In this document: one piece after another, positions 1 through 64,000 of the stretch
Layout of the letters: every line of letters begins with the position of its first letter
Numbering within the stretch: the first letter of the stretch is position 1
Assembly: GCA_017528205.1 (NCBI GenBank)
Contig: JAFXPE010000004.1
Coordinates: 15,079-79,078 of the forward strand
Length of the DNA stretch: 64,000 nucleotides
Direction of reading: 5' to 3'
DNA from: Alphaproteobacteria bacterium
GTDB taxonomy: Bacteria; Pseudomonadota; Alphaproteobacteria; RF32; CAG-239
The notes under the pieces: generated by a model
Databases searched by the model: none
The model's input: only the letters and a program-made list of their open reading frames with translations
What the model was told of the DNA's origin: nothing
Program-made: the position numbers and the translations under genes

Positions 1-360
1 AACTTAAACTCGGACACCAATTATCAAACAGATACCCAAAAAGATTATGTAACAATAAAAATAGACGGCGGGGATTGGCATACCGGCGATATGGTCAAAG
101 GAGGTTCACAACTGTTTCGTCTGACCGGCATTGCCACAAAAGGCAGAGAACCTTTCACAGTGCATCAAGGTAAAACGGTATTAAGTGATGAATGGCAAAA
201 TATCGTTACGGCAACTTATGACTATCTGTTCGGCAAAGGCTATATGGAACGCAATCCGTTACGTCAGAAGAGAAGGAAAACGGCCAAAATACTGAATATT
301 GAGCCATCTAACGATATATTAACCAACGCGGTTGTATCTAATTTAACAAAAACAAAATAG
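1..360 (+). CDS. 3'-end of a CDS that begins upstream of the window; hypothetical protein. The frame is open from nt 1 with no stop.
   Basis: The frame containing ORF 91..360 stays open back to nt 1 (NLNSDTNYQTDTQKDYVTIKIDGGDWHTGD-MVKGG...). The next gene starts 10 nt downstream with an AGGAG-like RBS. Confidence 0.35.
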   Translation, partial: NLNSDTNYQTDTQKDYVTIKIDGGDWHTGDMVKGGSQLFRLTGIATKGREPFTVHQGKTVLSDEWQNIVTATYDYLFGKGYMERNPLRQKRRKTAKILNIEPSNDILTNAVVSNLTKTK

Positions 361-369
361 GAGCAAATC

Positions 370-1296
370 ATGCGGATCTATAAAGAAAACATCAATATCG
401 GTCAAACCCCGATGGGAAATGAGTTAAGTATTCTCAAATATACCATAGACAGTGGTAATTCTGGTAAAACAATTTATATTCAAAGTGGTACACATGGCGG
501 AGAAATTACTCAATGGGTTTTACATGAATTATTCAGCTATCTCCAAAACAACTTAAAACGAGGAAAAGTAATTTTAGTGCCTAATGCCAATCCAGTATCT
601 TGGTTACAGCGGAATTATTTTTCCACCAACGGCAAATTTGATATGTACATGGGAAAAGATTGGAACCGTAATTTTCCGGGAAATGAGCAAGGTTCGCTCG
701 GAGAACGTATAGCCTCTGTATTATTTGCACAAGTCCGTCAGGCTGATTTTGTTTTAGATTTACACACATCACGTCTGAGTTTGCCTTTTTCAATCCACTT
801 TAACAAAGAAATGCGGAAATATGCCGAAGTTTTTGGTCTTGAATATAATCAATTTATTGATACAACAATAAAAACATCTTATAAAGATACCATAAATGCT
901 TCTTTATTTGCAGTCGATGTACCGAGTTTGTGCATAGAGTGCGGCAGTCATGATGCTTATGAACCGGAAAATATCAATCTTGCGCTTGATGGTATAAAAC
1001 GGATTTTGCAACACTTTAACCAGATTGAAGATATTTCTGTTGCACAGATTTGTAAAAAGCAAATTTTCTATGATAAAACCATAACATATTATGCCCAAAC
1101 CGGAGCACTGCTTCGTTTCAAGAAAAATTTGGGAGATATAGTGCATATCGGTGATGAACTGTATGAAATATATGACAACAATGATTTGGGTAAAAAGCAA
1201 ATAGTGTTTGCAAAGCATAATGGCATCTTATTTAAAATCTCTCCTACCCATATCTACTGGAGTGGCGATGAGATTCTGCAACTGATAAACACTTAA
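370..1296 (+). CDS. Succinylglutamate desuccinylase/aspartoacylase-family (M14-like zinc deacylase) protein
   Basis: The H-x-x-E zinc motif context (GTHGGEITQW), then ...DWNRNFPG... and ...DLHTS... in the order typical of the AstE/AspA family. An RBS (aggag) precedes the ATG. Confidence 0.55.
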   Translation: MRIYKENINIGQTPMGNELSILKYTIDSGNSGKTIYIQSGTHGGEITQWVLHELFSYLQNNLKRGKVILVPNANPVSWLQRNYFSTNGKFDMYMGKDWNRNFPGNEQGSLGERIASVLFAQVRQADFVLDLHTSRLSLPFSIHFNKEMRKYAEVFGLEYNQFIDTTIKTSYKDTINASLFAVDVPSLCIECGSHDAYEPENINLALDGIKRILQHFNQIEDISVAQICKKQIFYDKTITYYAQTGALLRFKKNLGDIVHIGDELYEIYDNNDLGKKQIVFAKHNGILFKISPTHIYWSGDEILQLINT

Positions 1297-1348
1297 CCGG
1301 TTTGTTTTAAGTTAATCCTGTATGGTATAGCCAGTCATAGCAGATAAG

Positions 1349-1372
1349 CCACCTTTTGAGGTGGTTTTTTTC
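1349..1372 (+). terminator. Rho-independent terminator (ccacct-tttg-aggtgg followed by T7)
   Basis: A perfect 6-bp GC-rich stem and a 4-nt loop, followed by a run of 7 T's, directly after the stop of the 370..1296 gene. Confidence 0.5.
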
Positions 1373-1738
1373 TTTATTTTGCAAGGCTTTCGGCTGGTCC
1401 GTGTTGTTCGCATCAAAAAACAGCCTTCCCGACAATTTACACGGACCAATTATAATGACTATCCTTATTTTTCAAGCATTTATGAAATTTCAGCTCCCAA
1501 ATGATATAAATCGGGATTTCGGGATAGCAACAACCTCATTTCCTTGAGGGAAAGAAGTTGTTTATTCAAAATGTGATATAAAATCTATATGTTTGCAGTA
1601 ACTATCTTTGAATTGCTCTTTATCAAAATTTCTGTTTTTTAAAACATCGTATGTATTGATTGCGTCATGCTGGAATAACCATACATCAGGACTGCTTATA
1701 TAGAATCTATCTACATTAGATTATAACATTAAGATTAC

Positions 1739-4700
1739 TCAGTTAGATGCCCATTGGTGGAATAAGCCCTTGTTCATGTAGCGCTCGGTAATCTTTGTTG
1801 CCACAGACCTTGGCAAGTCAAGGAACATAACCTGTGCAATACCGTTTTCAGCTTTAATAACTTTGCATTTAGCTACCACATCAACACCGTCAAATGCTAT
1901 GGAAAATTCCATCTTATCTCCGACTTTCCAATGATTTTCGTTAACAATGGTAGCACCCTCCCTATGCAATCTTAAGATTTTTACGCTCGATTTCAGGTCT
2001 TTATCGCCCGTAACATCATAACCGTAACCCATATTGTTGTTTAAGGCATAATCAACTTCCGGTTCGTTAGAGTTCGCCGGAATCAAATCACTTAAGTCAT
2101 TTTCATCCATAAATTCTCTGCCGAATATAAGACCGTTATTGGTTTCGTTGCCCAGGCTGTAGGTGGTCAAATTCCCGTCTCTGAGTATAATCTGGCCGGC
2201 CATAATCAAGTTACCGAACACATCTTGTTGATTTAGGCTCAGATTGCCTTTATCTATATGAATTTGAGAACCTTTTGCCAACAATAAATCGCCTTCACGG
2301 GCTGTCATTGAAACATCTCCGTCGACGCTGTGTATTTTGCCGAAAAGAGATATTCCGTCAGAGCCGTATAAGTTGGTGTTACCTTTTTTATTGGTAATAT
2401 TGCCGTAAATATTCAGCGCTCCGTTTTGAGTGTTGGCAATATCAATCAGTCCGCCGGCCGTTATTGCATCGTATGTTTGATGTTTGGCTATATCAATGCC
2501 GTTCTTTGCTTTCACGGTCAATTCACCGTCTTCTGACGGAGTGCCGATCTTAGCGTCAATACCATTGACTATCTTACCGTTTAGGGCAACTTTGCCTTCT
2601 GATATAATGTCGGTCTTGGCCTTAATAGCTTTCTGTGTGGTTAAATTTGCCTTTGAGGTTGCTCCGCCTTCAACGGAATATGCGCCGTCAATTGACGTAT
2701 TGGCTATATCACCCACAATCAAAGGTTTATCGGTTTCGTTATTTATTTCTATAGTCTGAGGACCGGTAGAAACAGTCATTACGCCTTTAACCGTGCCTTT
2801 GTTTGCCACGATTTTGATACCGTTGTCGGCCTCAAGTTCCGGTAAGTTGTATACATATATCTGACCGTTTTTATAAATGGCCTTGATATTTCCTTTTATC
2901 ACGCCGTCGTTTAAGTTCGGGCTTAACCGGTTTCCGCCCAAGTCGAGGAGATTTTTTTCACCGGTTGTCGGATCAACAATCAGATTTTCTTCTTTCAGCA
3001 TATTATCCGTGATTTTAATGCCTCGCAAAGAATATCCTGTCTGAATATTTGAACCCGATTTAATATCAACTTCATCAGCAGTTATATTCAGACCGTCGGC
3101 AGCAAAAATTTTACTGCCTGCATTCAGCGTGAATTTTGCATTATTTTCATCATTATGTGTTTCAATGTCAATCTGTCCGTTTGTTGCAAACAAATTCAAA
3201 TTGCCCGTATCTATATTGCTGCTTTGAATAGCAATATTACCGCTTTCGTTAAGGATATTCAGCACTCCGGTATTTATGTCTCCGTTAATCGTAATATCCG
3301 ATGCAATGGTCGAATTCGGAATATCAAGCGTATCGGCAAGCGGGTGATTATTGTCGTAATAATTGTTTATGGTTGTTCCGACAAATTTCGTATTGCTTAC
3401 GGTAAAGTGAACACCTGTTGTCGGAAGACTGTCAAATGAAGGGCGTTCATTATTCTGCTTCCATATACTTGAACTGCCATAGAAATATTCATTTGCCTTC
3501 TGCCCGCTTATTGCCTGCGGTTTATTGGCAAATTCGGTTTGCTCCTTATCATTAATAATCAAACTGCTATTTGCGGTTTCCGTGTTGATGTTTATGTCGT
3601 TAAATACCAGTGAACGAGTAGAATAATTATCTATTTGCAAACCGGATTTGGCTATATCAAATACCCCGTTACCCGTGATATTTGCATTGGTTAACCCGTG
3701 AACATTTATCTCGGCACCGTTAGGATTGATACGAATATCATTGAAGACCAGCGAATAATCTTCACCGGAATAACTGTATTCATCAGCCGGTGTTTCCCAT
3801 ATGGCATTATATTCGGCCGTAAGTTTTGCTCTTTCGTCTCGCAAATCCTCCAACAGGGCTGTACCATTGGCTTTTATGTATTGAATTGATTTAATTTGGT
3901 TTGCAATATCTTCTATTTTGCTGTTCAAATCAAGCATATTCTTGCAAGATTGAGCCGCACCTTCTCCGGTTGGGTTTAGGGCGGCAAGGTAGGTTATACC
4001 GTCTTTACCGATATATTTTGCAAAGCCGTGTAGCGTAATCGACAGTCTGCTCTTAACATCGTTGTATCCTTTTACAATATTGTTTTTCTGGGCATTTGAA
4101 AAGCCATAATCAGATGCGTTCAAAAACTCCGCCATTGTGAGATTTGGATTATTGTTAAGCGCAGTGGTATAATCCTGCATCAGCGTATTGTATTCTGCCT
4201 GGGTTATTTTGCCGGCATATCCCGGATCTGTATTGGTTTGTCGGACACACCCCATGTCTTTTTGCATTTTCAAATCAAAAGCACTAATTCCGGCATAAAT
4301 TCCGCTGTTACCGGTTTTGGACTCAAGCAAAACCGCACCGTTTTCGATAAAAGCGGTAAGCTCATTAAGGGTTGCCTCGGCATCGGCTTTTTGCTGATTA
4401 AGCTTGGCGACCAGAGTATTATAATTTGCTATTGTATTTTCATACTCGTTAATCGTTCCGTTAACATTTTCCAATTCAATATCAATCTCGGACAGTTTTT
4501 GTTCCTTTATCTTTGCGCCGTCAATTATTGCGCCGTCATTTAAGATATAATCGCCGTCATGGAAACCTTTCAAAGTTGTCTTATCAACAGAGCCGTCACG
4601 GTTGATTTTCATGTATTTTGAATTATTTACAGCGGCCGTAATTTTGCCGTTATTATTCAGGTTATGCTTGCTGCTCAAATCATATTTTGACGATTGACCG

Positions 4701-7700
4701 CTATCTGTTATAACTCCCCAACCGCTTTTGGTTACCCAATAAATTACGGAATTGGTTTCGCCTATACCGTTTGAATAGTTAATATCAATATCTTTGCCCG
4801 ATGTAATATCAGCATTCGCTTTGTTATCGAGTTTATTATTAATTGTTCTGGTTAATTTGCCGTCTTCTGCGGTAGTCGCAATTGCAGCTCGGCTCACGGC
4901 TTGGGCAAACTGAGTTAACGTGTTTGTCGAACTGTTCATGAAATTAATATCCATCAAATTACCGGCTTGCAGAGTTCCGCTGTTTTCCAGCGTGTTGTTA
5001 ATCGTCAAATTAAGATATGATTTTGCCACAGGTTCACCTCCGATATTTACCACATCGGAAACCACGCGTGACACCAAGGTATTCGAGGAATTAAAATCAA
5101 TTTCAAGTTCATTATTTGCCAATATTGTTGATTTGTTGTCGATGGTAATTTTGTTGTTATTGGTTACATTCAAGTTTGATGTTCCTTTGGCTACGGAAAC
5201 AAATCCGTCTGCCTCATTTTCTATTTTTTGTTTGAAGTACGAACCGGTAATCGCTTCAAGAACCGCATTGTGTGTTGCTTCCAATGCCGAATTTTGAATA
5301 TTTATCTCACTTGTATTCGTAATGTTATTGGTAACGTTGATAGCTCCGATGGCCACAAAACCTCCCGTATCCCCCGTGTAACTTATATCTTTCAAATCCT
5401 TTGCGGTTACGCTGGAATCTGCCTGCAATTTCAAATCTTTTGCTTTTATGTTTGAATTTTTAATATTTATTTTGGCTGTGGACGAATAACTATTATTTGC
5501 CTTGTCGCCCACATACGAAATAAATAATCCGCCACCGGCATTTGAAGCGTTATCTTCAATAGCGGTTGTGTCCTGAGTGAGCATACTAAAGTCAGATTGC
5601 GAATTAACATCGGCGTTTTCAATATTTGTTTCGGTTGAGGTATTAAATGTTGAGGTTGCAGAAGTATCCGAGACATTGATAAATCCGCCCGAACCGTCGG
5701 TAGTTTTTACCTGATAAGTGTTAATGGACCTGTTATTTATGAAAAATCTGTTTTTGTCTTGTTTATCATCTGTTTTTAAATTGGTAAGATTTAGGATTGA
5801 TTTTCCTTTAAGGGTATTAGACATACCTGTATCGGCAATATTAATAAGTCCGCCGGTTCCCGATGTTTTATCAAGTTTAGCGTTTCTTATTGTGTCGATA
5901 TTGATATTGATGTTATTATCCTTAACATTGAAGTTACCGCCGATATTGGCAAAGGTGTCGGCTTCCATATCGCTGTCAACTCTTATTCTTGAACCGGCAA
6001 CCAACAACCCGAGATTAAATGCCTTTAAGTCCGCTTCTGTGGTAGCGTTATGCTTTAAGTTGATGTGAGACGGAGTAATAATGGTATTATTACCGCCGAC
6101 ATCGAGTGTCATCTTGCTTTTATCGGTTGCTGCGGCCGCAACTGCATACACTCCGGCTACGGTTACCTTTGTGCCGTTGGCATCGGCTTTGGCTTTGGAA
6201 TTCAGATATTGATCTAGATTCAGCTTGTTTGAAGTATGGTTTTTAACCTTTAATACGGTAGCTGACGTCGCATTGGTTTCGGCATGGGCGAATGTTCCGG
6301 TATATATTCCCGCAAGTTGAACGGAAACATCGTGCGTTCTGCCGTATGCCGACACATCTTTTTGATTGTTTCCTCTGGCGGTTATAATATTGGTTGTGCC
6401 CGTATTTTTCAAAGTGAGTCCGTCTAAACTGTCAATACCGGATTTGAAATAAGCGTTCATAAATGCACCGGAATCATTATATTCGGCAACGCTTATGGCC
6501 TTAACCGAAACAATGTTTGACCTTGCGGTTACGCTCATATTGTCGTAATCGGTTATGATATCAAGACCGTTTGTCTTGATTGCTCCGTTAACATTTTCAA
6601 TAATCGCTTTAGATATTGTATTGGCGGTTGCATCGTTTTTCATAACCGAAACAAGGCTTGCGCCGGCAATCGGAACCGACAGTTTCAGCGATTGCAAATC
6701 CGTATCAACCGTTGAATGAAGGATTAATTTATCCTTGGCATTAATATTGGTATTGCCGGTGATAAGCGAAACCGTTTTATTGGTATCGTTCGCTTCAACC
6801 AAATCCACATTTACCACACTGCCGATAGCACCTGCAATATGAGTGGTATCAATTGTTGCATGGCTCTTTGATTTTGAATTAACACCTATGCTGTGGGCAT
6901 TAACCGTTGCATCTCTAATCTGCGCCAATGTTTCGGAAGAATTCTCGTATATATCCGAACCGCCGGAAACTTGCAAGCCTGACACCTCCGCTCTCATATT
7001 CGTCATTTTAACCTTTGAAGCTGATTCGGCTTTCAGCGCAACATCGCCGTCGGTGCTTTCAACTTTTCCGCCTTTGATTTCCGCAATGGTATTATTGGCT
7101 ATTTGCACATCTCTGACTCCGACGCTGGCCGAACCAAGCGCTCCGACCAAAGTGAAGCTATTTAAATCCAACTCATCGGTCAGAACATCTTTTCCGTTCT
7201 GTTTAGCCAAACCTCTTATGCGGCTTTTAGCGTTGATATTGGTATCAAGTGCGGTCTTAATATTACCGTTGACGCTTGAAATTGCACCGGTTTGCAGATT
7301 GTTGCTTGGTGTCGTCGGTGTTGGTAAGCCTTGCGGAATCATTGAAAAGGCCGTATTCAGATACTTCTTAACATCGCTGACTTGCTCGGCCTTAGAATAT
7401 GTATTTGTCTTCTGACCGATTTTTATGACCTGAACATCAATCGGAACCGCCGCCAGTCCTAAGGATAAATCTACCTGCGTGTTATCAAGTGCATTGGTAA
7501 GTTCCGAATTCATATTTACGGAACCGGCGTTAACTTGTCCGGCGGTTGCCGACAAAATCTCTGATTTTACCAGATTGTTTGCGTTGTATAAATTGATATT
7601 CAAACCGACGGTTCCACCCAAACCGGCAAGACTTCCCATAACAACGCTGTTTCTTGCTGCCGCCGTATCATTTGATTTTACATCTAAATTGCGCTCAACA

Positions 7701-10700
7701 TTCAATGTCTTTGATTTGGTGTCAACATAAGAACGTGTTGTTGAGTTAATATCATTAACCAAGGCGTTTGCCGCCAAACCCGCACCCTGACCGGTAACAA
7801 TCAGACCGAAGTTGATGTTGTTTGTTCGTCTGTCTGAATTTGCTATAACTTCAAGAGAGCCTATCTCTGCGGATTTTGTATTATCAACATATGATGTTAC
7901 GGAATTTGTAAAATCATTTTTAATCACATTGACAATGGCGCTGGCTCCCTGTCCGGCAAGAGCGGCGGCAATGGCATTATTGTCGAAGCTGTCGGTTTTA
8001 TCCTTATTGGTATTGATGCTGATAACGTCGGCATTTTCAATTTCAGAGTTCTTTATTCCGGCTTCAAGGGTTGTATCAACATTGTTTAATAAGGCATTGA
8101 CCGTAATACTTGCGCCCTGTGCCGCGGCACTTCCGCCCACAACCCAGTTATTGGCATTAATGACCGAATTGGCATCAATATCTATGTTTTGCTTTGTATC
8201 TATCACCGCATTATCAATATAAGATTTGATATTGCCCGTATAGTCATTCTTAATGGCAACCCCAACACCGGCAAAACCTTTGGCCACACCGGCAACACCG
8301 GCCGAAACATCTAAAGAGTCAATTTTGCTTTGTGCCTTCAGGGCAATCGCCGCATCTTTGAGGTTAGCCTTTTTGACAGCGGCTTCAACCGTGGCATCAT
8401 AGGTGTTAACAATCGGATTGACATCAAGAACCATATTTGATGCGCCGCCGCCCGAGACCACAATGTGCGCGGCATTTATGTCCTCATTTGCATTAAGATT
8501 GATATTTCCGGCATAAATTTCTTTATTTTTTGTTTGGTTATCAATTACTGCAAAAACCTTATCTTCAACATTATTTATGGCAATATTGGCGTTAATAGAG
8601 CCTTTTATGGCGCCCGAACCGGTAATCAATATTTGATGATTATCTTTTTTGTTGGCGGCATCTAGCGTAAGATTACGCAGTATATCAAGCTCCGAACCGT
8701 TACCGATTAAAGCGCTGGTCGTCGATTTATCTTTGGTATAAAGCACCGACAAACCGGCCGCACCTTTGAGCGAACCGCTGATTGTGCCGGCAATGATATT
8801 TTTGATTGAATAGTCATCAGCCAAAACATATAAGTTATCGGCCTTAATTGCGGAATTGGAAATCTCTGCGGTTACAAAATTTGCAATAACTTTGCCGATA
8901 CCGGCACCGGCCACGGCGATATTTGAGCCGCCGGCAACATCAAAAAACATATTCCAGTTCACAAAATCACTGTCTTGGTCTAAGGCAACACCGTTTTTCA
9001 TTTGCAAACCGTCATACAAACCGCTGGTATCTTTGTGAAGCAATTTTTCTCGGTATTCTTTACTTGTTACATCATCTCTTGAGTATTGATTATTATCATT
9101 TTTGGTACCGCCCAACGAATTAACGGAAGCAGCCGTTGCGGTAACATCACCGCGAGCATTAACATCGGCATCGATTATTTTTGCTTCAACGTTTTTAGTC
9201 AGCTTATCAACATTCACCGAACCCGCAATTACTGTTGCAGCTTCTTGGCTTGCGGCCGCGCTGACAGTTGCCCCACGCGTGTAAATTGTTGTTTCATCAT
9301 ATGCGGCAACATTAAGGCCGTTTATAAAGTTAGTGCTTCTGCCAATTCCGAAATTACCCGAAACATATGCTTTTACGGCATTATCAACCAAGTTAACATT
9401 AACGTTGGCGGCCGCCATTAAATATGAACCGCCGGTTGAAACGGCCGCGCCGGCCAAAATGTTATTGACCTTTTCGGTTGACGTTGCCGCAACATTTATA
9501 TCTTTTGCCCGCAAAATATCGGTTTGTTGATCGGTTACAGGAACCAAATTGGCGCCAACCTTATATGAATCGCCGATTTCTGCCGTTACATCGTTTGCAA
9601 ATAAATTGATAACAACATCTCCGTTAACCCCGGCTCCGCTACCGGTCGTTAAAATATCAATCGTACCCGCGGCATCAAGGTTATTACTGTTTGAATTTGC
9701 TTTAACCGTAATGTCTTTCTTTGCCGTTATGGTTGAGCCCATAATTTTGGCTTTAACCGTGTCATGAACATAGTTGATATCGGCGCTGCCGTCAAAAGCC
9801 CAACCTGTTTCGGCACCGGTAACCAAAGAACCGGCAATTGCAAAATCGTTCATATTGTTATCGGCATCGGCCAAAACACTTAAATTGTTTATATTTTCCA
9901 AGGTTGAATTGGCAATATAGGCGGATATATTATTTTTGATATTATTATAATTAACGGCAGCTCCAGCACCAACACCATTTGAACCGTTTCCCGACAGATA
10001 AGCTCCGCCGCCGGCAATATTATAAACATCTACTTTATTTTTGGCCTTTATATCAACATCAACATTTTTGGCATAATCGTCAGTCCCAATGGAGGAATTT
10101 TCAATTGCCGCCACAATTTCCGGTTCTAACGTATTAATATTCAAGGAACCTCCGACAGCTGATTGAAAACCTTTATTTTCTTCATCACTGTTGACAGAAG
10201 CGCCGGCACCGATTGAAATATTAAGTAGCCAATTCTTGTTATCGGCATTCAAAACCAATTGGGAATTGCTGTCCGCAAATTCAATATCCGAATTGTTGAT
10301 TAGGGATTTTACCGAACCGGATTGGTTATTGTATGCAACAGCGGCACCGGCACCGTTTTTGTTTGACTTTGCAACTGCCCCGCCGAGCAGAATATTTTTT
10401 ACCCCCCTCACAGCATTAATTTCTAAGTCTTTTCCGATAGTTAATTCAGAATCATTAACCGAAGCTTCAACTTTTGTATCATCTTGTGTAACATCAACCG
10501 CTCCGGCAACGGAAAGAGAAAACTGGTCTAATATTTTATCTATAATACTATCATCATCGTCATCTTCGTTGTTATTATTTTTTTTCTTTTTCAGTAATTC
10601 CCTAAAATAGGTTTCATCATCGACACTTTCGTCATCATCATCATCTTTAGGCGCCTCCGATATGGAATTATCAACAGATTTATTATCTGCTTTATCTTGG

Positions 10701-13700
10701 GCATTATCCATATTTTGCGGAACATCTCCGGCATCTTGCTGCTTTTGCTTTACTCCTCCCGAAAATGCAGCGGCGCCTTCAATATCAACTTTCTGATTAT
10801 AAGTAGTGGCATTAACGGCCAAATTTGTTGCCTCAATGTCAGAATTTTCTATGCTTGCTCTGACATTTCGGTCAATTGAGGTTGTGTTTACACTTGCGCC
10901 AACGGCTATGCCTGAAGAACTTTGTTCGCCGTCTTCAACCTCTTCTTTTTGTTGCGCCAAGGAACCCTGAACAATTATATTGGTGATTTCATCTTTAGCT
11001 TCTCTTGGATAGGTTATTGCGGGATCAACTTGCTGTTCTTTTTCCTCCGGAGTTAACTCTCTTTGTTGTTTCCACTTTATCTCATCGGTTTTATCATCTC
11101 TTTTGAGGTTTCCACCGGTTGTTCTAATGGTTGCTTTTCCGGCATTTACTTCAATATTATCGGCAACAACCGTATGGTTGTCTTTAATATTTGATATCTT
11201 GGCAATGGTATCTCCGCTGATTTTTTGAATATGAATAGAGCCGTCAACCCCGATTTTTTCCGATTTACCGCCGGTTATAATGATGTTCATATACGACTGC
11301 TCGGTTGCACTGTCAACGTTTATATTGCCCTCTTCGGCTTTAACCGTTGAGTTATCAATCATGGCTGTTGCATGATTGGTATAGTTATCAAACACAAAAT
11401 TGGCTCCGATACCGGCTTTGCCGCCCTCAACAGTCGGCTCATATTCCCAATCTTGTTGCCCCGGAAGTTTATAGTTGAGTTTTTTTATTAAAATATCAAC
11501 GAGTCCGGCGCCGTTATATCCGATAACCGAATTAACCGCATTAACAACAACATCGCCGTCTACCGTGATATCGGAATTGTTTTGAATGGCCGCTATGGTA
11601 TTGGTATTAACCTCGTTATACACCACCGCCGCCGAAGCCGATGCGGTGCCGCCAACCGAATTTGTTTGGGCAAGGTTATTAAAGAAACCCGCCATTTTGA
11701 ATTTCGGTTTCAGTCCGGAATAACTTGCTATAATATTTTGTTCGGCTAATCCGGATACTTCAAAAACAGGTGCTGTATCATCGGCTTTCGGTGTTGCCGG
11801 AGAAACGCTCCACTTTCCGTTAGCTTCGGAAGCAAATCTGCCGCCCACAAAAAAGCTGTCCATCCCCATAATCTTGAAAGGAAACCGCATTCCGAAAGTA
11901 AGACTTCCGACATTCATCGGCAGTTCGGTGGTTGCGTCGACCGTAACATTTTCCGCCTCAATTTTTGACTTATCGATAATCGCTTTTGTGGTATTGTTTT
12001 GTTCACTTAAAATAAGGGCAACCGAAACGCCGAACTTGGCCTCGCCTTGCGTATCCGATGTAGCGGTATTGGTAAGCAAATCAACCGCATTCGCTCTGAT
12101 GATTACATCACCGTCTGCCTTAACTTTAGAATTTTCAATGGTTGCGGTTGTATTATTATTGGTATTGTTGTGAACAACGGCACCGCCGAGTTCAAGCGCT
12201 GCATTGTCGCCTTCTTTGCCAACAACAGGTGTTTTGCCTTTTATTTTGTTGAATATATTAAGTTTGAAGAATTTACCTTGCAATTCCTTTAATTTTTTAT
12301 TCATTGCGGCATCAAAGGTTTTCGGTTTTTGCACCATCATATCAAGAACGCTGCCGTCGGGGGCGTTTTCGGTTTTATGCAAACTTTGCGCCAGAACGGT
12401 CGTATCTTCCGCGGTTGTAATTTCGCTGTCTTTTATACGAGCGGTTACGTTATTATTTGAACGATTTAATACAACGCCGGCCGAAGATGCACTGTTGGCG
12501 GCATCATCAGGTTTATTCGGGTCTTTTTCGCCGGCAACTGCTTCTATGGAAATTTCCGCGTAACTGTCGGATAAATTTGTGGCAAACACGCTCAAATTGT
12601 CAGCCTCAACCGTTGATTTTATGATTGATGCCTCGGTATCGGTTTTAACCGTATTGTTTAAGAACATCAAAAAGAAACCTTCTTCCAGCTTTATCGAAAA
12701 AAGGCTGTCCGAGGTGATAACCGTTGAATTTTCGTTTGTGGAAACGGCGGTTACATCAATATCGCCGTTAACAGCGTTCAAAACAGAATCTTTGACGATT
12801 GCTTTTGACACCGTTTCGGTGCCAACCGCGTAAATACCGACCGGCAATATAAAGGCCAGCAATCTGTTATTGGCATCTAAACTTGATGAAGCCTCGGTTG
12901 ATATTTCAATATTTTTAGCAGCATCTCCAACGGCATTAATGGTGGAACCTTCAACATTAACAATCGCCGAACTTTTGGCTCCCTCAAAATGTTTATAAAT
13001 CTCAGAACTGAAATATTCTGCAAAATAAGAATCTCCGCTGAATATGTAATCAATTATCGTCGGGGTTAAAAAGTTTGCATTTTCGCTGGTTTCACTTGAC
13101 GCTTCAGCATGAATGAAAACGGATAAATCAGGATTTTCCGCATCAGACGCGGTTGCTTTCAGGGCATTTATAATTGAATACCTTACATTTACTTCAGCTT
13201 CGGCTTTACCGGCCACTCCCCAAAGCGATGTTACCGGAGGGATATCGGAATCCGGCGATAAAACAAGATCTTCCAGAGTGTTGATAATAAATTCAACATC
13301 ATCAACCGGATTGGCGGCATCAAAATCCTTTTTCTGTGTGGCTGTTGCAACCAAAGAAACCGTATCTCCCGTTATATTGGAATTTACAACATTAACGCTG
13401 GCTTTTGCCAAATCCACTTTCTGTTGTCTGTCCACCTCTGAGTTTGCGGAAATATCAATTTCATTGGCAGCAATATCGGCCTGATTAATGTCCACTTTGG
13501 TTGTTAATTGTTTGTCATTTCCCGAATCAAAGCCATATCTTTTATTGGCTACAATCTTTATCTTTCCGCCTTCCAAGCTGAAACCGTCGGCATCGGTAAT
13601 ATTATTTGCTACCAAACTGTCAAAAACTTGTTTGGCTTGCTGCTGTGTCATAACCTTTTTTGGGTTCTTCACGCCGGCAACAATTCCGGCTCTGGAGCCG

Positions 13701-14356
13701 TATTCTCCGGCGACTGCAACATCTTTACCGTAAAGTTCCACATCTCCTTTGGCCATAATTTTACCTTTTACGGTAATGACGCCTTCCGAATTTTTCAATA
13801 GCTCATTATATTTTTCGGCTCCGTGTTCATAGTCAGACAGATGATAGGATAAATCGCCGTCATAAGCGTGCTTTAAATCGTTATATTTACCCAGTGTTGG
13901 TGTAGCCATTGTCAGCGAGCCGACGTTCAAAACGCCCGAAGCTCCGACCACAATGCCGTTTGGCGAAACAAAAATCGCATGCCCGTTATAAAAATTGTTG
14001 CCCTTAACCGTGTTGACAATACCGTTAATATTAACCTGATTGTCTACCATATTTACAAATTTATTATAGCCCTGATCAAATTTTAAGTTTGCCACATCGC
14101 CGTTATCCAGAGTAAAATCCGTATACTGTCTGAAACCCGTGTTACCGGAAACTTTCGCCGCATCAATATTATAAACCCCGTTATTGCCCGAAACTCCGGT
14201 AATGTTTGTGGCAAACACCGGGGTAACATCTAAAAACATCATACTGTATGCCGTTATAAACGACACAATCTTGCGAAACAATGACGGCTGTTTAAACACA
14301 ATTTCCTGCGATTTTTTAATATGGATTTTCTTTAAACGTTTAGTGGCTTTAGACAT
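1739..14356 (-). CDS. Giant two-partner-secretion exoprotein (TpsA / filamentous-hemagglutinin-like adhesin), 4205 aa
   Basis: The N-terminus has a signal-like segment and a TPS secretion domain: N-x-x-G-x-x-x-N-I... then ...FVSPNGIVVGASGVLNVGSL, which is the NPNG-type motif. Thousands of residues of Gly/Asn/Ser/Thr/Val-rich beta-helical repeats follow. There is an acidic D/E plus K/N low-complexity insert mid-protein and a distinct ~90-aa C-terminal domain. Confidence 0.85.
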   Translation of the reverse strand: MSKATKRLKKIHIKKSQEIVFKQPSLFRKIVSFITAYSMMFLDVTPVFATNITGVSGNNGVYNIDAAKVSGNTGFRQYTDFTLDNGDVANLKFDQGYNKFVNMVDNQVNINGIVNTVKGNNFYNGHAIFVSPNGIVVGASGVLNVGSLTMATPTLGKYNDLKHAYDGDLSYHLSDYEHGAEKYNELLKNSEGVITVKGKIMAKGDVELYGKDVAVAGEYGSRAGIVAGVKNPKKVMTQQQAKQVFDSLVANNITDADGFSLEGGKIKIVANKRYGFDSGNDKQLTTKVDINQADIAANEIDISANSEVDRQQKVDLAKASVNVVNSNITGDTVSLVATATQKKDFDAANPVDDVEFIINTLEDLVLSPDSDIPPVTSLWGVAGKAEAEVNVRYSIINALKATASDAENPDLSVFIHAEASSETSENANFLTPTIIDYIFSGDSYFAEYFSSEIYKHFEGAKSSAIVNVEGSTINAVGDAAKNIEISTEASSSLDANNRLLAFILPVGIYAVGTETVSKAIVKDSVLNAVNGDIDVTAVSTNENSTVITSDSLFSIKLEEGFFLMFLNNTVKTDTEASIIKSTVEADNLSVFATNLSDSYAEISIEAVAGEKDPNKPDDAANSASSAGVVLNRSNNNVTARIKDSEITTAEDTTVLAQSLHKTENAPDGSVLDMMVQKPKTFDAAMNKKLKELQGKFFKLNIFNKIKGKTPVVGKEGDNAALELGGAVVHNNTNNNTTATIENSKVKADGDVIIRANAVDLLTNTATSDTQGEAKFGVSVALILSEQNNTTKAIIDKSKIEAENVTVDATTELPMNVGSLTFGMRFPFKIMGMDSFFVGGRFASEANGKWSVSPATPKADDTAPVFEVSGLAEQNIIASYSGLKPKFKMAGFFNNLAQTNSVGGTASASAAVVYNEVNTNTIAAIQNNSDITVDGDVVVNAVNSVIGYNGAGLVDILIKKLNYKLPGQQDWEYEPTVEGGKAGIGANFVFDNYTNHATAMIDNSTVKAEEGNINVDSATEQSYMNIIITGGKSEKIGVDGSIHIQKISGDTIAKISNIKDNHTVVADNIEVNAGKATIRTTGGNLKRDDKTDEIKWKQQRELTPEEKEQQVDPAITYPREAKDEITNIIVQGSLAQQKEEVEDGEQSSSGIAVGASVNTTSIDRNVRASIENSDIEATNLAVNATTYNQKVDIEGAAAFSGGVKQKQQDAGDVPQNMDNAQDKADNKSVDNSISEAPKDDDDDESVDDETYFRELLKKKKNNNNEDDDDDSIIDKILDQFSLSVAGAVDVTQDDTKVEASVNDSELTIGKDLEINAVRGVKNILLGGAVAKSNKNGAGAAVAYNNQSGSVKSLINNSDIEFADSNSQLVLNADNKNWLLNISIGAGASVNSDEENKGFQSAVGGSLNINTLEPEIVAAIENSSIGTDDYAKNVDVDIKAKNKVDVYNIAGGGAYLSGNGSNGVGAGAAVNYNNIKNNISAYIANSTLENINNLSVLADADNNMNDFAIAGSLVTGAETGWAFDGSADINYVHDTVKAKIMGSTITAKKDITVKANSNSNNLDAAGTIDILTTGSGAGVNGDVVINLFANDVTAEIGDSYKVGANLVPVTDQQTDILRAKDINVAATSTEKVNNILAGAAVSTGGSYLMAAANVNVNLVDNAVKAYVSGNFGIGRSTNFINGLNVAAYDETTIYTRGATVSAAASQEAATVIAGSVNVDKLTKNVEAKIIDADVNARGDVTATAASVNSLGGTKNDNNQYSRDDVTSKEYREKLLHKDTSGLYDGLQMKNGVALDQDSDFVNWNMFFDVAGGSNIAVAGAGIGKVIANFVTAEISNSAIKADNLYVLADDYSIKNIIAGTISGSLKGAAGLSVLYTKDKSTTSALIGNGSELDILRNLTLDAANKKDNHQILITGSGAIKGSINANIAINNVEDKVFAVIDNQTKNKEIYAGNINLNANEDINAAHIVVSGGGASNMVLDVNPIVNTYDATVEAAVKKANLKDAAIALKAQSKIDSLDVSAGVAGVAKGFAGVGVAIKNDYTGNIKSYIDNAVIDTKQNIDIDANSVINANNWVVGGSAAAQGASITVNALLNNVDTTLEAGIKNSEIENADVISINTNKDKTDSFDNNAIAAALAGQGASAIVNVIKNDFTNSVTSYVDNTKSAEIGSLEVIANSDRRTNNINFGLIVTGQGAGLAANALVNDINSTTRSYVDTKSKTLNVERNLDVKSNDTAAARNSVVMGSLAGLGGTVGLNINLYNANNLVKSEILSATAGQVNAGSVNMNSELTNALDNTQVDLSLGLAAVPIDVQVIKIGQKTNTYSKAEQVSDVKKYLNTAFSMIPQGLPTPTTPSNNLQTGAISSVNGNIKTALDTNINAKSRIRGLAKQNGKDVLTDELDLNSFTLVGALGSASVGVRDVQIANNTIAEIKGGKVESTDGDVALKAESASKVKMTNMRAEVSGLQVSGGSDIYENSSETLAQIRDATVNAHSIGVNSKSKSHATIDTTHIAGAIGSVVNVDLVEANDTNKTVSLITGNTNINAKDKLILHSTVDTDLQSLKLSVPIAGASLVSVMKNDATANTISKAIIENVNGAIKTNGLDIITDYDNMSVTARSNIVSVKAISVAEYNDSGAFMNAYFKSGIDSLDGLTLKNTGTTNIITARGNNQKDVSAYGRTHDVSVQLAGIYTGTFAHAETNATSATVLKVKNHTSNKLNLDQYLNSKAKADANGTKVTVAGVYAVAAAATDKSKMTLDVGGNNTIITPSHINLKHNATTEADLKAFNLGLLVAGSRIRVDSDMEADTFANIGGNFNVKDNNININIDTIRNAKLDKTSGTGGLINIADTGMSNTLKGKSILNLTNLKTDDKQDKNRFFINNRSINTYQVKTTDGSGGFINVSDTSATSTFNTSTETNIENADVNSQSDFSMLTQDTTAIEDNASNAGGGLFISYVGDKANNSYSSTAKINIKNSNIKAKDLKLQADSSVTAKDLKDISYTGDTGGFVAIGAINVTNNITNTSEINIQNSALEATHNAVLEAITGSYFKQKIENEADGFVSVAKGTSNLNVTNNNKITIDNKSTILANNELEIDFNSSNTLVSRVVSDVVNIGGEPVAKSYLNLTINNTLENSGTLQAGNLMDINFMNSSTNTLTQFAQAVSRAAIATTAEDGKLTRTINNKLDNKANADITSGKDIDINYSNGIGETNSVIYWVTKSGWGVITDSGQSSKYDLSSKHNLNNNGKITAAVNNSKYMKINRDGSVDKTTLKGFHDGDYILNDGAIIDGAKIKEQKLSEIDIELENVNGTINEYENTIANYNTLVAKLNQQKADAEATLNELTAFIENGAVLLESKTGNSGIYAGISAFDLKMQKDMGCVRQTNTDPGYAGKITQAEYNTLMQDYTTALNNNPNLTMAEFLNASDYGFSNAQKNNIVKGYNDVKSRLSITLHGFAKYIGKDGITYLAALNPTGEGAAQSCKNMLDLNSKIEDIANQIKSIQYIKANGTALLEDLRDERAKLTAEYNAIWETPADEYSYSGEDYSLVFNDIRINPNGAEINVHGLTNANITGNGVFDIAKSGLQIDNYSTRSLVFNDININTETANSSLIINDKEQTEFANKPQAISGQKANEYFYGSSSIWKQNNERPSFDSLPTTGVHFTVSNTKFVGTTINNYYDNNHPLADTLDIPNSTIASDITINGDINTGVLNILNESGNIAIQSSNIDTGNLNLFATNGQIDIETHNDENNAKFTLNAGSKIFAADGLNITADEVDIKSGSNIQTGYSLRGIKITDNMLKEENLIVDPTTGEKNLLDLGGNRLSPNLNDGVIKGNIKAIYKNGQIYVYNLPELEADNGIKIVANKGTVKGVMTVSTGPQTIEINNETDKPLIVGDIANTSIDGAYSVEGGATSKANLTTQKAIKAKTDIISEGKVALNGKIVNGIDAKIGTPSEDGELTVKAKNGIDIAKHQTYDAITAGGLIDIANTQNGALNIYGNITNKKGNTNLYGSDGISLFGKIHSVDGDVSMTAREGDLLLAKGSQIHIDKGNLSLNQQDVFGNLIMAGQIILRDGNLTTYSLGNETNNGLIFGREFMDENDLSDLIPANSNEPEVDYALNNNMGYGYDVTGDKDLKSSVKILRLHREGATIVNENHWKVGDKMEFSIAFDGVDVVAKCKVIKAENGIAQVMFLDLPRSVATKITERYMNKGLFHQWASN

Positions 14357-14509
14357 GGGCGTAATCCTTAATATGCGCTTGCTGTCTCATAACATTTGCA
14401 ATGTTTGAGCACAGATGATAATCATTATGTGTTTTTTTACCATTTTTTTCGCCCGAAAGCAATATTTTTTAATAAGCTGTTAAGAATTTATAATGAACAG
14501 TTAATTTTA

Positions 14510-14538
14510 TTGAATTTTGTAAAATTTGTTTGTATCAT
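14510..14538 (+). promoter_or_regulatory. Candidate sigma70-type promoter (TTGAAT-17-TATCAT) for the transporter gene
   Basis: A near-consensus -35/-10 pair with 17-nt spacing lies about 115 nt upstream of the ATG at 14654, in the AT-rich divergent intergenic region. Confidence 0.3.
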
Positions 14539-14653
14539 CAACAATTGTCGGATTGTAGCGGATTATCAAGATGAAAAGAAATCGAGAATCAAAGTAAAAA
14601 CGGGAATTTCTTGAAGTTGAACGACTTTGCCAAGAAAAAGAAAGAGGTATAAA

Positions 14654-15589
14654 ATGAAAATAATCAAAGACTTTTTTATTAAATACATGGCGCTGATTGT
14701 GCTGGTTATCGCCTTGGTGTCCCTTTTTGCCCCACAGAGCGCTTTATGGATTTCGACCTCGTGGATAAATTATCTGCTGATGGTGGTGATGTTCGGCATG
14801 GGCCTGACCTTAAAGCCGGAAAGCTTTGTTTTGGTTTTCAAGCGCCCGAAGGATATCCTTTGCGGCATTTTTGCTCAATTTACGATTATGCCGCTGCTGG
14901 CTTTTGGCTTAAGTCGCCTGTTCGGGCTTGATGCCGCCCTGACCGCCGGTGTGATTTTGGTCGGAACCTGTCCGGGCGGAACGGCCAGCAATGTGATTAC
15001 CTACTTTTCCAAGGGCGACATTGCGCTTTCGGTTTCCATGACCAGCGTGAACACCCTGCTCGCCCCGCTCTTGACGCCGCTGGTGACTTATTTGCTGCTC
15101 AATACAACCGTTGAAGTGAACATGGCGAGTATGCTGTTGGCGATAGTCAATGTGATTTTAATCCCGATTGTGCTGGGTTTTGTTATCAATCGTTTCTTTG
15201 CGACCGCAACGCAAAAAATGGTGGATTTGTTGCCGGTGATTTCAGTGGTGGCGATTTGTATGATTGTGGCAACTGTGGTGGCGCACAATGCCGAAAAAAT
15301 CTACACTTGCGGATTTTTGGTTTTGAGCGTGGTCGTGTTGCATAACCTTTTGGGCTATTTATGCGGCTTTACGCTCGGGAAGTTGCTCAAAATGGAACCG
15401 GCGAAAGTTAAGGCGTTTTCTATTGAAATCGGCATGCAGAACTCCGGATTGGCCACGAGTTTGGCCGCCACCTCATTTCCGACACTCGCCATGGCCACCG
15501 TACCGGGAGCGATTTTCTCGGTATGGCATAACATTTCCGGCGCAATTTTGGCCGAAATCTACCGACATTGGCACACTGAGGAGAAATAA
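14654..15589 (+). CDS. Bile acid:sodium symporter (BASS/SBF) family transporter
   Basis: A polytopic membrane protein with the BASS-family signature region (...GTCPGGTASNVITYFSKGDIALSVSMTSVNTLLAPLLTPL...). The start was moved to the internal ATG at 14654, which is preceded by an agaaagagg RBS. Confidence 0.7.
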   Translation: MKIIKDFFIKYMALIVLVIALVSLFAPQSALWISTSWINYLLMVVMFGMGLTLKPESFVLVFKRPKDILCGIFAQFTIMPLLAFGLSRLFGLDAALTAGVILVGTCPGGTASNVITYFSKGDIALSVSMTSVNTLLAPLLTPLVTYLLLNTTVEVNMASMLLAIVNVILIPIVLGFVINRFFATATQKMVDLLPVISVVAICMIVATVVAHNAEKIYTCGFLVLSVVVLHNLLGYLCGFTLGKLLKMEPAKVKAFSIEIGMQNSGLATSLAATSFPTLAMATVPGAIFSVWHNISGAILAEIYRHWHTEEK

Positions 15590-16030
15590 ATGAAAAAGGC
15601 TCTGTTAATCATCGATGCGCAGAAAGCGGCGGTTGTTAAGCCGGAAATTGTGCGAAACATTGAAAAGTTGCAGTATGAATATGACGTGGTCTATGTCTCG
15701 AAGTTTACCAACACCGGCTCGCCGTTGCTAGAGATAATGGATTGGGCGGGTTATGATGACGAAACGCTCGCTTTTGAGCCAAAAAAAGATGCGATTGTGT
15801 TCACCAAGACCGGCTATACCTCATATTTGCCGGAGATGAAGGCGTTTGATGAAATTCACCTTTGCGGATTTGATACCGAGGCCTGCGTTTATAAAACGGC
15901 GTTGGACTTGGTGGAGATCGGGGTGCGACCTATTGTCTTAAAGGATTATTGCTATAGCTCCGACGAACAAATGCACGCCATAGGCCTCAAGATATTGGAG
16001 AAAAATATCGGGAAGAAGAATATGATATAG
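15590..16030 (+). CDS. Isochorismatase-family cysteine hydrolase (short form)
   Basis: It begins MKKALLIIDAQ... and has the C-terminal ...HLCGFDTEACVYKTALDLVEIGVRPIVLKD... typical of the isochorismatase/CSHase fold. It is start-stop coupled to the transporter gene. Confidence 0.6.
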   Translation: MKKALLIIDAQKAAVVKPEIVRNIEKLQYEYDVVYVSKFTNTGSPLLEIMDWAGYDDETLAFEPKKDAIVFTKTGYTSYLPEMKAFDEIHLCGFDTEACVYKTALDLVEIGVRPIVLKDYCYSSDEQMHAIGLKILEKNIGKKNMI

Positions 16031-16161
16031 TTTTTCTTTAACAATCTCAAATGTTAACATTTAAGATTTTCTCGTAAAAGCCGGGAAATACTATAAATAG
16101 CTAAAATGCCGCACACAAAGGAAATGCCCCTCAAAAGAAGCGTTTTTCCATTAAGCCTCTG

Positions 16162-16875
16162 TTAATAGAACTTCCATTCTATTGAAGCAGTAGCCCCATT
16201 GGAACCCCTAGCGGTCTTACCGCAGCTAGAAGTCGCACTAGCCACAGAAACTGGAAAGCCTTTCGCTCCGTCGTTAGGTCCTTGATTTTTGTTAACCATG
16301 CAGTGAATACTTCCCCAGACTTCACTTTGACCTGTACACGCATTTACATATTTATTCGCCACAGAAACGGCTTTAGTCCTCGCAGCAATACTCATAGCAA
16401 TCAAACCACCGCTTTTAGTTGTTCCTCCCCAGTCAACCAAAGCCAATGCAATACATGCCTCAATCGGAATATCATCAAACGATATGTGGAATGCATCTTT
16501 ACGTGTTGTTTTTTTATAATTTTTCTCAGATGCATTGAAACGAACAGGTGTACCCCATGGAGTTTGATATGTATTTGTTCCGTTACCATCCTTGCTGGCA
16601 TACATATCATCCGGTACAATATTGAATTTATCAATAATTTTACCACCTATTCCCGTACCATCACCCAATGAAGAATAGTCTTTTGAGTTTCTGAAAGCCC
16701 TACGCATATTGCTGACAACTAGAGTGATTTGTTCAATCGCCTTATTGGTCTTATACCTATTCATAGCTTTAGAATAACCGGCAAGACCACCAACGGACAG
16801 TACACCGATAATAGCCAAAACGCCAAGCATCTCAATCATCGAACGACCTTGTTCTAAATTTTTATTATTAATCAT
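16162..16875 (-). CDS. Type IV pilin-like protein (prepilin-type N-terminal cleavage/methylation domain)
   Basis: The N-terminus QGRSMIEMLGVLAIIGVLSVGG matches the class III signal (G/xxxE followed by a hydrophobic helix) of type IV pilins and pseudopilins. The Gly/Thr/Ser-rich C-terminal half has Cys residues. Confidence 0.7.
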   Translation of the reverse strand: MINNKNLEQGRSMIEMLGVLAIIGVLSVGGLAGYSKAMNRYKTNKAIEQITLVVSNMRRAFRNSKDYSSLGDGTGIGGKIIDKFNIVPDDMYASKDGNGTNTYQTPWGTPVRFNASEKNYKKTTRKDAFHISFDDIPIEACIALALVDWGGTTKSGGLIAMSIAARTKAVSVANKYVNACTGQSEVWGSIHCMVNKNQGPNDGAKGFPVSVASATSSCGKTARGSNGATASIEWKFY

Positions 16876-17004
16876 TGAAATTCTCCTGTATTGTCTTTCT
16901 ATACCTTAACTTTGACCGCGAAATATCTGTTATTTTGAATTTAGCAAGATTCCTACATCAAGTTAAATAACGATTTTACTTAGCGCTGTGGTGTCACTTT
17001 ACCG

Positions 17005-17019
17005 AAAAAAAAAAAAAAA
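17005..17019. repeat. A15 homopolymeric tract (T15 on the pilin-gene coding strand), ~130 nt upstream of the pilin-like gene start
   Basis: Counted directly: 15 consecutive A's at 17005-17019. Confidence 0.9.
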
Positions 17020-17194
17020 TCAAGAATAAAATAGTGTTTTTTGATAAAGGATAGCAAAATAATTAACGGCTCATTGCAATTCGGTAACGGTCGGAGTAAC
17101 GGCATGTTGCTAACCGGGGCATTATTTGGACCAGTTCTAAGCCGTCTGAATGCATTTACTTAAATGCCCGACTAGGAAATAAATGTAATTTAAA

Positions 17195-17234
17195 GAAAAA
17201 GGAACCCGCCGGCTTAGCCGGCGTTTCCTTTTGG
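17195..17234 (-). terminator. Bidirectional hairpin terminator (ggaacccgccggc-ttag-ccggcgtttcc flanked by A- and T-runs)
   Basis: A GC-rich stem-loop with an A-run 5' and a T-run 3'. It lies immediately downstream of the stop of the minus-strand GNAT operon. Confidence 0.5.
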
Positions 17235-17238
17235 ATGC

Positions 17239-17658
17239 TTATGCTCCCCACTGCATCAGGAATTCTTTTTCGCAGGTATCGGGGTCGGTTTGGTCGGAAA
17301 TGGCGATAAATCCGTTTTGCTTATAAAACTCGACAGCGGATGCGTTCTTTTCATAAACCATCAGTTGCAGACGATGCTTTTGCTCCTTTACAAAATCCAG
17401 CAATTGCCGCCCTACTCCCAACCCTCGACAATCTTGCCGCACAAAAATGCCGGCGATAAAGTCGTCTTGTAAGCCGATAAAGCCCTTTATTTGCCCGTCT
17501 TCATAAACATAAACCGTGCTTTGCGGCAGAATTTTCTTCACAAAATCATAGTTTTTCCGCCAATATTCGGGCGCTATAAAGTCATGCGCCTGCAAATTGC
17601 CCTCGAGCCATATCTGCATTACCGTATCTAAATCGGCTATTTTGAGCGGTCGTATCAT
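17239..17658 (-). CDS. GNAT-family N-acetyltransferase
   Basis: GNAT motif A region ...GIFVRQDCRGLGVGRQLLDFV...; 139 aa. Confidence 0.75.
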   Translation of the reverse strand: MIRPLKIADLDTVMQIWLEGNLQAHDFIAPEYWRKNYDFVKKILPQSTVYVYEDGQIKGFIGLQDDFIAGIFVRQDCRGLGVGRQLLDFVKEQKHRLQLMVYEKNASAVEFYKQNGFIAISDQTDPDTCEKEFLMQWGA

Positions 17659-18098
17659 TTTGCGAGCCTCATATACAACAGCGGAAAAGGTCTGCCCTGT
17701 TCGTCCGTTGCGGTGCGTTTATAGGTTTTAAAGCCGAGATGTTCGTAAAATCCGACGGCCTGAGGATTTTGCTCATTTACAGTCACTTCGCTGATTTGAT
17801 ACTTTTGGGCGCCGTATTCCATCAGTTTGCGCCCTATTCCCTGCCCGATATACTGCGGGTCCAAAAACAACATTTCCAACCGGTGCTGTTCCACCCCCAT
17901 AAAGCCGAGATAATCGCCGTTGTTCTGCGCCACCACGAGATGCGCCACTCCTTTCAGCGCCTGCGGCACATAATTCTCAATTTCCGCGATGTCTTTGCCG
18001 GTTAAAAATGTATGCGTTTTGCTAACCGACCGCCGCCACAGAGCAGTCAGTTCCTTAATTACATCAGAGTTGCGATCTATAACATCAACAATTTCCAT
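17655..18098 (-). CDS. GNAT-family N-acetyltransferase (second, distinct paralog)
   Basis: ...LFLDPQYIGQGIGRKLMEYG... acetyl-CoA binding motif. It overlaps the downstream GNAT gene by 4 nt. Confidence 0.75.
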   Translation of the reverse strand: MEIVDVIDRNSDVIKELTALWRRSVSKTHTFLTGKDIAEIENYVPQALKGVAHLVVAQNNGDYLGFMGVEQHRLEMLFLDPQYIGQGIGRKLMEYGAQKYQISEVTVNEQNPQAVGFYEHLGFKTYKRTATDEQGRPFPLLYMRLAK

Positions 18099-18739
18099 TA
18101 CTTACATCTCTTTTTAATTTCGGCTTTGACTTTTTTCAAATCGCCGGAGGTCAAAAGCGGTATCAGTTCGTTGATTTCCTCAACGCTTTTATCCCACCAT
18201 TTGAATTTCAGTAGCAACTGTATCAATTCGTCATCAAATCTTTTGCGCACCGGTTTTGCCGGATTTCCGACCACAATCGTATATGGCTCGACATTGCTGC
18301 CGACCACACTGTTGGCACCGATTATTGCCCCATCGCCGATATGCACGCCGGGCAGAATTGTCACGTTTTGCCCTATCCACACGTCATTGCCGACAATCGT
18401 ATCGCCCTTAAGGGGTAAATCGGTCTCAGCCGGCGGCTCTTGTTCAAAATCTTCCATAATATAAAACGGAAACGTGGAAACGGCATTCATCTGATGATTG
18501 GCGCCGTTCATCACAAACTCAACCCCTGCCCCGATTTGGCAGAATTTGCCGATAATCAGCTTGTCGCCGATAAAATCATAGTGATGAGTGACGTGCTTTG
18601 CAAAATCAACATCGGCAAAATAGCTAAAATCCCCGACTATAATGTTCGGATTTTTCAGCGTCGGCTTGATATAGGTTACCGTTTTGATATTCGACACCGG
18701 AAAAATTGCATTCGGGTTAGGTTTCGTTGCCTTTGTCAT
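18098..18739 (-). CDS. Hexapeptide-repeat xenobiotic acetyltransferase (XAT family; Vat/CatB-like)
   Basis: Left-handed beta-helix hexapeptide repeats with a Vat/CatB-like N-terminus (...IKPTLKNPNIIVGDFSYFAD...GAGVEFVMNGANHQMNAVSTFPF...). The start was set to the internal ATG (MTKATKP), which overlaps the stop of the upstream kinase gene. Confidence 0.7.
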   Translation of the reverse strand: MTKATKPNPNAIFPVSNIKTVTYIKPTLKNPNIIVGDFSYFADVDFAKHVTHHYDFIGDKLIIGKFCQIGAGVEFVMNGANHQMNAVSTFPFYIMEDFEQEPPAETDLPLKGDTIVGNDVWIGQNVTILPGVHIGDGAIIGANSVVGSNVEPYTIVVGNPAKPVRKRFDDELIQLLLKFKWWDKSVEEINELIPLLTSGDLKKVKAEIKKRCK

Positions 18740-19254
18740 CAGAATTCTCCTATATCCAAGTTGTATTCTTCCTCTATCAAATGATACGGCAGTCCATGCT
18801 TTTGGCACTGTTGCAAAATGTGCTCGTTATCCTTTAGAGCCATATCTTGCGTAAAATCGCCATCATCCAGCCGCTTTTCGATAACGTTGGCATGGTTTTT
18901 GATGTCCGCAAAGCGATTTAAAATATAGTTTTGGCTCATAATCAGGCAAATGTATTTGATTTCCGCCAGATAATTTTCGCTAAAATCCTGCCGCCAAGCA
19001 AACGGAATATAACAGCCCTCAACGATTAGATTTTGCTTGTTTTCGATGGCGGTTTTAATCATTTCACGCACAATCGGCCACAAATAGTCCGTCAGCTTAT
19101 CATCATCAAGAGCGGTTAAGGCGGTCTGCTTGCTGCGGATCAGCCCCATTTTCAGCAAATCCAACGACAAGAGCGGAAAGTGATACTTTTCCAGCATTTT
19201 TTGTGCCAGCAAAGTCTTTCCCGTATGCGATGCCCCTGTGATTAAAATTATCAT
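18739..19254 (-). CDS. P-loop NTPase / small-molecule kinase-like protein
   Basis: An N-terminal Walker A (MIILITGASHTGKTLL). Its size and architecture resemble CPT/gluconate-kinase-like small kinases. It is first in a 4-gene overlapping operon with the XAT and GNAT genes. Confidence 0.5.
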   Translation of the reverse strand: MIILITGASHTGKTLLAQKMLEKYHFPLLSLDLLKMGLIRSKQTALTALDDDKLTDYLWPIVREMIKTAIENKQNLIVEGCYIPFAWRQDFSENYLAEIKYICLIMSQNYILNRFADIKNHANVIEKRLDDGDFTQDMALKDNEHILQQCQKHGLPYHLIEEEYNLDIGEF

Positions 19255-19343
19255 AAACCCTCACTTGTTAAAAGCGAGAATAAAACGTTTTTGGTTAAAA
19301 AGCAATATTTTCAAACGCTTTGTTTTTATCATGTTTTTACACC

Positions 19344-19994
19344 TCAGCGACTGACAAATGCTACGATTTCTTTTTGCAAGAGGCGGAACACATTGGCCAC
19401 CAGATATCCGTCGGCAATTGCGTGATTTAAGCGAACGCTCACCGGCATAACCAGTCTGCCGTTTTCTTCGCGATATCGTCCCCAGTTCACGATGGGCGCA
19501 AAGAACAAATAGCCGTCCGGCAACTCAATATTCAACGAATCATACGAAAGCCACGAAATGTATGAGGCATCAAACCAATTCGGATGATTTTCCATATCCA
19601 ACCCGTAATCACGCGTTTGCTTTGCCGTCTCCATATCTTTCAGCGCGCCGGCATAAAACGTGTCATAGTCCTCGTAATATTGCGTGTAAACCGGCGTACA
19701 GGTTTCCGTATCTTCATGAAATACATATTGCGTGGGGTTGACCATATCATAGCAGATAAGCTCGCCCGTCTGCCAAAGATAGCCCATGCGATAATCTTCA
19801 CGCGAATTCATTACTTTGGCAAGGATATACAGAAAATTCAAATAGAATTTCGAACTCGTCCGCTTTGACCAGGCTGCAAGCTCGGTCACATCTATTCTGG
19901 CAGTCATAGAAGTGGAGCATTTGCAGTCTTCCGAAAAGTGACGAAACACACCCTTGCGATAATACGTTTCTTTATCAATGACCTTGTAGTTCAT
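19344..19994 (-). CDS. cat: Chloramphenicol O-acetyltransferase, classic (type A) CAT fold
   Basis: Colinear similarity to CAT_I along the whole protein, including the catalytic-His region ...SVRLNHAIADGYLV... (compare MAIQVHHAVCDGFHV) and ...LFFAPIVNWGRY...; 216 aa. Confidence 0.8.
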   Translation of the reverse strand: MNYKVIDKETYYRKGVFRHFSEDCKCSTSMTARIDVTELAAWSKRTSSKFYLNFLYILAKVMNSREDYRMGYLWQTGELICYDMVNPTQYVFHEDTETCTPVYTQYYEDYDTFYAGALKDMETAKQTRDYGLDMENHPNWFDASYISWLSYDSLNIELPDGYLFFAPIVNWGRYREENGRLVMPVSVRLNHAIADGYLVANVFRLLQKEIVAFVSR

Positions 19995-20110
19995 ATTTCA
20001 AAAAACTCCCGAATTTTTATTTTAACCGCAGATTACAGCAGACAATTCGGAATGTCCAGTATTTAATGACGGATTTACGCGGCATTTACGCCCTTCCCGC
20101 GTATATTTTT

Positions 20111-20467
20111 TCACTTCTCTTGTCGGCGTATCAAAATACCTTTCATATACGGAGTTCTGTTGTGTGTTTCATAAATAATCTTTTTTTCGTCTTCCGTACA
20201 ACCGAGCAATATTTTAATTTCGGAATCTTTTTTCAGCAAGTCAACAATGCACATAACGGCGTCAATTTGCTTTCCGCGGCTTCCCAACCACACGTCTATG
20301 CCGGCACCGTCCATTGAAGATGTATCTTTTAAATAACCGTAATCAACTCTGTATACAAAGTCGGGAAATTTCGGGTGTATCGTTCCCTTTGGACGATCAA
20401 TAATCACTTCCGATTTGCTTACCAATTCATCTAATGCTTTCCAAAATTCGCTATTATATTCATTCAT
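20111..20467 (-). CDS. Hypothetical protein (weak resemblance to the inorganic pyrophosphatase core: DYGY...DGAGIDVW)
   Basis: An ORF with reasonable coding character; no confident family assignment. Confidence 0.35.
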   Translation of the reverse strand: MNEYNSEFWKALDELVSKSEVIIDRPKGTIHPKFPDFVYRVDYGYLKDTSSMDGAGIDVWLGSRGKQIDAVMCIVDLLKKDSEIKILLGCTEDEKKIIYETHNRTPYMKGILIRRQEK

Positions 20468-20479
20468 TTCTGTATCTCC

Positions 20480-20668
20480 TTACACTCCCGTTTTCACAAT
20501 CCCGCGACCGTATTTGGCTTTGGCCTCTTTGGCACGAGAGATTATCCCCTTGTTGCCACCACCGGTCATCACGCATACGGGTTTGCCCTGCAATAAAGGA
20601 TTATCCTTCCGTTCGCACGAAACGAAAAAGCAATCACAATCCACCAATGCAATAATATGCTGCCGCAT
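20480..20668 (-). pseudogene. Remnant (first ~60 codons) of a Y-family DNA polymerase gene (DinB/UmuC-like)
   Basis: MRQHIIALVDCDCFFVSCERKDNPLLQGKPVCVMTGGGNKGIISRAKEAKAKYG matches the conserved N-terminus of the DinB/UmuC palm domain (IALVDCDNFF.S.E...L.GKPV.V.SNNDG.VIARS.EAK). The ORF stops after 62 aa, and no continuation is present downstream. Confidence 0.6.
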
Positions 20669-21109
20669 TTTGCCCTCTCAATGTTCTATTTCTGTTCTAT
20701 TTGCAACACGAATTTTTATTAAGTCAATCACAATGTTATAATTGTTCCACAGGCAATTTGAAAGATAAATTTTCGTGTGGTGGATTCCTGCTAATATTCT
20801 TTTCAACAATAAATTTCATTATAATGTGCTACCGGATGGCCGGTCGCATTTTGCCACAAAAAATAAGATTTTTCATTTTATATATAGGTCTATTTTTATA
20901 TTTTTCTTATTTTAAACTTGATAATCATCCTGTTTTATGTTAATAGATATATTACCAAAATAGTATATTTTTAAATAGATTGCAACGGTTTTAACACTTC
21001 TGCAATTTAATTATGCGTCCGCGTATAATAAGAAATATATGATTTTTGTGCGATTTTAACAACAAAATATGGAGATAAAAGATGAAAAAATTAAAAATAG
21101 GAGGCCTAA

Positions 21110-22267
21110 ATGGATATTTGGGACGAAATTAAAAAACTGTCCGGCTACCAATCCGGTCACGGCGGAGTGGATAGTTACGGTGTTGACCACAGCGGATTTT
21201 CAACGCGTGATGAGTTGGAATATCAAAGCGCACGATTAGCCAGAGAAAATCAACTGGCGGAAGGTTTTGCTAAGCAAGGAATTGCCGAAGAAAACTATCC
21301 GCAGTTCGGCACAAACTTTTGGGAAGGAACGCCTGAAAATAACTACGGCTTCGGCACTTCAAACATTAAGCAAAATATCGAAAATGTTACAAATCAGTTG
21401 AATAACAGCGGATTTGGTGGCGGAGTGAATAATAGCGGATTTAACGCCAGCGCAAATAACGGACAAGTCACTACAAATTCCGACTATACGGTCAACACCG
21501 AAAGTCTAGTCGGCAAACCGAGCAGTTATTTTCAGAATAATAGTGCAAGCAATACTTTGGGAGGCAATGCAAGTGGAGCATTGAATCAAAATGGTAGCGG
21601 TAACAGTATCAACTATGATAATTATGCAATGCGACAGGACTTAGAAAATAATATCAAACGAGAACAGGAAAGAGCGCAGCGACAAAGCTTAATACCTCCT
21701 TCTAACAATTCTCAGATAACGCCTATTCCTTCAGGAAAACCACTAACTTCGCAAGAAGCGTCCTATATGTTCACACCGACACACCCTGATTATGGCCAAA
21801 TAGGTTCATTGGAATTTGATGGGCAAAATTTGGTTTGGTTGCAAAATGGTCAACCGGTAAAGTATTATCCGGCACAATCCGGTCATAATGATTATCAAAG
21901 CGCTAAATATACCAATGTCTCTAATGAGGGGCCAATACCAGAAGGTGATTATCAGCTTAATCAAGGAACCGGACAGGATTATGAGGAAAGTTTATGGTAT
22001 AAAATCAATAGGAACATGTGGCCTCGTCCTATCAGAAAGAATTGGACGGTCACGCCTGCTGGTTGGGGACATCAACGTATTCCTATCCAACCATTACCAA
22101 GCACGAACACTTTAGGGCGGCATAGTATGTATGTTCATGGAGGAGATAACGGATTTGGCTCTGCGGGCTGTATAGATTTAGAAAGAGGTATGCCTAATTT
22201 CTACGACGACTGGCTAAAATATAACGGGACTTTACCTCTTAAAGTCAAATACAAGAAAGGTTGGTAA
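21110..22267 (+). CDS. DUF2778/Tlde1-like L,D-transpeptidase-fold protein (putative peptidoglycan-targeting toxin) with a Gly/Asn/Ser-rich N-terminal region
   Basis: The C-terminal ~130 aa contain ...GPIPEGDYQL... and the catalytic-type motif ...YVHGGDNGFGSAGCIDLE... (H-G-G...G-S-x-G-C) of the YkuD/Tlde1 family. The N-terminal 250 aa are low complexity. There is no signal peptide. A strong RBS (aggagg) precedes the start. Confidence 0.55.
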   Translation: MDIWDEIKKLSGYQSGHGGVDSYGVDHSGFSTRDELEYQSARLARENQLAEGFAKQGIAEENYPQFGTNFWEGTPENNYGFGTSNIKQNIENVTNQLNNSGFGGGVNNSGFNASANNGQVTTNSDYTVNTESLVGKPSSYFQNNSASNTLGGNASGALNQNGSGNSINYDNYAMRQDLENNIKREQERAQRQSLIPPSNNSQITPIPSGKPLTSQEASYMFTPTHPDYGQIGSLEFDGQNLVWLQNGQPVKYYPAQSGHNDYQSAKYTNVSNEGPIPEGDYQLNQGTGQDYEESLWYKINRNMWPRPIRKNWTVTPAGWGHQRIPIQPLPSTNTLGRHSMYVHGGDNGFGSAGCIDLERGMPNFYDDWLKYNGTLPLKVKYKKGW

Positions 22268-22279
22268 TTAAAATAATAG

Positions 22280-22315
22280 GCAAGAGTTGAAATATACTCT
22301 TGCTCTTTTTTATTT
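22280..22315 (+). terminator. Rho-independent terminator (gcaagagt-loop-actcttgc followed by a T-run)
   Basis: An 8-bp stem and 8-nt loop followed by tcttttttattt, immediately after the toxin-like gene stop. Confidence 0.5.
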
Positions 22316-22357
22316 ACACTGTATTATATTCTTAATTCAACTTAAAATGGTGCAATT

Positions 22358-22714
22358 ATGCTTAAAAATTTACTTCTGATGATGAAAAATAATAAAGCAA
22401 GAATATTTCCGTTTGCGGTCAGTTTATACCTATATGCCTTGTATTCTCGGTGTATATATCTGTTGGGTAAAGATATAATAAAGCGAATTAATGAGGATTA
22501 TTACAGTTATCTGTTGCATAAATGCCGGTGGTTGTGGGCAAACGAAAATGTTCGCAACGAAGCGGCTCTCGTTGTGTTGTTATCGGCCGTGCTTTTGCTT
22601 TCTTTTTATTTGCTCTATCGCAGAAGTTATTATTTTTACGCCGTAATATTGGCGCCGATATATATCTTTTTGTTTGTTACGGTTTGCAGCGCAATACTAG
22701 TACGTTGGTTTTAA
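22358..22714 (+). CDS. Small polytopic membrane protein (candidate immunity protein)
   Basis: 118 aa with 3-4 hydrophobic helices and no recognisable family. It lies directly downstream of the Tlde1-like gene. Confidence 0.4.
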   Translation: MLKNLLLMMKNNKARIFPFAVSLYLYALYSRCIYLLGKDIIKRINEDYYSYLLHKCRWLWANENVRNEAALVVLLSAVLLLSFYLLYRRSYYFYAVILAPIYIFLFVTVCSAILVRWF

Positions 22715-22723
22715 GGAGAAAAA

Positions 22724-23080
22724 ATGTCGGTCAAAGATTTATGTATTAAAATCATCAGAAACCGCAACAGAATAGCGGCTCATTTGTGTTTTTGGGGAAT
22801 GCTGTGTTTCAATTTATTATGTTTGAGTTTGACAATTTATACTATGTTCACCTATGACGGCGGAACGGAAGATGCGAAAGTTTATTATGAAATTCGTGAT
22901 ATAAATATGGCACACGATACATTTTCCGGTTTTATGTTGCGGGAATATTTATTAGGATTATTGTTTGCATTTCCTTTGCTTATATCCTTGCTGTTTGTGC
23001 GGAAAATTACATTAAATGCGGTTATGTTACAACTCTTGCCGATTTTAGTTATGCTCGGTCAAATAGTGTTTTTTGATTAA
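22724..23080 (+). CDS. Small polytopic membrane protein (candidate immunity protein)
   Basis: 118 aa and hydrophobic. An RBS (aggag) precedes the start. It is unrelated in sequence to the preceding one. Confidence 0.4.
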   Translation: MSVKDLCIKIIRNRNRIAAHLCFWGMLCFNLLCLSLTIYTMFTYDGGTEDAKVYYEIRDINMAHDTFSGFMLREYLLGLLFAFPLLISLLFVRKITLNAVMLQLLPILVMLGQIVFFD

Positions 23081-23104
23081 ATTCATAAACAACGGAGTTG
23101 TAAA

Positions 23105-23677
23105 ATGGTAACAAAAGATAGAATATATATGACATTTAAATATCTCGGGTGTTTTCTTGCATGCAATATTTTATTGTGGGCCGTGATATGGCTCATTGCC
23201 GAATTAGACCAAGACAAACTTGAGCTGATTGATTGTTTTGCGTTTGAATACGGATACATTACAAAAACACTCAGTTATCAAAGTTATTTGCAAGGAGCTT
23301 GCACCTACCCTCAAATATGCACATGTGCCGTAAATGCCGAATGGATATTGTTTTTCTATATTTGGGCTTTGCCGATTTTTGTTTTTTATGAAGTTTTTCG
23401 GCGCAAAATCATTCTGCAACAATATCAATACTTGTGCGTTTTGGGCGAAATTGCTTTTGGGGTGGTTATATGTTTTTTATGCCAAGACAATGCACCCTTT
23501 TTATGGTTTCCGCTCGGTAATACTTACAAAATCATCGCACCGATGGCGATTATTATGCTTGCATTACACAGCTTGCCGCCCAAAGTGCTTAAAGTGCTGT
23601 CTATAATTATCGGCACGATTTACGGGTTATATTTTGGGTTTTGTATAGCAATGATTATTCTTAACTTTTTCCATTAA
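23105..23677 (+). CDS. Polytopic membrane protein, 190 aa
   Basis: Multiple predicted TM helices with Cys/aromatic-rich loops; no family assignable. Confidence 0.45.
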   Translation: MVTKDRIYMTFKYLGCFLACNILLWAVIWLIAELDQDKLELIDCFAFEYGYITKTLSYQSYLQGACTYPQICTCAVNAEWILFFYIWALPIFVFYEVFRRKIILQQYQYLCVLGEIAFGVVICFLCQDNAPFLWFPLGNTYKIIAPMAIIMLALHSLPPKVLKVLSIIIGTIYGLYFGFCIAMIILNFFH

Positions 23678-23706
23678 AAAAGGAGGTCTTGTGGCCTCCT
23701 TTTTTT
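23676..23706. terminator. Bidirectional terminator (A5-aggaggtc-ttgt-ggcctcct-T6)
   Basis: A stem-loop flanked by A5 and T6. It sits between convergent genes 23105..23677 (+) and 23771..24223 (-). Confidence 0.55.
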
Positions 23707-23770
23707 AACGAATATTACAACCAAATCTATCCGATATATTTTGAACATTCACGAAGTATTTGGCATATCC

Positions 23771-24223
23771 CTATTTCAAGCGAGGCTTTTTCGGAACCGG
23801 ATTTTCGCTGGTTTCCGGCTTAAAGGTTGTGTTCGGCTCCCAAGTTTGATTGCGTCCGATAAAAGCTATTTTTCCGCGCACAATCAACTTATCGCCTTCA
23901 CGCCACAGGTCGCAATCATAAACCTTGCCCTTTTTCGGGTCCAAAATTTCGCCGTTGGTATATTTATCGTCCTTTTTTTCCATATCCCAAATAATATCCA
24001 ACCCCTTAATTAAAGGCTCGTCCGGCAACTTTGCCACCGCTTGCTTGTTTTGGAACAATTCCACTACCCGTCCGTAAACTTTTCCTTGATATTCATAGAT
24101 TTGCACAACGCTTTTGGCTGTATTTGTTTCATCGTCAATCGTGGTCCAATAGCCCACAACATCGCCATCGGCCCAAGCCAAGCCAGGCATACACATCATC
24201 ATTAAAAACAGCAATTTTTTCAT
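23771..24223 (-). CDS. Secreted DUF2147-like protein
   Basis: A signal peptide, then ...GYWTTIDDETNTAKSVVQIYEYQGKVYGRVVEL...DPKKGKVYDCDLWREGDKLIVRG..., which is characteristic of DUF2147. Confidence 0.5.
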   Translation of the reverse strand: MKKLLFLMMMCMPGLAWADGDVVGYWTTIDDETNTAKSVVQIYEYQGKVYGRVVELFQNKQAVAKLPDEPLIKGLDIIWDMEKKDDKYTNGEILDPKKGKVYDCDLWREGDKLIVRGKIAFIGRNQTWEPNTTFKPETSENPVPKKPRLK

Positions 24224-24333
24224 ATGTTTTCCCCTAAATTATCTCCGGACACCGTCAGTATAGCAAGCCCGTTGCCGCTGTCAATAAAATAAGCGCGCTT
24301 ATAAAATAAAACCGTGGTTGATTTTAATTTCTG

Positions 24334-24537
24334 TTATTTTTTGCTTTTTTCCATGGCTCTGCGGATTACTTTTTCTTTTACCTGATTATCCCAGCTATAA
24401 GAAGATTTATTTAAAATACCGAATATAACTGCCAACACCAAAAAACCGAAAATAAGAGGCCAGATTTGCTCGGTGAAAATATCTATAAACCGCGCCAAAA
24501 GCCATATGCCGACCATTATCTGCAATCCAATGGGCAA
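24334..24537 (-). CDS. Small membrane protein (67 aa)
   Basis: Two hydrophobic helices; weak support. Confidence 0.3.
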   Translation of the reverse strand: MPIGLQIMVGIWLLARFIDIFTEQIWPLIFGFLVLAVIFGILNKSSYSWDNQVKEKVIRRAMEKSKK

Positions 24538-24613
24538 TCATTGCATTTGTTTAAGCTTGATTAAAAGGAAGTCCTGTTTTTATAACAGGGCTTTTTTTGT
24601 GCCGAAATCACCG

Positions 24614-25126
24614 TCATTCTTGCGGCTCATTTTCATCATATTTTGGAGCTTCCGCCGCGGCCAGCAATTCATAAAAATACTCAATGTCCGCCTTGTTTAA
24701 CCCTGCCTCACACATAATGCTGTAATAGCCGGTTTCGGCGGCAAAGTTCACGACTTTATAGCTGTTATCTTCGCCCCTAACGCTGAATTTTACGCCGTTA
24801 TCCAGCGTAACCGTTGTGTTGACCGGATATTGATTGTAGTCGCCGGAAATGTCGATAATGCCGTTTTCATCGGCCTTGCCGGCAAAGTCTAAGGCCTTGC
24901 GGACAATAACCTTGCGCCCGTCATTCAGCGGAAAGCGCAACTCCAGCATGCCCTCCATCGCTCGAACCGTGTAGTTTTCAACCTTCAGCGGAAAGTCAAA
25001 TCCGGCTTTTTGCGCACCGCAACCGATGTCGTTTCCGCAATCAATCCACGGATTTATCATACTTTGCGCCGAATAAGCACTTAAAACGCCTATCGCCAAA
25101 CAAACTATACAAACAACTTTTTTCAT
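24614..25126 (-). CDS. Secreted protein / lipoprotein, unknown function
   Basis: N-terminal signal peptide (MKKVVCIVCLAIGVLSAYSAQS). No family recognised. Confidence 0.45.
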   Translation of the reverse strand: MKKVVCIVCLAIGVLSAYSAQSMINPWIDCGNDIGCGAQKAGFDFPLKVENYTVRAMEGMLELRFPLNDGRKVIVRKALDFAGKADENGIIDISGDYNQYPVNTTVTLDNGVKFSVRGEDNSYKVVNFAAETGYYSIMCEAGLNKADIEYFYELLAAAEAPKYDENEPQE

Positions 25127-25162
25127 GATTTACCTCTCTTTTGCGCTCACAATACGCCGGTT

Positions 25163-26374
25163 TTAATTTTTCGGGAAAAATACCGAGTGCAACAAATTTA
25201 CGTCTTCCGGACTTCTGGTGATTTTTATTTTGCCCGATTTATAAATGTGGCAAACCACAAACGGAGCATATCCCCAAAATGTGGAATAAACATCGGTATA
25301 AGCACCAGCACCGCCGATTATTATATCATCGCCGATTTGTACCGGCTGACTGATATGTGTATTTTCAACAATGTTATTGGCACCGCTGGTGATGCCGTCC
25401 GTAATTCCGATATTTTCGCCCCCATCGCTCGGAAGCGGGTGCAAAAGTTCATAACGCGCGTTTTGGTTCGGAATAAGAACATTGGTGCCGATGTCCGTAA
25501 TCAGCCATTTTTTGTTTTTTATCTGTTTAATATCAATCACTTTACCCAAAACATATCCGGCGGAAGCGGATAAAAAACGCCCCGGTTCCAGCACCAATTT
25601 CTGAGGCGAGAACAGCTTGGCAAATTCATCTGCCACGGCGGTAAATAACTTCTTCAGTTTATCTTCACGGTTTGCGGAATAAACCTCAATGCCGCCGCCC
25701 AAGTCAATTCTTTGCGGCATAATAGCGTATTTTTGCTTTATGTCGGCCAAATGCTCTCGCAAAATTTTCATTGCCGCGATATAGGGTTCGGAACACAACT
25801 CGTTGATTGTAAAATGCATATGAACAATATCCCATTTTGCCCGTTTTTCATTTTGAATGAGCGCGATAAACTCTTTATAAACCTCTGAATCGACATAATT
25901 TCCCAGTTTATTTTTTTGGTTTGAATAAGGAGTGGCAACCTGCAATCCGCCGGCATCAAAACGCAACCTTATTCCCAATTGACAGCTTGCTTTAGGGTGT
26001 GCGGCCAAATAGTTTTTGACAATGCCCAAATCGCGCAATGTATCCACAATAAGCGTTGTGTTCTTTTGCTTTAGAGCCTTCATCAAACATGCCTCCGAAC
26101 GCCCTAAACCGTTGAGAATGATTTTTTTGAATTTGGCTCTCTGCGCCAAATCAAGCTCAAGCTCCGACATAACTTCCGCACCCAAACCGCGCCGCGCAAA
26201 ATAGCGCAACAAGTTGAGGTTATAACAACTCTTGACCGCAAAATAAATATCGGAATTTTTTAAATATTCGGATATCAGAGCAACTGCTTTTTCCGCCTCA
26301 TTCTCATCATAGAACATAACCGGTGTATTCAAGTTATGAGCAACAAGAAAGTTTTTTAAGGCCGAAATGTTCAT
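25163..26374 (-). CDS. PLP-dependent decarboxylase, fold type III (Orn/DAP/Arg decarboxylase family 2)
   Basis: PLP-lysine motif YFAVKSCYNLNLL, glycine-rich phosphate loop IDLGGGIEV, and the C-terminal EPGRFLSASAG motif. It overlaps the upstream Dcd-like gene by 4 nt. Confidence 0.75.
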   Translation of the reverse strand: MNISALKNFLVAHNLNTPVMFYDENEAEKAVALISEYLKNSDIYFAVKSCYNLNLLRYFARRGLGAEVMSELELDLAQRAKFKKIILNGLGRSEACLMKALKQKNTTLIVDTLRDLGIVKNYLAAHPKASCQLGIRLRFDAGGLQVATPYSNQKNKLGNYVDSEVYKEFIALIQNEKRAKWDIVHMHFTINELCSEPYIAAMKILREHLADIKQKYAIMPQRIDLGGGIEVYSANREDKLKKLFTAVADEFAKLFSPQKLVLEPGRFLSASAGYVLGKVIDIKQIKNKKWLITDIGTNVLIPNQNARYELLHPLPSDGGENIGITDGITSGANNIVENTHISQPVQIGDDIIIGGAGAYTDVYSTFWGYAPFVVCHIYKSGKIKITRSPEDVNLLHSVFFPKN

Positions 26375-26889
26375 TTAAAATCCTCACTTGTTTTTGAAAT
26401 TTGCGGCCCATGGCTGTGTTGATATTTGCCGTTGTACAACACAATTTCTCCCTTGGGAACCCAAAAGCTCACCTGAGCAATTTTCATACGCGGATATACA
26501 ATAACCGGCAAGGTTGAATATAATTGCAAGGTTAAGTTGCCCACCGAGCCGATATCAATTAAATCGGCCGTGATATGCACAAACAATCCCGAGCGCGCCG
26601 TTCCGGATTTTGCGTGCAATATCGGCACAAAATGTTCGCTGCCGATTTCTTCTACGGTGCTCCCCAAATAAAATTCGTTTTTTTCAATCAAAAAGCCTTC
26701 CGGAGGAATATCGATAATTTCAAAATTGGGCTTTTTCTTAGGATCCAGCACTTCGTCGGTATAGCGTATCAGTTTATCGGCCAGACAAACGTCATAAGAG
26801 TTGGTTGTGACCTGTTCTTCGTTAAACGGCGAAATAGTGATGTTGCCGTTTAAGGTTTCTTTGATTATTTCATTACCGCTCAAAATCAT
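26371..26889 (-). CDS. dCTP deaminase/dUTPase-fold protein, paralog 1 (predicted catalytic Glu replaced by Gln)
   Basis: Colinear with Dcd: MILSGNEIIKETLNGNITISPF...SYDVCL... and ...ARSGLFVHITADLIDIGSVGNLTLQLYS... (compare Dcd [26 protein letters not shown]). It is 172 aa. Confidence 0.7.
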   Translation of the reverse strand: MILSGNEIIKETLNGNITISPFNEEQVTTNSYDVCLADKLIRYTDEVLDPKKKPNFEIIDIPPEGFLIEKNEFYLGSTVEEIGSEHFVPILHAKSGTARSGLFVHITADLIDIGSVGNLTLQLYSTLPVIVYPRMKIAQVSFWVPKGEIVLYNGKYQHSHGPQISKTSEDFK

Positions 26890-27392
26890 AGCTTTTCAAC
26901 CTTCAATTGCTGTGTCGGGAGGTTATATTTGGCATAAGTAAAAGCATGCTCATATATTTCTCCGTAATTATCCCAAAACGTTACCTGCCCTATAATCATT
27001 CCCGCATACAACCGGATAGGTTTTGCGGCAACAAGTTCCAAGGTCCATTGGTGGAAAGACTTTGTATGCCCCAAATTTGCCGAAACTTGCAAAAACAGTC
27101 CCAAACGTCCCATAGAGCTACGCCCGATTAAAGACATGGCATATTTTTTGCTACCGATAATTTCTTTGGTGTGTCCTAAATATAAAACATGAGGCTTGAG
27201 AACATAACCTTCGGGCGGAATAGTCACATCTTCGAAAACCGGCTGACCGTCTTGCATTTTTTGAAAAACTTTGAGCATACTCCCCAAGCGATAATTATAA
27301 CTGTTGGGGTTGACTTGATTTTCATAAAAAGGTACCAGCGATATATTACCTTTTTTTTGCTCAGAAATTATTGCTTTTCCGGTCAGAATCAT
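26886..27392 (-). CDS. dCTP deaminase/dUTPase-fold protein, paralog 2 (Glu retained: ...WTLELV...)
   Basis: MILTGKAIISEQKKGNISLVPF...SYNYRLG... and ...GRLGLFLQVSANLGHTKSFHQWTLELV...; 168 aa. It overlaps both neighbours by 1-4 nt. Confidence 0.7.
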   Translation of the reverse strand: MILTGKAIISEQKKGNISLVPFYENQVNPNSYNYRLGSMLKVFQKMQDGQPVFEDVTIPPEGYVLKPHVLYLGHTKEIIGSKKYAMSLIGRSSMGRLGLFLQVSANLGHTKSFHQWTLELVAAKPIRLYAGMIIGQVTFWDNYGEIYEHAFTYAKYNLPTQQLKVEKL

Positions 27393-28198
27393 CAGAACAA
27401 TTCCACAAAACGATTAGGATAAACATTTTTACGATATCTTAAAACCAAAACGGCATAAGATTGATACGGACGCAATTTATTAGACATTTCTTTGATTTTA
27501 TACAATCTATCAAACATTGCCTGTTTCAGCGCAATATCGGTTATATTTCTGATTTTACAAGCACGGTCGATGGTGCAGCGGCAATAATATTGCAACTCGT
27601 CTTCCGTTTCCGGATACAAGTCATTCCGGTCCTCATAAATAATTTCCAGCTTGTTGAACATGGACATAATGTCTTTATATCCGGCCGTAGTTGGAGATAT
27701 ACCGAATACTGTCTTAAATTCTTCAATCAACTCGCCTGGTATCGGTTGTTTGATATAAAACGGAGAAGCCAATAAATATCCGCCGTCTTCGATAAATTCC
27801 ACCGTTTTTTTTATGGCTTCCTGCGGATTGGCAAAAAATTGATATCCTGCTCCTATGATAACATGTGAGAATTTTTCATCTAACTTGAGTTTGGTGCCGT
27901 CGGCAACAAAATAATCTATTTTTGCATTCGGCGCATAGTGCTGCAAATTATAATTTGCCATTTCTATTGCCTCAGACGATAAGTCAAACGCCTTGCCCGA
28001 GCATCCGGTAAGCGTGGCAAGTTCGCGAGATTGAAAACCGGTGGTGCAGGCAAATTGCAAAATTCGCGAATTGGCATTCATACGCGAAAAAGTTGCCCAT
28101 TTCGACAGAGTAACATACGATCCGGGTAAAACATTCCATTGATTAATATATCCGACAAAATCAGGATAAGACATTTCATTCAATTGCCTAATATCCAT
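27392..28198 (-). CDS. Class I SAM-dependent methyltransferase
   Basis: Motif I-like region ...VLQFACTTGFQSRELATLTGCSGKAFDLS... within a Rossmann-like pattern. The start was set at the internal ATG (MDIRQL) preceded by a GGGGAGA RBS. Confidence 0.6.
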   Translation of the reverse strand: MDIRQLNEMSYPDFVGYINQWNVLPGSYVTLSKWATFSRMNANSRILQFACTTGFQSRELATLTGCSGKAFDLSSEAIEMANYNLQHYAPNAKIDYFVADGTKLKLDEKFSHVIIGAGYQFFANPQEAIKKTVEFIEDGGYLLASPFYIKQPIPGELIEEFKTVFGISPTTAGYKDIMSMFNKLEIIYEDRNDLYPETEDELQYYCRCTIDRACKIRNITDIALKQAMFDRLYKIKEMSNKLRPYQSYAVLVLRYRKNVYPNRFVELF

Positions 28199-28342
28199 CT
28201 TTTTCTCCCCGTAAAAAAGCAAATTTACAATATTTCATCAGCACGTCTTATACCATTCATCATCGCAATTTTCAAGAATTTTTTCTTGATTTATTTAATT
28301 ATCCGTGATAGCTTGTTTTGTAATGTATTTTGGGGATAAAAT

Positions 28343-29284
28343 ATGCACAAAATTCAAAGAGTAAATTTCAATATTTTTCCTGAGAAACTGTTTGCGTTTG
28401 CAAAGTTTGACGAATTTTTGGTTGACGATACTTATTTATACCTCAGAACCTACGGGCACGAAGGAAAATATGAATTTGACAGCGCCATTTCTCCTTTTGA
28501 AAATATGATACAAGCCACAATACGCTTTATAAATTCGGTTCTGACGCCGGAGCGAATGCAATTGTTTGCCCAAACCGTAAATCCGTCGGCCATAATTTTA
28601 CCGGTTCACGGTTTTCATTATATCGGTTGTTCAAACAAAGTTTATACCTTTGAAACCGATAACACCAGCTCAAATTTAATGACCGTATTGACCACCATCA
28701 AACTTCATCATGCGCTGGGCATGGATTATTCTTTCAGCTGTCGACAGTTGGAAAAAGTTTCGCGCAATGCCTCGTCTTTAATTCATCGCATTGCCAACCC
28801 TACTCCGCTTGATGCCGATATTGTTAAGGGCAAAGAATATATTGCCTTTGATGACCATATCCATTCCGGCAGCACGGTGGCAAATTTGCTGGGAGTTATT
28901 GCGGCCAAGCAAGGCCAATGCAACACTATAATGTGTTTGGCCACCAATCCCATTGTTAAAAAACTGAAGTTGCGGCAATCCACATTGGATAAAATCAGAA
29001 CAAATCCGCTGTATTCTTCTTTAGAAAGCAAGTGGGCGGACTTATTCGGGTTTGATTTTGCGGGCTTAACCGAGGTTGAAGCGAAGTTACTGCTGAATAA
29101 CTACGTTAAAAAGAATATTGACGTTATCGCCGAAATCAAAAAATATAATCCGGCCGAATATGTCCCGACTTACGATAAATCCCTGTGGCCAGTTCTTACG
29201 GCCAAAGAAACTTATAACAGCCTGAGCGAACTCGGAATGCCCGGCTATGGAATTAAACTTATCAATACGGCACAAAAAATATGA
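28343..29284 (+). CDS. Hypothetical protein with a type-I phosphoribosyltransferase-like PRPP-binding motif
   Basis: ...KEYIAFDDHIHSGSTVANLLG... matches the hydrophobic-x4-D-D-x-x-x-S/T-G-x-T PRPP loop of type I PRTases. The rest of the protein is not classifiable by eye. Confidence 0.35.
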   Translation: MHKIQRVNFNIFPEKLFAFAKFDEFLVDDTYLYLRTYGHEGKYEFDSAISPFENMIQATIRFINSVLTPERMQLFAQTVNPSAIILPVHGFHYIGCSNKVYTFETDNTSSNLMTVLTTIKLHHALGMDYSFSCRQLEKVSRNASSLIHRIANPTPLDADIVKGKEYIAFDDHIHSGSTVANLLGVIAAKQGQCNTIMCLATNPIVKKLKLRQSTLDKIRTNPLYSSLESKWADLFGFDFAGLTEVEAKLLLNNYVKKNIDVIAEIKKYNPAEYVPTYDKSLWPVLTAKETYNSLSELGMPGYGIKLINTAQKI

Positions 29285-30057
29285 ATCACCGGCAACACAT
29301 AACCGATATTTTGAATGCTTACAGAAAGAAAAGTATTGTTCCCGACAGCAATTTTTCGGTTGCTTGCGTTATTGAAGACACCAACCGCAATCTTTACCCC
29401 GGCGCCAACATAGAATTTATCGACCGCACGCTCGGAATATGCGCCGAAGGAGCCGCTATTTGCAAAATGCTTGCGGAGCGCGGCTATCAGGTTATTCAAA
29501 ATATTTGGCTGATGGGAGGTGACGCTCAACCGGCCGCGGATATGCCGGAAGATATGCTTTTTCCTTGCGGCATCTGTCTGCAACGGCTGGGTGAATTGGC
29601 GGCAAAAGATGCGAAAGTAAAGATAATATCCCCTATCGATAATCATCTCACCGATTTCAATTTGAGTGATTTGTTACCTCATATCAATAAGTTTACCGAC
29701 TATTTTGATTTTAAACCTTATGATTTATGCGGAGAGCTTGATTTTAACGATATCCCCTCCGCGTTGCAAATGCTTAAGGCCAGAAGTTTTATTCCGGACC
29801 GTAAAAAAAACGAGGCGGTGATTTTGCAAACTCAAGGCAATCACTTTTGTTATGGCGTATATTTTGCAACCTGTTGCTACAAGGCCGATATTCCCGCCAT
29901 AAATATGGCCATGTATAATTATTTGTTGTCGGATTATGCGACGGAAAAAATCTCGCGGGTATATTATTCTGCCGAAAATTCTTTGTTGCAAATTCATCCG
30001 GAATTTTCTAAACTCTTAAAAGATGCGGTTTTGACGGAGATAAAAATTGAAAACTGA
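29281..30057 (+). CDS. Cytidine/deoxycytidylate-deaminase-fold (CDA) zinc enzyme, two-domain architecture
   Basis: Zinc-ligand motifs C-A-E (...RTLGICAEGAAICKM...) and P-C-x-x-C (...LFPCGICLQRLGEL...) in the N-terminal ~125 aa. A second degenerate CDA-like half follows, as in dimeric two-domain Cdd. It overlaps the upstream gene by 4 nt. Confidence 0.65.
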   Translation: MNHRQHITDILNAYRKKSIVPDSNFSVACVIEDTNRNLYPGANIEFIDRTLGICAEGAAICKMLAERGYQVIQNIWLMGGDAQPAADMPEDMLFPCGICLQRLGELAAKDAKVKIISPIDNHLTDFNLSDLLPHINKFTDYFDFKPYDLCGELDFNDIPSALQMLKARSFIPDRKKNEAVILQTQGNHFCYGVYFATCCYKADIPAINMAMYNYLLSDYATEKISRVYYSAENSLLQIHPEFSKLLKDAVLTEIKIEN

Positions 30058-30496
30058 GTGCAATGACATTTATTCTTTGATTTTATTTAAGCCCGATGTT
30101 TATTCGCGAAACCTCAGCGATGCCATTTTGCAAGAATTTCATAACAACGGTTTGGAAGTCGTTTATCATAAAAAAATGCAACTGACCGAAAAAATGTTAC
30201 GCGCCTATCAACCTTTGCTCAACGAGCCCGACGATTTTGGCGAAACGGCATGGCAGTATGACATTATAAACGCATATACCCGCGTGCCGACCGATGTTTT
30301 TTTGTTAAAAGGGCCGAATGCCCTTGAAAAAACCAATGAAATCAAACAATATTTGCGCGATAAGTATATTCCCGGCGAAAATAAGTATATCATCTATAAT
30401 TTGCTGCATACGGCTGATGATGCGGCTGATTTGGAACTTAATGTCGGTGTGCTTATTCCGGAAAAGCTGGATTTGCTTAAAAAAAGGAGAGATTGA
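30047..30496 (+). CDS. Divergent nucleoside-diphosphate-kinase (NDK)-fold protein
   Basis: ...LILFKPDVYSRNLSDAILQEF...GLEVV... (NDK: [25 protein letters not shown].LV) and an active-site-His-like motif ...YNLLHTADDAADLE... (NDK: NIIHGSDSVESAEKE). Confidence 0.55.
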   Translation: MKTECNDIYSLILFKPDVYSRNLSDAILQEFHNNGLEVVYHKKMQLTEKMLRAYQPLLNEPDDFGETAWQYDIINAYTRVPTDVFLLKGPNALEKTNEIKQYLRDKYIPGENKYIIYNLLHTADDAADLELNVGVLIPEKLDLLKKRRD

Positions 30497-30497
30497 G

Positions 30498-31505
30498 ATG
30501 GAAAATTACGAGAAAATCAAAGAAATAAGAGACAGTTTTCTGTCGTTTTATATGATGGCCGGATATAAGTGTGTTGATCCGGCGCCGCTCATTCCCGAAA
30601 ATGACGACACCATTTATTTTTCAAATTCCGCCATTGTGCCGTTCAAAAAATATTTGCAAACCGACTGTCCGAGACTGACCGTTGCGCAAAAGTGTTTACG
30701 CTTTAGGGGCGGCAAAAATTTGTATGATTTGAACGAGCACCCTTATGTGCCTTATTTTAATATGGTCGCCTCAATAACCAACGCCAAACATTGTCAAGAA
30801 GTTGCGGAATTAACGCAGGATTTTTTGTTAAACTCGTTGAATATTCCGGAAAATAAATTATATGCCGATGTTTCTTCTCAAGACCCGGTTATTATCAAAA
30901 ATTTTGAAAAATATTTTGATTTGCACGTTGATAAATTGGAGCAAGACGAATATCGTTGGGGTTTCGGCATAAACGGGGTACACGGCAGAGGGTTGTGCTT
31001 TTCCATGCGTTACGGCGACAACAAAACCGGAGATTTGGGGCAAATTATTCAAATTAACTCCGACAACAACAAAACCAACTATGCCTTTGGGTTCGGAATT
31101 GAAAAGTTTATAAAGATGTCCGAAAATCTTGACCATTTTTACGAAGCCACCTCTATTTACGAAATTACAAAAGATATCCAAGGGCCTTTGGCTTGGCGCT
31201 ATATGAGTTCGTTGTCGTCTTTGTGTTATTTATACAGTCAGAATATTGATTTTGAGGACCCGAAGCATAAAAAACAAAATAAAATTGTCTCGTCATTATT
31301 GCATCAGGTGGCGGTTGTTTCCGAGCTTATGGACATTCCGCTTTCTAAAATTAACGCCGATGCCTACAAATTTTCGATGGTTGAGCTGAACAAAAAAACA
31401 AACGTAGATGCCCTGTTGCGTGATATAAACAACAGAAAGCAAACAACGCGGCACGACAAAGAGTTTCAGCAAATCAGCCGACAATTATCGAGCAAGACGT
31501 ATTAG
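30498..31505 (+). CDS. Stand-alone alanyl-tRNA-synthetase catalytic-core paralog (class II aaRS-like amino-acid ligase, ~335 aa; no tRNA-binding, editing or C-Ala domains)
   Basis: Colinear with the AlaRS N-terminus: [44 protein letters not shown] ~ [63 protein letters not shown] ~ [36 protein letters not shown] ~ W..[26 protein letters not shown] ~ TGMGLERIAAVL. The start is set at MENYEKI, with an aaggaga RBS and a 1-nt gap after the NDK-like stop. Confidence 0.65.
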   Translation: [335 protein letters not shown]

Positions 31506-31647
31506 ATACGCGGGTAATTTTTGCGCATTGTGACGGCACTTCTTCTGCCGTTATTCTCGGCTTGACCGAGTGTCTTTAGAAAACCGGCCATTCTTTCCGC
31601 CGGAATGAACAGCGCCGTAAGTGTTGCAACAACTTTAATGTTAACAG

Positions 31648-31665
31648 TTGTCAGATTGTGACATT
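31648..31665. promoter_or_regulatory. Candidate operator: dyad TGTCA-N5-TGACA within an 18-mer that recurs at 33378-33395
   Basis: ttgtcagattgtgacatt lies about 85 nt upstream of the cupin gene. The same 18-mer with one mismatch (g for a) occurs about 80 nt upstream (divergent) of the minus-strand gene starting at 33301. Confidence 0.35.
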
Positions 31666-31748
31666 GATATTCTAAATAATCACAACCGAGATATTTCTGT
31701 TTTACTTTTGGATAAAAATCCCCTACACTATGGCAGAAAAGTTATTTT

Positions 31749-32165
31749 ATGAAGGAAATCAATATGTATAAATATTTAATTGCTCTTTTTGTTTGTTGTT
31801 TTGCGTTCAACGCCTCGGCCGCCACTTCGGAGATTTTGCAAAAATCGCAAAGTTCTTGGAACAACGCCCCGATTAAGCAGATGAATTTAACCGAGCCGGA
31901 AGTGACAGTTGTGCGTATTCAAATTCCGCAAGGCGAAAAATTGCCGCTGCATCAGCACCCGATTTTGAACGTCGGCTATCTGACCAAGGGCGAGTTGACC
32001 GTGCATACCGAAGCCGGCGATGTTTTGATTTTGAAGGCCGGAGATCCGATTATCGAGGTTATCGACACTTGGCACTACGGCGAAAGCACCGGCAATGAAG
32101 ATGCCGAAATCGTGGTGGTTTATGTGGGCAATAAGGGCGATACCTTTACCGAAACCAAAGAATAG
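31749..32165 (+). CDS. Secreted cupin-domain protein
   Basis: A signal peptide, then ...PQGEKLPLHQHPILNVGYLTKGELTVHTEAGDVLILKAGDPI..., which is a cupin two-His motif pattern. Confidence 0.5.
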   Translation: MKEINMYKYLIALFVCCFAFNASAATSEILQKSQSSWNNAPIKQMNLTEPEVTVVRIQIPQGEKLPLHQHPILNVGYLTKGELTVHTEAGDVLILKAGDPIIEVIDTWHYGESTGNEDAEIVVVYVGNKGDTFTETKE

Positions 32166-32207
32166 CCCTACCTTATTCTGCGCGCATAAATTTTGAGGAA
32201 TATCCAA

Positions 32208-32909
32208 ATGAAGACAATTGTTGCCATCGGCGGCGGAGAAACCGGTCGTGTCATAAAATCAGAAGACGGTACGGAATATCAAACGCCGCTGGAAACTACA
32301 CCTATCGACAAATTGATTATTCGGTTGGCTAACAAGCCGCACCCAAAGGTTTTGTTTATTGGTACGGCAACGCACGATAAACCCGCGTATCCGGAGTTTA
32401 TACGCCGGCAATATGTTGGAAATTTGGGCTGTTCCTCTCTTGAAACTTTGTGTATAGAAACCGAACACCTGTCTTTTGACGAGATAAGAAACAAGGTGCT
32501 TGCCGCTGATATAATTTATGTCGGCGGGGGCGATACGACGCATATGCTGAAAGTGTGGAAAGAGCAGCAACTCGACGTGATTTTGCGCGAGGCTTACGAA
32601 AAAGGTGTTATTTTGGCGGGCATATCCGCCGGAGCCATTTGTTGGTTTGAATGGTATGATAATATGGATGACATCGACACCATTGATGATTTGGCGTTGG
32701 TGCCGGGGCTCGGTTTTGTAAAGGAATTCGGCGTTCCGCACTATAATTGGCTCAGCAAAGAAGAGCGAGACAAAATAAATTTGCTGCTGAAGGCAAAGAA
32801 TATTTCCGGCATTGCCATAGACGATTGCGCGGCCGTTGTTTTTAGGGATAATAACATCGAGTTTATCTCTGATGCCGATTATGGCTCAACCGTCAGATAC
32901 ATTCCGTAA
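32208..32909 (+). CDS. Peptidase S51 (dipeptidase E / cyanophycinase-like) family protein
   Basis: MKTIVAIGGGE...VLFIGTATHD...IIYVGGGDTTHMLKVWKE...ILAGISAGAICWFE... (the Ser-nucleophile GxSAG context). The start was set at ATG 32208, with a gaggaa RBS. Confidence 0.65.
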   Translation: MKTIVAIGGGETGRVIKSEDGTEYQTPLETTPIDKLIIRLANKPHPKVLFIGTATHDKPAYPEFIRRQYVGNLGCSSLETLCIETEHLSFDEIRNKVLAADIIYVGGGDTTHMLKVWKEQQLDVILREAYEKGVILAGISAGAICWFEWYDNMDDIDTIDDLALVPGLGFVKEFGVPHYNWLSKEERDKINLLLKAKNISGIAIDDCAAVVFRDNNIEFISDADYGSTVRYIP

Positions 32910-32917
32910 TTTCCATC

Positions 32918-33301
32918 TTATATTCCAAGTCCGCGCAAGCAAACCAAAACGAAGGCCGCGATTAACGCCACAACGGCCAAAACGCAAGCCATAATTGCCA
33001 TCCATTTGAAGATATTTTCAGATATTTTATCAAGTAGCGGCGTTTCCAAAAAATCTTTGGGCAAAGCGCCTTTTTCCTGAAGCAAAATTATAAAAATCAG
33101 CAAGGCCATACCAATCAAGCCACCGCGTTCTTCCACGCCAATTCCGAGTGCCGCAGTGATGCAATATCCGCATACGGCAAAGGCGAATATAAGACAAACG
33201 AGGATAAATTTGCTGATTATCCAAGCTTTAATTTCCTGCTCGGTTATGTCTGAAGGCTTGTTTTTCATAATTTGCCTCACGGTTAACATCTCTTTTATCA
33301 A
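32918..33301 (-). CDS. Small membrane protein (127 aa)
   Basis: Three predicted TM helices; no family. Confidence 0.4.
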   Translation of the reverse strand: MIKEMLTVRQIMKNKPSDITEQEIKAWIISKFILVCLIFAFAVCGYCITAALGIGVEERGGLIGMALLIFIILLQEKGALPKDFLETPLLDKISENIFKWMAIMACVLAVVALIAAFVLVCLRGLGI

Positions 33302-33388
33302 AATATGGCATTTTTTCCGTTATCTTGCTCTATTATACACCATATTCGCGGGTGCTCAAGCAAAATCGGATTTAGAATTGTCAGATTG

Positions 33389-33436
33389 TGGCATTTATTT
33401 CGAAATATTATAAACCCGCCGTGTTTCCGTGGCGGT
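33389..33436. repeat. 48-bp direct repeat, copy 1 (tggcatttatttcgaaatattataaacccgccgtgtttccgtggcggt), contains a ccgcc/ggcgg hairpin
   Basis: Identical to 34964-35011 except for one position (t versus g), by direct comparison. Confidence 0.85.
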
Positions 33437-33552
33437 CTAAAGTAAAAGCCGAGCGTTCAACCCGGCTTGTATTGTTACAAAACTATATCTTTCTAAATAA
33501 GTCTTTGCAAATCATCTAAAACATCAGCTAATTTCATTAAAGAAAAGAATGT

Positions 33553-34830
33553 TTATTCCCCATCTACAGGATGAAAAATTCCATCCTCGACGTATCCATA
33601 TTTTCCATTTTCATAATGATAGAAGCGATTGTCCATATTTTCTTTATGAATAATTACAGGTTTTTGAGAAACAACGACTGAATCATCCGGCACATCAATA
33701 GCTACAGCACATCCTGCACCAATTCTGACATTATTTCCTATTCTTATCTTTCCTATAATTGTAGCACCCGCTCCTATAAGTACATTATCTCCTATTTCAG
33801 GCGATCCATTTTTAGAAGAACCTTTTGTCGTATTTGAACCAATAGTAACATTTTGATAAATAACGCAACGCTTTCCTATTTTGGCCCCTCCTGATACGAA
33901 AATACCATGAAATCCATGTGGAAGCGTTGGAATTGTTGCCCATTTTGACCCACTACCAATCCAACATCCTTTACTATTACACAATTCATTATAAACTCGT
34001 TCATAACGAATTTTTTCATCTCCTGACTTTTTCATAACAAGATCTTTTAATACCCATAAATTATTATGAACTTCTTTTAAAATATCATTGTCATTCACTT
34101 GTTTAGTATAAATTGATCCACTTTTATTTTCATTTGGTAGCATACTGTTTAATAATAATTCGAATTTATTTAGTCTATTTTCTAATGCATCACAATATTG
34201 GGTGAGAAGCTGATTTTGCTTCAATAAATTATCTGCGGTAATTCTATCAACTATCTTATCAATATTTGATATTATTTCATCACATGAGTAAATCGGCTGA
34301 GATAAGATAAATTCTTTCAACTCTGTCTTATCATAGCTATACGGACATATTTTTAAATTAAGTACTATTTTATCTCCTTCCTTAACAGATTTTTCATATT
34401 TAAAAGGTTCATCATGCCATGCAGTAACGGGCTTTGTTAATATTTCTTCACCATCTATTTTAAGAGATGTATAGCATATTTTCAGAGGAAATCTTTTGCC
34501 ATTTATACGTTTATCTTTTCCTCTAAAATCTATTTTAAGTCTACCTGCCTGAGAAATGCCCATAACCAATTCTCGTTCGCATGTATCTCCCTCTATTAAA
34601 ACCCCTTGCCCACGTTCATTTTTGAACCACTCCGGATAAGATATTTTAAGATTTTCTCCTTCAACAGTTATTGTTCCATTTTGTGCGTCATAAATTTTTG
34701 CATCTATCCTAAAAGATAACAACTCCTTTTGTATTTTGGGAAGTATATTATTAATAACTGATGTTATATCACTCATTCTGCTCTCCATTGTTGGAATAAC
34801 ATTCTCCATATTATTAGTATAATGGCACAA
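33553..34830 (-). CDS. Two-domain protein: uncharacterised ~250-aa N-terminal domain fused to a serine-acetyltransferase-like hexapeptide (LbH) acyltransferase domain
   Basis: The C-terminus ...GIFVSGGAKIGKRCVIYQNVTIGSN...GSPEIGDNVLIGAGATIIGKIRIGNNVRIGAGCAV... is colinear with the CysE/SAT C-terminal domain. The N-terminal part has no recognisable motif. The gene looks more AT-rich than its flanks. Confidence 0.55.
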   Translation of the reverse strand: MCHYTNNMENVIPTMESRMSDITSVINNILPKIQKELLSFRIDAKIYDAQNGTITVEGENLKISYPEWFKNERGQGVLIEGDTCERELVMGISQAGRLKIDFRGKDKRINGKRFPLKICYTSLKIDGEEILTKPVTAWHDEPFKYEKSVKEGDKIVLNLKICPYSYDKTELKEFILSQPIYSCDEIISNIDKIVDRITADNLLKQNQLLTQYCDALENRLNKFELLLNSMLPNENKSGSIYTKQVNDNDILKEVHNNLWVLKDLVMKKSGDEKIRYERVYNELCNSKGCWIGSGSKWATIPTLPHGFHGIFVSGGAKIGKRCVIYQNVTIGSNTTKGSSKNGSPEIGDNVLIGAGATIIGKIRIGNNVRIGAGCAVAIDVPDDSVVVSQKPVIIHKENMDNRFYHYENGKYGYVEDGIFHPVDGE

Positions 34831-34963
34831 ATGCTAATATTTCAATAAAATTTAAATAATGTTCATTGAAATATTATACAAGATATAGAATACTCTTCTT
34901 CAACCTTATTATTCCTTTCATCTCACTTTATACAAGAACTAATTTTACACTTATGACAAATAT

Positions 34964-35011
34964 TGGCATTTATTTCGAAATATTATAAACCCGCCGGGTT
35001 TCCGTGGCGGT
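34964..35011. repeat. 48-bp direct repeat, copy 2
   Basis: tggcatttatttcgaaatattataaacccgccgggtttccgtggcggt; see copy 1. Confidence 0.85.
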
Positions 35012-35030
35012 TTGACGGATGAATTACAAA

Positions 35031-35573
35031 TTAAAGTAATTTGATTATCTTTGCTTCAACTTCTTTCATATCCGCAGTAGGTTCAAAGCGTTCTATCACA
35101 ACTCCATCGCGGTTTATCAAAAACTTGGTAAAATTCCATTTGATATCCGGCTTTTTATCCCAATCCGGATCTGCCTTGCCAAGCATATCCGCCAAAAGTG
35201 CGGCTAATTTATGTTCGCCAAATCCCGCAAAACCTTTCTCAGATTTCAAAAAGGTATATAACGGCAGCTCATTTGCACCATTCACATCAGATTTTTTCAT
35301 TTGCGGAAATTTTGTGTTATAGTGTAATTGGCAAAACTCGTGCACTTCAGCGTCAGTTCCCGGTGTTTGGTGTCCGAATTGATTGCAAGGAATATCTATT
35401 ATTTCCAATCCATTATCGTGATATTTTTCATAAAGAGTTTCTATTGCCTCGTATTGCGGGGTAAAACCACAACCGGTTGCCGTATTCACAATCAGCAACA
35501 CTTTGCCTTTTAAGTCAACCAGATTCAGTTTTTCTCCGTTTGGTTTTGGTACATTGTAGTCATAAATGCTCAT
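35031..35573 (-). CDS. gpx: Glutathione peroxidase
   Basis: ...VNTATGCGFTPQYEAIETLYEKY...IPCNQFGHQTPG... matches the GPx active-site and FPCNQF motifs. Confidence 0.85.
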   Translation of the reverse strand: MSIYDYNVPKPNGEKLNLVDLKGKVLLIVNTATGCGFTPQYEAIETLYEKYHDNGLEIIDIPCNQFGHQTPGTDAEVHEFCQLHYNTKFPQMKKSDVNGANELPLYTFLKSEKGFAGFGEHKLAALLADMLGKADPDWDKKPDIKWNFTKFLINRDGVVIERFEPTADMKEVEAKIIKLL

Positions 35574-35589
35574 TTGATTTCTCCTTTAT

Positions 35590-36216
35590 TTATTTTCCGT
35601 CCGGAAAGCTGGTAAATATTATTGGTTCATATTCCGGTCGGGTAATACCGTTTTTACGACCAAGTTCAATGCATTTTAACAGCCAAGCCATATTGTGCCC
35701 CAGCGTGCGCATAGTCTGTAAGCCTTCTTTATCTTTTTTGACATCATCAGAGGTAAAACCGTGCACCATATTCCAATACTGCGAACCGACAACCTGCATT
35801 TTGCTGATTGTAAAATATTTGTTCAAGCGATCAAAAGATGCGCTTGCCCCGCCCCTACGGCACGAAACAACAGCGGCGGCCAATTTTCCGGCCATTTTGG
35901 GTGCATAAGTGAAGAATAAGCGGTCGCAGAATGAACAAATCTGACCTGAAGGCCCGGCGTAATACACCGGTGAACCGAGGATAATACCGTCAAACTCATC
36001 AAGTTTGGCACCGATTTCGTTTACACCATCATCAAACACACATTTGCCGTTTTCTCTGCACTTTTGACAAGCGATACAACCCGCAATCGGCTTTGTTCCT
36101 ATATGATAAATTTCCGTTTCAATTCCGTTTTTATTCAAAGTGTTTGCAACCTCGCTAAGGGCAGTATAAGTACACCCTTCTTTATGAGGTGAACCGTTAA
36201 TAAGTAATACTTTCAT
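35590..36216 (-). CDS. NADPH-dependent FMN reductase / iron-sulfur flavoprotein-like (flavodoxin fold)
   Basis: MKVLLINGSPHKEGCTYTAL... and a Cys cluster (CIACQKCRENGKC), typical of the Isf/NADPH-FMN reductase family. Confidence 0.65.
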   Translation of the reverse strand: MKVLLINGSPHKEGCTYTALSEVANTLNKNGIETEIYHIGTKPIAGCIACQKCRENGKCVFDDGVNEIGAKLDEFDGIILGSPVYYAGPSGQICSFCDRLFFTYAPKMAGKLAAAVVSCRRGGASASFDRLNKYFTISKMQVVGSQYWNMVHGFTSDDVKKDKEGLQTMRTLGHNMAWLLKCIELGRKNGITRPEYEPIIFTSFPDGK

Positions 36217-36358
36217 TGATTTTCTCCTTATTGCTTTAGATATGGTATCAGCTGGGGGGATTTTAACGCAACTGTTTTTTAGAGTTATTAAGAATATAAA
36301 TCAAGGCCGCCATAAAAGCTGTGGCGGGTTTGGAGTAAGCAGAAACCGAATTAAACGG

Positions 36359-36559
36359 TTAGCATCTGATTTTACCTTCTTCATTGATGCGACAATCTTC
36401 AACAATGTATTCGACGGCCTTTCTGAACTCGCGGTCTGACCTTAACATTTTATGATCCATTCCCGCAACTTCGGCCATTGCCGGCAACACCGTGTTGTTT
36501 ACGATAATTCCGCAGATTAAGCCCAATACAAATATAGCCGCGACATAAACTTTTTTCAT
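36359..36559 (-). CDS. Small secreted protein (66 aa)
   Basis: A signal-peptide-like N-terminus; weak support. Confidence 0.3.
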   Translation of the reverse strand: MKKVYVAAIFVLGLICGIIVNNTVLPAMAEVAGMDHKMLRSDREFRKAVEYIVEDCRINEEGKIRC

Positions 36560-36670
36560 TATTTTTTCTCCTTTTTCATCTTGGTTATTCCGTTTTTTTG
36601 AGCATAAAACAACATTCTGCTTATATCAAGTTAAATCTAATCTTTGTGCGCCAAAGTTTGGCTCAAAGCC

Positions 36671-37327
36671 TCAGCCGGCCAAAACGCAGCCGAATAAAAT
36701 GGAGAAAAAGTGCATAATCGTGCCGCATAAAACAAATGCGTGCCACACGGCGTGGGTGAATCTTTTGCTTTTCCACATATAAAAAGGTATGCCCAAGGTA
36801 TAAAACAGGCCGCCCAAAATCAAAAACACCAAGCCGATTGTGTTCAGGTTGGCAATTAACGCCTTAGAGGCAAACACAATCAGCCAGCCCATAATTAAAT
36901 ACAGCAAAATAGACCACAGTTTGGTGCCGTTGGCCGGAGTAACCAGCTTTAAAACCGTGCCGAGAATGGTTAAGCCCCAAATAATTCCAAAAATCGTCCA
37001 ACCGATGACACCGCGCAAATTAACCAGCAAAAACGGCGTGTATGTGCCAGCTATCAAATAATAAATGGCGATATGGTCAAACTTTTTCATAATTTTTTTG
37101 GCCCGCTGATTTGTCAGGGCGTGATAAACGGTCGAGGTGGAATACAAAATAATCATCGACGAAGCGAAAATGGCGCTGGAAACAATTTTCCACGGATCTC
37201 CGGTTATTGAGGCAAAAGCCGTTAAAACCGCCAAAGCGGCAATTCCCAAAATAATCCCCAAACCGTGGCAGGAACAAGAGGCTATTTCTTCAGGGATTGT
37301 GTATGGTCGTTGTTCTTTTTGTTGCAT
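36671..37327 (-). CDS. Hemolysin III / PAQR-family membrane protein
   Basis: Seven TM segments with a conserved His-rich C-terminus (...HAVWHAFVLCGTIMHFF...). Confidence 0.7.
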   Translation of the reverse strand: MQQKEQRPYTIPEEIASCSCHGLGIILGIAALAVLTAFASITGDPWKIVSSAIFASSMIILYSTSTVYHALTNQRAKKIMKKFDHIAIYYLIAGTYTPFLLVNLRGVIGWTIFGIIWGLTILGTVLKLVTPANGTKLWSILLYLIMGWLIVFASKALIANLNTIGLVFLILGGLFYTLGIPFYMWKSKRFTHAVWHAFVLCGTIMHFFSILFGCVLAG

Positions 37328-37376
37328 TTTCTGTGCTCCGTAGATTTTATTCAGGGGTAGTTTACAGCATGGTGTT

Positions 37377-38459
37377 TTAAATTACAACAAAAAACCGCCG
37401 CAAAAGTTTTTGATAGGTTTCCAAATCATCAATGCTGATGTGTTCGTTTTCCGAATGAGCCTGCTCTATGCTTCCGCAACCGCACAAATAAACGTTTTGC
37501 CCGATTTCGGCCAAATATCCCGCCTCTGATGTGTAAGAAAGCTTTGTCGGCTTTATTTGCAGTTTGGCGCAAAAATCACTTATCTGCTTTTTATCATTGG
37601 CCTGATAACCCAAAAACTCGGCAGTTTTAATTGTTTCAATGCGCGCGGCCGGATATTGTTTGATGACGGCCGCAGTTTTTTGCTGATATTCTCGAACAAT
37701 TTTTTTTGCGCTTTCTTCACTTGTGTAGCGGAAACCCCATTCAATTTCCGCCTTGTCCGGAATTACGGCAATGTTGCCGCCGCCCGATAACGAGCCGACA
37801 TTTAAGTATATTTCATTCCCCAGAGCTTTTTGCGCAATCTTTTCCAGTTCTTGCACAATTTTCGCGGCAATAAACAAGGCGTTTATCCCCTTATTGGGCA
37901 CAGAAGAATGTGCGGATATACCATTAATAATCGTTTTATAGCTTTTTATCCCTGTGCTTTGAATCCCCAACTGATTGGCAGTCGGTTCGCCTAGAATTGT
38001 GAGCTGCGGCCGAATGTTTTGTTTTTGCAAAAAGGCGCACACGTCTTTAATGCCTTGCATTTCGCTTTCTTCGTCGCAGGTAAAACACAAAATTATCGGC
38101 ATTTTCAATGTATTAAAGTATGATATTAAATTTAAATAGCAAGCTATAGCACCTTTCATATCGGTTGTGCCGCGGCCATAGATTTTCCCGTCGGCAACAG
38201 TCGGCTTAAATTGCCCTGCTTTGCCGCCAACAACATCCAGATGACCGCAGAGCATAACTCCCGAGCGAATATCTTTCAACTCGGCAACGTTAAGTCCTAT
38301 AAGCAAATTATCCTTGCCGTTTGTCGGAATACATTGGATTATGCATTGCGGGCTTTGATGCCGAATGTAGTCTTTGATATATTGCACACATTGCAGATGA
38401 TTGGCAGCATTTCCGTCGGTTTTTAGGGAAATCAGGTCGTTTAATATCTTATGCAACAT
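37377..38459 (-). CDS. M20-family metallopeptidase/deacylase (ArgE/DapE-like)
   Basis: ...LCGHLDVV...GRGTTDMKG...E..E motif order of M20. The start was set to the internal ATG (MLHKILND), with an aaggagag RBS, rather than the longer ORF. Confidence 0.7.
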   Translation of the reverse strand: MLHKILNDLISLKTDGNAANHLQCVQYIKDYIRHQSPQCIIQCIPTNGKDNLLIGLNVAELKDIRSGVMLCGHLDVVGGKAGQFKPTVADGKIYGRGTTDMKGAIACYLNLISYFNTLKMPIILCFTCDEESEMQGIKDVCAFLQKQNIRPQLTILGEPTANQLGIQSTGIKSYKTIINGISAHSSVPNKGINALFIAAKIVQELEKIAQKALGNEIYLNVGSLSGGGNIAVIPDKAEIEWGFRYTSEESAKKIVREYQQKTAAVIKQYPAARIETIKTAEFLGYQANDKKQISDFCAKLQIKPTKLSYTSEAGYLAEIGQNVYLCGCGSIEQAHSENEHISIDDLETYQKLLRRFFVVI

Positions 38460-38767
38460 TTTTCTCTCCTTAAAGTTAAAATCAAAACCAACCTTTAAAG
38501 AGAGCAAAAAATAAACCCATCGATAACGACAGGCTCTGAAATTCGCCCATCGTTCAAGCTTTAGCACCGTGCATTTTGTCGGTTGCTGTGTGGTCAAAGG
38601 GCTTGTCCCTCGCACACTCTTTATAGGTTGCTTGCAATTTACAACAGAATTTTTCTTTTTTCAAGCAAAATCGGCCGAATTGTTGTCTGATTACGGCATC
38701 ACTTCATGATATTATAAAACCGCCGCAAAAGTTACGGCGGTTGTTATAAATTCTGCTCGTTTTCCGC

Positions 38768-39238
38768 TTATAATATCACGCAGATGCCAAACAACAGCAA
38801 GAAACCGACCAACATCATAATCGGCGTATCCATGGAATGAGGTGCGGAAGCCTCAGCCACGGTCATTATCGGCGGAAACAGTATCACCGCGGTCCAAAAT
38901 TCTTGCGGATTTTCAAATTGTCCCCGATATAAAATCAAAAATAAGAGCGCAAACAAATAAACACAGGCGCTTCCGGCATAAGAACGCACATATCTGTTTT
39001 TCAAATTCCACGAAGGAACAACATATTTTTTCTTACCCCAATACGTTCCTACCGGCTCAGCCAATCCGTCACCTATGGCAACGGTAAAAACAACAACAGA
39101 CGCCAACTGCGGCAAATTCAAATATGTTTCAAAAACCTGCTTAAATATCGTAATCAGCAACAACCCCGACAGCATATTGCCCAAAACAATCATTTTAACG
39201 TCGGCAAACGTAGCGACCTCGGCCGAAAAATTATTCAA
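38768..39238 (-). CDS. Polytopic membrane protein (possibly a CTP-transferase/dolichol-kinase-like fold); the 5' end is unclear
   Basis: Hydrophobic throughout, with an ...AIGDGLAEPVG... motif. The N-terminus may be truncated. Confidence 0.35.
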   Translation of the reverse strand: MNNFSAEVATFADVKMIVLGNMLSGLLLITIFKQVFETYLNLPQLASVVVFTVAIGDGLAEPVGTYWGKKKYVVPSWNLKNRYVRSYAGSACVYLFALLFLILYRGQFENPQEFWTAVILFPPIMTVAEASAPHSMDTPIMMLVGFLLLFGICVIL

Positions 39239-39372
39239 ACCGAGGCCGATGCCTTTATTTTCAGTAATATATCCGACGGTAAATTTTTAAGCTTCAGTTG
39301 CGTCAACTTGTATTCAAATTTAATCTCTTTGCATTAAAGTGAAACGTTATATTAAAGCTTAGGTGATTTTGC

Positions 39373-40560
39373 TTAATCAGCGTTTACCATTTTAATTGCT
39401 GATTTCGGGCAAAGATGCGAACACAGCGAGCAACCGACGCAAGCCTTCGGATTAAGCACTATTCCGGAGGCGGTCAAGCTCAATGCACTGTGTTCGGATT
39501 CAGCGCAAATCGTTGCACATTTGCCGCATTTGCCGCACAATTCGCGGTCAATCTGCGGATATACCTGTTTTTGCTTGTTTAAACTTCTGTGTGCCGAAAG
39601 CTTGTCAATCGCCTTATTTTTCAAATCTGCCGGGCTGTTAAAGCCTTTGCTACTCAAATAGTTGAACAGGCCTTTTTTCATTGTTTCGATAACACCGTAA
39701 CCGTTAATCATAACTTCGGTGCAAACCTGCACCACGTCGGCGCCCACACACATATATTCCGCCGCATCGCGCCAAGAGGAAATGCCGCCGATGCCCAAAA
39801 TCGGCAACTTGCTGTTTTGGCGAAGTTGAGCCACACAACGCAGACCTATCGGCTTTATGGCAATGCCGGAATATCCGCCGAAAGTGGATTGGCCGTTAAC
39901 ATTCGGTTGTGGCTCAAATGTATCCAAATCAACCCCCATTAAAGATTGCACCGTGTTAATGGCAGCAAGACCGTCGGCACCGGCCATTTCCACCGCCTTA
40001 GCTATTTCCGCAATATTGCTGACATTCGGCGAAAGTTTTACAAACACCGGTTTTTCCGCCGCTTCCTTTACCCATTCGGTTATCATGGCCGAAGCCTCGG
40101 CGCTGGTGCCGATGGCCATACCGATATCCTTTTCCGGCATACCGTGCGGACAGGAAAAATTAAGCTCAAAGGCGTCAATTGCGGCATTGTTTAAGGCTTT
40201 TACCAATTTTTGCCATTCTTCTTTGAAAACCGGCGCCATAATGCTGGCAATTTGCACTTTTGTCGGATGTTTTTTGCGCAAAAAAGCAATGCCGTCAATC
40301 CATTGTTGCACGGTAAGATGGCTCAGAAGTTCAATATTTTCAAAACCGCAAACTCTGTTGCCCATTTTCCAAGAAGCATAACGCGGCGATGCATCAATCA
40401 TTTCCAAATCGTCCGGCGTAATGGTTTTGAGCACCGCACCGCCCCAACCGAGCGAAAAGGCTTTATCCAAGCTCTCGATTTTGGCCGTCGGCGGCGCCGA
40501 AGCCAAAATAAACGGATTTTCAAAATCAATACCCAAAACGTTGGTGGCTAATGTCGTCAT
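39373..40560 (-). CDS. Dihydroorotate-dehydrogenase-family flavoprotein with a C-terminal 2x[4Fe-4S] ferredoxin domain (PreA-like dihydropyrimidine dehydrogenase subunit)
   Basis: An N-terminal DHOD class-1 TIM-barrel (...GIDFENPFILASAPP...) and a C-terminal CGKCGKCATICAE...CVGCSLCSHLCP. Confidence 0.65.
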   Translation of the reverse strand: MTTLATNVLGIDFENPFILASAPPTAKIESLDKAFSLGWGGAVLKTITPDDLEMIDASPRYASWKMGNRVCGFENIELLSHLTVQQWIDGIAFLRKKHPTKVQIASIMAPVFKEEWQKLVKALNNAAIDAFELNFSCPHGMPEKDIGMAIGTSAEASAMITEWVKEAAEKPVFVKLSPNVSNIAEIAKAVEMAGADGLAAINTVQSLMGVDLDTFEPQPNVNGQSTFGGYSGIAIKPIGLRCVAQLRQNSKLPILGIGGISSWRDAAEYMCVGADVVQVCTEVMINGYGVIETMKKGLFNYLSSKGFNSPADLKNKAIDKLSAHRSLNKQKQVYPQIDRELCGKCGKCATICAESEHSALSLTASGIVLNPKACVGCSLCSHLCPKSAIKMVNAD

Positions 40561-40736
40561 GCGTTTTCTCCTTTTTGATTTTTATAATAAATAATGTTGA
40601 GGATAAAACGATTTTTGTTGAAACACAATATTTTTTTGCTCTTCAAAATCTGCTTGACTTTTACCATTCAAAACAGTACGTTATCGACAAATATTATAGT
40701 TCTCTGCAACTATGGACTACGTTTTGAGAGGTTACG

Positions 40737-42131
40737 ATGATAGTATTTTTAGCGGCGCTGTTTGCTTTAATTCTCGGTTATCTGATTTACGGCAAAATCG
40801 TGGAAAAAGTTTTTTGCATCAACGAAAAAGCCGTAACGCCGGCAATTGCCAAGCAAGATAATGTTGATTTTATGGTGTTGCCGAAGTGGCGTGTGTTTCT
40901 CATTCAGTTTTTGAACATTGCCGGATTGGGGCCGGTTTTCGGGGCCATTTTGGGCGCTTTATACGGTCCGGTTGCCCTGATTTGGATTGTCTTAGGCTCG
41001 ATTTTTGCCGGCGGCGTGCACGACTATATGGCCGGTATGATATCGGTGCGTCACGAGGGTAAATCTTTGGTGCCGCTGGTCGAAAAATACTTGGGTTCCA
41101 AAATCAAAATACTGTTTTTGATTTTTATGGTGTTCTTTCTTGCGTTGCTCGGCTCGGTATTTGCCATGAGTCCGGCACAAATGCTCTCTAATTTAACGCA
41201 AACCCCGTTTATTTGGTGGATTGTGATTATTTTCGGCTATTATTTTTTGGCCACCCTGTTGCCGATTGATAAAATTATCGGCAAGTTGTATCCTATTTTT
41301 GCGCTGTTGCTGATTGTGGTTTCCGTAGCTATGATTGTGGTTTTGTTTGTCAGCGGCGATACTTTTTATCCGCAATTGACCTTTTCTAACCAGCATCCGA
41401 AAGGATTGCCGATATTTCCGTTGATGTTTGTAACCATTGCCTGCGGGGCCGTCAGCGGTTTTCACGCCACGCAATCTCCGCTTATGGCTCGCTGTTTGGC
41501 CAACGAAAAGCAAGGCCGCTCCATTTTTTACGGCGCCATGATAACCGAAGGCGTGGTGGCCTTGATTTGGGCAACGCTGGGAATTGCCTTTTATCAAGGT
41601 AGCGAAGGCTTGAATCAGGTGATTACGCAAAGCGGTCCGGGCGGAGTGGTTTCCGGCGTGGCTAACGGTTATTTGGGCTCAATCGGTGGAATGCTGGCGG
41701 TGTTATCCGTGGTTTTGCTGTCCATAACTTCCGGTGATACGGCGTTTCGCTCGGCCAGACTGACCATCGGCGACTATTGGCAAAAAGAAAATACTTCTTT
41801 GAAAAAGCGTCTGTCCATCAGCGTGGTTGTGCTTTCGGCCGGAATTGCCTTGAGTTTCTTTGATTTAACCACCATTTGGGTATATTTCGGTTGGACCAAC
41901 CAGTTGCTGGCAACAATCACTTTATGGATGGCAACGTTTTATCTGCATCGCGAACACAAGTTTTATTGGCTGACTTTGTTGCCGGCCGGATTTATGACTT
42001 CGGTTTGCACCACCTACATAATGTATGATAAAATCGGCTTCAATCTGCCGCTTGATTTGTCTGCAATTGTCGGCGCAATCGTGGCCCTGCTTTTGGTGCT
42101 AACTTTCGTTTTTATTCACCGCAAAAAATGA
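40737..42131 (+). CDS. cstA: Carbon starvation protein CstA-family transporter
   Basis: The N-terminus ...LILGYLIYGKIVEKVF...FMVLPKWRVFLIQFLNIAGLGPVFGAILGALYGP... is diagnostic of CstA. It has a GAGAGG RBS. Confidence 0.8.
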   Translation: MIVFLAALFALILGYLIYGKIVEKVFCINEKAVTPAIAKQDNVDFMVLPKWRVFLIQFLNIAGLGPVFGAILGALYGPVALIWIVLGSIFAGGVHDYMAGMISVRHEGKSLVPLVEKYLGSKIKILFLIFMVFFLALLGSVFAMSPAQMLSNLTQTPFIWWIVIIFGYYFLATLLPIDKIIGKLYPIFALLLIVVSVAMIVVLFVSGDTFYPQLTFSNQHPKGLPIFPLMFVTIACGAVSGFHATQSPLMARCLANEKQGRSIFYGAMITEGVVALIWATLGIAFYQGSEGLNQVITQSGPGGVVSGVANGYLGSIGGMLAVLSVVLLSITSGDTAFRSARLTIGDYWQKENTSLKKRLSISVVVLSAGIALSFFDLTTIWVYFGWTNQLLATITLWMATFYLHREHKFYWLTLLPAGFMTSVCTTYIMYDKIGFNLPLDLSAIVGAIVALLLVLTFVFIHRKK

Positions 42132-42266
42132 TTTTACGGATTTTGCGCATAAAATAAAACGGCAGATACAAAATCCGCCGCTTTATTTATGAATGAATCA
42201 GTTTTATTCTTTTGTTCTGTATATTACTTGTGAAAATTTTGTCAATTGTTTTCGATAAAGTAAGGC

Positions 42267-42449
42267 CTATTTAAACGTGTCGTCGAAATCGCCGAGGTCG
42301 GTGTTAAAAAGCTCATCATCTTCGCTTTCCGCCTTGCCGGCAGAGGTTTTACCCGGCGTCTTTGCCCCGCAAGTATTTTGCTTTTGCTCGTCTTTGCTGA
42401 GGTAATAATAAACGACAAAAGCCGCCAATATCAATAAAAGCAACAGCAT
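42267..42449 (-). CDS. Small membrane-anchored acidic protein (60 aa), speculative
   Basis: One N-terminal TM helix and an acidic tail; weak. Confidence 0.25.
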   Translation of the reverse strand: MLLLLLILAAFVVYYYLSKDEQKQNTCGAKTPGKTSAGKAESEDDELFNTDLGDFDDTFK

Positions 42450-42484
42450 TTCAGCCTCCGAATCGTATTAAATTAAATCAACGC

Positions 42485-43603
42485 TTAGCTTTTGCCGAAT
42501 ACTTCGTTTAACTGGCGATTTACCCGATAAAATGTGGTGCATTTGGAAATATCTTTCAACTCTCGCGCCCCGATATAGGTCATAGCCGAGCGCACGCCGC
42601 CCAAAATTTCCTGAATTACGTTTTCTATACTGCCTTTATACGGCACTTCCACCACTTTTCCTTCCGAAGCCCGATAGCAGGCCATGCCTCCGAAGTGCTT
42701 TTCTTGTGCCAACTGCGACGACATGCCGTAAAATTGCTTGAACTTTTCGGTTTTCAACACATGGCGCAACTCGCCGTTTTGCTCGACCACTTCGTTGGTT
42801 TCAACGGTTCTTTCGATAACCTCTCCCGCCGCTTCATCGGTGCCGGCAAACATTCCGCCCAACATCACAAAGTCGGCACCGGCACCGTAGGCTTTAGCCA
42901 CATCGCCGGCACAAGTGCAACCGCCGTCGGCACAGATAAAGCCGTCAACGCCGTGCGCCGCGTCGGAACATTCCAAAATAGCCGAAAGTTGCGGACGTCC
43001 GACTCCGGTCAGCTTACGGGTGGTGCAAACCGAGCCCGGTCCGATACCCACTTTAACGATATCGGCACCGCTTAAGAGCAAATCTTGCGTCATATCTCCG
43101 GTTACGATATTGCCGACCATAATCAGCAAATCCGGAAACTTCTCCCGCACCTCTTTCACAAAATCCGTCAGCTTCGGAATATAACCGTTGGCAATATCGA
43201 TACATAACTTATCAATTTTAAAGTTTTTATCTTTCAGCAAAGCGAACAGTTGCTCTTTATCGTCGCGTAAGCCGGTTGAAATAAAAGTATAGGCATTATA
43301 CGCGCTTTCCGGTTTGTCATAATTTTGTTCGATATACCGATAATTTTCCGGATTTTTGAAATCGTAATGCTTGTGCAAACAAGTAATAGCCTGATATTTT
43401 TGCAACACGTCGTTAATGGCAAAAGTTCCGGTAGTGGCCATATTAGCAGCCATTATACCGCAAGACATCAGCGTTTGCGGATAATACTTAAACTTGTACT
43501 TTCTGATTACGTTGGCTTCGCGGCGCGAGTTGAGCGTCGTTCTTTTCGGCCGAAACAAAACGTCGCAAAAATCCAATTCAATACTGTCTCTGATGCGTGT
43601 CAT
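42485..43603 (-). CDS. guaC: GMP reductase
   Basis: Near full-length colinearity with GuaC, including ...IVKVGIGPGSVCTTR...GVG.PQLSAI.EC.DAAHG...DGGC...GDVAKA.G.GADFVMLGGM.AG... Confidence 0.85.
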   Translation of the reverse strand: MTRIRDSIELDFCDVLFRPKRTTLNSRREANVIRKYKFKYYPQTLMSCGIMAANMATTGTFAINDVLQKYQAITCLHKHYDFKNPENYRYIEQNYDKPESAYNAYTFISTGLRDDKEQLFALLKDKNFKIDKLCIDIANGYIPKLTDFVKEVREKFPDLLIMVGNIVTGDMTQDLLLSGADIVKVGIGPGSVCTTRKLTGVGRPQLSAILECSDAAHGVDGFICADGGCTCAGDVAKAYGAGADFVMLGGMFAGTDEAAGEVIERTVETNEVVEQNGELRHVLKTEKFKQFYGMSSQLAQEKHFGGMACYRASEGKVVEVPYKGSIENVIQEILGGVRSAMTYIGARELKDISKCTTFYRVNRQLNEVFGKS

Positions 43604-43674
43604 TAAAATATCCTTACAAAAATATCGTTAAAACCGGCTCTATTTTAGCCGCAATATTTTTTTGGTGCAAGCAT

Positions 43675-45429
43675 TTATTTTAGGGTAGCCAGCGCGTCTT
43701 CAACAATAAGCTCCGGTGTTAAGCGATAGCGACGATAAAGTTCATTAAGATCGGCGCGGTCGGTAAATTCCTTAAACGAGCCGTAATTCAGCACCTTCAT
43801 TTCGCTTGCGCCGTAAAAACGGGTAACCTTTTCGCCGAAACCGCCGTCCAACTCGCCGTCTTCTAAGGTTATTACCAACCGGTGAGCGGCTTTTAAGCTT
43901 TGCAAACATTCCTTATCCACACCGCTTAAATAGCGTGGATTAATCAAGGTTGGTTTAATGCCGCGCTTTTGTAATTCTGCGGCAACGTTTTCTCCTAGTC
44001 TGAAGAAACTGCCTGCGGCAATAATCGCCACCTTATCTCCCTTTTCTTCAATTTTATAAGTGTTAAGGCGACTGTAATCCTTATCTACCGGCTTATCCGA
44101 ATGAAGCATCTCTTTCGGTTGGCGAATAATAACCGGATGCTTGTTTTGTTCCACCGCCCAATCCAGCATTGCCATATATTCTTCAGCTGTTGTCGGGGCC
44201 AAATACACCAAATTCGGAATGTTGCTCGTCATCGATATATCAAATGAGCATAAGTGCGTCATATCCGCGCCGGAAATACCGCCCCACGCCACCAAAATTA
44301 CCGCCGGATTGTTGTTTAAGGCCAAATCTTGCGAAAGTTGGTCATAAGTGCGCTGAATAAATGAGCTCATCACCAAATAAATCGGCTTAGCCCCACCTTT
44401 GGCCAAGGCCGAGCTGAACGCCACCGCGTGTTCTTCGGCAATTCCGACATCAACAAAATGCTCGCCCAAAACTTTACGACGTTCCGCATTTAAGCCGAAC
44501 ACGCCAGGAGTTCCGGCATTTATCGCCACAATGCGCTTATCCTGTTTGATTTTTTCCAGCAAATAATTATAGGTCAAATCGTTGATATTTTCACCTGATA
44601 AATCCCATTTGCAACTACCGTCGGCAATATTAAACGGAAGATTCCAATGCCACGGTTCTTTGTCTTCTTCCGCCGGTTTATAGCCTTTGCCTTTTAAAGT
44701 ATGAATATGCAAAACCGTCGGTTTATCCGTATTCTTAAGCGCCTGTAATGCCTCTATCATATCTTCTACGGAATTACCGTCTGCCACGTAGCGATATTCA
44801 AATCCCCATGCCTTGAACATATTGCACTCGGCTTTGCCGTTAGTATCGCGAAGCAGTTGCAGATTATTATAAATACCGCCGTGGTTTTCGGCAATCGACA
44901 TTTCGTTGTCGTTCAAAATAATGATAATGTTCGAACCCAAAACCGCGGCATTGCTAAAGCCTTCCAAAGCTTCGCCACCGGAAAGCGAACCGTCACCGAT
45001 AACCGCAATCACATTATGCTTTTGCCCCTGCAAATCACGCGCTTTAGCTAAACCGCAAGCCAAACTGACGGAAGTTGAAGTATGCCCGACTTTGAAGAAA
45101 TCGTGCTCGCTTTCGTCCTGATTGCTGTAACCGGATATTTTTTTCATACCGGCCTCGGTTATGAACCCTTCTTGACGACCGGTTAAAAGCTTATGCGGAT
45201 AGCATTGGTGCGATACGTCCCACACAATTTTGTCATTTGGTGAATTAAACACATAGTGCAGAGCAATAGCTGTTTCCACAATGCCTAAATTCGGTCCCAC
45301 ATGGCCACCAACCGTACAATCACGATTTAATACGGCGGCGCGGATTTCTCCGGCCAGATTTTTTAATTGTTCCGCACTCAATTTTTTAACGTCTTTCGGA
45401 CCGCTGATTGTTTGCAAAATTTCATACAT
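43675..45429 (-). CDS. dxs: 1-deoxy-D-xylulose-5-phosphate synthase
   Basis: ...GGHVGPNLGIVETAIALHYVFNSPNDKIVWDVSHQCYPHKLLTGR... (Dxs: [45 protein letters not shown]); a TPP-binding GDGS motif. Confidence 0.85.
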   Translation of the reverse strand: MYEILQTISGPKDVKKLSAEQLKNLAGEIRAAVLNRDCTVGGHVGPNLGIVETAIALHYVFNSPNDKIVWDVSHQCYPHKLLTGRQEGFITEAGMKKISGYSNQDESEHDFFKVGHTSTSVSLACGLAKARDLQGQKHNVIAVIGDGSLSGGEALEGFSNAAVLGSNIIIILNDNEMSIAENHGGIYNNLQLLRDTNGKAECNMFKAWGFEYRYVADGNSVEDMIEALQALKNTDKPTVLHIHTLKGKGYKPAEEDKEPWHWNLPFNIADGSCKWDLSGENINDLTYNYLLEKIKQDKRIVAINAGTPGVFGLNAERRKVLGEHFVDVGIAEEHAVAFSSALAKGGAKPIYLVMSSFIQRTYDQLSQDLALNNNPAVILVAWGGISGADMTHLCSFDISMTSNIPNLVYLAPTTAEEYMAMLDWAVEQNKHPVIIRQPKEMLHSDKPVDKDYSRLNTYKIEEKGDKVAIIAAGSFFRLGENVAAELQKRGIKPTLINPRYLSGVDKECLQSLKAAHRLVITLEDGELDGGFGEKVTRFYGASEMKVLNYGSFKEFTDRADLNELYRRYRLTPELIVEDALATLK

Positions 45430-45514
45430 TTTATTTCTCCGTTTAATATTTATTTTTGTGCATCGTACGCTTTAAAGCATCATTGAAAGCAAACTTTTTT
45501 TAAATTATTATGCC

Positions 45515-46345
45515 TCATTTGATAAACTCGCTCACCGTATTGTATAAGTCGTCTAAATTTCCCTTATTTTCAAAATTGTGACCGCTATGCGGAACTATCT
45601 CCAACTTATCTTCGGACGACATATATGCGGATAAACCGGATATTGCTTCCGGATTTACCACCTTGTCATCTTCTCCGGCTACCAATAAAATCGGCGTTTT
45701 AATTGCCGGCAGAATTTCCTTGGCGTCATAAGACTTAGCGTCTTCCACAGTTTGATACGAAATTGTGGCCTGTTTACCGAACGGTTTATATTCGTAGTAA
45801 CCGTTTTGTTTCCAGTTGCGGCAAAAATCGGGCATATTCTGCATACAGGTATCCTCCCAATTTTGGCCGCTAACCACCGGCGTTACCGGTATGGTTAAGC
45901 TGACCTTTTCCGGATGTTCATAAGTATATACCAACACCGCCGCCGCGCCGAGCGAATGTCCGGCCAGTGCAAACGGCTGATGATAAAATTCTTGAGTTTC
46001 GGCCCACTCAATCACGGTGTTTAAATCTTCGTCAAAAGTTTTGAGCCTCGCGTTTTCAACCCCGCCGAAACTTTTGCCGATGGAAAAACGGCTGTCAAAC
46101 AAAACCACCGTATAACCCTTATCCAAAAATGCTTGCTTAAGCGTTTGCACCACGGTATGTTCCTTATCGGCGGCCAAACCGTGCTGAATAAACGCCAACT
46201 GATTGCCGGAAGTATCCGACGGCTTGAAAACCTCTACAGCAATATCTTGGTTGTCGGCGTTTTTAATTTGTACTTCTTTGGCGTTGTAGGCCGTAGAACA
46301 AGCCGTTATCACTACCAGAAATATAACACACAGCCACTTTTTCAT
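45515..46345 (-). CDS. Secreted alpha/beta-hydrolase (lipoprotein-like signal)
   Basis: A signal peptide with Cys (...VVITACST...) and the nucleophile elbow GHSLGAA. Confidence 0.6.
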   Translation of the reverse strand: MKKWLCVIFLVVITACSTAYNAKEVQIKNADNQDIAVEVFKPSDTSGNQLAFIQHGLAADKEHTVVQTLKQAFLDKGYTVVLFDSRFSIGKSFGGVENARLKTFDEDLNTVIEWAETQEFYHQPFALAGHSLGAAAVLVYTYEHPEKVSLTIPVTPVVSGQNWEDTCMQNMPDFCRNWKQNGYYEYKPFGKQATISYQTVEDAKSYDAKEILPAIKTPILLVAGEDDKVVNPEAISGLSAYMSSEDKLEIVPHSGHNFENKGNLDDLYNTVSEFIK

Positions 46346-46379
46346 CTCTGTTCTTAGTTTACAAACCGTCGGTGATTAT

Positions 46380-48974
46380 TTAATACTTTCCCTCATAAGC
46401 ATCCAAATAAATCTGTTTCATGTCGCTCATCAGCGGATATACCGGATTGGCGCCGGTGCATTGATCATCAAACGCTAAGCGCACCAGTTTATCCAAATTT
46501 GCCTTAAAGGTCTTTTCAGCAATACCCCATTCGCGAATAGACTTTGGAATACCGATTTTAGCCTTTAAATCAGCAACGGCTTCTATTAGGCGATCTACCT
46601 TTAAATCCGCCGGATCATCTTCATTTACCAAATACAGATTGTGCGCAATCTGTCCATAGCGCTTTTTGGCTTCCGGCGCCTTATATTGTGGGAAAGCAGT
46701 TTGTTTTTTCGGACAATCTGTCGCATTAAAACGTATAACCTGGCAAATCAGGAGCGCATTGGCAATTCCGTGCGGAATATTATACATAGCTCCGAGTTTG
46801 TGCGCCATCGAATGGCAAATTCCCAAAAACGCATTGGCAAACGCCATACCGGCAATAGTCGCGGCATTGTGCATTTTTTCGCGCGCTTTCGGATTTGCCG
46901 CACCTTCGGCATATGCTTGCGGCAAGTAGCGGAAAATCTGCTTAATGGCTTCCAAAGCCAGAGAATTGGTATAATTGGTTGCCATAACCGAAACATAAGC
47001 CTCCAAAGCGTGAACCAAAGCGTCAATACCGCCGGCCGAAGTCAATCCCTTTGGCATACCGTCAACAAAATTGGCGTCAATAATGGCCATTTTCGGGGTT
47101 AAGGCATAATCGGCAATAGCATATTTAACGTGCGTTTCATCATCGGTAATAATCGAAAACGGTGTAACTTCCGAACCGGTACCCGAGGTAGTCGGAATAC
47201 ATACCAAATCAGCCTTTTTGCCCAGTTCCGGAATCGAACAAATACGTTTTCTGATATCCATAAAGCGCATGGAAATATCTTCAAAATCGGTATCCGGCTG
47301 TTCGTACATCAACCAAATGATTTTGCCGACATCCATCGGTGAGCCGCCACCCAAAGCAACGATTAAATCCGGCTGATACGCATTAACCATAGTCATCGCC
47401 TGTTTGGCTGTGGAAAGTGTCGGGTCCGGCTGAACATCAAAGAATATCTGATAATCAATATCCATAGCTTCAAAAGTGTCGGTAATCGTGCGCACTGCAC
47501 CGGAATCAAACAAAAATCTGTCGGTTACGATAAAGGCGCGTTTTTTGCCGGCGTATTCTTGTAATGCCAACTCGGTTGAACCGCGCTTGAAATAAATTTT
47601 TGGAGGTACTCTGAACCACAGCATATTTTCTCTCCTTTCTGCAACTGTTTTATAATTTACCAAATGTTTTACGCCCACGTTTTCGCTCACCGTGTTACCG
47701 CCCCACGAACCGCAACCCAAGGTTAATGACGGTTCCAAGCGGAAATTATACAAATCGCCGATACCTCCTTGCGATGCCGGACTGTTGATTAACACCCGGC
47801 CGGTCGGCATTTTTTGCGCATAAATATCAATGCGGGTTTGGTCTCTTTCATCGGTATAAAGCACCGAAGTATGCCCCAAACCGCCCAAGTTAATCAATGC
47901 ATAGGCAATATCCGTGGCTTTTGCGAAATTATCGGCCTTATACATAGCCAAAATCGGCGAAAGTTTTTCGTGTGCATACGGATTGCTTTCGTCATAAGAA
48001 GTTTGCTCAGCCAGCAAAATTTTGGCGTCTTGCGGAATTTTAAAACCGGCCAATTCGGCAATTTTGCTCGCCGGCTGTCCGACAATGGCCGCATTCACCC
48101 CCTTATCGGTTAAAATGATTTTCTTTAATTTTTCGGTTTCGGTTTTATTCAACAAATAGGCACCGCGATATACAAACTCTTTTTTTACGGCCTCATACAC
48201 ATCTTTTACCACAATTACTGATTGCTCGGAAGCACAAATCATACCGTTATCAAAAGTTTTAGACATCAAAATCGACGACACCGCGTTCACAATATCAGCT
48301 GTTTCGTCAATCACCGCCGGAGTATTACCGGACCCTACACCCAACGCCGGTTTTCCGCTGCTGTAAGCGGCCTTCACCATTCCCAAACCGCCGGTAGCCA
48401 AAATGGCCTGTATCTTCGGATGCGTCATCAAATATTGAGTTAATTCCAAAGACGGCTCATCAATCCAGCCGATAATATCTTGCGGAGCACCTGCCTTAAC
48501 CGCCGCATCAAGCACAACTTTGGCCGCCGCCACGGTACATTTTTTGGCGCGCGGGTGCGGCGAAAAGATGATGCCGTTGCGGGTTTTCAAACAAATCAAA
48601 GACTTAAATATGGCGGTTGAAGTCGGGTTAGTGGTCGGCACCACGCCGGCAATAACACCCAATGGCGAAGCCACGATTTTGGTGCCGTTTATTTTGTCGC
48701 GGCTGATAATGCCGCAAGTTCTTTTGTTTTTATGCTTATTATATATATATTCTGCCGCAAAATGGTTTTTGATGATTTTATCTTCCAAAACTCCCATACC
48801 GGTTTCGGCTACCGCAAACTCGGCCAAATCTATGCGCATTTTGTTGGCTGCCATGGCCGCGGCCTTGAAAATGGCATCAACTTTTGCTTCGGAAAAAGTC
48901 GCAAACTGATTTTGCGCAACATGGACTCTTTCTATTAAAGCATCCAAATCTTTGATTGTTTTGACTTCACTCAT
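46380..48974 (-). CDS. adhE: Bifunctional acetaldehyde-CoA/alcohol dehydrogenase
   Basis: 864 aa: an N-terminal ALDH domain and a C-terminal Fe-ADH domain (...GGGSPMDVGK...), colinear with AdhE. Confidence 0.9.
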   Translation of the reverse strand: MSEVKTIKDLDALIERVHVAQNQFATFSEAKVDAIFKAAAMAANKMRIDLAEFAVAETGMGVLEDKIIKNHFAAEYIYNKHKNKRTCGIISRDKINGTKIVASPLGVIAGVVPTTNPTSTAIFKSLICLKTRNGIIFSPHPRAKKCTVAAAKVVLDAAVKAGAPQDIIGWIDEPSLELTQYLMTHPKIQAILATGGLGMVKAAYSSGKPALGVGSGNTPAVIDETADIVNAVSSILMSKTFDNGMICASEQSVIVVKDVYEAVKKEFVYRGAYLLNKTETEKLKKIILTDKGVNAAIVGQPASKIAELAGFKIPQDAKILLAEQTSYDESNPYAHEKLSPILAMYKADNFAKATDIAYALINLGGLGHTSVLYTDERDQTRIDIYAQKMPTGRVLINSPASQGGIGDLYNFRLEPSLTLGCGSWGGNTVSENVGVKHLVNYKTVAERRENMLWFRVPPKIYFKRGSTELALQEYAGKKRAFIVTDRFLFDSGAVRTITDTFEAMDIDYQIFFDVQPDPTLSTAKQAMTMVNAYQPDLIVALGGGSPMDVGKIIWLMYEQPDTDFEDISMRFMDIRKRICSIPELGKKADLVCIPTTSGTGSEVTPFSIITDDETHVKYAIADYALTPKMAIIDANFVDGMPKGLTSAGGIDALVHALEAYVSVMATNYTNSLALEAIKQIFRYLPQAYAEGAANPKAREKMHNAATIAGMAFANAFLGICHSMAHKLGAMYNIPHGIANALLICQVIRFNATDCPKKQTAFPQYKAPEAKKRYGQIAHNLYLVNEDDPADLKVDRLIEAVADLKAKIGIPKSIREWGIAEKTFKANLDKLVRLAFDDQCTGANPVYPLMSDMKQIYLDAYEGKY

Positions 48975-48976
48975 TT

Positions 48977-50440
48977 TTATTCCTTTCTATTTTCCAATGA
49001 TTGTCCTTTTGCCCCGTATTCCTTAACTTTTTTAGTTGCGTCTTTAAGCGCTCCCAAGCAGGCATTTCCGGCCACACAGCCCCCCGGACAGCACATAATT
49101 TCTAACAAATTTCCGGCCGGACATTGGCCGGTTTTGGCATACATTTTCAAATCGCGTATTGACGTTTTATCTAAGCCGTTGACAATAACCGGTTTGATGG
49201 CATCTTTTTCGCCGCGCCATGCCGCCTGAACGGATTTTGCCACACCGCCGGAAACGGCAAATTCCCTTGCCTCGGTTGAGCTTTGATATGCAAATTCTTT
49301 ATCTGCGCAAGTTTCAATTTCAATACCCAAAGCAATCAACACCGCACCCAATTCTTCAAAGTTCAACAAATAGTTAACGTTCGGATTATCCAAAACTTCG
49401 CGCCGCTTGGCAAAACACGGGCTGATAAACACCGTAACGGCATCCGGATGCTCTTTTTTAACGATTTCGGCCGTATAATAAAGCGGTGTGTGGGCGTCGG
49501 AAACATATGGCTGTATTTCCGGCAGGTGTTTTTTCACCAATTCGTTGTACGCGGCACAACACGATGTAGTCATAAACGGAGCCCCGTTTTTCAGACGCTC
49601 TTGAAAATCTTTGGCCTCGGTAGTGGCGGTTACATCGGCGCCTTGGGCAACTTCATATACCTGACTGAAGCCGATTTTGAGCAACGCATCTTTAATTTGC
49701 CCCGCCGAACATGGCAAATGACCGACCAACGCCGGCGCAAACATAGCAATTACTTCTTTGCCGCTTTTGATTTGTTTCAATATATCAATCACCTGTGATT
49801 TGGCGTGAACAGCGCCAAACGGACAAGCCGAAACGCATTTGCCGCAAGAGATACATTTTTCGGTATCTATACGGGCAAAACCGCGTTCATCTTTAACAAT
49901 TGCACCCACCGGACAGGCATTTTCGCACGGAACCACGGTCTTTACGATTGCACCGTACGGGCAGGAGCTCATACACATACCGCATTTTTTGCACTTATCC
50001 GGATCAATAGATGCTTTACCGTTAACGTGCGAAATGGCACCGAAACGACAAGTGTTCATACACGGACGCGCTACGCATCCTTGACATAAATCGGTAACAT
50101 AAATTCTGGCAGCCTGACAGCTGTGGCAAGCACTTTCTACCACGGTCAACGGATTTGAATCCGGCTTTTGGCGTTGCAACGCTCTTTGCGCATATTCGGA
50201 TAGCAAAGTCTTTTCATCATCATCTTCAATGGAAAAACCCAATCCGGCCAAAGTTCTGGCACGCAATATACCACGTTCTTTATAAACGCAACAGCGAAAC
50301 GGGACATCAGAATATTTCGGACGCATATCATACGGGATAAGCCGCGTATTTTCAGCAAAATTATCAGATAAAAAAGCGCGAATTAAGCGCACTAAAACTT
50401 CTCGTTTTAATCTTTTGGTTTCTAATTCAGAACTAATCAT
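48977..50440 (-). CDS. [FeFe]-hydrogenase-like protein with ferredoxin-type clusters and non-canonical H-cluster motifs (HfsD/sensory-type)
   Basis: Two 4Fe-4S motifs (CKKCGMCMSSCP, CISCGKCVSACP) and H-cluster-like motifs: TSCCAAY (canonical TSCCPxW), SPCFAKRRE (PCxxKxxE) and EIMCCPGGCVAG (MACPGGC). Confidence 0.6.
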   Translation of the reverse strand: MISSELETKRLKREVLVRLIRAFLSDNFAENTRLIPYDMRPKYSDVPFRCCVYKERGILRARTLAGLGFSIEDDDEKTLLSEYAQRALQRQKPDSNPLTVVESACHSCQAARIYVTDLCQGCVARPCMNTCRFGAISHVNGKASIDPDKCKKCGMCMSSCPYGAIVKTVVPCENACPVGAIVKDERGFARIDTEKCISCGKCVSACPFGAVHAKSQVIDILKQIKSGKEVIAMFAPALVGHLPCSAGQIKDALLKIGFSQVYEVAQGADVTATTEAKDFQERLKNGAPFMTTSCCAAYNELVKKHLPEIQPYVSDAHTPLYYTAEIVKKEHPDAVTVFISPCFAKRREVLDNPNVNYLLNFEELGAVLIALGIEIETCADKEFAYQSSTEAREFAVSGGVAKSVQAAWRGEKDAIKPVIVNGLDKTSIRDLKMYAKTGQCPAGNLLEIMCCPGGCVAGNACLGALKDATKKVKEYGAKGQSLENRKE

Positions 50441-50693
50441 TTTTTAACCTTTTCTCTATTGCGGCATAAACTTTTTCAATATCGGCCGCGGAAATTATTT
50501 CATCTTCGACCAGAACGTATGGAGCCTTGGAAAAAGAATCCGCGTGATTACAAGCCCCTAAGCATCTTGCCGACACAATTTCAATTCTGGCCGCATATCT
50601 TTGTGTTAACGCGGTCAAAACCGGCTTAATGGTTCCGCCGCCCATCACAAAACAGGTCGTTCCCTCGCATATCTTTACGGTTACTTTTTCCAT
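50433..50693 (-). CDS. Thioredoxin-like [2Fe-2S] ferredoxin (small HydC/NuoE-like protein)
   Basis: Four-Cys pattern C-x4-C...C-x3-C (...KICEGTTCFVMGG...ARCLGACNHAD...). Confidence 0.5.
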   Translation of the reverse strand: MEKVTVKICEGTTCFVMGGGTIKPVLTALTQRYAARIEIVSARCLGACNHADSFSKAPYVLVEDEIISAADIEKVYAAIEKRLKND

Positions 50694-50702
50694 TTGCCTC
50701 TC

Positions 50703-51863
50703 CTATATATAACTGATTGTTACTTGTTTAAAATATTTATCTTCTAATAATTTTTTCATTTTTTTTATTACCGTGCGACGAACTTCAATTTCTACCGGTA
50801 AGGCTGGATCATAATGCGCCTGATTCAGCATCGCCCCGACCATAAATTCGATAATATCTGACTCCAACAAGAACTTTACCAACAATCCGGCGGCATCTTT
50901 GTGTTGCAGTTCTTCGCGTTCCAAATACTCCGCCGCTCGTGTAAGCGTCAAAATACCTTCGGTTACCAAATCAACACCGTCCATTGCCGCAACCGGCGGC
51001 AAATCTCCGCATTCTGTTTGCGGAATATTAACAATTTCGCGCCTTAACTCGCGAGAAATCATATTTGCAGTTGTCCCACCGCATATAGCTTTTTTACCGC
51101 CGAAAAATCCAAAAGACAAGCAATATTCGCGATCTTTGGATTTATTGTATGGCGGACCGGTAAAAATTAGGGATTTTCGCGGATTTCTGAAGTAGAGAAC
51201 GCTACACGATATATCATCGCCGGCGTGTTGCTCCGGTTCAACCGATAGTGCTTTCTCAATTACCCATTTGGCTAATTCCGAGCTGGATTCTTTGGGATAT
51301 AATTCCAAGTGTGATTTTAAAGCGGTCAGCAAACCCCGGCGCTGAAAACCGAGAGGATATTCCCTTGTACCGATACCGGCCTGAGTTACTCCGTCAGAAC
51401 AAAAAATAATACGGTCACCGACTTCTGCCTGAAAACGATATAAGCGTAAATGTCGATCCGGATATTGCGGTGAGGTAAATTCTTTGTATGCAAGCGGCAA
51501 TTCTTCATTTTTACGCATTAAAACAAACGCCGGATTACCTTCTTCTACCACCCAGACACTGCCATCATTACGGCAATCCACAGCAGAAAAAGTTGCATAG
51601 CTGATTTTGCGAATTTGGCAAATCGGCAGAGAATCCATTATGATTTGTGCCGCCTTACGAATTGAAATATCTTCCTCAATAAACCGCGCCAACATAGTTG
51701 CCGTCATGCATGACAAAATATTGGCTTTAATACCGCTTCCCAAACCGTCTGACAACACGGCAATAAGACGTTTCTGATTGTCAGAACGCTTAGATATGAA
51801 ATAATCACCAAAGGCATTCTGTCCGAACTTTTTGATTTGTGCGCAATCTATATCAATGAACAT
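50703..51863 (-). CDS. PP2C-type (SpoIIE/RsbU-like) serine phosphatase with a C-terminal uncharacterised domain
   Basis: ...FGDYFISKRS...LIAVLSDGLGSGIKANILS... and ...IIFCSDGVTQAG..., the PP2C metal-binding motifs. Confidence 0.7.
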   Translation of the reverse strand: MFIDIDCAQIKKFGQNAFGDYFISKRSDNQKRLIAVLSDGLGSGIKANILSCMTATMLARFIEEDISIRKAAQIIMDSLPICQIRKISYATFSAVDCRNDGSVWVVEEGNPAFVLMRKNEELPLAYKEFTSPQYPDRHLRLYRFQAEVGDRIIFCSDGVTQAGIGTREYPLGFQRRGLLTALKSHLELYPKESSSELAKWVIEKALSVEPEQHAGDDISCSVLYFRNPRKSLIFTGPPYNKSKDREYCLSFGFFGGKKAICGGTTANMISRELRREIVNIPQTECGDLPPVAAMDGVDLVTEGILTLTRAAEYLEREELQHKDAAGLLVKFLLESDIIEFMVGAMLNQAHYDPALPVEIEVRRTVIKKMKKLLEDKYFKQVTISYI

Positions 51864-53576
51864 TTATTCCTCTTCTTCCGGATCATATTCATTGGCAATG
51901 GTGTTTAAAATGCTTTCCGTTTGCACCATGTGTTCACCCAACAAGCAAGCAATCTGCTGAACTGTGGCAATATTTTTATCAATGACTTCCTTAGCCTTTT
52001 GAGCAACCAATTCATGCGAACGATTAACATTCGTCATATCCGTAATCGTTGCTCCGATGCTGATGTTTTCTTCAATCGGGAAAACATGCAAATCGTAAAA
52101 CTTACTATTAAAACGATGATTTTCTTTATGTATCTCTTTATTGCCCGACAAGGCCGAAGCAAACACTTTTTGCGCGTCAAAAAAGTTTTCAATCGGATAA
52201 CCTATTAACTTTTGCGGATCGGATAAATACATTTCCTTATCTGCTTTGACGAACATTTTTATAAAAGCTTCGTTAGCTTCTGAAATTTGCATATTTTTAT
52301 CCAAAATCACCATCGCTGACGGAATATTCTTCAGCAAGGCATCGGCTTTTTTGGTTGCCAACTTACGCATATACGATACACACATCGACGGCTCAGCATC
52401 TCCTTTAAGTAAGGCAATCGCCATATCGTGACAGGTTTGATAACCGCAACCGGCGCAATTGAGTTCGTCTTCCGGTGTATATTTACCGATTTTATGCAGT
52501 GCATTGCGAATATCATCAAGCGAATAAGTTTTAACCTCAATCGGCTGCGGGGTATATTCCTCCATTACCACAACTTCCGGTGCGGTAGGTATTGTATCAC
52601 GATGTTTGATATGTCGCAAAATACGGGAAATATTGTTGGTATCCGAAACGTCTGTCGAAATGCACGGACCATGAATACAGCCGCCGGCACACGCCAAGGC
52701 TTCCACAAAAATCGGATTTTTTATTTCGTCTTCCGTAAAGGAATTAACCGCCAAATCAAATGCTTCCAAAGAACAAACTTGATAAAGCTGGACATTACCG
52801 TTAATACCTACCTTCTTAATGGTTTCATTCATACCGCCATCCATCGGATACAGATTTCCCTCATAAGCGATTTCAGGCACAAAAAACTCGTTGGCACACT
52901 CGCCTTCTTCGGTTTTGCGATCAAGTTCTTTGAGCCAAATTTTCAGCTCTTCAAATGTCAACGCGTAATTCATCAAATTCGGATGGGCATCTGCCTCTTC
53001 TTTTTTGGCGATACACGGACCGACAAATACAACTGCAATATCTTCTCCCAAAGTTTTTCTTAAATATTTGGCATGTGTTAAAGCCGGAGAAGCAATCGGT
53101 ACAATATATTTTGCCAATTCAGGTTTATATAAACGGATATATTTTACAATCACCGGACAGGCACTGGAAATCATCAATCCACGCTCTTTTTGATTTAGAA
53201 GACGTGCCGTTTCTATGGAAACCTCCTGCGCTCCGATTGCCGTTTCGCTCACACCGGCAAAGCCCAATTTTTTCAAGGTGGCAATCATTTGTTTCGAGGT
53301 GCAAGCAAAAGATGCCCGCCAACTCGGTGCCAACGACACATAAACTTTTTTTCCGCTTGCCAGCAACTTGCGCACCGGTTCCAAATCGCTTCTAACCCTT
53401 TTGGCATGGCTCGGACACGGAGCTACGCAACGACCGCAAGAAATACACTTATCGGCCAGAACACGAGCGTGCCCGTCCTGAATCCGAATTGACTTTACCG
53501 GACAACGGCGCACACATTTGTAACAATCTTGGCATTCATTATATAAAGTATATACCGTTCCTGTTATTTCACTCAT
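51864..53576 (-). CDS. Sensory [FeFe]-hydrogenase (HydS/HfsB-like) with a C-terminal PAS domain
   Basis: An N-terminal 4Fe-4S (CQDCYKCVRRCP...CISCGRCVAPCP), an H-cluster-like domain with altered motifs (SSACPVIVKY, GPCIAKKEE, EALACAGGCIHGP), then a PAS-like segment (...SAMVILDKNMQISEANEAFIKMF...). Confidence 0.7.
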   Translation of the reverse strand: MSEITGTVYTLYNECQDCYKCVRRCPVKSIRIQDGHARVLADKCISCGRCVAPCPSHAKRVRSDLEPVRKLLASGKKVYVSLAPSWRASFACTSKQMIATLKKLGFAGVSETAIGAQEVSIETARLLNQKERGLMISSACPVIVKYIRLYKPELAKYIVPIASPALTHAKYLRKTLGEDIAVVFVGPCIAKKEEADAHPNLMNYALTFEELKIWLKELDRKTEEGECANEFFVPEIAYEGNLYPMDGGMNETIKKVGINGNVQLYQVCSLEAFDLAVNSFTEDEIKNPIFVEALACAGGCIHGPCISTDVSDTNNISRILRHIKHRDTIPTAPEVVVMEEYTPQPIEVKTYSLDDIRNALHKIGKYTPEDELNCAGCGYQTCHDMAIALLKGDAEPSMCVSYMRKLATKKADALLKNIPSAMVILDKNMQISEANEAFIKMFVKADKEMYLSDPQKLIGYPIENFFDAQKVFASALSGNKEIHKENHRFNSKFYDLHVFPIEENISIGATITDMTNVNRSHELVAQKAKEVIDKNIATVQQIACLLGEHMVQTESILNTIANEYDPEEEE

Positions 53577-53803
53577 AATTCCTCCAGTATTTTCAATAAT
53601 TCTTCCGGAGTCAGCTTTGAATATTTCTTATTATCAATAAAAACATTCGGACCATCCTGACACGCATCGCTACAACGACATCCGATAAGTTCCAAAGAAT
53701 GCTCTTTTCGATTTTTTTGAATGTAGTCATCTATTAAAGCCAATGTCTTATCGTTGCCGCGCACATAACAAGAACTTCCCAAACATACTTTTATAACAGC
53801 CAT
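53573..53803 (-). CDS. Small thioredoxin-like [2Fe-2S] ferredoxin (HfsA-like)
   Basis: CLGSSCYVRG...CRCSDACQDGP four-Cys pattern; 76 aa. It overlaps the hydS-like start by 4 nt. Confidence 0.5.
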   Translation of the reverse strand: MAVIKVCLGSSCYVRGNDKTLALIDDYIQKNRKEHSLELIGCRCSDACQDGPNVFIDNKKYSKLTPEELLKILEEL

Positions 53804-53951
53804 TTACTCATCCTTTTTTGATTTTTTTATAGCATATTTAACCTGTTCCGTGTTGTCAAGAGCAAATCGCCTGATATCATTTTCAGTAAAAATACCCCCT
53901 TAAACCAGAATTGTGTACTGATTTAAGGGGGTATTTTATCTTGATACTCTT

Positions 53952-55721
53952 TTATTTTTTATATAAAGGACGTTTGCTGTATTTGGTGTGCAACAAGTGG
54001 TGCGATTTTTCGCCACCGGCCGTTCCCAAATAATCGGCATACAGCTTTTTAATCGACTCGTTTTTGTGCGACAAGCGATTTTTGGCTTCTTCATCTTCCG
54101 AATTCAAGCCTTTAGAGCGCAATTTACGAATTTCGTCGTTGATACCCCATGGTTTATCAAACGTTGCGCCCATCACGCGCGGTTGGCCGCCACCGGCAAT
54201 GCAACCGCCCGGACAAGCCATAACCTCAATAAAGTGATACGGCAATTCCGTACCCTCGGCTTTGGCCTTGTTGATGGCCTCCATAACCGGAGCCACATTG
54301 CCAATGCCGTTAACAACAGCTATGCGTACCTTGGTGCCTTTAATATCTATTTCGGCAACTTTAACGGCATCTAAGCCTTCAATTTGCTTAAAGTTGAGAG
54401 CGCCGAGCTCCTCGCCGGTAATATAGAAGTAAGCCGTGCGCAAAGCCGCGGTCATCACCCCGCCGGTTACGCCGAAAATGGTTGCCGCACCGGAATATTC
54501 GCCCAGCGGATTGTCCGCTTCTTCATCCGGAAGTTTTTTGAAGTTGATACCGGCGGCCTTAATCATTTTAGCCAGCTCACGAGTGGTAATCACTTCATCA
54601 ACATCTTGATAACCCGACGAGCTCATAGTTTCGTTGCGCACGTTTTCCCACTTTTTAGCGGTACACGGCATAACCGAAACCACTTTTACTTTAGAGGCAT
54701 CAACACCGGCTTTTTCTGCCCAATAAGTCTTGGCAATCGCGCCTACCATTTGATGCGGCGATTTGCAAGAAGACAGGTTTTCTATATTATCCGGATAATA
54801 TTTTTCCAGATAATCAACCCACGCCGGACAGCATGAAGTAAACATCGGCATACGGTCGTTGCCCGTAAAGCGTTTTACAAACTCGGAAGCTTCTTCAATA
54901 ATCGTCAGATCGGCGCCGAAGTTGGTGTCAAACACTTTGGTAAAACCTAAGCGACGCAATGCAGCATAAATCTTTCCGGTTAAGTTGGTACCGAAATCAA
55001 AACCGAACTCTTCGCCTAAAGCCACACGTACGGCCGGAGCAATCTGCACCACCGTTACGTTTTCCTTGTCATTGAGCAAAGCCGCAACTTTTTGCGTATT
55101 ATCATAGTCGGTAATGGCACCTGTCGGGCAGTGAGCTGCGCATTGTCCGCACTTAATGCACGGAGAATCCATCAATTTAGTATCGTTAGAACCGGTGATT
55201 TTGGTAACAAAACCGCGGTGCAAATAACTCAAAGCCCAAACATTTTGCACGTTTTGGCAGATATTGACGCATCTGCCGCAAACAATACATTTTGCCGGAT
55301 CTAAAACAATCGCCTTGGTAGAATCATCTTTCGGCTCTTGCGAAACCAGTTTGATGATTTCGTTTTGGTCAATTCCCAGCTCAGCAGTAATATCTTGCAA
55401 TTCGCAAGAACCGCTGCGCGAACAATTCAAACAATCATTCGGGTGGTTGCTCAAAATCAGCTTCAGCACGGTTTTTCTGATTTCTTTTAATTCCGCATCC
55501 GAAGTAACAACTTCCATACCCTCAGAAACCGGCGTACAGCAAGAACGCATGATTCTGCCGCCAACTTTTACGATACACATACCGCAACCGGCACTCGGAT
55601 CAACGTCCGGGTGTTTACAAAGTGTCGGAATGTTTATTTGCACTTTTCTGGCGGCGTCCAATATGCTTGTACCGGCTTCAACTTCAACTTCTATATTGTC
55701 AATTTTCAATTTAACCATCAC
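53952..55721 (-). CDS. hydA: [FeFe]-hydrogenase catalytic subunit HydA (trimeric/bifurcating type)
   Basis: An N-terminal 2Fe-2S and ferredoxin-like clusters plus canonical H-cluster motifs: FTSCCPAWVDY, MPCTAKKWE, EVMACPGGCIAGGGQP. Confidence 0.9.
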   Translation of the reverse strand: MMVKLKIDNIEVEVEAGTSILDAARKVQINIPTLCKHPDVDPSAGCGMCIVKVGGRIMRSCCTPVSEGMEVVTSDAELKEIRKTVLKLILSNHPNDCLNCSRSGSCELQDITAELGIDQNEIIKLVSQEPKDDSTKAIVLDPAKCIVCGRCVNICQNVQNVWALSYLHRGFVTKITGSNDTKLMDSPCIKCGQCAAHCPTGAITDYDNTQKVAALLNDKENVTVVQIAPAVRVALGEEFGFDFGTNLTGKIYAALRRLGFTKVFDTNFGADLTIIEEASEFVKRFTGNDRMPMFTSCCPAWVDYLEKYYPDNIENLSSCKSPHQMVGAIAKTYWAEKAGVDASKVKVVSVMPCTAKKWENVRNETMSSSGYQDVDEVITTRELAKMIKAAGINFKKLPDEEADNPLGEYSGAATIFGVTGGVMTAALRTAYFYITGEELGALNFKQIEGLDAVKVAEIDIKGTKVRIAVVNGIGNVAPVMEAINKAKAEGTELPYHFIEVMACPGGCIAGGGQPRVMGATFDKPWGINDEIRKLRSKGLNSEDEEAKNRLSHKNESIKKLYADYLGTAGGEKSHHLLHTKYSKRPLYKK

Positions 55722-55723
55722 GA

Positions 55724-57403
55724 TTACTCCTTCTCTTTACCGTCAAGCAATTTGTTTGTGTATTCTTCTTCATAGAAACGAAGCGTGGATAATACCGGAT
55801 TTGGTGCGGTTTGGCCCAAGCCGCAAAGCGAAGCTTTCTGCATAGCAAAGGCAATTTTCTTTAATTGTTCCAAATCTTTCTTTTTGCCGCGACCACGATT
55901 GATTTTATCGAGCAAAAGCAACATCTGCTTGCCGCCGATACGACACGGAGCACATTTGCCGCAAGACTCATCAACCGTAAAGTCCAGATAGAATTTGGCC
56001 AAAGCAACCATATCCGACGAATCGTCAATCACGATTAAACCGCCGGAGCCCATAATTGAGCCGATTTTTTTCAATTCTTCATAGCAAACCGGCATATCCA
56101 TCAACTTGGCAGGAATAAGTCCGCCCGACGGACCGCCCGATTGTACGGCTTTCAGCGTTTTGCCTTCCGGCACGCCGCCGCCGATTTCGTTAACAATCTC
56201 GTTAATGGTGGTTCCCATCGGCACTTCGATCAAACCGGAATGTTCAACTTGACCGGTAAGCGCAAACACTTTTGTCCCTTTGGAAGTTTCGGTTCCGAAA
56301 GAAGCAAACCAATCGGCGCCTTTCATCAAAATCTTCGATACGTTGGCTAGCGTTTCCACGTTGTTAACGCAAGACGGTTTGCCCCACAAACCTTTGTTGG
56401 TCGGATACGGCGGACGCGGACGCGGTGTACCTCTGGCGCCCTCAATGGAGTGAATCAAAGCGGTTTCTTCACCGCAAACAAACGCGCCGGCACCCAGACG
56501 AATGTCGATATTAAACGAAAAATCCGTACCCATAATGTTTTTGCCCAAAAGCAAATTCTTGCGGCAAGCTTGAATTGCCTTTTGCAATCTTTCCACCGCC
56601 AACGGATATTCGGCACGAACATAAAACCAACCTTCGGTAGCCCCGATGGCATAAGCGGCAATCATCATACCTTCGATAACCGCGTGCGGGTCACCTTCCA
56701 AAATGGAACGGTCCATGTATGCGCCCGGGTCGCCTTCATCGCCGTTACAAATAATGAATTTTTCATCAATTGTCGGCACTTTGGCTGCCAATTCCCATTT
56801 CATACCGGTAGAGAAACCGCCACCGCCGCGACCGCGCAAGCCGGATTTTTTAATTTCTTCCACCACCTGTTGCGGTGTCATAGTTTTCAAGGCCTTTTCC
56901 AAAGCCAAATAACCGCCTCTGGCCATATATTCGGAAATATCTTCCGGATCAATGTGACCGGCGTTTTTCAAAACCACTTTTTCCTGCTTGGTAAAGAACG
57001 GCAAATCCAGCGACAGAACGTAAGATTTAAGCTCGTCTGCCAACACCATATCGCCGGTATTACCTAAAGCCGGAATAACATATTTTTCCATAATTGTCCG
57101 CGTGGCATCAAGGTCTACGCGCTTAAACAAAATATCCTTACGGCCTTTAATTTCAACTCTGATAAGCGGACCATGTGCGCAAAGGCCCATACAACCGGTG
57201 GCAACAACGCGAACCTTATCGGTTAAGGAATTTTCTTCCAAAATTTTTTGAATGAGTGCGATTAAATCGTCACTGCCCGAAGACTTACAGCCGGTTGAAT
57301 GGCAACAATAAATGCTGCATTCATATTTTTCGATTTCGGCAAGTTTGTTTTTCGCGATTGTGTGAATATCAAACTTTTTGCGGATTTCTTCCATATCTAC
57401 CAT
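55724..57403 (-). CDS. hydB: NADH-binding flavoprotein subunit HydB (NuoF/51-kDa-like)
   Basis: ...GRGGGGFSTGMKWE... FMN/NADH motifs, NuoF colinearity, and C-terminal 4Fe-4S clusters. Confidence 0.9.
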   Translation of the reverse strand: MVDMEEIRKKFDIHTIAKNKLAEIEKYECSIYCCHSTGCKSSGSDDLIALIQKILEENSLTDKVRVVATGCMGLCAHGPLIRVEIKGRKDILFKRVDLDATRTIMEKYVIPALGNTGDMVLADELKSYVLSLDLPFFTKQEKVVLKNAGHIDPEDISEYMARGGYLALEKALKTMTPQQVVEEIKKSGLRGRGGGGFSTGMKWELAAKVPTIDEKFIICNGDEGDPGAYMDRSILEGDPHAVIEGMMIAAYAIGATEGWFYVRAEYPLAVERLQKAIQACRKNLLLGKNIMGTDFSFNIDIRLGAGAFVCGEETALIHSIEGARGTPRPRPPYPTNKGLWGKPSCVNNVETLANVSKILMKGADWFASFGTETSKGTKVFALTGQVEHSGLIEVPMGTTINEIVNEIGGGVPEGKTLKAVQSGGPSGGLIPAKLMDMPVCYEELKKIGSIMGSGGLIVIDDSSDMVALAKFYLDFTVDESCGKCAPCRIGGKQMLLLLDKINRGRGKKKDLEQLKKIAFAMQKASLCGLGQTAPNPVLSTLRFYEEEYTNKLLDGKEKE

Positions 57404-57404
57404 C

Positions 57405-57881
57405 TTACGCCTCCTTAAACACTTCGCGCCATTCGTTTAAAATTTCCGGCACCTGTTCCGGTGTCATACGACCGTAAGTTTTGCCGTTTACAACGCAAAC
57501 CGGAGCCAATCCGCAACAACCTACGCAACGCACGCATTGCAGATGGAAGAGTCCGTCAGGAGTACTCTCGCCCTCTTTGATATGCAGTTCCGATTTAAAT
57601 TTTTCCAAAACCTTGTCGTTACCTTTCAAAAAGCAAGCAGTACCCGTGCATACGGAAATTACGGCCTTACCCGGTGCAACCAGCTTAAAAAAGTTATAAA
57701 ACGTCAGCACTTCGTAAATGCGTGCCAATGGTATTCCCATGGTTTGAGCCAAATCCACGGCATCTTTCCAATCAACATAGCCCTTAACGCCTTGTATTTC
57801 ATGTAAAGCCATAATCAGAGAACCGCGTTTCTTGCGCCATTTCTCACCGACACGGCAACCTAAGCAAGGTTCATTATCCAT
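57405..57881 (-). CDS. hydC: [2Fe-2S] subunit HydC (NuoE/24-kDa-like)
   Basis: ...CTGTACFLKGNDKVLEKF... and ...CVRCVGCCGLAPV..., the NuoE thioredoxin-like ferredoxin motifs. Confidence 0.85.
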   Translation of the reverse strand: MDNEPCLGCRVGEKWRKKRGSLIMALHEIQGVKGYVDWKDAVDLAQTMGIPLARIYEVLTFYNFFKLVAPGKAVISVCTGTACFLKGNDKVLEKFKSELHIKEGESTPDGLFHLQCVRCVGCCGLAPVCVVNGKTYGRMTPEQVPEILNEWREVFKEA

Positions 57882-58057
57882 TTTTATCTCCTCAGACTAA
57901 AGTTTAAGTTCAATTTTTCTGTACGCATTATAGAGTTAATTTTTTATATTGCAATTGATTTTAGCATATTTTCAAAATATTTTTAGCCGGACAATATATT
58001 TAAGACTTTAAGCGCTTGTCTACCATACTTTAGCTCTATATCAACCGCGATCAACGC

Positions 58058-58092
58058 AAAAAAAAACATCGAGCCTCGGCTCGGTGTTTTTT
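58058..58092 (-). terminator. Bidirectional rho-independent terminator (A9-hairpin-T6) downstream of glyS
   Basis: aaaaaaaaa-catcgagcctcggctcggtg-tttttt. On the minus strand it gives a hairpin followed by T9. Confidence 0.55.
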
Positions 58093-58109
58093 ATTGCAAA
58101 TCAGATATT

Positions 58110-60173
58110 TTATGCCACAAAGCGGTGCATCAACGCCGAAATATCACTCAACAGAGCCACACGGTTCTGCCGCTCGGCCGCATCCGGCGAAAGCACCATA
58201 TTGTTGTCAAAAAACGTGTTAATCAAAGCACAGCACTCAGCAACCGTGTTTACAAACGTCTTATAATCATTTGCTTGCAAATTGCTCTCCGCTTTATCCT
58301 TTATTTGCGCAAAGCATTCCACAACCGCGCTTTCGTCTTTGTTTATAACCAAAGACTTGTTAAATTCGGCAGTTTTCTTTTCTTTGCCGAGCAAATTGTC
58401 CATACGTTGCAAGGTCTGATTAAAGCTCTGAAAAGCTGCATCGGTCTGAAGTTCAGAAATAGCCTGCGCCTTGTTTTCCGTTCTAATCACGTTCAGCGCC
58501 GACATATCTATGCGATTTATTACATCGGTAATCGAATAATGCAAGTCTTCATTCAGCATAATGGAAAAACGCTGTTTTACAAAGTTAATCACATAGTCGG
58601 CAAACTCTTCTCTGGTAGTATTTTCCGCCGTATAATAGGCTTTATACAGCTCCGATACCGAGTTGATAAAGTCGGTCAAAGAAAAATCAAAGCCGAATTT
58701 ACCGATAATTGCCAAAATGCCGATGGTTTGACGACGTAATGCAAACGGGTCTTGCGAGCCGGTCGGCCGCAAATTTACCGCACACAAGCCCATAACCGTA
58801 TCTAACTTATCGGCAATGGCAATAATCGCACCCAAAATCGTTTCCGGCAACTTATCGCCGGCATAACGCGGTAAATATTGCTCGGCAATGGCGCGCGATA
58901 CCTCGTCGGAATATCCCTCTTCTTTGGCATAAATAGCGCCCATAATACCCTGTAATTCCGAAAATTCGCCCACAACCGCCGAAACTAAATCGGCTTTCAG
59001 CACCGGAACAACCGTCTTAATTTCTTTTTCCAGATTCAAATTCAGCTTATTTGAAAGAGCCGAGGCAATTTGCGCCACACGCTCCATCTTTTGCACATAA
59101 TTGCCCAGTTTGGTTTGAAATACCACATCCTGAAGTTTTTTCGCCTTATCCGCCAAAGTGGTTCTTTTATCCTCAGCATAGAAAAACTCGCCGTCTTTCA
59201 AACGTGCGGTCAATACCCTCTGATTGCCTTTGGTTACGCCGTCGATGCAATAATCGCCACCATTGCGTACAAACACAAAGCAATTCGCCAATCTACCGTT
59301 TTTATACACCGGAAAATAGCGTTGATGATCTTTCATCGGTGTAATGATAATCGGATCAGGCATAGAAAGGAAATTTTCATCAAAAGTTCCTATCGCCGCT
59401 GTCGGATATTCTACCAAGTTCACAATTTCATCCAGTAAACTTTCGTCAATCGGTACTTCAATATTGTGCTTTTGCTCCAAGTCGTGAATCTGCTTCAAAA
59501 TAAAATCGCGGCGTTCGTTTTGATCAATAATCACAAATGCGTTATGCGCCTTTGCAAAATAGTCATCAACCGAAGTCACAGTAAATTTGCCGTCGGCCAA
59601 CATACGGTGCCCCATGGTATAATCGGAAGAAGCCAAAAACTCTAAGGCAAAATTCAACTGTTTAGCGCCCAAAAAGGCCAACAACCAACGTATCGGGCGA
59701 ATATATTTGCCCACAAAAACATTCCAGCGCATCGGGTTCGGCTGATATACCGACATAATTACATTCGGTAAAATTTCTTCCAAAATCTTGCCTGTGTCTT
59801 TAGTTTCCGTCTTTTGGGTGGCAAAAATATAATCAACACCTTTAATATCCTTAATAAAGGTATCGGCAATACTCAATTTTCTGCCGGCCAAAAATCCCTC
59901 CAAGGCCTTGGTCGGTTTGCCGTTTTCATCATAAGCGCTTTTTTGCGCCGGTCCTTTAACTTCAACCTCTTGTCCTTCTACTTGCAAAGCGATGCTGTTG
60001 ATATAAACTATCAAGCGGCGCGGGGTGTGAAATACCTCGATACCGTCAAAAGCAACGGCGTTTTCGGTTAAGGCCTTTTGCATATTTTCCAACAGGCTGG
60101 AAGCCATTTTTCTGACATATTGTGCCGGAATTTCCTCTATGCCGATTTCCAATAAAAACTTATCATTCATCAT
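58110..60173 (-). CDS. glyS: Glycyl-tRNA synthetase beta subunit
   Basis: 687 aa; colinear with GlyS (MMNDKFLLEIGIEEIPAQYV...). It immediately follows glyQ. Confidence 0.9.
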   Translation of the reverse strand: MMNDKFLLEIGIEEIPAQYVRKMASSLLENMQKALTENAVAFDGIEVFHTPRRLIVYINSIALQVEGQEVEVKGPAQKSAYDENGKPTKALEGFLAGRKLSIADTFIKDIKGVDYIFATQKTETKDTGKILEEILPNVIMSVYQPNPMRWNVFVGKYIRPIRWLLAFLGAKQLNFALEFLASSDYTMGHRMLADGKFTVTSVDDYFAKAHNAFVIIDQNERRDFILKQIHDLEQKHNIEVPIDESLLDEIVNLVEYPTAAIGTFDENFLSMPDPIIITPMKDHQRYFPVYKNGRLANCFVFVRNGGDYCIDGVTKGNQRVLTARLKDGEFFYAEDKRTTLADKAKKLQDVVFQTKLGNYVQKMERVAQIASALSNKLNLNLEKEIKTVVPVLKADLVSAVVGEFSELQGIMGAIYAKEEGYSDEVSRAIAEQYLPRYAGDKLPETILGAIIAIADKLDTVMGLCAVNLRPTGSQDPFALRRQTIGILAIIGKFGFDFSLTDFINSVSELYKAYYTAENTTREEFADYVINFVKQRFSIMLNEDLHYSITDVINRIDMSALNVIRTENKAQAISELQTDAAFQSFNQTLQRMDNLLGKEKKTAEFNKSLVINKDESAVVECFAQIKDKAESNLQANDYKTFVNTVAECCALINTFFDNNMVLSPDAAERQNRVALLSDISALMHRFVA

Positions 60174-60185
60174 ATTTCAAACTCC

Positions 60186-61028
60186 CTAGCATTCTTTGGT
60201 CAGATATAATTTGGCAATTTCTTTCATCAGGTTGCGAATACGCGCAATGTAATTTGCGCGCTCAGTCACGCTGATGGCCCCTTTGGCATCCAAAACGTTA
60301 AAGGTGTGCGAACATTTCAAAGCAAAATCGTAAGCTGTATAAATATTCTCTAAGCTTACCAAACGCTTTGATTCCCGCTCATAGTTATTGAAATCTTCCG
60401 CTAACTGCTTTTCGTCGCACAATTCAAAGCAATATTTGGAATGGTCGTACTCGCGATGATGATATATGTCGCCGTATTTTTCCGCCTCGCTGTATTGCAA
60501 TTCGTAAACATTTTCAACATTTTGCAAATACATGGCTATTCTTTCAAGTCCGTAGGTTATTTCCGCCGTAATCGGCTTGCAGGTCATACCGCCGATTTCT
60601 TGGAAAAACGTAAATTGCGTAATTTCCATGCCGTCAAGCCACACTTCCCAGCCCTTGCCGAAAGCGCCGAGCGTCGGAGATTCCCAGTTATCTTCCACAA
60701 AACGAATATCGTGCTCTTTTTTGTTAAACCCGATATATTCCAAGCTTTTGATGTATATATCGACAATATCGATAGGCGAAGGTTTGATAATCACCTGAAA
60801 TTGGTGATGCTGATACAAACGGTTCGGATTGTCGCCGTAGCGCCCGTCGGCCGGACGTCGCGACGGCTCAACATAAGCACGTGCCACCGGCTTTTCACCC
60901 AAAGCACCGAAAAACGTCATCGGATTCATTGTACCGGCGCCTTTTTCCACATCATAAGGCTCACATATCGTGCAACCCTGTTGCAACCAAAAATCTTGTA
61001 ATTTTCGTTTTAATTCTTGAAAGTTCAT
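60186..61028 (-). CDS. glyQ: Glycyl-tRNA synthetase alpha subunit
   Basis: [21 protein letters not shown]... and ...[28 protein letters not shown]... are near-universal GlyQ motifs. The start was set to the internal ATG. Confidence 0.9.
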
Positions 61029-61125
61029 AGTTTTCCTCACCATCAAATAATTCTGCGCGATAGTAGCTAAAAAAAAGTATGCTGTCAATAACTATTTCCT
61101 TGTTGCCGCAAATTTGCGCGCATAT

Positions 61126-61152
61126 AAAAACAGCCGGCTTTTACACCGGCGG
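61126..61152 (-). terminator. Candidate terminator downstream of the flavodoxin gene
   Basis: A gccgg/ccggc stem. On the minus strand a T-rich run follows it. Confidence 0.35.
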
Positions 61153-61186
61153 TTTTAGCATTATTCCAACGCAAATTAACTGAAAA

Positions 61187-61747
61187 TTACAGCCATTTTG
61201 CGGCCCATTCTTTCAACTCTTCGGCCGAAACGCCGGCAGAAAAACGCTTGCCGGAATCGACCTTAGCACCTGGAGCCAGCTTTTGCATATTGGCTCCGGA
61301 ATTGCCCATCGGGCTACCGCCGGATGTTGCAAACGGAATGACCGTTTTGCCGCTGAAATCGTAGGCTTCCATAAAGGTATCGATAATTGACGGCTCACGA
61401 TACCACCAAATCGGAAAACCGACAAACACCACCTGATATTTTCCCATATCTTCCACTTTGGAAGCAATTTCCGGCCGCGAAGCCAAATCGTTCATTTCAA
61501 CCGAGCTGCGACTTTGCTTGTCACGCCAATCCAAATCGGCGTCGCTGTAAGGCTGTTGCGGCTTTATTTCAAACAAATCGGCACCGATTGAGGTTGCCAA
61601 TCTTTCTGCCACACCGGCCGTGGTTCCGGTGGCGCTAAAATAAGCCACCAATACTTTTTTGTTTGCCATATCACTCTCCTCTGCTTGAACTTTATTCGGG
61701 GTTAAAAACGCCAACCCCACCAAAATTAAAGATAATATCTTTTTCAT
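61187..61747 (-). CDS. Flavodoxin-domain protein with an N-terminal signal peptide
   Basis: A signal peptide (MKKILSLILVGLAFLTPNKVQA), then ...KVLVAYFSATGTTAGVAERLA..., the flavodoxin FMN-binding loop. Confidence 0.65.
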   Translation of the reverse strand: MKKILSLILVGLAFLTPNKVQAEESDMANKKVLVAYFSATGTTAGVAERLATSIGADLFEIKPQQPYSDADLDWRDKQSRSSVEMNDLASRPEIASKVEDMGKYQVVFVGFPIWWYREPSIIDTFMEAYDFSGKTVIPFATSGGSPMGNSGANMQKLAPGAKVDSGKRFSAGVSAEELKEWAAKWL

Positions 61748-61802
61748 TTAATCCTCCGTTTTATCATAATTTACTGCAATATAATTTGTTATTTTATTGA
61801 TT

Positions 61803-62456
61803 TTATTCGTTTTTTACATCTATCAAAATCAATATAGTATGCTTTAGCAAACCTACTGCCCACTTAATAATCAAGGCACCGCCCAAGGCTCCGATTGCGG
61901 CATCAAGCCAAACAATATCAAAAAATTTGCCGATAATTAAGGCAACAATGGCCAAAATTGAAGTCAGCACATCGGCCAAAATATGATAATATGCCGCCTG
62001 AAAATTATAGTCCGTATGCGAATGCTCTTCGCCACGTTCCATAATTGCAATACAGGCCAAATTAATCGTCAAACCGATAACGGCCACCGTTATTGCCTCG
62101 TTAAACTCGATAGACAGCGGGTTAAAAAAGCGATTTAGCGCCTCAATCACAATCCAAATTCCGGTCAATCCCAGAAAAATTGCACTGGTATACGCCGCCA
62201 AAACCCCTATTTTTTCTGTTCCGCACGGAAACTTTGCCGAACCGGTGCATTTACGCATTAAGATATATGCCGCAAAAGTAAGCCCTAAAGCCAACGCATG
62301 CGTGCCCATATGATAACCGTCGGCCAGCAACGCCATGGAATTTGTCCAACAGCCGTAGGCAATCTCCGCTATCATAGTGATAAGCGTTAAAACTATTACC
62401 CAAAGTGTTTTACGCTCGTTTGCTTCGGTAACGCGATGTTCATGATGATGCGACAT
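61803..62456 (-). CDS. Cation diffusion facilitator (CDF) family metal transporter
   Basis: An MSHHHEHR His-rich N-terminus and TM helices with ...LADGYHMGTHALAL... and ...HILADVLTS..., the CDF metal-site motifs. Confidence 0.75.
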   Translation of the reverse strand: MSHHHEHRVTEANERKTLWVIVLTLITMIAEIAYGCWTNSMALLADGYHMGTHALALGLTFAAYILMRKCTGSAKFPCGTEKIGVLAAYTSAIFLGLTGIWIVIEALNRFFNPLSIEFNEAITVAVIGLTINLACIAIMERGEEHSHTDYNFQAAYYHILADVLTSILAIVALIIGKFFDIVWLDAAIGALGGALIIKWAVGLLKHTILILIDVKNE

Positions 62457-62550
62457 ATATTACTCCGTATTTTAAGCAAATATTGCACGGCGAGCCCGAG
62501 ATTTTGCATCTTATTTGCCGTGCAATATTTCGATATTCTGCCCGATAAAA

Positions 62551-62985
62551 TTACTTTATCTGCGAAGTGCAGTGTGGGCATCTGGTTGCTTCAATGGCTA
62601 CATCAGAACAACAATATGGGCACTTTTTGGTAGTCGGAGCAGCTTCGGCTTCTTCCTTAATCATTTTAGCTTGCAGAGTATTTATGGCCTTAATCAGGAT
62701 AAATACGGCAAATGCCACGATGATAAAGCTGATAACCGTATTTAAAAATGCACCGTATTTAATGGCAACTTCTTCGGCTTCTGCCGACTTCTGTACCAAA
62801 ATCAATTTCAAATCGGAAAAATCAACATTGCCCAAAACCCAGCCTATCGGCGGCATAATTACATCTTCAACCAAAGAGCTGACGATTTTGCCGAAAGCGG
62901 CACCGATGATGATACCGACGGCCATATCCATAACATTGCCGCGCATGGCGAATGTTTTAAATTCATTCAAAAAGTTTTTAATCAT
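62551..62985 (-). CDS. mscL: Large-conductance mechanosensitive channel MscL with a C-terminal CxxC-x11-CxxC zinc-ribbon-like tail
   Basis: MIKNFLNEFKTFAMRGNVMDMAVGIIIGAAFGKIVSSLVEDVIMPPIG... is canonical MscL. The C-terminus ...CPYCCSDVAIEATRCPHCTSQIK is unusual. Confidence 0.85.
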   Translation of the reverse strand: MIKNFLNEFKTFAMRGNVMDMAVGIIIGAAFGKIVSSLVEDVIMPPIGWVLGNVDFSDLKLILVQKSAEAEEVAIKYGAFLNTVISFIIVAFAVFILIKAINTLQAKMIKEEAEAAPTTKKCPYCCSDVAIEATRCPHCTSQIK

Positions 62986-62997
62986 TTTTGTTCCTTT

Positions 62998-64000
62998 CTA
63001 TTGATAAATTGGAAAATCGCGGCACAAAGCCACAATTTTTTCTTTGGTTTGAGCAATCACCTCATCGGCATTACCCGACTGAGCCAATGCGTCAATCACA
63101 TCGCCGATGCAATTGCCTATCAACTCAAATTCTTTTTCTTTAAATCCGCGTGTGGTACCGGCAGGAGTTCCCAAGCGCACGCCGGAAGTTATCTTCGGCG
63201 GCTGCGGATCAAACGGAATGGCGTTTTTGTTGCAGGTTATGTGCGCCTTTTCCAGCGCGGTAGTCACCACATCGCCGGTTAGCCCCTTCGGGCGTAAATC
63301 CACCAACACCAAATGTGTATCCGTGCCGCCGGAAACCAAGGCCAAACCACGCTTAACCAGCGTTTGCCCCAAAACTTCGGCGTTTTTGATAACCTGTGCG
63401 GCATAAACCTTAAACTGCGGGGTTAAATCTTCTTTGAAACATACTGCTTTTCCGGCGATAACATGTTCCAACGGCCCACCTTGAGTGCCTGGGAACACCG
63501 CCGAATTTACCTTTTTATAGATATCTTCGTTGTTGGTTAAAATCATGCCGCCGCGAGGTCCGCGCAAAGTTTTATGGGTAGTGGTAGTAACTACATCGGC
63601 CCAGTTCAGCGGATTGGGATGTACACCACCGGCCACCAGACCGGCAAAATGCGCCATATCAACCATCAAATAAGCCCCTACGCTGTCGGCAATTTTGCGA
63701 AAACGAGCAAAATCTATTTGGCGCGGATATGCCGAGCCACCGGCCACAATCACTTTCGGCTTATATTCCAAAGCCATTCTTGCGGCCGCGTCATAATCAA
63801 TCAGACCGCTGTCTTTACACACACCGTATTGCACAGCTTTATACGCCTTACCGGAAAGTGAAACTTTTGAGCCGTGGGTTAAGTGTCCGCCGGCATCCAA
63901 ACTCATTCCCATCAACGTATCGCCCGGATTCATCAAAGCAACATAAACTGCCATATTAGCTTGACTGCCGGAATGCGGCTGAACGTTGACATATTTGGCG
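62998..64000 (-). CDS. glyA: Serine hydroxymethyltransferase, 5' end beyond the window
   Basis: ...[44 protein letters not shown]... and ...[16 protein letters not shown]... are SHMT signature segments. The frame stays open to nt 64000. Confidence 0.9.

Follow-up and report, generated by a model that had tools for sequence, protein, structure and literature searches.

The eight genes at positions 25163-31505 of the window, the 64,000-nucleotide stretch of DNA that was analysed, are real and conserved, and it is rather likely that they constitute a biosynthetic cluster for a small aminoacyl-nucleotide antimetabolite, of the class that includes processed microcin C, agrocin 84 and ascamycin. 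These three compounds are stable aminoacyl-adenylate mimics that poison aminoacyl-tRNA synthetases (aaRSs). The product of the cluster is most likely a toxic amino-acid-linked pyrimidine nucleotide, probably acting as an aaRS inhibitor, and we infer every chemical step of its assembly.

All eight tightly packed ORFs are present in the two divergent operons delineated by the sequence-only reading (Table 1). Successive junctions measure -4, -4 and -1 nt in the minus-strand operon, and -4, -11 and +1 nt in its plus-strand counterpart. The spacer between the operons, AT-rich as described but longer (144 bp) than the 120-bp control region of that reading, presumably carries the promoters of both, judging from its position only; a sigma-70 consensus scan found no strong match within it. 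The same genes follow in the same order on the unrelated contigs L003, L008, L015, L019, L108 and L109, at 55-90% protein identity, so that the arrangement is not a product of chance and the cluster is indeed a conserved one. A further contig, L001, is identical to that of the window and is the source of the 268-aa, ATG-start call for the MccD-family gene.

Table 1. Features of the cluster and its surroundings
Feature	Positions	Strand	Size	Evidence or remark
Chloramphenicol acetyltransferase	19344-19994			Accessory neighbourhood of the cluster
Tlde1/YkuD-like effector	21110-22267			Accessory neighbourhood of the cluster
Fold-III PLP-dependent decarboxylase	25163-26374	-	403 aa	Pfam Orn_Arg_deC_N 3e-20
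Dcd-B, dCTP-deaminase fold	26371-26889	-	172 aa	Pfam DCD 1e-33
Dcd-A, dCTP-deaminase fold	26886-27392	-	168 aa	Pfam DCD 2e-27
MccD-family SAM-dependent transferase	27392-28198	-	268 aa	ATG start; match to PDB 5FCD
Divergent intergenic region	28199-28342		144 bp	71.5% A+T
PRTase-fold protein	28343-29284	+	313 aa	ComFC / mobile-element PRTase clade
Two-domain cytidine-deaminase-family (CDA-like) protein	29281-30057	+	258 aa	dCMP_cyt_deam_1 1e-10, dCMP_cyt_deam_2 3e-7
Divergent NDK-fold protein	30047-30496	+	149 aa	TTG start; Pfam NDK 35 bits (cut-off 27)
AlaL, truncated AlaRS paralog	30498-31505	+	335 aa	Pfam tRNA-synt_2c 3e-18, first 167 profile positions
Cupin_2 protein	31749-32165	+		Pfam Cupin_2 4.5e-11; signal-peptide-like N-terminus; between AlaL and S51
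S51-family serine peptidase	32193-32909	+	238 aa	Pfam Peptidase_S51 9e-39

Profile and structure searches upheld the folds previously assigned to all eight proteins, as well as the view that none is a housekeeping copy: NCBIfam ndk, cdd and lysA scores lie far under the curated cut-offs, with 29 bits against 155 for the NDK-like protein, every cdd equivalog score of the CDA-like protein under its cut-off, and 134 bits against 298 for the decarboxylase, which is therefore not LysA. It is extremely improbable that the region holds ordinary pyrimidine salvage and lysine/polyamine genes that are neighbours by chance; Dcd-B does just pass the dCTP deaminase equivalog cut-off (TIGR02274, 98.4 vs 92.8), but lacks the catalytic Glu, and this explanation is already contradicted by the other equivalog scores, by the rarity of the AlaL gene (carried by only 2 of 185,579 species genomes) and by a gene order kept across distant lineages.

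The protein encoded at 27392-28198, to which a methylation step had been assigned, matches the MccD structure 5FCD over its full length with an E-value of 8e-29 (next-best PDB match, 0.02), and is 28% identical to MccD of the E. coli mcc plasmids and 27% identical to AgnB1 of pAgK84; it is thus a specific MccD homolog, and probably transfers 3-amino-3-carboxypropyl instead of methyl. MccD of microcin C moves 3-amino-3-carboxypropyl, not methyl, from SAM to an acceptor phosphate, and the N-terminal domain of MccE decarboxylates the transferred group to aminopropyl. The decarboxylase of the window shares 26% identity with this domain of E. coli MccE across 290 aa, although pairwise it scores lower against MccE than against the lysA profile. 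Together with the MccD homolog, this neighbouring enzyme looks like an MccD/MccE-type aminopropylation pair, in line with the general logic proposed earlier, in which an amino-acid-derived group is joined to a pyrimidine nucleotide with decarboxylation. In the microcin C system, MccD and MccE1 are reported to carry out aminopropylation, and MccF to cleave the aminoacyl-nucleotide (review PMC8323819).

Dcd-A and Dcd-B, which share 38% identity, form an obligate pair whose motifs complement each other. Dcd-A keeps the GRSSxGRLGL motif and the catalytic Glu (TLEL) but has no IDPG motif, and its TIGR02274 score of 54 is under the cut-off; Dcd-B retains the IDxG motif and a C-terminal KYQ..GP lid, but a Gln replaces the catalytic Glu (LTLQL aligned with TLEL of M. 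tuberculosis Dcd), a substitution that is invariant in 21 of 21 diverse aligned members of its subfamily. The latter comprises 596 clusters at E<=1e-10, with about 60% identity across phyla, and the two genes adjoin in 76 of 80 loci, including all 36 that are well flanked. The pair is found again in hundreds of metagenomic loci; the loci counted here are not all independent, several being near-duplicates. Recurrent neighbours are MccD-like genes, directly upstream of the pair in most loci and present in 25 of the 36 well-flanked ones, truncated aaRS paralogs (29/36), S66 peptidases (18/36) and extra aaRSs (17/36; LeuRS, class I LysRS or PheRS-alpha-like), besides extra AlaRS genes; the fold-III decarboxylase is found in 13 of 36. 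Several related loci sit in restriction-modification, Cas9 or prophage neighbourhoods.

AlaL consists of a class II catalytic core followed by a helical domain of ~100 aa, and its model (pLDDT 89) superposes as a whole on the AlaRS catalytic fragment 1riq (Foldseek E 6e-15, TM 0.74), contrary to the suggestion that it lacks all tRNA-handling domains. A longer version of its ORF, beginning at 30318, arises only from the way in which ORFs were listed. Its close family forms 13 clusters, while the wider family occurs in 36 of 80 Dcd-pair loci. By alignment, AlaL keeps R69, the motif-2 Arg, which is present in 54 of 54 family members, and an acidic residue at E209 (Asp in the window), but has Gln at N212, Ala at D235 (Glu in most relatives) and Lys for the motif-3 Arg, a position occupied by Thr, Ser or Ala in the majority of relatives. 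AcmF of ascamycin, for which Asn-to-Gln and Asp-to-Glu changes are reported, is said to lack alanine activation and to depend on Ala-tRNA (PMC12945691). As far as AcmF can be compared through these reported changes, AlaL shares its Asn-to-Gln substitution and differs in having Ala instead of Glu at Asp235. We propose that AlaL is an AcmF-like tRNA-dependent aminoacyl transferase, a role that its substitutions at N212, D235 and motif 3 would fit better than the aminoacyl-AMP formation suggested by the sequence-only reading.

An unlikely alternative is that AlaL forms an adenylate, as proposed for AgnA (PMC8323819), using an amino acid or amide and a nucleoside triphosphate to make an aminoacyl-nucleotide or phosphoramide bond without tRNA, and hence a product of the same class. 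The invariant motif-2 Arg, the acidic residue at E209 and the conservative Arg-to-Lys change in motif 3 of the window protein would suit such an enzyme, and no tRNA gene lies within any cluster; however, the changes at Asn212 and Asp235, the loss of the motif-3 Arg in most relatives and the behaviour of AcmF all speak for the tRNA-dependent transferase, for which the canonical AlaRS, LeuRS or LysRS encoded beside many relatives could supply the aminoacyl-tRNA.

Sister loci add hydrolases to this enzyme set. S66 peptidases adjoin AlaL on L003, L008, L015, L019, L108 and L109, and that of L008 hits MccF-like structures from B. anthracis (2e-92) and, less strongly, MccF itself (1e-18). The window contains no S66 gene and no extra aaRS gene; here, as in a second group of AlaL loci, an S51 peptidase takes the place of S66. 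On L004-L007, L011 and L012 the AlaL gene is flanked by S51 homologs of 35-36% identity, and on L065 another adjoins an AlaL-type gene. In the window, the S51 gene is set apart from that of AlaL by 243 bp and an intervening, putatively secreted cupin, and its product is a probable hydrolase or immunity component that would belong to the cluster.

The resemblance to known antimetabolite systems thus extends over several modules. With microcin C the window shares the MccD homolog and the MccE-like decarboxylase, to which sister loci add the MccF-like S66 enzyme; in the second AlaL group, a GNAT/NUDIX protein and a CmoA/MccS-like cxSAM synthase (154 bits) echo mcc tailoring and immunity genes. 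The agrocin 84 plasmid is built along the same lines, with the truncated class II aaRS AgnA followed by MccD-like AgnB1, the resistant LeuRS AgnB2 and MccF-like AgnC5, and the AlaL gene, canonical AlaRS catalytic fragment and S66 hydrolase of L108 and L109 resemble AcmF/AcmD/AcmE of ascamycin. The earlier statement that no such system has been described holds for the exact gene combination, which as a whole was found in no paper in the literature searched, but not for its modules, which have described counterparts in MccD/MccE/MccF, AgnA/AgnB1/AgnC5 and AcmD/E/F. Unlike mcc and agn, which encode the exporters MccC and AgnG, the cluster and its closest relatives have no exporter gene within or beside them; nor is an enzyme making an N-P or sulfamate-type nucleophile evident.

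The missing exporter would suit an intracellular defence or abortive-infection system that makes or depletes a pyrimidine nucleotide upon phage infection and never exports its product. Consistent with this are the Type III restriction-modification and SNF2 genes, Cas9 or prophage tail genes adjoining related loci, the accessory character of the window region, where a T6SS-type effector and a resistance gene confirm the toxin and resistance genes noticed earlier, and a PRTase-like clade typical of conflict proteins of phages and conjugative elements. We nevertheless regard this explanation as unlikely: none of the eight proteins matches any PADLOC model, a sensor or effector architecture is absent, the specific parallels (MccD, MccF, AgnA/B1, AcmF) are antibiotic pathways, and extra aaRS copies, as in related cassettes, are typical of producers of aaRS inhibitors.

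Very unlikely, in turn, is the modification of nucleic acids, be it the attachment of aminoalkyl or aminoacyl groups to DNA pyrimidines, after the analogy with phage thymidine hypermodification drawn by the sequence-only reading, or to tRNA. Amino-acid handling, a PLP decarboxylase and Dcd-type dUTP supply would agree with it, the AlaRS fold may bind tRNA, and SAM-dependent 3-amino-3-carboxypropyl transfer on RNA is known (a topic of the SAM review PMC10491745). The phage analogy is undercut by the lack of relatives of AlaL and of the Dcd-B subfamily in 2.9 million viral contigs and of any match between the region and phage records; moreover, the cluster has no enzyme acting on DNA, a thymidylate-synthase-like hydroxymethylase, a DNA kinase, a glycosylase and a DNA transferase all being absent from the eight proteins, and the fusion of a DNA MTase gene to an MccD-like remnant in L015-L017 has the look of a scar left by a deletion and not of a functional link. 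Among the earlier suggestions, a cytosine-type nucleoside metabolite pathway comes nearest to the evidence.

For the preferred aminoacyl-nucleotide antimetabolite, a route can be outlined. Dcd-A and Dcd-B would assemble into a heteromer, with Dcd-A giving the Ser/Arg loop and catalytic Glu and Dcd-B the IDxG motif and C-terminal lid, which, as a guess, converts a cytosine (deoxy)nucleoside triphosphate to a uracil or monophosphate form serving as scaffold, while the PRTase-like, CDA-like and NDK-like proteins may feed or recycle pyrimidine nucleotides. The MccD homolog would transfer 3-amino-3-carboxypropyl from SAM to the nucleotide, and the decarboxylase could turn this group into aminopropyl. 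AlaL would then pass an aminoacyl group, probably alanyl from aminoacyl-tRNA as in AcmF, to an amino group of the intermediate, either a phosphoramidate-type nitrogen or the new aminopropyl/aminocarboxypropyl amine, yielding a hydrolysis-resistant amide; the downstream S51 enzyme, or the MccF-like S66 of sister loci, might cleave this amide and so protect the producer.

The Cupin_2 gene, shared with the identical contig L001 only, is missing from other cluster variants, and its product is probably outside the system. The PRTase-fold gene is accessory, being confined to a single sub-branch of the family. In the CDA-like protein, whose nearest solved structure is B. subtilis Cdd, the zinc motifs CAE and PCxxC of the N-terminal domain are intact (CAEGAA and PCGIC), and in the NDK-like protein, 70-73% identical in L008 and L018, a His (LLHTAD) lines up, on visual inspection, with the NDK catalytic His.

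The cluster is distinguished by homologies, conserved synteny, substitution patterns and an association with additional aminoacyl-tRNA synthetase (aaRS) genes, observed features of which the most economical reading is the biosynthesis of an aminoacyl-nucleotide antimetabolite. All eight open reading frames (ORFs) proposed by the sequence-only reading are present at their positions and form two divergent operons separated by a 144-bp spacer of 71.5% A+T; successive ORFs overlap by 4, 4 and 1 nt in the minus-strand operon, and the plus-strand junctions are overlaps of 4 and 11 nt and a gap of 1 nt; promoter and terminator scans of this spacer and of the region following AlaL, a truncated paralog of alanyl-tRNA synthetase (AlaRS), gave no convincing sites. 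A second, independent assembly holds an identical copy, and related forms on other contigs (for example L003, co-linear, and L008, divergent) bear out the expectation that the genes co-occur in other genomes. That they are simply housekeeping genes is poorly supported: as had been argued from the sequence, they are not orthologs of such genes, scoring far under the curated NCBIfam equivalog cut-offs for ndk (29 vs 155), cdd (72 at best vs 114) and lysA (134 vs 298).

Coordinates of the cluster genes and of neighboring features in the window (strand where recorded)
Feature	Position	Strand
4205-aa ORF	1739-14356	-
Bundlin-like type IV pilin	16162-16875	
AAA_33 kinase-like protein	18739-19254	
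Chloramphenicol acetyltransferase	19344-19994	
Region of the 385-aa Tlde1-like protein	21110-23677	
Small hydrophobic ORF 1	22358-22714	
Small hydrophobic ORF 2	22724-23080	
Small hydrophobic ORF 3	23105-23677	
170-aa lipoprotein-like protein	24614-25126	-
Fold-III decarboxylase	25163-26374	-
Dcd-B (Dcd-like)	26371-26889	-
Dcd-A (Dcd-like)	26886-27392	-
Class I SAM-dependent transferase (MccD-like)	27392-28198	-
313-aa protein (PRTase-like)	28343-29284	+
CDA-like protein	29281-30057	+
NDK-like protein	30047-30496	+
AlaL, AlaRS-core paralog	30498-31505	+
S51 peptidase	32193-32909	
M20-peptidase ORF, as listed	37377-38615	
SAM (S-box) riboswitch	38514-38629	-

The gene next to Dcd-A, which the sequence-only reading had taken for a methylation step, instead encodes a specific homolog of MccD: it matches the MccD structure over its full length (PDB 5FCD, E 8e-29; next-best PDB match, E 0.02) and shares 28% identity with MccD of the E. 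coli mcc plasmids and 27% with AgnB1 from the agrocin 84 plasmid, homology from which the corresponding activity is predicted. In microcin C biosynthesis, the phosphate of the peptidyl-nucleotide receives a 3-amino-3-carboxypropyl group that MccD takes from SAM; decarboxylation of this group by the N-terminal PLP domain of MccE leaves an aminopropyl group, and the S66 peptidase MccF detoxifies by cutting the aminoacyl-nucleotide amide (PMC8323819; PMC10491745). A putative MccE-type partner is encoded in the same operon by the fold-III PLP decarboxylase, which is 26% identical to the MccE N-terminal domain over 290 aa, a family-level similarity, with the lysA profile matching as well. The resemblance extends to related contigs, where sister loci contain MccF-type S66 peptidases (that of L008 matches the B. 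anthracis Ba3275 structure at E 2e-92 and MccF at 1e-18), and where one of two groups of AlaL neighborhoods (group 2) includes genes for a GNAT protein of the Acetyltransf_3 family and for a cxSAM synthase resembling MccS/CmoA.

Unlike microcin C clusters, however, that of the window is devoid of the MccB ThiF-like nucleotidyltransferase, the MccA precursor peptide and the MccC exporter; the Dcd-like pair separates the MccD-like gene from the decarboxylase, and the bond-forming enzyme appears to be the AlaRS paralog. E. coli MccB had no tblastn match in the 64-kb window and no blastp match in 83 related loci, none of the eight cluster proteins contains a ThiF domain, and neither the S66 peptidase MccF nor MccC has a match in the window. 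Because MccB and MccA are missing and bond formation would fall to the AlaRS paralog, the product is not expected to be a ribosomal peptide-nucleotide.

In three related contigs (L015, at 568-2064, L016 and L017), the reading frame of a type III-like N6_N4 DNA methyltransferase runs on into a C-terminal remnant of the MccD-like gene, beside intact genes for Dcd-A, Dcd-B, decarboxylase, S66 peptidase and AlaL. This methyltransferase was rejected as a functional stand-in for the MccD-like enzyme, as the in-frame fusion to the last ~55 residues looks like the scar of a deletion that removed the MccD-like gene.

The two dCTP-deaminase-fold proteins have the same fold and most of the motifs of Dcd and Dcd:dut enzymes, with those of M. 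tuberculosis and M. jannaschii as best solved matches, but here they are two paralogs, always adjacent, whose motifs complement each other. GRSSxGRLGL and the catalytic Glu are present in Dcd-A, which has no IDPG; in Dcd-B, IDxG and the KYQ..GP lid at the C terminus are preserved, and a Gln, invariant in 21 diverse aligned sequences, replaces the catalytic Glu. Against TIGR02274 (cut-off 92.8), Dcd-B scores 98.4 but is without the catalytic Glu, and Dcd-A scores 54.2; if a canonical dCTP deaminase combines a score above the cut-off with that residue, neither protein is predicted to be one. Active sites in published Dcd structures lie at subunit interfaces, and this arrangement, together with the complementary motifs, suggests that Dcd-A and Dcd-B form an obligate heteromer.

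The pair also differs from Dcd and Dcd:dut in residing within secondary-metabolite-like clusters rather than being encoded by a single housekeeping gene. The Dcd-B subfamily comprises 596 clusters at E<=1e-10, ~60% identical across phyla, and in a metagenome scan, whose best 80 of 412 or more relatives were analyzed as loci, Dcd-A adjoins Dcd-B in 76/80. Among the 36 of these loci flanked by 3.5 kb or more in each direction, some of which are near-duplicates so that the counts are not independent, the two genes are side by side in every case (36/36), and their vicinity includes a truncated aaRS paralog in 29 (16 AlaRS-type and 14 Asp/Lys/Asn-type), an MccD-like gene in 25, an S66 peptidase in 18, an additional aaRS gene in 17 and a fold-III decarboxylase in 13. 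Extra aaRS copies, which occur in 22 related Dcd-pair loci and belong by Pfam to the LeuRS, class I LysRS and PheRS-alpha-like families, may by analogy be either resistance copies, like AgnB2 of agrocin 84, or dedicated suppliers of aminoacyl-tRNA, like AcmD of ascamycin; the antimetabolite reading fits both roles. Such associations are exemplified by a Wohlfahrtiimonas plasmid-like contig (methyltransferase-type gene, Dcd-A, Dcd-B, ATP-grasp, AlaRS-like and LeuRS) and by Actinoalloteichus (P450, Dcd-A, Dcd-B, class II aaRS-like and two methyltransferase-type genes, with a class I LysRS opposite).

The Dcd pair is also present on Rhizobium etli plasmid pRetMIM1e (L110) and on a plasmid of Streptomyces sp. 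NBC_00239 (L111), where it accompanies glycosyltransferases, an aaRS-related protein, a HIT protein and radical SAM enzymes. These two loci and those of Staskawiczbacteria (L026/L027) are glycosyltransferase-rich clusters whose recurrent partners are PIG-L, WbqC, radical SAM proteins and a metallophosphoesterase, the aaRS-related protein, the HIT protein and an Erm-like methyltransferase or NUDIX protein turning up in individual loci; their nucleoside products may form a separate family. The literature searched, whose coverage was incomplete, describes no Dcd pair in aminoacyl-nucleotide clusters like that of the window.

AlaL (335 aa; predicted model with pLDDT 89) can be superposed on catalytic fragments of AlaRS (1riq, E 6e-15, TM 0.74; Foldseek), the structural match taking in a ~100-residue helical domain after the class II core; the model thus predicts an architecture of aminoacylation and helical domains, with no editing or C-Ala domain, of the type found in AcmF. 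The latter is a truncated AlaRS-like enzyme of ascamycin biosynthesis with reported substitutions N219Q and D232E, which is reported to be unable to activate alanine and to move it from Ala-tRNA onto a nucleoside sulfamate; the Ala-tRNA is provided by AcmD, an AlaRS, and the hydrolase AcmE reverses the AcmF reaction (PMC12945691). Active-site residues were mapped on a low-identity alignment of 54 AlaL family members with E. coli AlaRS, both MAFFT with 13 sequences and global hhalign having misaligned the second half of AlaL. Arg69 of motif 2 is kept in the window protein and in 54/54 members, and E209 is replaced by Asp, with Asp or Glu in 44/54. At N212 AlaL has Gln (family: Asn 33, Gln 14, Lys 6), at D235 it has Ala (Glu 26, Ala 13, Asp 13), and at the motif-3 Arg it has Lys (Thr 23, Lys 13, Arg 11). 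Compared at this low identity with the AcmF substitutions as described, the Asn-to-Gln change of AlaL corresponds to the one described, whereas at the Asp-to-Glu position, where Glu is the commonest residue among AlaL relatives, the window protein has Ala (PMC12945691).

Another parallel with ascamycin is provided by contigs L108 and L109, the nearest relatives of the plus-strand arm that encodes the PRTase-, CDA- and NDK-like proteins. In both, AlaL is accompanied by a hydrolase, the S66 peptidase, and by a catalytic fragment of canonical AlaRS type (39-40% identity with the E. coli enzyme, all key residues intact), a set reminiscent of AcmE and AcmD. In contrast to the ascamycin pathway, the window cluster has no sulfamate-forming genes, so that the acceptor cannot be a sulfamoyl nucleoside, and AlaL is hosted by Proteobacteria and uncultured lineages rather than by Streptomyces. 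No AlaRS-like enzyme of this sort outside ascamycin is described in the literature searched, which was covered incompletely.

A comparable design is found in the agrocin 84 plasmid pAgK84, where a truncated class II aaRS, AgnA (353 aa, PF00152), is immediately followed by the MccD-like AgnB1 and the resistant LeuRS AgnB2, and the vicinity also encodes an MccF-like peptidase (AgnC5), NUDIX proteins and a radical SAM enzyme; the phosphoramide bond is proposed to be the work of AgnA (PMC8323819). Both systems thus place a truncated class II aaRS core beside an MccD-like transferase, and the LeuRS copies of related Dcd-pair cassettes recall the resistant LeuRS of agn. AgnA, however, is of the Asp/Lys/Asn-RS lineage and AlaL of the AlaRS lineage (PF01411), and BLAST aligns only 10 residues of motif 3 between them; with no homology detectable in their sequences beyond the class II core, AlaL does not appear to be an AgnA-type enzyme, and the two designs are analogous, not orthologous. 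The agn region examined is moreover without a Dcd pair and without a fold-III decarboxylase, while the window has no extra aaRS, neither LeuRS nor canonical AlaRS having a match there beyond AlaL itself.

AlaL is rare, with just 13 close clusters among 5.8 billion proteins and a gene in only 2/185,579 species genomes, one from an uncultured proteobacterium of the rumen and the other from Alphaproteobacteria bacterium UBA7488. In group 1 of its neighborhoods (57-99% identity), L003, L015 and L019 carry a co-linear six-gene form consisting of the MccD-like gene, Dcd-A, Dcd-B, decarboxylase, S66 peptidase and AlaL, and L008 the divergent form of the window with the S66 peptidase inserted before AlaL. 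Group 2 (45-51% identity; L004-L007, L011-L014) is without the Dcd pair, and the genes around AlaL encode a CmoA-like cxSAM synthase, a methyltransferase, a B12-radical SAM protein, a 180-aa unknown, a MoaA-like radical SAM protein, an S51 peptidase and a GNAT/NUDIX protein. The S51 peptidase of the window is 35-36% identical to its group-2 counterparts, a recurrence that suggests it is a member of the cluster. Group 2 clusters adjoin Type III restriction-modification and SNF2 genes and, in L007, phage tail genes. The six-gene form is bracketed in L003 by tRNA-Gly/tRNA-Pro genes (5439-5512 and 11262-11338) and followed in L019 by tRNA-Glu (11226-11300), a flanking pattern consistent with islands inserted at tRNA loci; no dedicated tRNA gene was found inside the clusters.

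The 313-aa protein is structurally closest to ComF, and in sequence the proteins nearest to it outside the cluster are PRTase domains that are either fused to MuF or contained in large polyvalent proteins. The central domain (residues ~105-252) has 359 remote relatives, many of them part of polyvalent proteins of 2000-5000 aa or joined to phage MuF domains; the function of this clade has been called enigmatic (PMC5512222). Unlike ComFC and the polyvalent-protein domains, the window protein stands alone, with extra N- and C-terminal regions, and is translationally coupled to the CDA- and NDK-like proteins within a metabolite cluster. The CDA-like protein, considered as a possible blasticidin-S-deaminase-type immunity factor, is closest among solved structures to ordinary tetrameric Cdd enzymes.

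Since this PRTase clade is typical of phage and conjugative-element conflict proteins, and several relatives of the cluster lie in restriction-modification, Cas9 or prophage neighborhoods, an intracellular defense role stays a live rival to antimetabolite production, although PADLOC matched none of seven of the eight proteins and gave the eighth only a weak, irrelevant Cas8 hit (E 8.5e-4). DNA hypermodification is poorly supported, and the analogy to phage thymidine pathways drawn in the sequence-only reading is not supported: megablast of the region found no match among plasmid and phage records, the 2.9 million viral contigs searched contain no relatives of AlaL or Dcd-B, and the eight proteins include no 5-hmdU-forming enzyme, DNA kinase or DNA-acting amino-acid transferase domains.

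If the cluster makes an aminoacyl-nucleotide antimetabolite, the MccD homolog and the decarboxylase would aminopropylate a nucleotide, and AlaL would aminoacylate an amine of that nucleotide, probably with alanine drawn from tRNA; the Dcd pair and the PRTase/CDA/NDK arm would supply or reshape the pyrimidine nucleotide, and cleavage of the product by the S51 or S66 peptidase would provide self-protection. A minimal scheme that uses each of the six core proteins once would have the Dcd pair deliver a nucleoside monophosphate, the MccD-like enzyme place an aminocarboxypropyl group on its phosphate, the decarboxylase trim this group and AlaL acylate the new amine. The acceptor could alternatively be of phosphoramidate type, for which no producing enzyme is evident. 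The window has no exporter gene, extra aaRS or S66 gene.

A broader proposal, possible but less likely than not, is that the cassette represents a large undescribed family of nucleotide antibiotics in which a Dcd-fold heteromer performs chemistry beyond deamination and a tRNA-dependent AlaRS paralog adds the aminoacyl warhead. Hundreds of loci with MccD-like, Dcd-A, Dcd-B and truncated aaRS genes, from CPR bacteria to Streptomyces, may then belong to it; the Dcd heteromer might, for example, build the nucleotide acceptor, and the window would be a gut or rumen alphaproteobacterial version with an added PRTase/CDA/NDK supply arm. Such a family would arrive at aaRS inhibitors without recourse to MccB-type enzymes.

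Aminoacyl-tRNA synthetase inhibitors are validated antibacterials, and to our knowledge natural aminoacyl-nucleotide mimics come from few pathways only (microcin C, agrocin 84, albomycin and ascamycin). Pathways of this aaRS-inhibitor type are a known kind; what is new is a Dcd pair with no assigned role in secondary metabolism, an AlaL-type enzyme with none outside actinomycetes, and a wide unexplored distribution, and the exact gene combination was not found in the literature searched, of incomplete coverage. If the antimetabolite reading is true, clusters spread widely among Proteobacteria of the rumen and gut, plasmids of rhizobia and Streptomyces, and bacteria of candidate phyla would reuse the logic of MccD, MccE and MccF without a ribosomal peptide, and bring an obligate Dcd-fold pair and AlaRS-derived transferases into secondary metabolism. 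The loci are clonable units of six to nine genes for compound discovery, and the LeuRS, LysRS and AlaRS extras of relatives constitute testable target predictions.

Rfam and tRNA scans of the window returned no tRNA and only a SAM riboswitch (65 bits), distant from the cluster; as it overlaps the listed GTG start of an M20-peptidase ORF, the real start of the latter lies further downstream. On the same strand as the decarboxylase and 37 nt downstream of it, a 170-aa protein with a lipoprotein-like signal sequence has no family match and is otherwise seen only on the identical contig L001. The cluster is flanked by accessory or resistance content (16162-19994), upstream of which one ORF extends over 4205 aa and matches no Pfam domain at E<=0.001. 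Closer to the cluster, a 385-aa protein has a C-terminal YkuD/Tlde1-like domain typical of T6SS L,D-transpeptidase effectors, and the three small, very hydrophobic ORFs that follow it could encode immunity proteins.

Follow-up and report, generated by a model that had tools for sequence, protein, structure and literature searches.

Paired Glu-type and Gln-type dCTP deaminase-fold proteins encoded in putative microcin-C-like gene clusters

The gene pair and its neighbours in the window

The window (the whole 64-kb stretch of alphaproteobacterial DNA analysed here) carries on its reverse strand two adjacent genes for proteins of the Dcd fold: the ‘E-type’ subunit DcdA (26886..27392, 168 aa) and the ‘Q-type’ subunit DcdB (26371..26889, 172 aa). 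Both ORFs are exactly as described in an earlier sequence-only reading of this DNA, and they overlap by ATGA. The junctions with the flanking genes, TGATG between a methyltransferase gene and dcdA and ATGA between dcdB and a PLP-dependent decarboxylase gene, are likewise coupled.

Both proteins match the Pfam DCD family PF22769 (E = 2e-27 for DcdA and 1e-33 for DcdB). AF2 models (pLDDT 86 for DcdA and 95 for DcdB) confirmed the dUTPase-like β-barrel of the DCD fold, which had been proposed for both from sequence; the models are monomers and support the fold only, being the same for a heterotrimer and a homotrimer. The best structural matches were the bifunctional DCD-DUT enzymes of B. halodurans and M. 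tuberculosis (Foldseek TM against 4xjc of 0.86 for DcdA and 0.93 for DcdB). DcdA and DcdB share 37% identity (E = 5e-46) and each is nearer to the other than to E. coli Dcd. With the TIGR02274 model (cutoff 92.8 bits) DcdA scores 54.2 bits, under the cutoff, and DcdB 98.4 bits, barely over it, though without the catalytic Glu. No canonical dcd or dut was found by tblastn in the 64-kb window; other, weak Dcd-like matches, at ∼60.9, 62.8 and 48.4 kb, were rejected as chance matches since these loci encode GlyQ, MscL and AdhE.

The gene coupled to dcdA (27392..28222, reverse strand) encodes a class I SAM-dependent transferase with 28% identity to MccD of E. coli along its full length (249 aa, E = 2e-33). 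The gene coupled to dcdB (25163..26374, reverse strand) encodes a member of the Orn/DAP/Arg family of PLP-dependent decarboxylases, which shares 26% identity with the decarboxylase domain at the N-terminus of MccE (E = 6e-17); LysA is equally close, so that the MccE half of the MccD/MccE match is the weaker one. The chemistry of MccD and MccE has been described (PMC8323819).

The genes on the forward strand start with one for a 313-aa protein (28343..29284), divergently transcribed and kept beside the operon in the closest relative. The family matches of this protein were absent or sub-threshold, as were those of the 357-, 249- and 220-aa neighbour proteins of other loci. It is followed by genes for a two-domain zinc protein of the cytidine deaminase (CDA) fold (29281..30057, 258 aa), a truncated AlaRS-like protein with the class IIc catalytic core only (30318..31505, 395 aa), a cupin-domain protein whose membership of the cluster is uncertain (31749..32165) and an S51-family peptidase (32193..32909, Pfam E = 9e-39). 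The S51 family also contains MccG, which confers immunity to microcin C (PMC9239234), so that the peptidase is a candidate self-immunity gene product and would fill the role that S66/MccF-like peptidases may have in related clusters. No MFS transporter of the MccC type adjoins the operon, and a tblastn search of the 64-kb window with E. coli MccB gave no match (E ≤ 0.01).

Depletion of dCTP in phage defence was considered and rejected. No credible PADLOC match was found for DcdA, DcdB and seven neighbours, the sole match (a Cas8 model to the PLP-dependent decarboxylase, E = 8.5e-4) being weak and implausible, and the genomic contexts are biosynthetic-looking rather than defensive.

Active-site residues and their conservation

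Active sites of the dUTPase/Dcd fold form at the boundary of two subunits, of which one contributes the base/sugar pocket and its neighbour the Mg/phosphate motifs. To our knowledge, all characterised enzymes of the dUTPase superfamily are homo-oligomers. We established residue equivalences with HMMER and hhalign against solved Dcd and DCD-DUT structures and E. coli Dcd, whose reference sequence is 100% identical to that of 1xs1. The equivalent of the catalytic Glu138 of E. coli is Glu119 in DcdA (WTLELV) and Gln122 in DcdB (LTLQLY). The sequence-only reading had placed Glu in one copy and Gln in the other by hand, and the profile alignment agrees with it; Glu was found in DcdA only. The Ser-containing loop that it had noticed in both copies aligns as well: Ser92/Arg96 of DcdA (GRSSMGRLG) and Ser95/Arg99 of DcdB (AKSGTARSG) correspond to Ser111/Arg115 of E. 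coli, and this Ser/Arg pair is invariant within both families. Motifs 2 and 4 are retained by each protein.

The other positions distinguish the two proteins in the opposite sense. The equivalent of E. coli Asp128 is Asp112 (IDIG) in DcdB and His109 in DcdA, where it belongs to the pocket motif SANLGHTKSFHQWTLE and to an invariant pocket of the family's own, LGHT.S.H.WTLE. Asn stands in DcdA in place of the motif-1 Asp. The canonical KYQ..G lid is missing from DcdA, and its C-terminus does not align and carries a different conserved motif, Y.G.Y...PQES. DcdB keeps the motif-1 Asp33, KSG..R (Ser95/Arg99), Asp112 and Gln139, and its lid YNGKYQHSHGP aligns with that of E. coli (Y..KYxxQxG). The sugar-stacking aromatic residue (IDPGW/F) is replaced by Ser112 in DcdA and by Ser115 in the DcdB of the window; some actinobacterial DcdB orthologues keep Phe at this site, and most lineages have Ser. 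By these equivalences the Glu-bearing DcdA is the less canonical copy and the residue losses of the two proteins are reciprocal. The proposal of a competent subunit beside an altered one stands, therefore, only in part: DcdB is altered (Gln122), while DcdA, given His109 and the lack of a canonical lid and of the aromatic residue, is not plainly competent. Having lost the Asp128 equivalent, the aromatic residue and the lid, DcdA may be no dCTP deaminase at all.

The substitution in DcdB is not confined to the window. Gln occupies the Glu138 site in all 120 best DcdB homologues and, in 80 species-level genome loci, DcdB has Gln or Met (Met in three loci) and never Glu, which means that DcdB cannot be classified as a dCTP deaminase. 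Such constancy greatly exceeds what chance would give. The 76 DcdA copies found among the 80 loci all have Glu (76/76). In an alignment of 96 DcdB sequences from many phyla Gln122 is invariant, with Met only in the few genome orthologues, as are D33, S95, R99, H105, D112, T120, Q139 and G154-K-Y156; the invariant positions of DcdA are N33, R91-S92-S93, R96, H109, H114, W116-T-L-E119 and Q136. The Gln is a family trait of DcdB, not a one-off loss, and could have a purpose other than a passive loss of deamination.

These data bear on the simplest reading of the pair, in which one copy would be a decaying dcd duplicate and the change of Glu to Gln a loss without function. Its sole support is the catalytic residue missing from one copy. 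Homologues of each protein number in the thousands, at 55–65% identity across bacterial and archaeal phyla, all ORFs are intact, and the mean column identity across phyla (65% and 53% in the two families) indicates strong constraint. Together with the invariance of Gln122 in DcdB and of Glu119 in DcdA, this family-wide conservation effectively refutes the idea of decay and of an incidental Glu-to-Gln change.

Known Dcd and DCD-DUT enzymes have the same fold and length as DcdA and DcdB (TM 0.84–0.93). They share the Ser/Arg of motif 2, the Gln of motif 4, the Asp128 equivalent and the KYQ lid with DcdB and the Glu138 equivalent with DcdA; the pocket LGHT.S.H.W of DcdA is new. The known enzymes assemble from identical subunits, each with both Glu and Asp, into homotrimers or hexamers, whereas here these residues are split over paired gene products. 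A close parallel to DcdB is found among archaeal Dcd-type dUTPases (P. furiosus P45, 9ln0; T. pacificus, 8y1w; S. tokodaii, 2zdc), which have the Dcd fold with the Glu replaced by Met. Met occupies the site in the monofunctional dUTPases 9ln0 and 8y1w, the latter solved with dUMP, and GNLTLMLYN of P45 compares directly with GNLTLQLYS of DcdB. The R/K-S loop, the motif-3 Asp and the Y.G.YQ.S lid are kept in both groups. Unlike DcdB, with its predominant Ser and obligatory E-type partner, the archaeal proteins form homotrimers from the product of a single gene and retain the aromatic residue (VDPGW). Judged by sequence, only DcdB and not DcdA resembles a Dcd-type monofunctional dUTPase. A split of functions between the copies, also proposed earlier, is thus credible: DcdB has every dUTPase-type element and no deaminase Glu, as in the archaeal enzymes.

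Co-occurrence, fusions and genomic contexts

Among the 80 species-level genome loci, a DcdA gene was found alongside DcdB in 76; two of the loci without DcdA are cut by a contig edge, giving 76 of 78 testable loci. In 73 loci the DcdA gene lies within 105 bp of DcdB. The near-constant co-presence and adjacency, combined with translational coupling, indicate that DcdA and DcdB almost certainly function together. Pairwise A-A and B-B distances correlate across loci (r = 0.82–0.89); since the mirror-tree r for A-B is only slightly above the values that either of the two gives with the MccD-like gene, the correlation speaks for co-inheritance and not for contact.

A conserved family of natural single-chain fusions with two B-like domains followed by an A-like domain was also found (P0312, P0391 and P0392, 463–466 aa). 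Conservation in these chains is limited to KSGTAR of domain 1 and, in domain 3, to the A pocket ADLGHTGVRHRWTLEI. The retention of just one B phosphate loop and one A pocket suggests a heterotrimer whose active sites are composite. The fused forms are located among housekeeping genes. In another architecture an A-like gene is paired with a Q-type DCD domain fused to PPDK_N, and Q-type DCD domains occur fused to PPDK_N/PEP-utilizer modules. The glutamine kinase that acts in the phosphoramidate pathway of Campylobacter belongs to this enzyme class. Other multi-domain DCD proteins (the two-domain 2r9q of A. tumefaciens and the three-domain P0243 and P0244) show that Dcd-fold domains bearing complementary motifs are able to build pseudo-oligomers with fewer complete sites; they are covalent fusions, while in the window DcdA and DcdB are separate chains, both with intact but different pockets.

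Carriers of the pair are very diverse, from Patescibacteria and DPANN archaea to bacteria with an intracellular or predatory life and classic antibiotic producers. Unlike known Dcd and DCD-DUT enzymes it lies mostly in accessory, horizontally scattered clusters and not in contexts of dTTP synthesis. In 65 of the 80 genomes it is accompanied by homologues of MccD, MccE or MccF, truncated aaRS-like proteins, additional copies of LeuRS or LysRS, or further biosynthetic genes of an accessory kind. MccD-like proteins are encoded in 47 loci, S66/MccF-like peptidases in 33 and truncated aaRS-like proteins in 53; 14 loci have an additional full-length LeuRS or class I LysRS. The S66 peptidases of related loci are 27–33% identical to MccF (33% for the copy in a locus of the candidate phyla radiation, CPR), CDA-fold genes recur beside the pair, as in the window, and one Streptomyces cluster encodes a HIT protein. 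No MccB was detected by tblastn across 92 related loci (E ≤ 1e-5). In minimal CPR clusters only DcdA, DcdB and an aaRS-like protein remain for scaffold building, and in glycosyltransferase-type clusters the pair occurs with metallophosphoesterases instead of MccD.

About 15 of the 80 loci have none of the listed neighbour families (e.g. in Rickettsiales, Bdellovibrionales and Cardinium); around the stand-alone pairs of Rickettsiales and Bdellovibrionales there was no conserved gene that was informative. Such loci and the fusions sited among housekeeping genes mean that the function of the pair does not depend on antibiotic-like clusters.

The clusters resemble the microcin C system in that MccD (transfer of an acp group from SAM), the MccE N-domain and MccF (S66) or MccG-type S51 homologues accompany the pair; they differ from it in having the Dcd pair and truncated aaRS-like ligases instead of MccB, a ThiF-like adenylyltransferase. 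A second parallel is the ascamycin cluster, where the truncated AlaRS-like enzyme AcmF acylates the NH2 of a nucleoside 5′-sulfamate to build an aminoacyl-AMP mimic (PMC12945691). The substrate of AcmF is a sulfamate made by unrelated Streptomyces enzymes, and the likeness to the window lies in the type of truncated AlaRS-like protein found in a nucleoside-antibiotic cluster. By analogy with these systems the clusters look like makers of microcin-C-like aminoacyl-nucleotide antibiotics, and the extra aaRS copies fit with an aaRS inhibitor as the product. Neither the Dcd pair nor its cluster was found described in a full-text search of the open-access literature.

Possible chemistry and assembly of the pair

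We give about an even chance to the reading that DcdA and DcdB make up a hetero-oligomeric enzyme of the DCD-DUT type supplying the nucleotide scaffold of an aminoacyl-nucleotide antibiotic. Here the hetero-oligomer, the substrate and product and the order of the pathway are what we infer; the fold, the residue equivalences, the family-wide invariance, the synteny, the fusions and the homology of the neighbouring genes were observed directly. The co-translated proteins would be subunits of one enzyme, probably based on a heterotrimer, and each would have given up the half of an ancestral bifunctional dCTP deaminase-dUTPase that the other keeps. The Glu-bearing pocket of DcdA would provide deaminase chemistry; DcdB, having phosphate-binding donor elements, a lid and an Asp pocket without Glu, would provide diphosphatase or nucleotide-binding chemistry, a role suggested by its match to the archaeal Dcd-type dUTPases. 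From a cytosine (deoxy)nucleoside triphosphate the pair would make a 5′-monophosphoryl product of a pyrimidine nucleoside, with release of PPi and ammonia, likely the same net chemistry as that of DCD-DUT ((d)CTP to 5′-monophosphate, PPi and NH3). To this scaffold of the window cluster the truncated AlaRS-like ligase would attach an amino acid, and the MccD-like and MccE-like proteins would alkylate its phosphate by adding an aminopropyl group, while protection of the producer would fall to the S51 peptidase. The pathway would end, with neither MccA nor MccB taking part, in a microcin-C-like aminoacyl-nucleotide that inhibits an aminoacyl-tRNA synthetase.

The favoured reading has its costs. 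A plain conversion of (d)CTP to (d)UMP duplicates primary metabolism and leaves unexplained why the pair is the most conserved part of the clusters; it also leaves unexplained how a stable aminoacyl-nucleotide originates without MccB. An N-acyl phosphoramidate is implied by the homologues of MccD, MccF, S51 and HIT proteins. Perhaps cytosine is even retained in the product, as hinted by CDA-fold deaminases and carbamoyltransferases in several clusters.

It is worth considering, as a possibility which we still regard as rather unlikely, that the pair forms a P-N bond and is a nucleoside 5′-phosphoramidate synthase. Release of NH3 from C4 and in-line substitution at the α-phosphate with loss of PPi, both of them DCD-DUT chemistries, would be combined such that ammonia is captured in place of water, with (d)UMP-NH2 or NMP-NH2 as the product. 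His109 would replace the water-activating Asp in the DcdA pocket, and the aaRS-like ligase would acylate the NH2 as AcmF does with a sulfamate NH2, yielding an N-acyl phosphoramidate, a warhead of the processed microcin C type. This would account for the company of homologues of MccD, the N-terminal part of MccE, MccF, S51/MccG and, in one Streptomyces cluster, a HIT protein, enzymes which all act on N-acyl phosphoramidate nucleotides, and for the constant absence of MccB, the sole known P-N-forming enzyme of the microcin C system. It agrees with the minimal CPR clusters, in which scaffold building is left to DcdA, DcdB and the aaRS-like protein, with the AcmF precedent of a 5′-X-NH2 nucleoside acylated by a truncated AlaRS-like enzyme, with the invariant change of Asp to His at the residue positioning the nucleophile in dUTPases and with the fusions of Q-type DCD domains to PPDK_N/PEP-utilizer modules. 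However, the argument is entirely inferential and aminolysis would be unprecedented for the dUTPase/Dcd fold; the B-B-A fusions and some pairs occur in housekeeping or stand-alone contexts with no obvious use for a phosphoramidate, the glycosyltransferase-type clusters carry metallophosphoesterases and not MccD, and the invariant Asp112/Gln122 pocket of DcdB is given no role. The broader claim that the pair is the heterotrimeric 5′-phosphoramidate scaffold enzyme of a large, horizontally spread, MccB-independent and non-ribosomal class of microcin-C-like antibiotics, with ammonia from cytosine or free NH3 delivered to the α-phosphate and aaRS-like ligases then making aminoacyl-adenylate mimics, we rate as unlikely.

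The remaining readings differ in how the subunits share the work. DcdB might be a pseudoenzyme that lends its phosphate loops and lid to the DcdA pocket, where all the chemistry would take place, or an allosteric nucleotide sensor. The B-type pockets are indeed decayed in the B-B-A fusions, where conservation is confined to the B phosphate loop and the A pocket, a change of Glu to Gln is classic for inactivating a deaminase, and Dcd-family enzymes are regulated allosterically via the same sites (PMC4827122). Nevertheless, in two-gene systems His105, Asp112, Thr120 and Gln122 of DcdB are invariant in 96 sequences from many phyla, which argues for a working second pocket, and DcdB is more conserved towards canonical DCD-DUT than DcdA; we find this reading quite doubtful. 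More improbable still are separate homotrimers acting in sequence or independently, for instance a deaminase A3 and a dUTPase-like B3 with a ‘house-cleaning’ task of clearing the resulting dUTP or analogue. All Dcd and dUTPase enzymes characterised so far form homotrimers or hexamers, each of the two proteins has motifs 2 and 4, and operon partners are able to co-evolve without contact. But a site built from DcdA only would have no motif-1 Asp, Asp128 equivalent or canonical lid, A-type and B-type domains assemble as one trimer-like unit in the B-B-A chains, and the near-absolute adjacency of the genes and their ATGA coupling suggest stoichiometric co-assembly.

If the heteromeric enzyme exists as proposed, it would be the first natural heteromeric member of the dUTPase superfamily, with deaminase-type and diphosphatase-type residues on two obligate partners, and a clear-cut example from nature of subfunctionalisation at an active site that subunits share. 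Database annotation is affected as well: B-type proteins are named ‘dCTP deaminase’ despite the missing catalytic Glu, in thousands of database entries. The pair is a genome-mining marker for a widespread, undescribed family of clusters with tailoring and immunity genes of the microcin C type, truncated aaRS-like ligases, extra aaRS copies and no MccB, a make-up that suggests a new way of making aaRS inhibitors of the aminoacyl-nucleotide type. The family reaches the ultra-small episymbionts of the CPR and DPANN groups.

Glu-type and Gln-type subunits

The genes for DcdA (A; 26886..27392, minus strand, 168 aa) and DcdB (B; 26371..26889, minus strand, 172 aa) overlap at an ATGA junction. Both products match the Pfam family PF22769, 'dCTP deaminase-like' (E-values 2e-27 and 1e-33, respectively). 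They belong to an operon of four translationally coupled genes, the other two encoding a methyltransferase homologous to MccD (27392..28222) and a PLP-dependent decarboxylase (25163..26374). A 170-aa protein with a signal-peptide-like N-terminus is encoded 36 bp downstream of the decarboxylase gene (24614..25126, minus strand); it matches no family and is not conserved in the cluster of the closest relative.

A and B share 37% identity (hhalign E 5e-46), while each is only 28–32% identical to E. coli dCTP deaminase (Dcd). Residue equivalences to E. coli Dcd (reference sequence 100% identical to 1xs1) were derived from hhalign alignment of family profiles and also from phmmer comparison with PDB sequences. 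In the profile alignment Glu138 of E. coli Dcd corresponds to Glu119 of A and Gln122 of B, which bears out the sequence-only reading of a Glu in one copy and a Gln in the other at the catalytic position; phmmer placed QWTLEL of A and GNLTLQL of B opposite GHITLEL of the M. tuberculosis protein. The substrate-loop serine claimed for both copies was found as well (Ser92 in A and Ser95 in B, equivalent to Ser111), and Arg115 corresponds to Arg96 and Arg99. The equivalent of Asp128 is His109 in A and Asp112 in B; the C-terminal lid aligns with YNGKYQHSHGP in B and has no aligned counterpart in A. The same reading had taken A as the competent copy. The Glu is indeed there, but by the TIGR02274 score (54 bits, below the 92.8 cutoff, versus 98.4 bits for B) A is the less canonical of the two.

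Among 5.8 billion proteins we found 1,940 homologues of B and 3,882 of A, with identity typically 55–65% across phyla. All of the 120 best B homologues have Gln at the Glu site, inside the motif HxTADLIDIGSxGxxT[LF]QL. Residues D33, S95, R99, H105, D112, T120, Q122, Q139 and G154-K-Y156 are invariant in a 96-sequence alignment of B; N33, R91-S-S93, R96, Q102, L107-G-H109, H114, W116-T-L-E119 and Q136 are invariant in a 104-sequence alignment of A. The losses are reciprocal: motif 1 has Asp in B (NSYD) and Asn in A (NSYN); B retains both the motif-3 Asp and the canonical KYQ lid, which A lacks; and the catalytic Glu is present in A and absent from B. Decay of one copy is ruled out by these conservation data.

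The AF2 models (pLDDT 95 and pTM 0.89 for B; pLDDT 86 and pTM 0.83 for A) have as best PDB matches the bifunctional dCTP deaminase-dUTPases (DCD-DUTs) of B. halodurans and M. tuberculosis, with TM scores of 0.93 (B) and 0.86 (A); we found no solved structure from either subfamily. P45 (9ln0) and the Dut of T. pacificus (8y1w, a structure with dUMP), both archaeal dUTPases, have the Dcd fold with Met at the Glu position (GNLTLMLYN versus GQITLELFN in B. halodurans) and keep the loop R-S-S as well as the Asp and the lid Y.G.YQGS. Apart from having Gln in place of Met, B is composed like them. Given this likeness to Glu-less dUTPases, the simplest reading is that the two proteins would share the roles of a DCD-DUT by subfunctionalisation, with diphosphatase activity or nucleotide binding in B and deaminase-type chemistry in A.

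Pairing, hosts and natural fusions

A scan with one genome per species produced 80 B-carrying loci. An A-type gene was present in 76, within 105 bp of B in 73 of those 76; A precedes B in 65 loci (one of them divergently oriented) and follows it in 11. Of the remaining loci among the 80, two end at a contig edge and one of the other two has a tandem A-like plus B copy. Across the 80 loci the Glu site is always Glu in A; in B it is Gln, or Met in three loci, and never Glu. The A–A and B–B distance matrices are correlated (r = 0.82–0.89).

Hosts of the pair are scattered. The closest relatives of the window are MAGs of rumen and gut Alphaproteobacteria (95% and 82% amino-acid identity in B); other hosts are Patescibacteria, Saccharibacteria, DPANN archaea, Streptomyces and other actinomycetes, Serratia, Erwinia, Photorhabdus, Pseudomonas batumici, Burkholderia lata, Bordetella tumbae, Enterococcus caccae, Cardinium, Parachlamydia, Rickettsiales and Bdellovibrionales.

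Active sites of the dUTPase/Dcd superfamily are clefts between subunits (PMC4827122). Exhaustive profile search detected natural fusions, including three homologous proteins (P0312, P0391 and P0392; 463–466 aa) whose three DCD domains score B-like, B-like and A-like; P0391 and P0392 are 77% and 69% identical to P0312. Domain 1 of all three keeps the B-type phosphate loop HNKSGTARQG and the motif-1 Asp, domain 3 keeps the A-type pocket ADLGHTGVRHRWTLEI and the tail QY.G...SGAQES, and the remaining pockets and loops are decayed. Such a pattern would be expected of a B2A trimer in covalent form whose only complete site combines the A pocket with the B donor. P0287, a relative with two domains, combines a donor domain (GRSSTGRLG) with a pocket domain (LGHTG..HW.LE), and in another architecture a Q-type DCD and a SAM methyltransferase form a single protein. 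At locus L103 (42..3594; proteins P0249 and P0252) a P-loop kinase and an A-like DCD are followed by a Gln-type DCD fused to PPDK_N / PEP-utilizer domains; in this further architecture of the Glu/Gln pair the PPDK_N part is of the pyruvate-phosphate-dikinase ATP-binding type and the PEP-utilizer is a mobile domain. The logic of P0287 and of the PPDK_N- and methyltransferase-fused architectures is the same as that of the B-B-A proteins. Housekeeping genes surround both the fused B-B-A forms and the two-domain ones.

Two metagenomic proteins from AT-rich organisms, P0243 and P0244 (532 and 549 aa), are single chains with three DCD domains each, covalent pseudo-trimers with a Glu pocket and lid in only one domain and a GRSS.GR loop in another. 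No relationship to the A/B family proper is apparent.

Gene neighbourhood and proposed function

The window methyltransferase is 28% identical to E. coli MccD over its full length (E 2e-33), and its best plasmid matches are mccD genes within canonical mccBCDE-F operons. The decarboxylase matches the MccE N-terminal domain (E 6e-17), with an equally good match to LysA. Divergent from the operon are genes for a 313-aa protein of no assigned family, a two-domain CDA-fold protein, a truncated AlaRS-like protein, a cupin and an S51 peptidase. MccB homologues were found neither in the window nor at any of 92 related loci.

Neighbours at the 80 genome loci include MccD-like proteins (47 loci), S66 / MccF-like proteins (33), PLP decarboxylases (20), truncated AlaRS-, LysRS/AspRS- or PheS-like proteins (53) and an extra full-length LeuRS or class I LysRS (14). 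Compact clusters of the candidate phyla radiation (CPR) have the order S66, decarboxylase, MccD-like, A, B, LysRS-like. One PheS-like group is NCBIfam NF051887, 'PheS-related mystery ligase SrmL', a named but uncharacterised system that co-occurs with the pair: at L007 (10324..11705, minus strand) a 371-aa protein (NF051887, 396 bits) and an 89-aa partner ORF flank the Dcd-pair cluster, as they do in L009, L037, L038, L052, L054 and L078, from CPR and other loci. Other variants combine A/B with glycosyltransferases, PIG-L, MurA-/MurG-like enzymes, TauD, radical SAM enzymes, metallophosphoesterases, HIT, NUDIX, CDA-fold deaminases or carbamoyltransferases. About 15 of the 80 loci, e.g. those of Rickettsiales and Cardinium, have no recognisable partner genes. 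On the linear plasmid pFRL6 of Streptomyces sp. F12 (L097, 6029..15421) a MazG-like pyrophosphohydrolase and a P-loop kinase lie on one side of the pair; on the opposite side are a cytidine deaminase, a methyltransferase, a UTP-glucose-1-phosphate uridylyltransferase, a radical SAM protein, a glycosyltransferase and a HAD hydrolase. This layout is reminiscent of nucleotide or DNA hypermodification cassettes, not of aaRS-inhibitor clusters.

Elsewhere in the window, a single 4,205-aa ORF (1739..14356, minus strand) without Pfam match at E <= 0.001 encodes a giant protein and adjoins an SBF-family transporter gene; a 237-aa protein (16162..16875, minus strand) matches Pfam Bundlin, the bundle-forming pilus major subunit. 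The acetyltransferase genes lined up at 17239..19994 (minus strand) encode a GNAT protein, a hexapeptide-repeat transferase and a member of the chloramphenicol-acetyltransferase family (Pfam CAT, E 9e-45); this islet, a few kb away from the cluster, may serve resistance or detoxification. At 21110..23677 (plus strand) the gene for a 385-aa protein with matches to YkuD / Tlde1 (L,D-transpeptidase-like toxin) domains precedes three ORFs that match no family, two of 118 aa and one of 190 aa, a layout that resembles effector plus immunity genes.

The best-supported model, to which we give about an even chance, is that A and B assemble into a hetero-oligomer in which the phosphate-binding motifs of B would complete the Glu pocket of A, while the Asp/Gln pocket of B would serve dUTPase-type chemistry or nucleotide binding; every step beyond the fold, the residues, synteny, the fusions and neighbour homology is one that we infer. 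The substrate of the complex would be a cytosine (deoxy)nucleoside triphosphate, and its product a 5'-monophosphoryl pyrimidine nucleotide. Aminoacylation by the window AlaRS-like ligase would follow, a step proposed on the precedent of AcmF, which resembles a truncated AlaRS and acylates the NH2 group on a nucleoside 5'-sulfamate (PMC12945691). The MccD-like and MccE-like enzymes together would next add an aminopropyl group to the product, by the chemistry described for MccD/MccE (PMC8323819), and the producer would be protected by the S51 peptidase; microcin C immunity through peptidases of the S51 family (MccG) has been published (PMC9239234). A more novel rival, which we consider rather improbable, has the A/B pair itself making the P–N bond, with ammonia captured at the alpha-phosphate and His109 replacing the water-activating Asp; it is suggested by the Mcc-type partners of the clusters, all of which act on N-acyl phosphoramidates, together with the lack of MccB. 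Lesser rivals are that B is catalytically silent, or that A and B form separate homotrimers.

Databases label both A and B as dCTP or deoxycytidine deaminase, PADLOC gave no credible match, and no publication on the A/B pair or on comparable MccB-less clusters turned up in our literature search. Neither the fold nor the chemistries are new; what we rate as new is the putative obligate heteromeric Glu/Gln arrangement and its cluster family.

Follow-up and report, generated by a model that had tools for sequence, protein, structure and literature searches.

A divergent cytidine deaminase and an NDK-fold protein as probable optional parts of a rare gene cluster related to microcin C and ascamycin biosynthesis

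Among natural inhibitors of aminoacyl-tRNA synthetases, the classic examples are mimics of aminoacyl-adenylates such as microcin C, ascamycin, agrocin 84 and albomycin. To our knowledge, all known compounds of the microcin C type need MccB and a ribosomal peptide. Enzymes of the MccD type are described in a review passage as transferring the aminocarboxypropyl group of SAM (PMC10491745). MccF, an S66 peptidase, hydrolyses aminoacyl-nucleotide amide bonds, while S51 peptidases of the MccG type detoxify processed microcin C and are proven immunity enzymes (PMC9239234). In ascamycin biosynthesis, AcmF is a truncated, AlaRS-like, Ala-tRNA-dependent transferase that has lost its activation residues (PMC12945691).

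The cluster described here lies in a window of 64,000 nucleotides (the whole stretch of DNA that was analysed) and brings candidate counterparts of several of these enzymes together with a set of nucleotide-handling proteins; literature searches found no published description of it. Its genes and two downstream neighbours are as follows.

25163..26374, minus strand: fold-III PLP-dependent decarboxylase, candidate analogue of the MccE N-terminal domain (PF02784, 73 bits)
26371..26889, minus strand: DCD-like protein 'a' (DCDa), 172 aa (PF22769, 117 bits)
26886..27392, minus strand: DCD-like protein 'b' (DCDb), 168 aa (PF22769, 96.5 bits)
27392..28198, minus strand: MccD homologue (putative SAM-dependent 3-amino-3-carboxypropyl transferase, microcin C maturation)
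28343..29284, plus strand: PRTase-fold protein X, 313 aa, with PRPP-binding loop YIAFDDHIHSGST intact
29281..30057, plus strand: two-domain cytidine deaminase (CDA-like), 258 aa, with the N-domain predicted active and the C-domain degenerate
30047..30496, plus strand: divergent NDK-fold protein (NDK-like), 149 aa, with His121 kept and the start of the Kpn loop deleted
30498..31505, plus strand: truncated AlaRS paralogue (AlaRS core), 335 aa, an AcmF-like candidate aminoacyl transferase (PF01411, 67 bits)
31749..32165, plus strand: cupin-domain protein, cluster membership uncertain (PF07883, 43 bits)
32208..32909, plus strand: peptidase S51, candidate MccG-type immunity peptidase replacing a lost S66 (PF03575, 131.5 bits)

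Most likely, with a probability that we put at roughly 0.55, the cluster makes a non-hydrolysable aminoacyl-nucleotide of the microcin C or ascamycin kind, without MccB or a precursor peptide. As part of the same reading, the balance of the evidence favors the CDA-like protein, the NDK-like protein and X as an accessory nucleotide-handling block of this rare cluster.

The CDA fold and retained zinc ligands that the first-pass annotation had read from the sequence are both borne out. The CDA-like ORF scores 41.4 bits against PF00383 (cut-off 25), and its zinc and catalytic residues, C54-A-E56 and P-C96-G-I-C99, are invariant in seven sequences and align with H102/E104/C129/C132 of E. coli Cdd. 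Equally invariant is GAN43-I-E45-F, aligned to N89/E91 of E. coli Cdd, residues (GANxEF) that we take to be the ribose 3'-OH contacts and to mark nucleoside deaminases. By these alignments, no catalytic or ribose-binding residue of true cytidine deaminases is missing from the CDA-like protein. Its AlphaFold model (pLDDT 82) finds as top matches the two-domain Cdd structures 4eg2 and 1ctt (E=6e-14, TM 0.66), on which it superposes across ~277 columns. The second, degenerate CDA-like half that had also been proposed matches PF08211, the second and catalytically dead CDA-fold domain, at 31 bits (cut-off 25); it lacks the catalytic Glu and the CxxC, and possesses invariant motifs of its own (CCYKAD and HPEF). 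The two-domain enzymes of E. coli, Vibrio and Arabidopsis thus share with the CDA-like protein the pairing of an active N-domain with a degenerate C-domain, together with the catalytic Glu, the zinc site and the N89/E91 ribose contacts. Unlike them, it has Cys as the first zinc ligand, as in tetrameric CDAs, where two-domain Cdd has His; it is without their ~50-residue N-terminal extension; and it is confined to one gene cluster.

The NDK-like ORF overlaps the end of the CDA-like ORF by 11 nt, as had been noted, and the CDA-like ORF in turn overlaps X by 4 nt (ATGA). Translation of the NDK-like ORF starts at a TTG codon with GGAG 8 nt upstream. Against PF00334 it scores 35.3 bits (cut-off 27), with aligned profile positions only 3-86 of 135; both ORFs are therefore above the gathering cut-offs of the Pfam families in which they had been placed. 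The phospho-His motif, described as kept but altered, is YN118-L-L-H121-TADD and aligns to the NxxH of E. coli Ndk and of the Pyrobaculum NDK 1xqi, the latter in a local alignment, and hhalign against NDK gives 81% probability in an alignment extending through R105. The ferredoxin-like N-terminal core and the equivalents of K12, R105, N115 and H118 of canonical NDK are retained, the family residues K15, R104, N118 and H121 being invariant. In contrast to canonical NDK, a 10-residue deletion takes out the R88/T94 equivalents (phosphate-binding, at the start of the Kpn loop), S120, which supports the His, is replaced by A or V, its fellow E129 aligns with an invariant Asn, and an insertion (PLLNEPDD) is present. 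The NDK fold therefore stands; the word 'kinase' in the first-pass annotation overstated the case, since the protein has lost the R88/T94 segment that binds the nucleotide phosphate and kinase activity is unproven. A distant variant locus (L025) carries a histidine-phosphatase (His_Phos_1) gene and no NDK-like gene.

Neither gene resembles a housekeeping cdd or ndk, in agreement with what had been suggested. All seven NCBIfam cdd models place the CDA-like protein under their cut-offs; its best equivalog score is 72.2 bits for TIGR01354 (cut-off 113.65), and the dimeric-Cdd models give 34-48 bits (cut-offs 275 and 153). The NDK-like protein scores 29.1 bits against the NCBIfam ndk equivalog, for which the cut-off is 155. 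Among 5.8 billion proteins, the CDA-like family forms 6 clusters and the NDK-like family 5. Both genes are under purifying selection relative to an 88%-identical relative (dN/dS 0.11 for the CDA-like gene and 0.08 for the NDK-like gene), and the values for all cluster genes lie between 0.03 and 0.17. No separate canonical ndk or cdd occurs within the 64-kb window.

Protein X has no Pfam match above threshold and no PDB sequence match even at E<=10, and its fold is accordingly taken from the model (pLDDT 88), for which Foldseek returns ComF, APRTs and ShosT at a probability of ~1.0. D170, D171 and T178 of the loop YIAFDDHIHSGST are invariant in 15 sequences. A phmmer search with X retrieved 236 relatives, mostly domains in giant polyvalent-type and MuF-fused proteins matching PF00156; one relative, P0029, passes PF00156, and X itself matches phrog_22413 (E=1.5e-14). 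The modelled fold, the PRPP loop and the PF00156-matching relatives support the assignment of X as a type I PRTase. X, ShosT and the PRTase domains of polyvalent phage and conjugative-element proteins have in common a type I PRTase core, and in X the PRPP loop of this core is intact. The sequence relatives of X sit inside giant MuF- and LPD-containing proteins, whereas X is a stand-alone protein of 313 aa with extra N- and C-terminal elements; it is part of an operon that looks biosynthetic, and no antitoxin accompanies it.

It is the operon on the opposite strand that contains the MccD homologue. With its start placed at ATG 28198, giving 268 aa and matching all relatives, this protein has a single PDB match, 5fcd MccD (E=5.8e-29, nearly full length), and is 28% identical to E. 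coli MccD (E=2e-34). In a tblastn search of plasmids, 27 of its 44 matches were E. coli plasmids, and one examined has an mcc operon. The decarboxylase, conserved in L001, L004, L014, L022 and L009, scores 134 bits against TIGR01048, under the cut-off. Sequence does not separate the MccE N-domain (26% identity to that of E. coli, E=4e-17) from LysA (23% to E. coli LysA, E=3e-17) as its nearest kin; its candidate MccE-type assignment is made because it shares an operon with the MccD homologue. In L025 and L027, the 403-aa and 411-aa proteins encoded after the MccD-like gene were considered as hidden decarboxylases and discarded, having no Pfam or PDB match and being mutually unrelated.

Both DCD-like proteins match the dCTP deaminase or bifunctional DCD-DUT family strongly through PF22769, and one passes the TIGR02274 cut-off. 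Aligned with E. coli Dcd, DCDa keeps D128, the Asp of the dUTPase-type IDxG motif, and R115, while the catalytic Glu138 is Gln in 7 of 7 members; DCDb keeps the deaminase residues S111/R115/E138 and has GHT(K/T)S in place of IDPGW. The pair departs from the family in these complementary degenerate motifs, which are invariant across 7 loci, and in its tandem arrangement, for which translational coupling is suggested by the overlap of DCDb with both neighbouring genes. Since clusters of the L027 type lack the pair, the DCD proteins cannot be universally required. No convincing MccA-like short ORF was found in the divergent promoter and intergenic region (28199-28342); E. coli MccB, used as a tblastn query, had no match in the window or in any of 14 related loci; and there is no MccC homologue in the window and no transporter called within the cluster at any locus.

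The AlaRS core starts at ATG 30498, one base past the NDK-like stop, a position that corrects starts proposed at 30318 or 30495. It covers only positions 1-167 of the PF01411 profile and matches AlaRS structures in the PDB down to E=2e-15. Comparison with the aligned E. coli AlaRS shows a deletion of the EIWNxVFMQ segment (N212, V214), Ala at D235 and Lys in place of the motif-3 Arg; read in this way, the protein is without the alanine and ATP activation residues. Canonical-type AlaRS paralogues that retain the activation residues by alignment are encoded in L001 (588 aa) and L008 (436 aa), and L025 carries a 437-aa AlaRS-like gene.

In relatives of the cluster, a gene for an MccF-type S66 peptidase separates the NDK-like gene from the AlaRS core. 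Members of this MccF clade are present in L001, L004, L008, L009, L014, L022, L025 and L027; none is present in the 64-kb window, and the lineage of the window (window, L012 and L013) is without one. The nearest structures to these S66 proteins are of the MccF type (5f5x, E=1.6e-92; E. coli MccF, E~1e-19), while murein LD-carboxypeptidases match at E~1e-4 to 4e-12; the Ser/His/Glu triad of the S66 proteins is conserved by alignment. An S51 gene adjoins the cluster, 700 bp downstream, exactly in the lineage that lacks S66; S51 genes also occur in the related AlaRS-core clusters L018-L021, and the S51 protein of the window is 36% identical to that of L020 (E=1e-38). The S51 gene may be a coincidental neighbour, set apart by a terminator-like site: a hairpin of this kind (31556-31570) lies between the AlaRS core and the cupin gene, which accompanies the cluster only in the window lineage, L012 and L013.

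The gene set is conserved in unrelated genomic neighbourhoods (L001-L008 and L012-L014), with CDA identities of 49-98%, and the CDA-like and NDK-like families were found nowhere outside this one cluster. L022 is without the X-CDA-NDK block and L009 has it in decayed form, the core being intact in both; the block is therefore regarded as accessory. In L025 and L027, a truncated aaRS paralogue, an MccD-like gene and an S66 gene occur with or without X, CDA and DCD, and L027 represents an AspRS-type version of the cluster. Beyond these loci, a megablast of the cluster against plasmids gave no match, and a scan of genome contigs with the single CDA protein gave nothing; apart from two distant, ordinary-looking deaminases, an alignment-based CDA scan of the same kind of contigs recovered just L009, which is a true relative and has a frameshift in its CDA gene. 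Scans of viral contigs for CDA and X found no relatives, and a metagenome scan gave one distant match. The tight coupling to a PRTase-like gene pointed out in the first-pass annotation is real; the adjacency of the NDK-like gene to the AlaRS core, however, exists because the S66 gene has been lost, and the X-CDA-NDK block is accessory. Similarly, the proposal of a dedicated pathway including the PRTase-like gene and the AlaRS core survives, but not its restriction to a cytosine or uracil nucleotide, given the MccD homologue, the decarboxylase, the DCD proteins and S66.

On our best reading, the product would be an aminopropylated alanyl-pyrimidine-nucleotide that inhibits AlaRS, made by an MccB-independent and probably tRNA-dependent route; we infer every chemical step of the pathway that follows. 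The DCD pair would act on a pyrimidine nucleoside triphosphate, one member being deaminase-competent and the other E138Q but dUTPase-like, and between them would provide the acceptor nucleotide, which might, speculatively, be a 5'-phosphoramidate produced by ammonolysis at the alpha-phosphate; the step forming the N-P bond is pure speculation. The AlaRS core, acting like AcmF, could then move alanine from Ala-tRNA(Ala) to the acceptor nitrogen, yielding an alanyl-adenylate mimic that would inhibit AlaRS. Aminopropylation of the phosphate, known from microcin C, would be the task of the MccD homologue together with the PLP decarboxylase. The MccF-type S66 peptidase would protect the producer by cutting the aminoacyl-nucleotide amide bond, a role that in the window may have passed to the nearby S51 peptidase of candidate MccG type. 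Within the accessory block, the CDA-like protein may convert cytosine to uracil on the nucleoside moiety or a precursor, for tailoring or detoxification; the NDK-like protein may supply or edit the nucleotide by His121-dependent phosphotransfer; and X may bind PRPP or a ribose-5-phosphate moiety.

It is tempting to go further, although we regard what follows as tentative and rather doubtful: the cluster could be the first example of a peptide-free, MccB-independent route to a microcin-C-type warhead, combining a truncated, AcmF-like AlaRS paralogue fed by Ala-tRNA, a pyrimidine nucleoside 5'-phosphoramidate made by the DCD proteins and acylated by that paralogue, and aminopropylation by the MccD and MccE homologues. 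The DCD pair would then ammonolyse (d)CTP with ammonia that it releases itself, the PRTase-CDA-NDK block would tune the choice of pyrimidine nucleotide, and the window would be a member of a wider and so far unrecognised 'aaRS-paralogue + MccD + MccF' class in gut and rumen bacteria.

Other explanations have to be weighed against an aminoacyl-nucleotide product. That these are ordinary pyrimidine salvage genes (cdd, ndk and a PRTase) that are merely clustered is highly improbable. Such a view draws on the Pfam scores of the two proteins, on the full set of catalytic residues in the deaminase, and on the presence of PreA and GMP reductase genes (pyrimidine and purine catabolism) 8-12 kb away; we reject it because of the rarity of both families, always within this gene cluster, their scores far under every NCBIfam equivalog cut-off, and the loss of the X-CDA-NDK block from L022 and L009. 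The missing R88/T94 segment of the NDK-like protein and a cluster neighbourhood that differs from genome to genome also speak against salvage. It is improbable, too, that the cluster decorates a macromolecule or cell-surface component by aminocarboxypropyl/aminopropyl and alanyl modification and makes no toxin. The targets would be tRNA, DNA or a nucleotide-activated precursor, with the deaminase and the NDK-like protein readying a pyrimidine nucleotide donor; the chemistry of MccD-type enzymes, an AlaRS core that may still bind tRNA, a glycosyltransferase gene flanking the cluster in L004 and the lack of an exporter would all fit. Against decoration, an MccF-clade S66 gene lies inside the operon in every lineage examined but that of the window, the S51 and GNAT/NUDIX genes of related clusters are of the kinds that confer self-immunity to microcin C (MccG and the MccE C-domain), and the extremely sparse distribution is unlike that of a housekeeping modification.

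A role in anti-phage defence or conflict, in which a pyrimidine nucleotide is made or depleted intracellularly on infection and no antibiotic is exported, is unlikely. What is made could be a modified nucleotide with toxic effect or an aaRS inhibitor that stops translation, and the peptidase would then act as a safety valve. Cas9-Cas1-Cas2 genes adjoin the cluster in L004 and L005, type I R-M and Fic genes accompany it in L014 (together with an integrase and AAA_15) and in L022, and an R-M/SNF2 module stands by the related radical-SAM cluster of L020; this adjacency suits a defence role equally well. Furthermore, a Ham1-type NTP house-cleaning gene adjoins the cluster in L001, X has a PRTase domain of the polyvalent and MuF-fusion kind found in phages and conjugative elements, structurally like the defence toxin ShosT, and neither exporter nor carrier peptide was found. 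However, variable islands also hold bacteriocin and natural-product clusters, so that proximity to defence genes is weak evidence. None of the eight proteins submitted to PADLOC 2.0 had a defence match apart from a spurious Cas8 at 17 bits, there is no sensor, nuclease or NTPase module, and the viral contigs hold no relatives. The MccD, MccF and AcmF homologies would in any case give the same biochemistry, and the defence explanation differs from an aminoacyl-nucleotide product mainly in biological role.

Taken together, the CDA-like and NDK-like genes are real genes and optional parts of a very rare cluster, the product of which is probably a toxic amino-acid-linked nucleotide. 'cdd' and 'ndk' calls of this sort should consequently not be tallied as salvage genes. 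Were the proposed pathway true, it would represent a second biosynthetic logic for a microcin-C-type warhead and an AlaRS-directed natural product from uncultured rumen and gut bacteria, and would extend tRNA-dependent natural-product chemistry beyond actinomycetes. It would also offer new, testable enzymology in the form of a split DCD pair, a His-retaining NDK derivative and a stand-alone PRTase of the polyvalent type.

With ascamycin, the cluster shares an AlaRS paralogue cut to its N-terminal part that has lost its activation residues, although the AlaRS core, at 335 aa, is shorter than AcmF and the likeness is judged from the published description of AcmF. Position D235 is A in the AlaRS core and E in the L001 and L008 copies, to be compared with D232E in AcmF, and the AcmF/AcmD pair is mirrored in some clusters by the AlaRS core and a canonical-type AlaRS paralogue. 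Ascamycin biosynthesis differs in its sulfamate and halogenation genes, which the cluster does not have. The cluster would also use a derivative of a pyrimidine nucleotide as acceptor, and instead of a Streptomyces its host is a Gram-negative anaerobe of gut or rumen metagenomes.

The comparison with microcin C (mccABCDEF) and with McC-like clusters for peptidyl-adenylates and peptidyl-cytidylates is similarly two-sided. The MccB ThiF-like nucleotidyl transferase, the MccA peptide, the MccC exporter and the MccE GNAT domain have no counterpart here; in their stead are a truncated AlaRS, two DCD-like proteins, a PRTase-fold protein, a cytidine deaminase and an NDK-like protein, and the likely target would be AlaRS as opposed to the AspRS of microcin C. 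Nevertheless, an MccD homologue and a PLP decarboxylase, a candidate aminopropylation pair, adjoin here too, and candidate counterparts of the microcin C immunity enzymes are the MccF-type S66 in relatives and the S51 near the window cluster. Pyrimidine nucleotide chemistry, as in the McC-like peptidyl-cytidylates of Yersinia, Bacillus and Nocardia, is likewise implied, and the cluster is mobile and patchily distributed, as microcin C clusters are.

The two genes under study are taken from the ORF list:
29281-30057, plus strand, two-domain cytidine deaminase (CDA), 258 aa
30047-30496, plus strand, NDK-like protein, 149 aa, TTG start

Their 11-nt overlap, proposed in the first-pass annotation, is real, with a GGAG sitting 8 nt before the TTG start. 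A 4-nt overlap joins CDA to the upstream gene, which encodes the protein that we call X, and the ATG of the downstream AlaRS-like gene (30498) lies one base from the NDK-like stop codon.

CDA exceeds the cut-off of 25 in both Pfam deaminase models (PF00383, 41.4 bits; PF08211, 31 bits), and thus passes the profile check suggested for it. Alignment of seven family members revealed C54-A-E56, P-C96-G-x-C99 and GAN43-I-E45-F to be invariant; the zinc ligands are therefore retained, as had been read from the DNA. These motifs align onto H102/E104, C129/C132 and N89/E91 of E. coli Cdd (reference NC_000913), and the AlphaFold model (pLDDT 82) is most similar to the deaminases of V. cholerae and E. 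coli, which likewise have two domains (E=6e-14, TM 0.66). The second domain is indeed degenerate, since both the catalytic Glu and the CxxC are absent; CCYKAD and HPEF are invariant motifs proper to it.

The NDK-like protein also passes its profile check (PF00334, 35.3 bits; cut-off 27), although the match is limited to profile positions 3-86 of 135; hhalign assigns a probability of 81% to NDK homology through R105. Residues were placed by alignment with E. coli Ndk together with a local HMMER alignment with the Pyrobaculum NDK 1xqi, whereby the invariant K15, R104, N118 and H121 fall on E. coli K11, R104, N114 and H117. E. coli R87/T93 (R88/T94 in the usual numbering) have no counterpart, being lost in a ten-residue deletion. 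The phospho-His motif is altered, as described previously: H121 is kept, and the Ser that comes after the catalytic His in Ndk is Ala or Val in this family. Relative to the 88%-identical locus L014, CDA has a dN/dS of 0.11 and the NDK-like gene one of 0.08, so both genes are functional.

We also concur that neither gene is a housekeeping cdd or ndk. All NCBIfam equivalog models score far below their cut-offs, the best reaching 72 against 113.65 bits for cdd and 29 against 155 bits for ndk, and no canonical copy of either gene occurs within the 64-kb window. Relatives are rare: a collection of 5.8 billion clustered proteins contains six for CDA and five for the NDK-like protein. No further close relatives came from viral contigs or JGI metagenomes, and a single GTDB species genome, the MAG UBA7488, contains one. 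That these are ordinary pyrimidine salvage genes is essentially excluded.

Contigs encoding relatives share one conserved cluster within quite different neighbourhoods. Its minus strand encodes a PLP decarboxylase, two DCD-like proteins in tandem and a protein resembling class I methyltransferases; divergently, the plus strand carries the 313-aa X, CDA, the NDK-like gene, a Peptidase_S66 gene and an AlaRS fragment of ~335 aa. The S66 gene has been cleanly lost from the window and from its 98% relatives, L012 and L013, but is kept in L014. In L012 (5908-7094) the decarboxylase is split into ORFs of 267 and 126 aa, by either a frameshift or an assembly error.

Several of these components have counterparts in microcin C biosynthesis. 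The sole PDB match of the methyltransferase-like protein, over nearly its full length, is MccD (5fcd, E=5.8e-29), and it shares 28% identity with MccD of an E. coli mcc plasmid (E=2e-34). The relatives' S66 proteins are nearest to MccF-type structures (5f5x, E=1.6e-92) and retain the Ser/His/Glu triad of E. coli MccF (27% identity, E~1e-19), whereas murein LD-carboxypeptidases match more weakly (E 1e-4 to 4e-12). The decarboxylase aligns with the MccE N-domain (26% identity, E=4e-17) and equally well with LysA, so that an MccE-like role is argued only from context. Immediately downstream of the cluster in the window lies a Peptidase_S51 gene (131.5 bits). A study of MccG-type S51 peptidases demonstrated that they detoxify the processed form of microcin C, and its authors remark that mcc operons readily lose immunity functions, with replacement (PMC9239234). 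A cupin gene accompanies the S51 gene directly 3' of the AlaRS core (31749-32909, plus strand), and this pair is confined to the lineage lacking S66.

Both DCD-like proteins match PF22769 strongly, and their residues were read from an alignment with E. coli Dcd. DCDa (172 aa) keeps the dUTPase-type IDxG Asp and R115, with the catalytic E138 replaced by Gln in 7/7 loci; DCDb (168 aa) keeps S111, R115 and E138, with IDPGW replaced by GHT(K/T)S. The losses are complementary, which suggests that the two proteins divide the labour or form a hetero-oligomer.

Protein X has neither a Pfam match of its own nor a sequence match in the PDB. A full HMMER search returned 236 relatives, few of them full-length; most are a domain of ~150 residues in proteins of 2000-5000 aa and in MuF fusions. 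Proteins bearing this domain match PF00156 (Pribosyltran), LPD39 and Phage_Mu_F; X also matches phrog_22413. Its model (pLDDT 88) resembles ComF, adenine PRTases and the ShosT defence toxin, and its PRPP loop, YIAFDDHIHSGST, is invariant. Together, the PF00156 matches of relatives, the fold matches and the loop support the earlier 'PRTase-like' label for this gene.

The AlaRS fragment keeps the motif-2 Arg and W170, and lacks the EIWNxVFMQ segment bearing N212 and V214. In place of D235 it has Ala (the copies in L001 and L008 have Glu), and Lys takes the place of the motif-3 Arg. Some clusters also encode canonical-type AlaRS paralogues, of which those of L001 (588 aa) and L008 (436 aa) retain all compared residues in the alignment; L025 has a 437-aa AlaRS-like gene. 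In ascamycin biosynthesis the AlaRS paralogue AcmD makes Ala-tRNA(Ala), from which AcmF, a truncated AlaRS-like enzyme without activation residues, alanylates a nucleoside at its sulfamate nitrogen (PMC12945691). The fragment and canonical-type paralogue of our clusters follow the same pattern. In L001 the paralogue (3484-5250; PF01411 and tRNA_SAD) adjoins the cluster and might act as a dedicated source of Ala-tRNA or as a resistant version of the target; this cluster is also flanked by genes for a Ham1p-like NTP pyrophosphatase and a DUF3850 protein (12988-13847).

The AlaRS-core family extends to about ten clusters. It recurs in another cluster type (L018-L021), beside two methyltransferases, two radical-SAM enzymes, S51 and GNAT/NUDIX genes. 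These cores are 47-51% identical, one radical-SAM enzyme is B12-binding, and a 180-aa unknown protein is also encoded (for example L020, 8344-15642). Their S51 and GNAT proteins are the enzyme kinds of MccG and the MccE C-domain in microcin C immunity, and these clusters probably encode another aminoacyl-nucleotide-type pathway.

Variant clusters separate core from accessory genes. L022 (GCA_052833245.1) has a single operon made up of MccD-like, DCD, DCD, decarboxylase, S66 and AlaRS core, without X, CDA or NDK-like; L009 has the same core intact, with a frameshifted CDA remnant and neither X nor NDK-like. Further variants were reached through the closest relatives of X. L025 encodes two DCDs, AlaRS core, X, MccD-like, His_Phos_1, the AlaRS-like gene, S66 and a two-domain CDA, and L026 has CDA then X. 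L027 and L028 encode an AspRS-type catalytic core, MccD-like, class IIa aaRS, S66 and X, without DCD or CDA. The recurring theme is a truncated aaRS paralogue with an MccD homologue and an MccF-type peptidase, to which X, the DCD pair and CDA are often added; the NDK-like gene is restricted to the window's lineage. In L027 (1697-8260) the AspRS/AsnRS-type core, also found in L028, is 386 aa without an anticodon domain; a 411-aa protein with no detectable homology accompanies it, and the class IIa aaRS has an anticodon domain. This suggests the same logic applied to other amino acids.

Taken together, the homologies and gene content point to a stable aminoacyl-nucleotide as the most likely product, by chemistry that might run as follows. 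A pyrimidine NTP would be turned by the DCD pair into an acceptor, on which the AcmF-like AlaRS core would alanylate a nitrogen from Ala-tRNA; the MccD homologue and decarboxylase would place an aminopropyl group on the phosphate, and the producer's own protection would fall to S66 or S51. The X-CDA-NDK block may edit or supply the pyrimidine nucleotide. CDA retains residues recognising a nucleoside with a free 3'-OH, so that its substrate for C-to-U conversion would be the nucleoside moiety or a precursor; the NDK-like protein would catalyse a His-dependent phosphotransfer, and X may bind PRPP or ribose-5-phosphate. It is tempting to speculate that an N-P bond, or an equivalent stable link, forms by alpha-phosphate ammonolysis by the split DCD pair; DCD proteins are absent from the L027-type clusters.

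A role in conflict or defence is a serious alternative. CRISPR or restriction-modification genes adjoin several loci, X is like polyvalent-protein and ShosT PRTases, and the cluster has neither an exporter nor a carrier peptide; however, PADLOC gave no match, and the biochemical reading is the same under either role. A pathway decorating macromolecules is less likely because an MccF-clade peptidase is conserved within the operon.

The cluster is flanked in the window by AdhE, a monomeric [FeFe] hydrogenase, Dxs, GlyS, GMP reductase, PreA and TrhA, whose best matches are enterobacterial-type equivalogs; these flanks and rumen-like sample names suggest that the cluster occupies a chromosomal island of an anaerobe from the rumen or gut, possibly a gammaproteobacterium. 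Upstream on the minus strand are genes for a chloramphenicol acetyltransferase (19344-19994; PF00302, 154 bits) and a Bundlin/BfpA-like type IV pilin (16162-16875; 46 bits). A 385-aa protein (21110-22267, plus strand) has weak matches to YkuD L,D-transpeptidase and to Tlde1, a type VI effector family, and no NCBIfam match. A 4205-aa ORF (1739-14356, minus strand) has no Pfam match at E<=0.001. Its N-terminus carries the NPNG-like motif 'FVSPNGIVVG' as well as a signal-like segment; N, A, G, S and T are abundant, and comparing the sequence with itself by BLASTP revealed no internal repeats. The product is probably a two-partner-secretion exoprotein of FhaB/CdiA type.

A full-text literature search found no description of this gene combination. 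The cluster would operate in the manner of microcin C and ascamycin biosynthesis. Nevertheless, the defining MccB, MccA and MccC of mcc clusters are all absent, which places it outside the mcc family, as a probable new variety among aminoacyl-nucleotide antibiotic systems.
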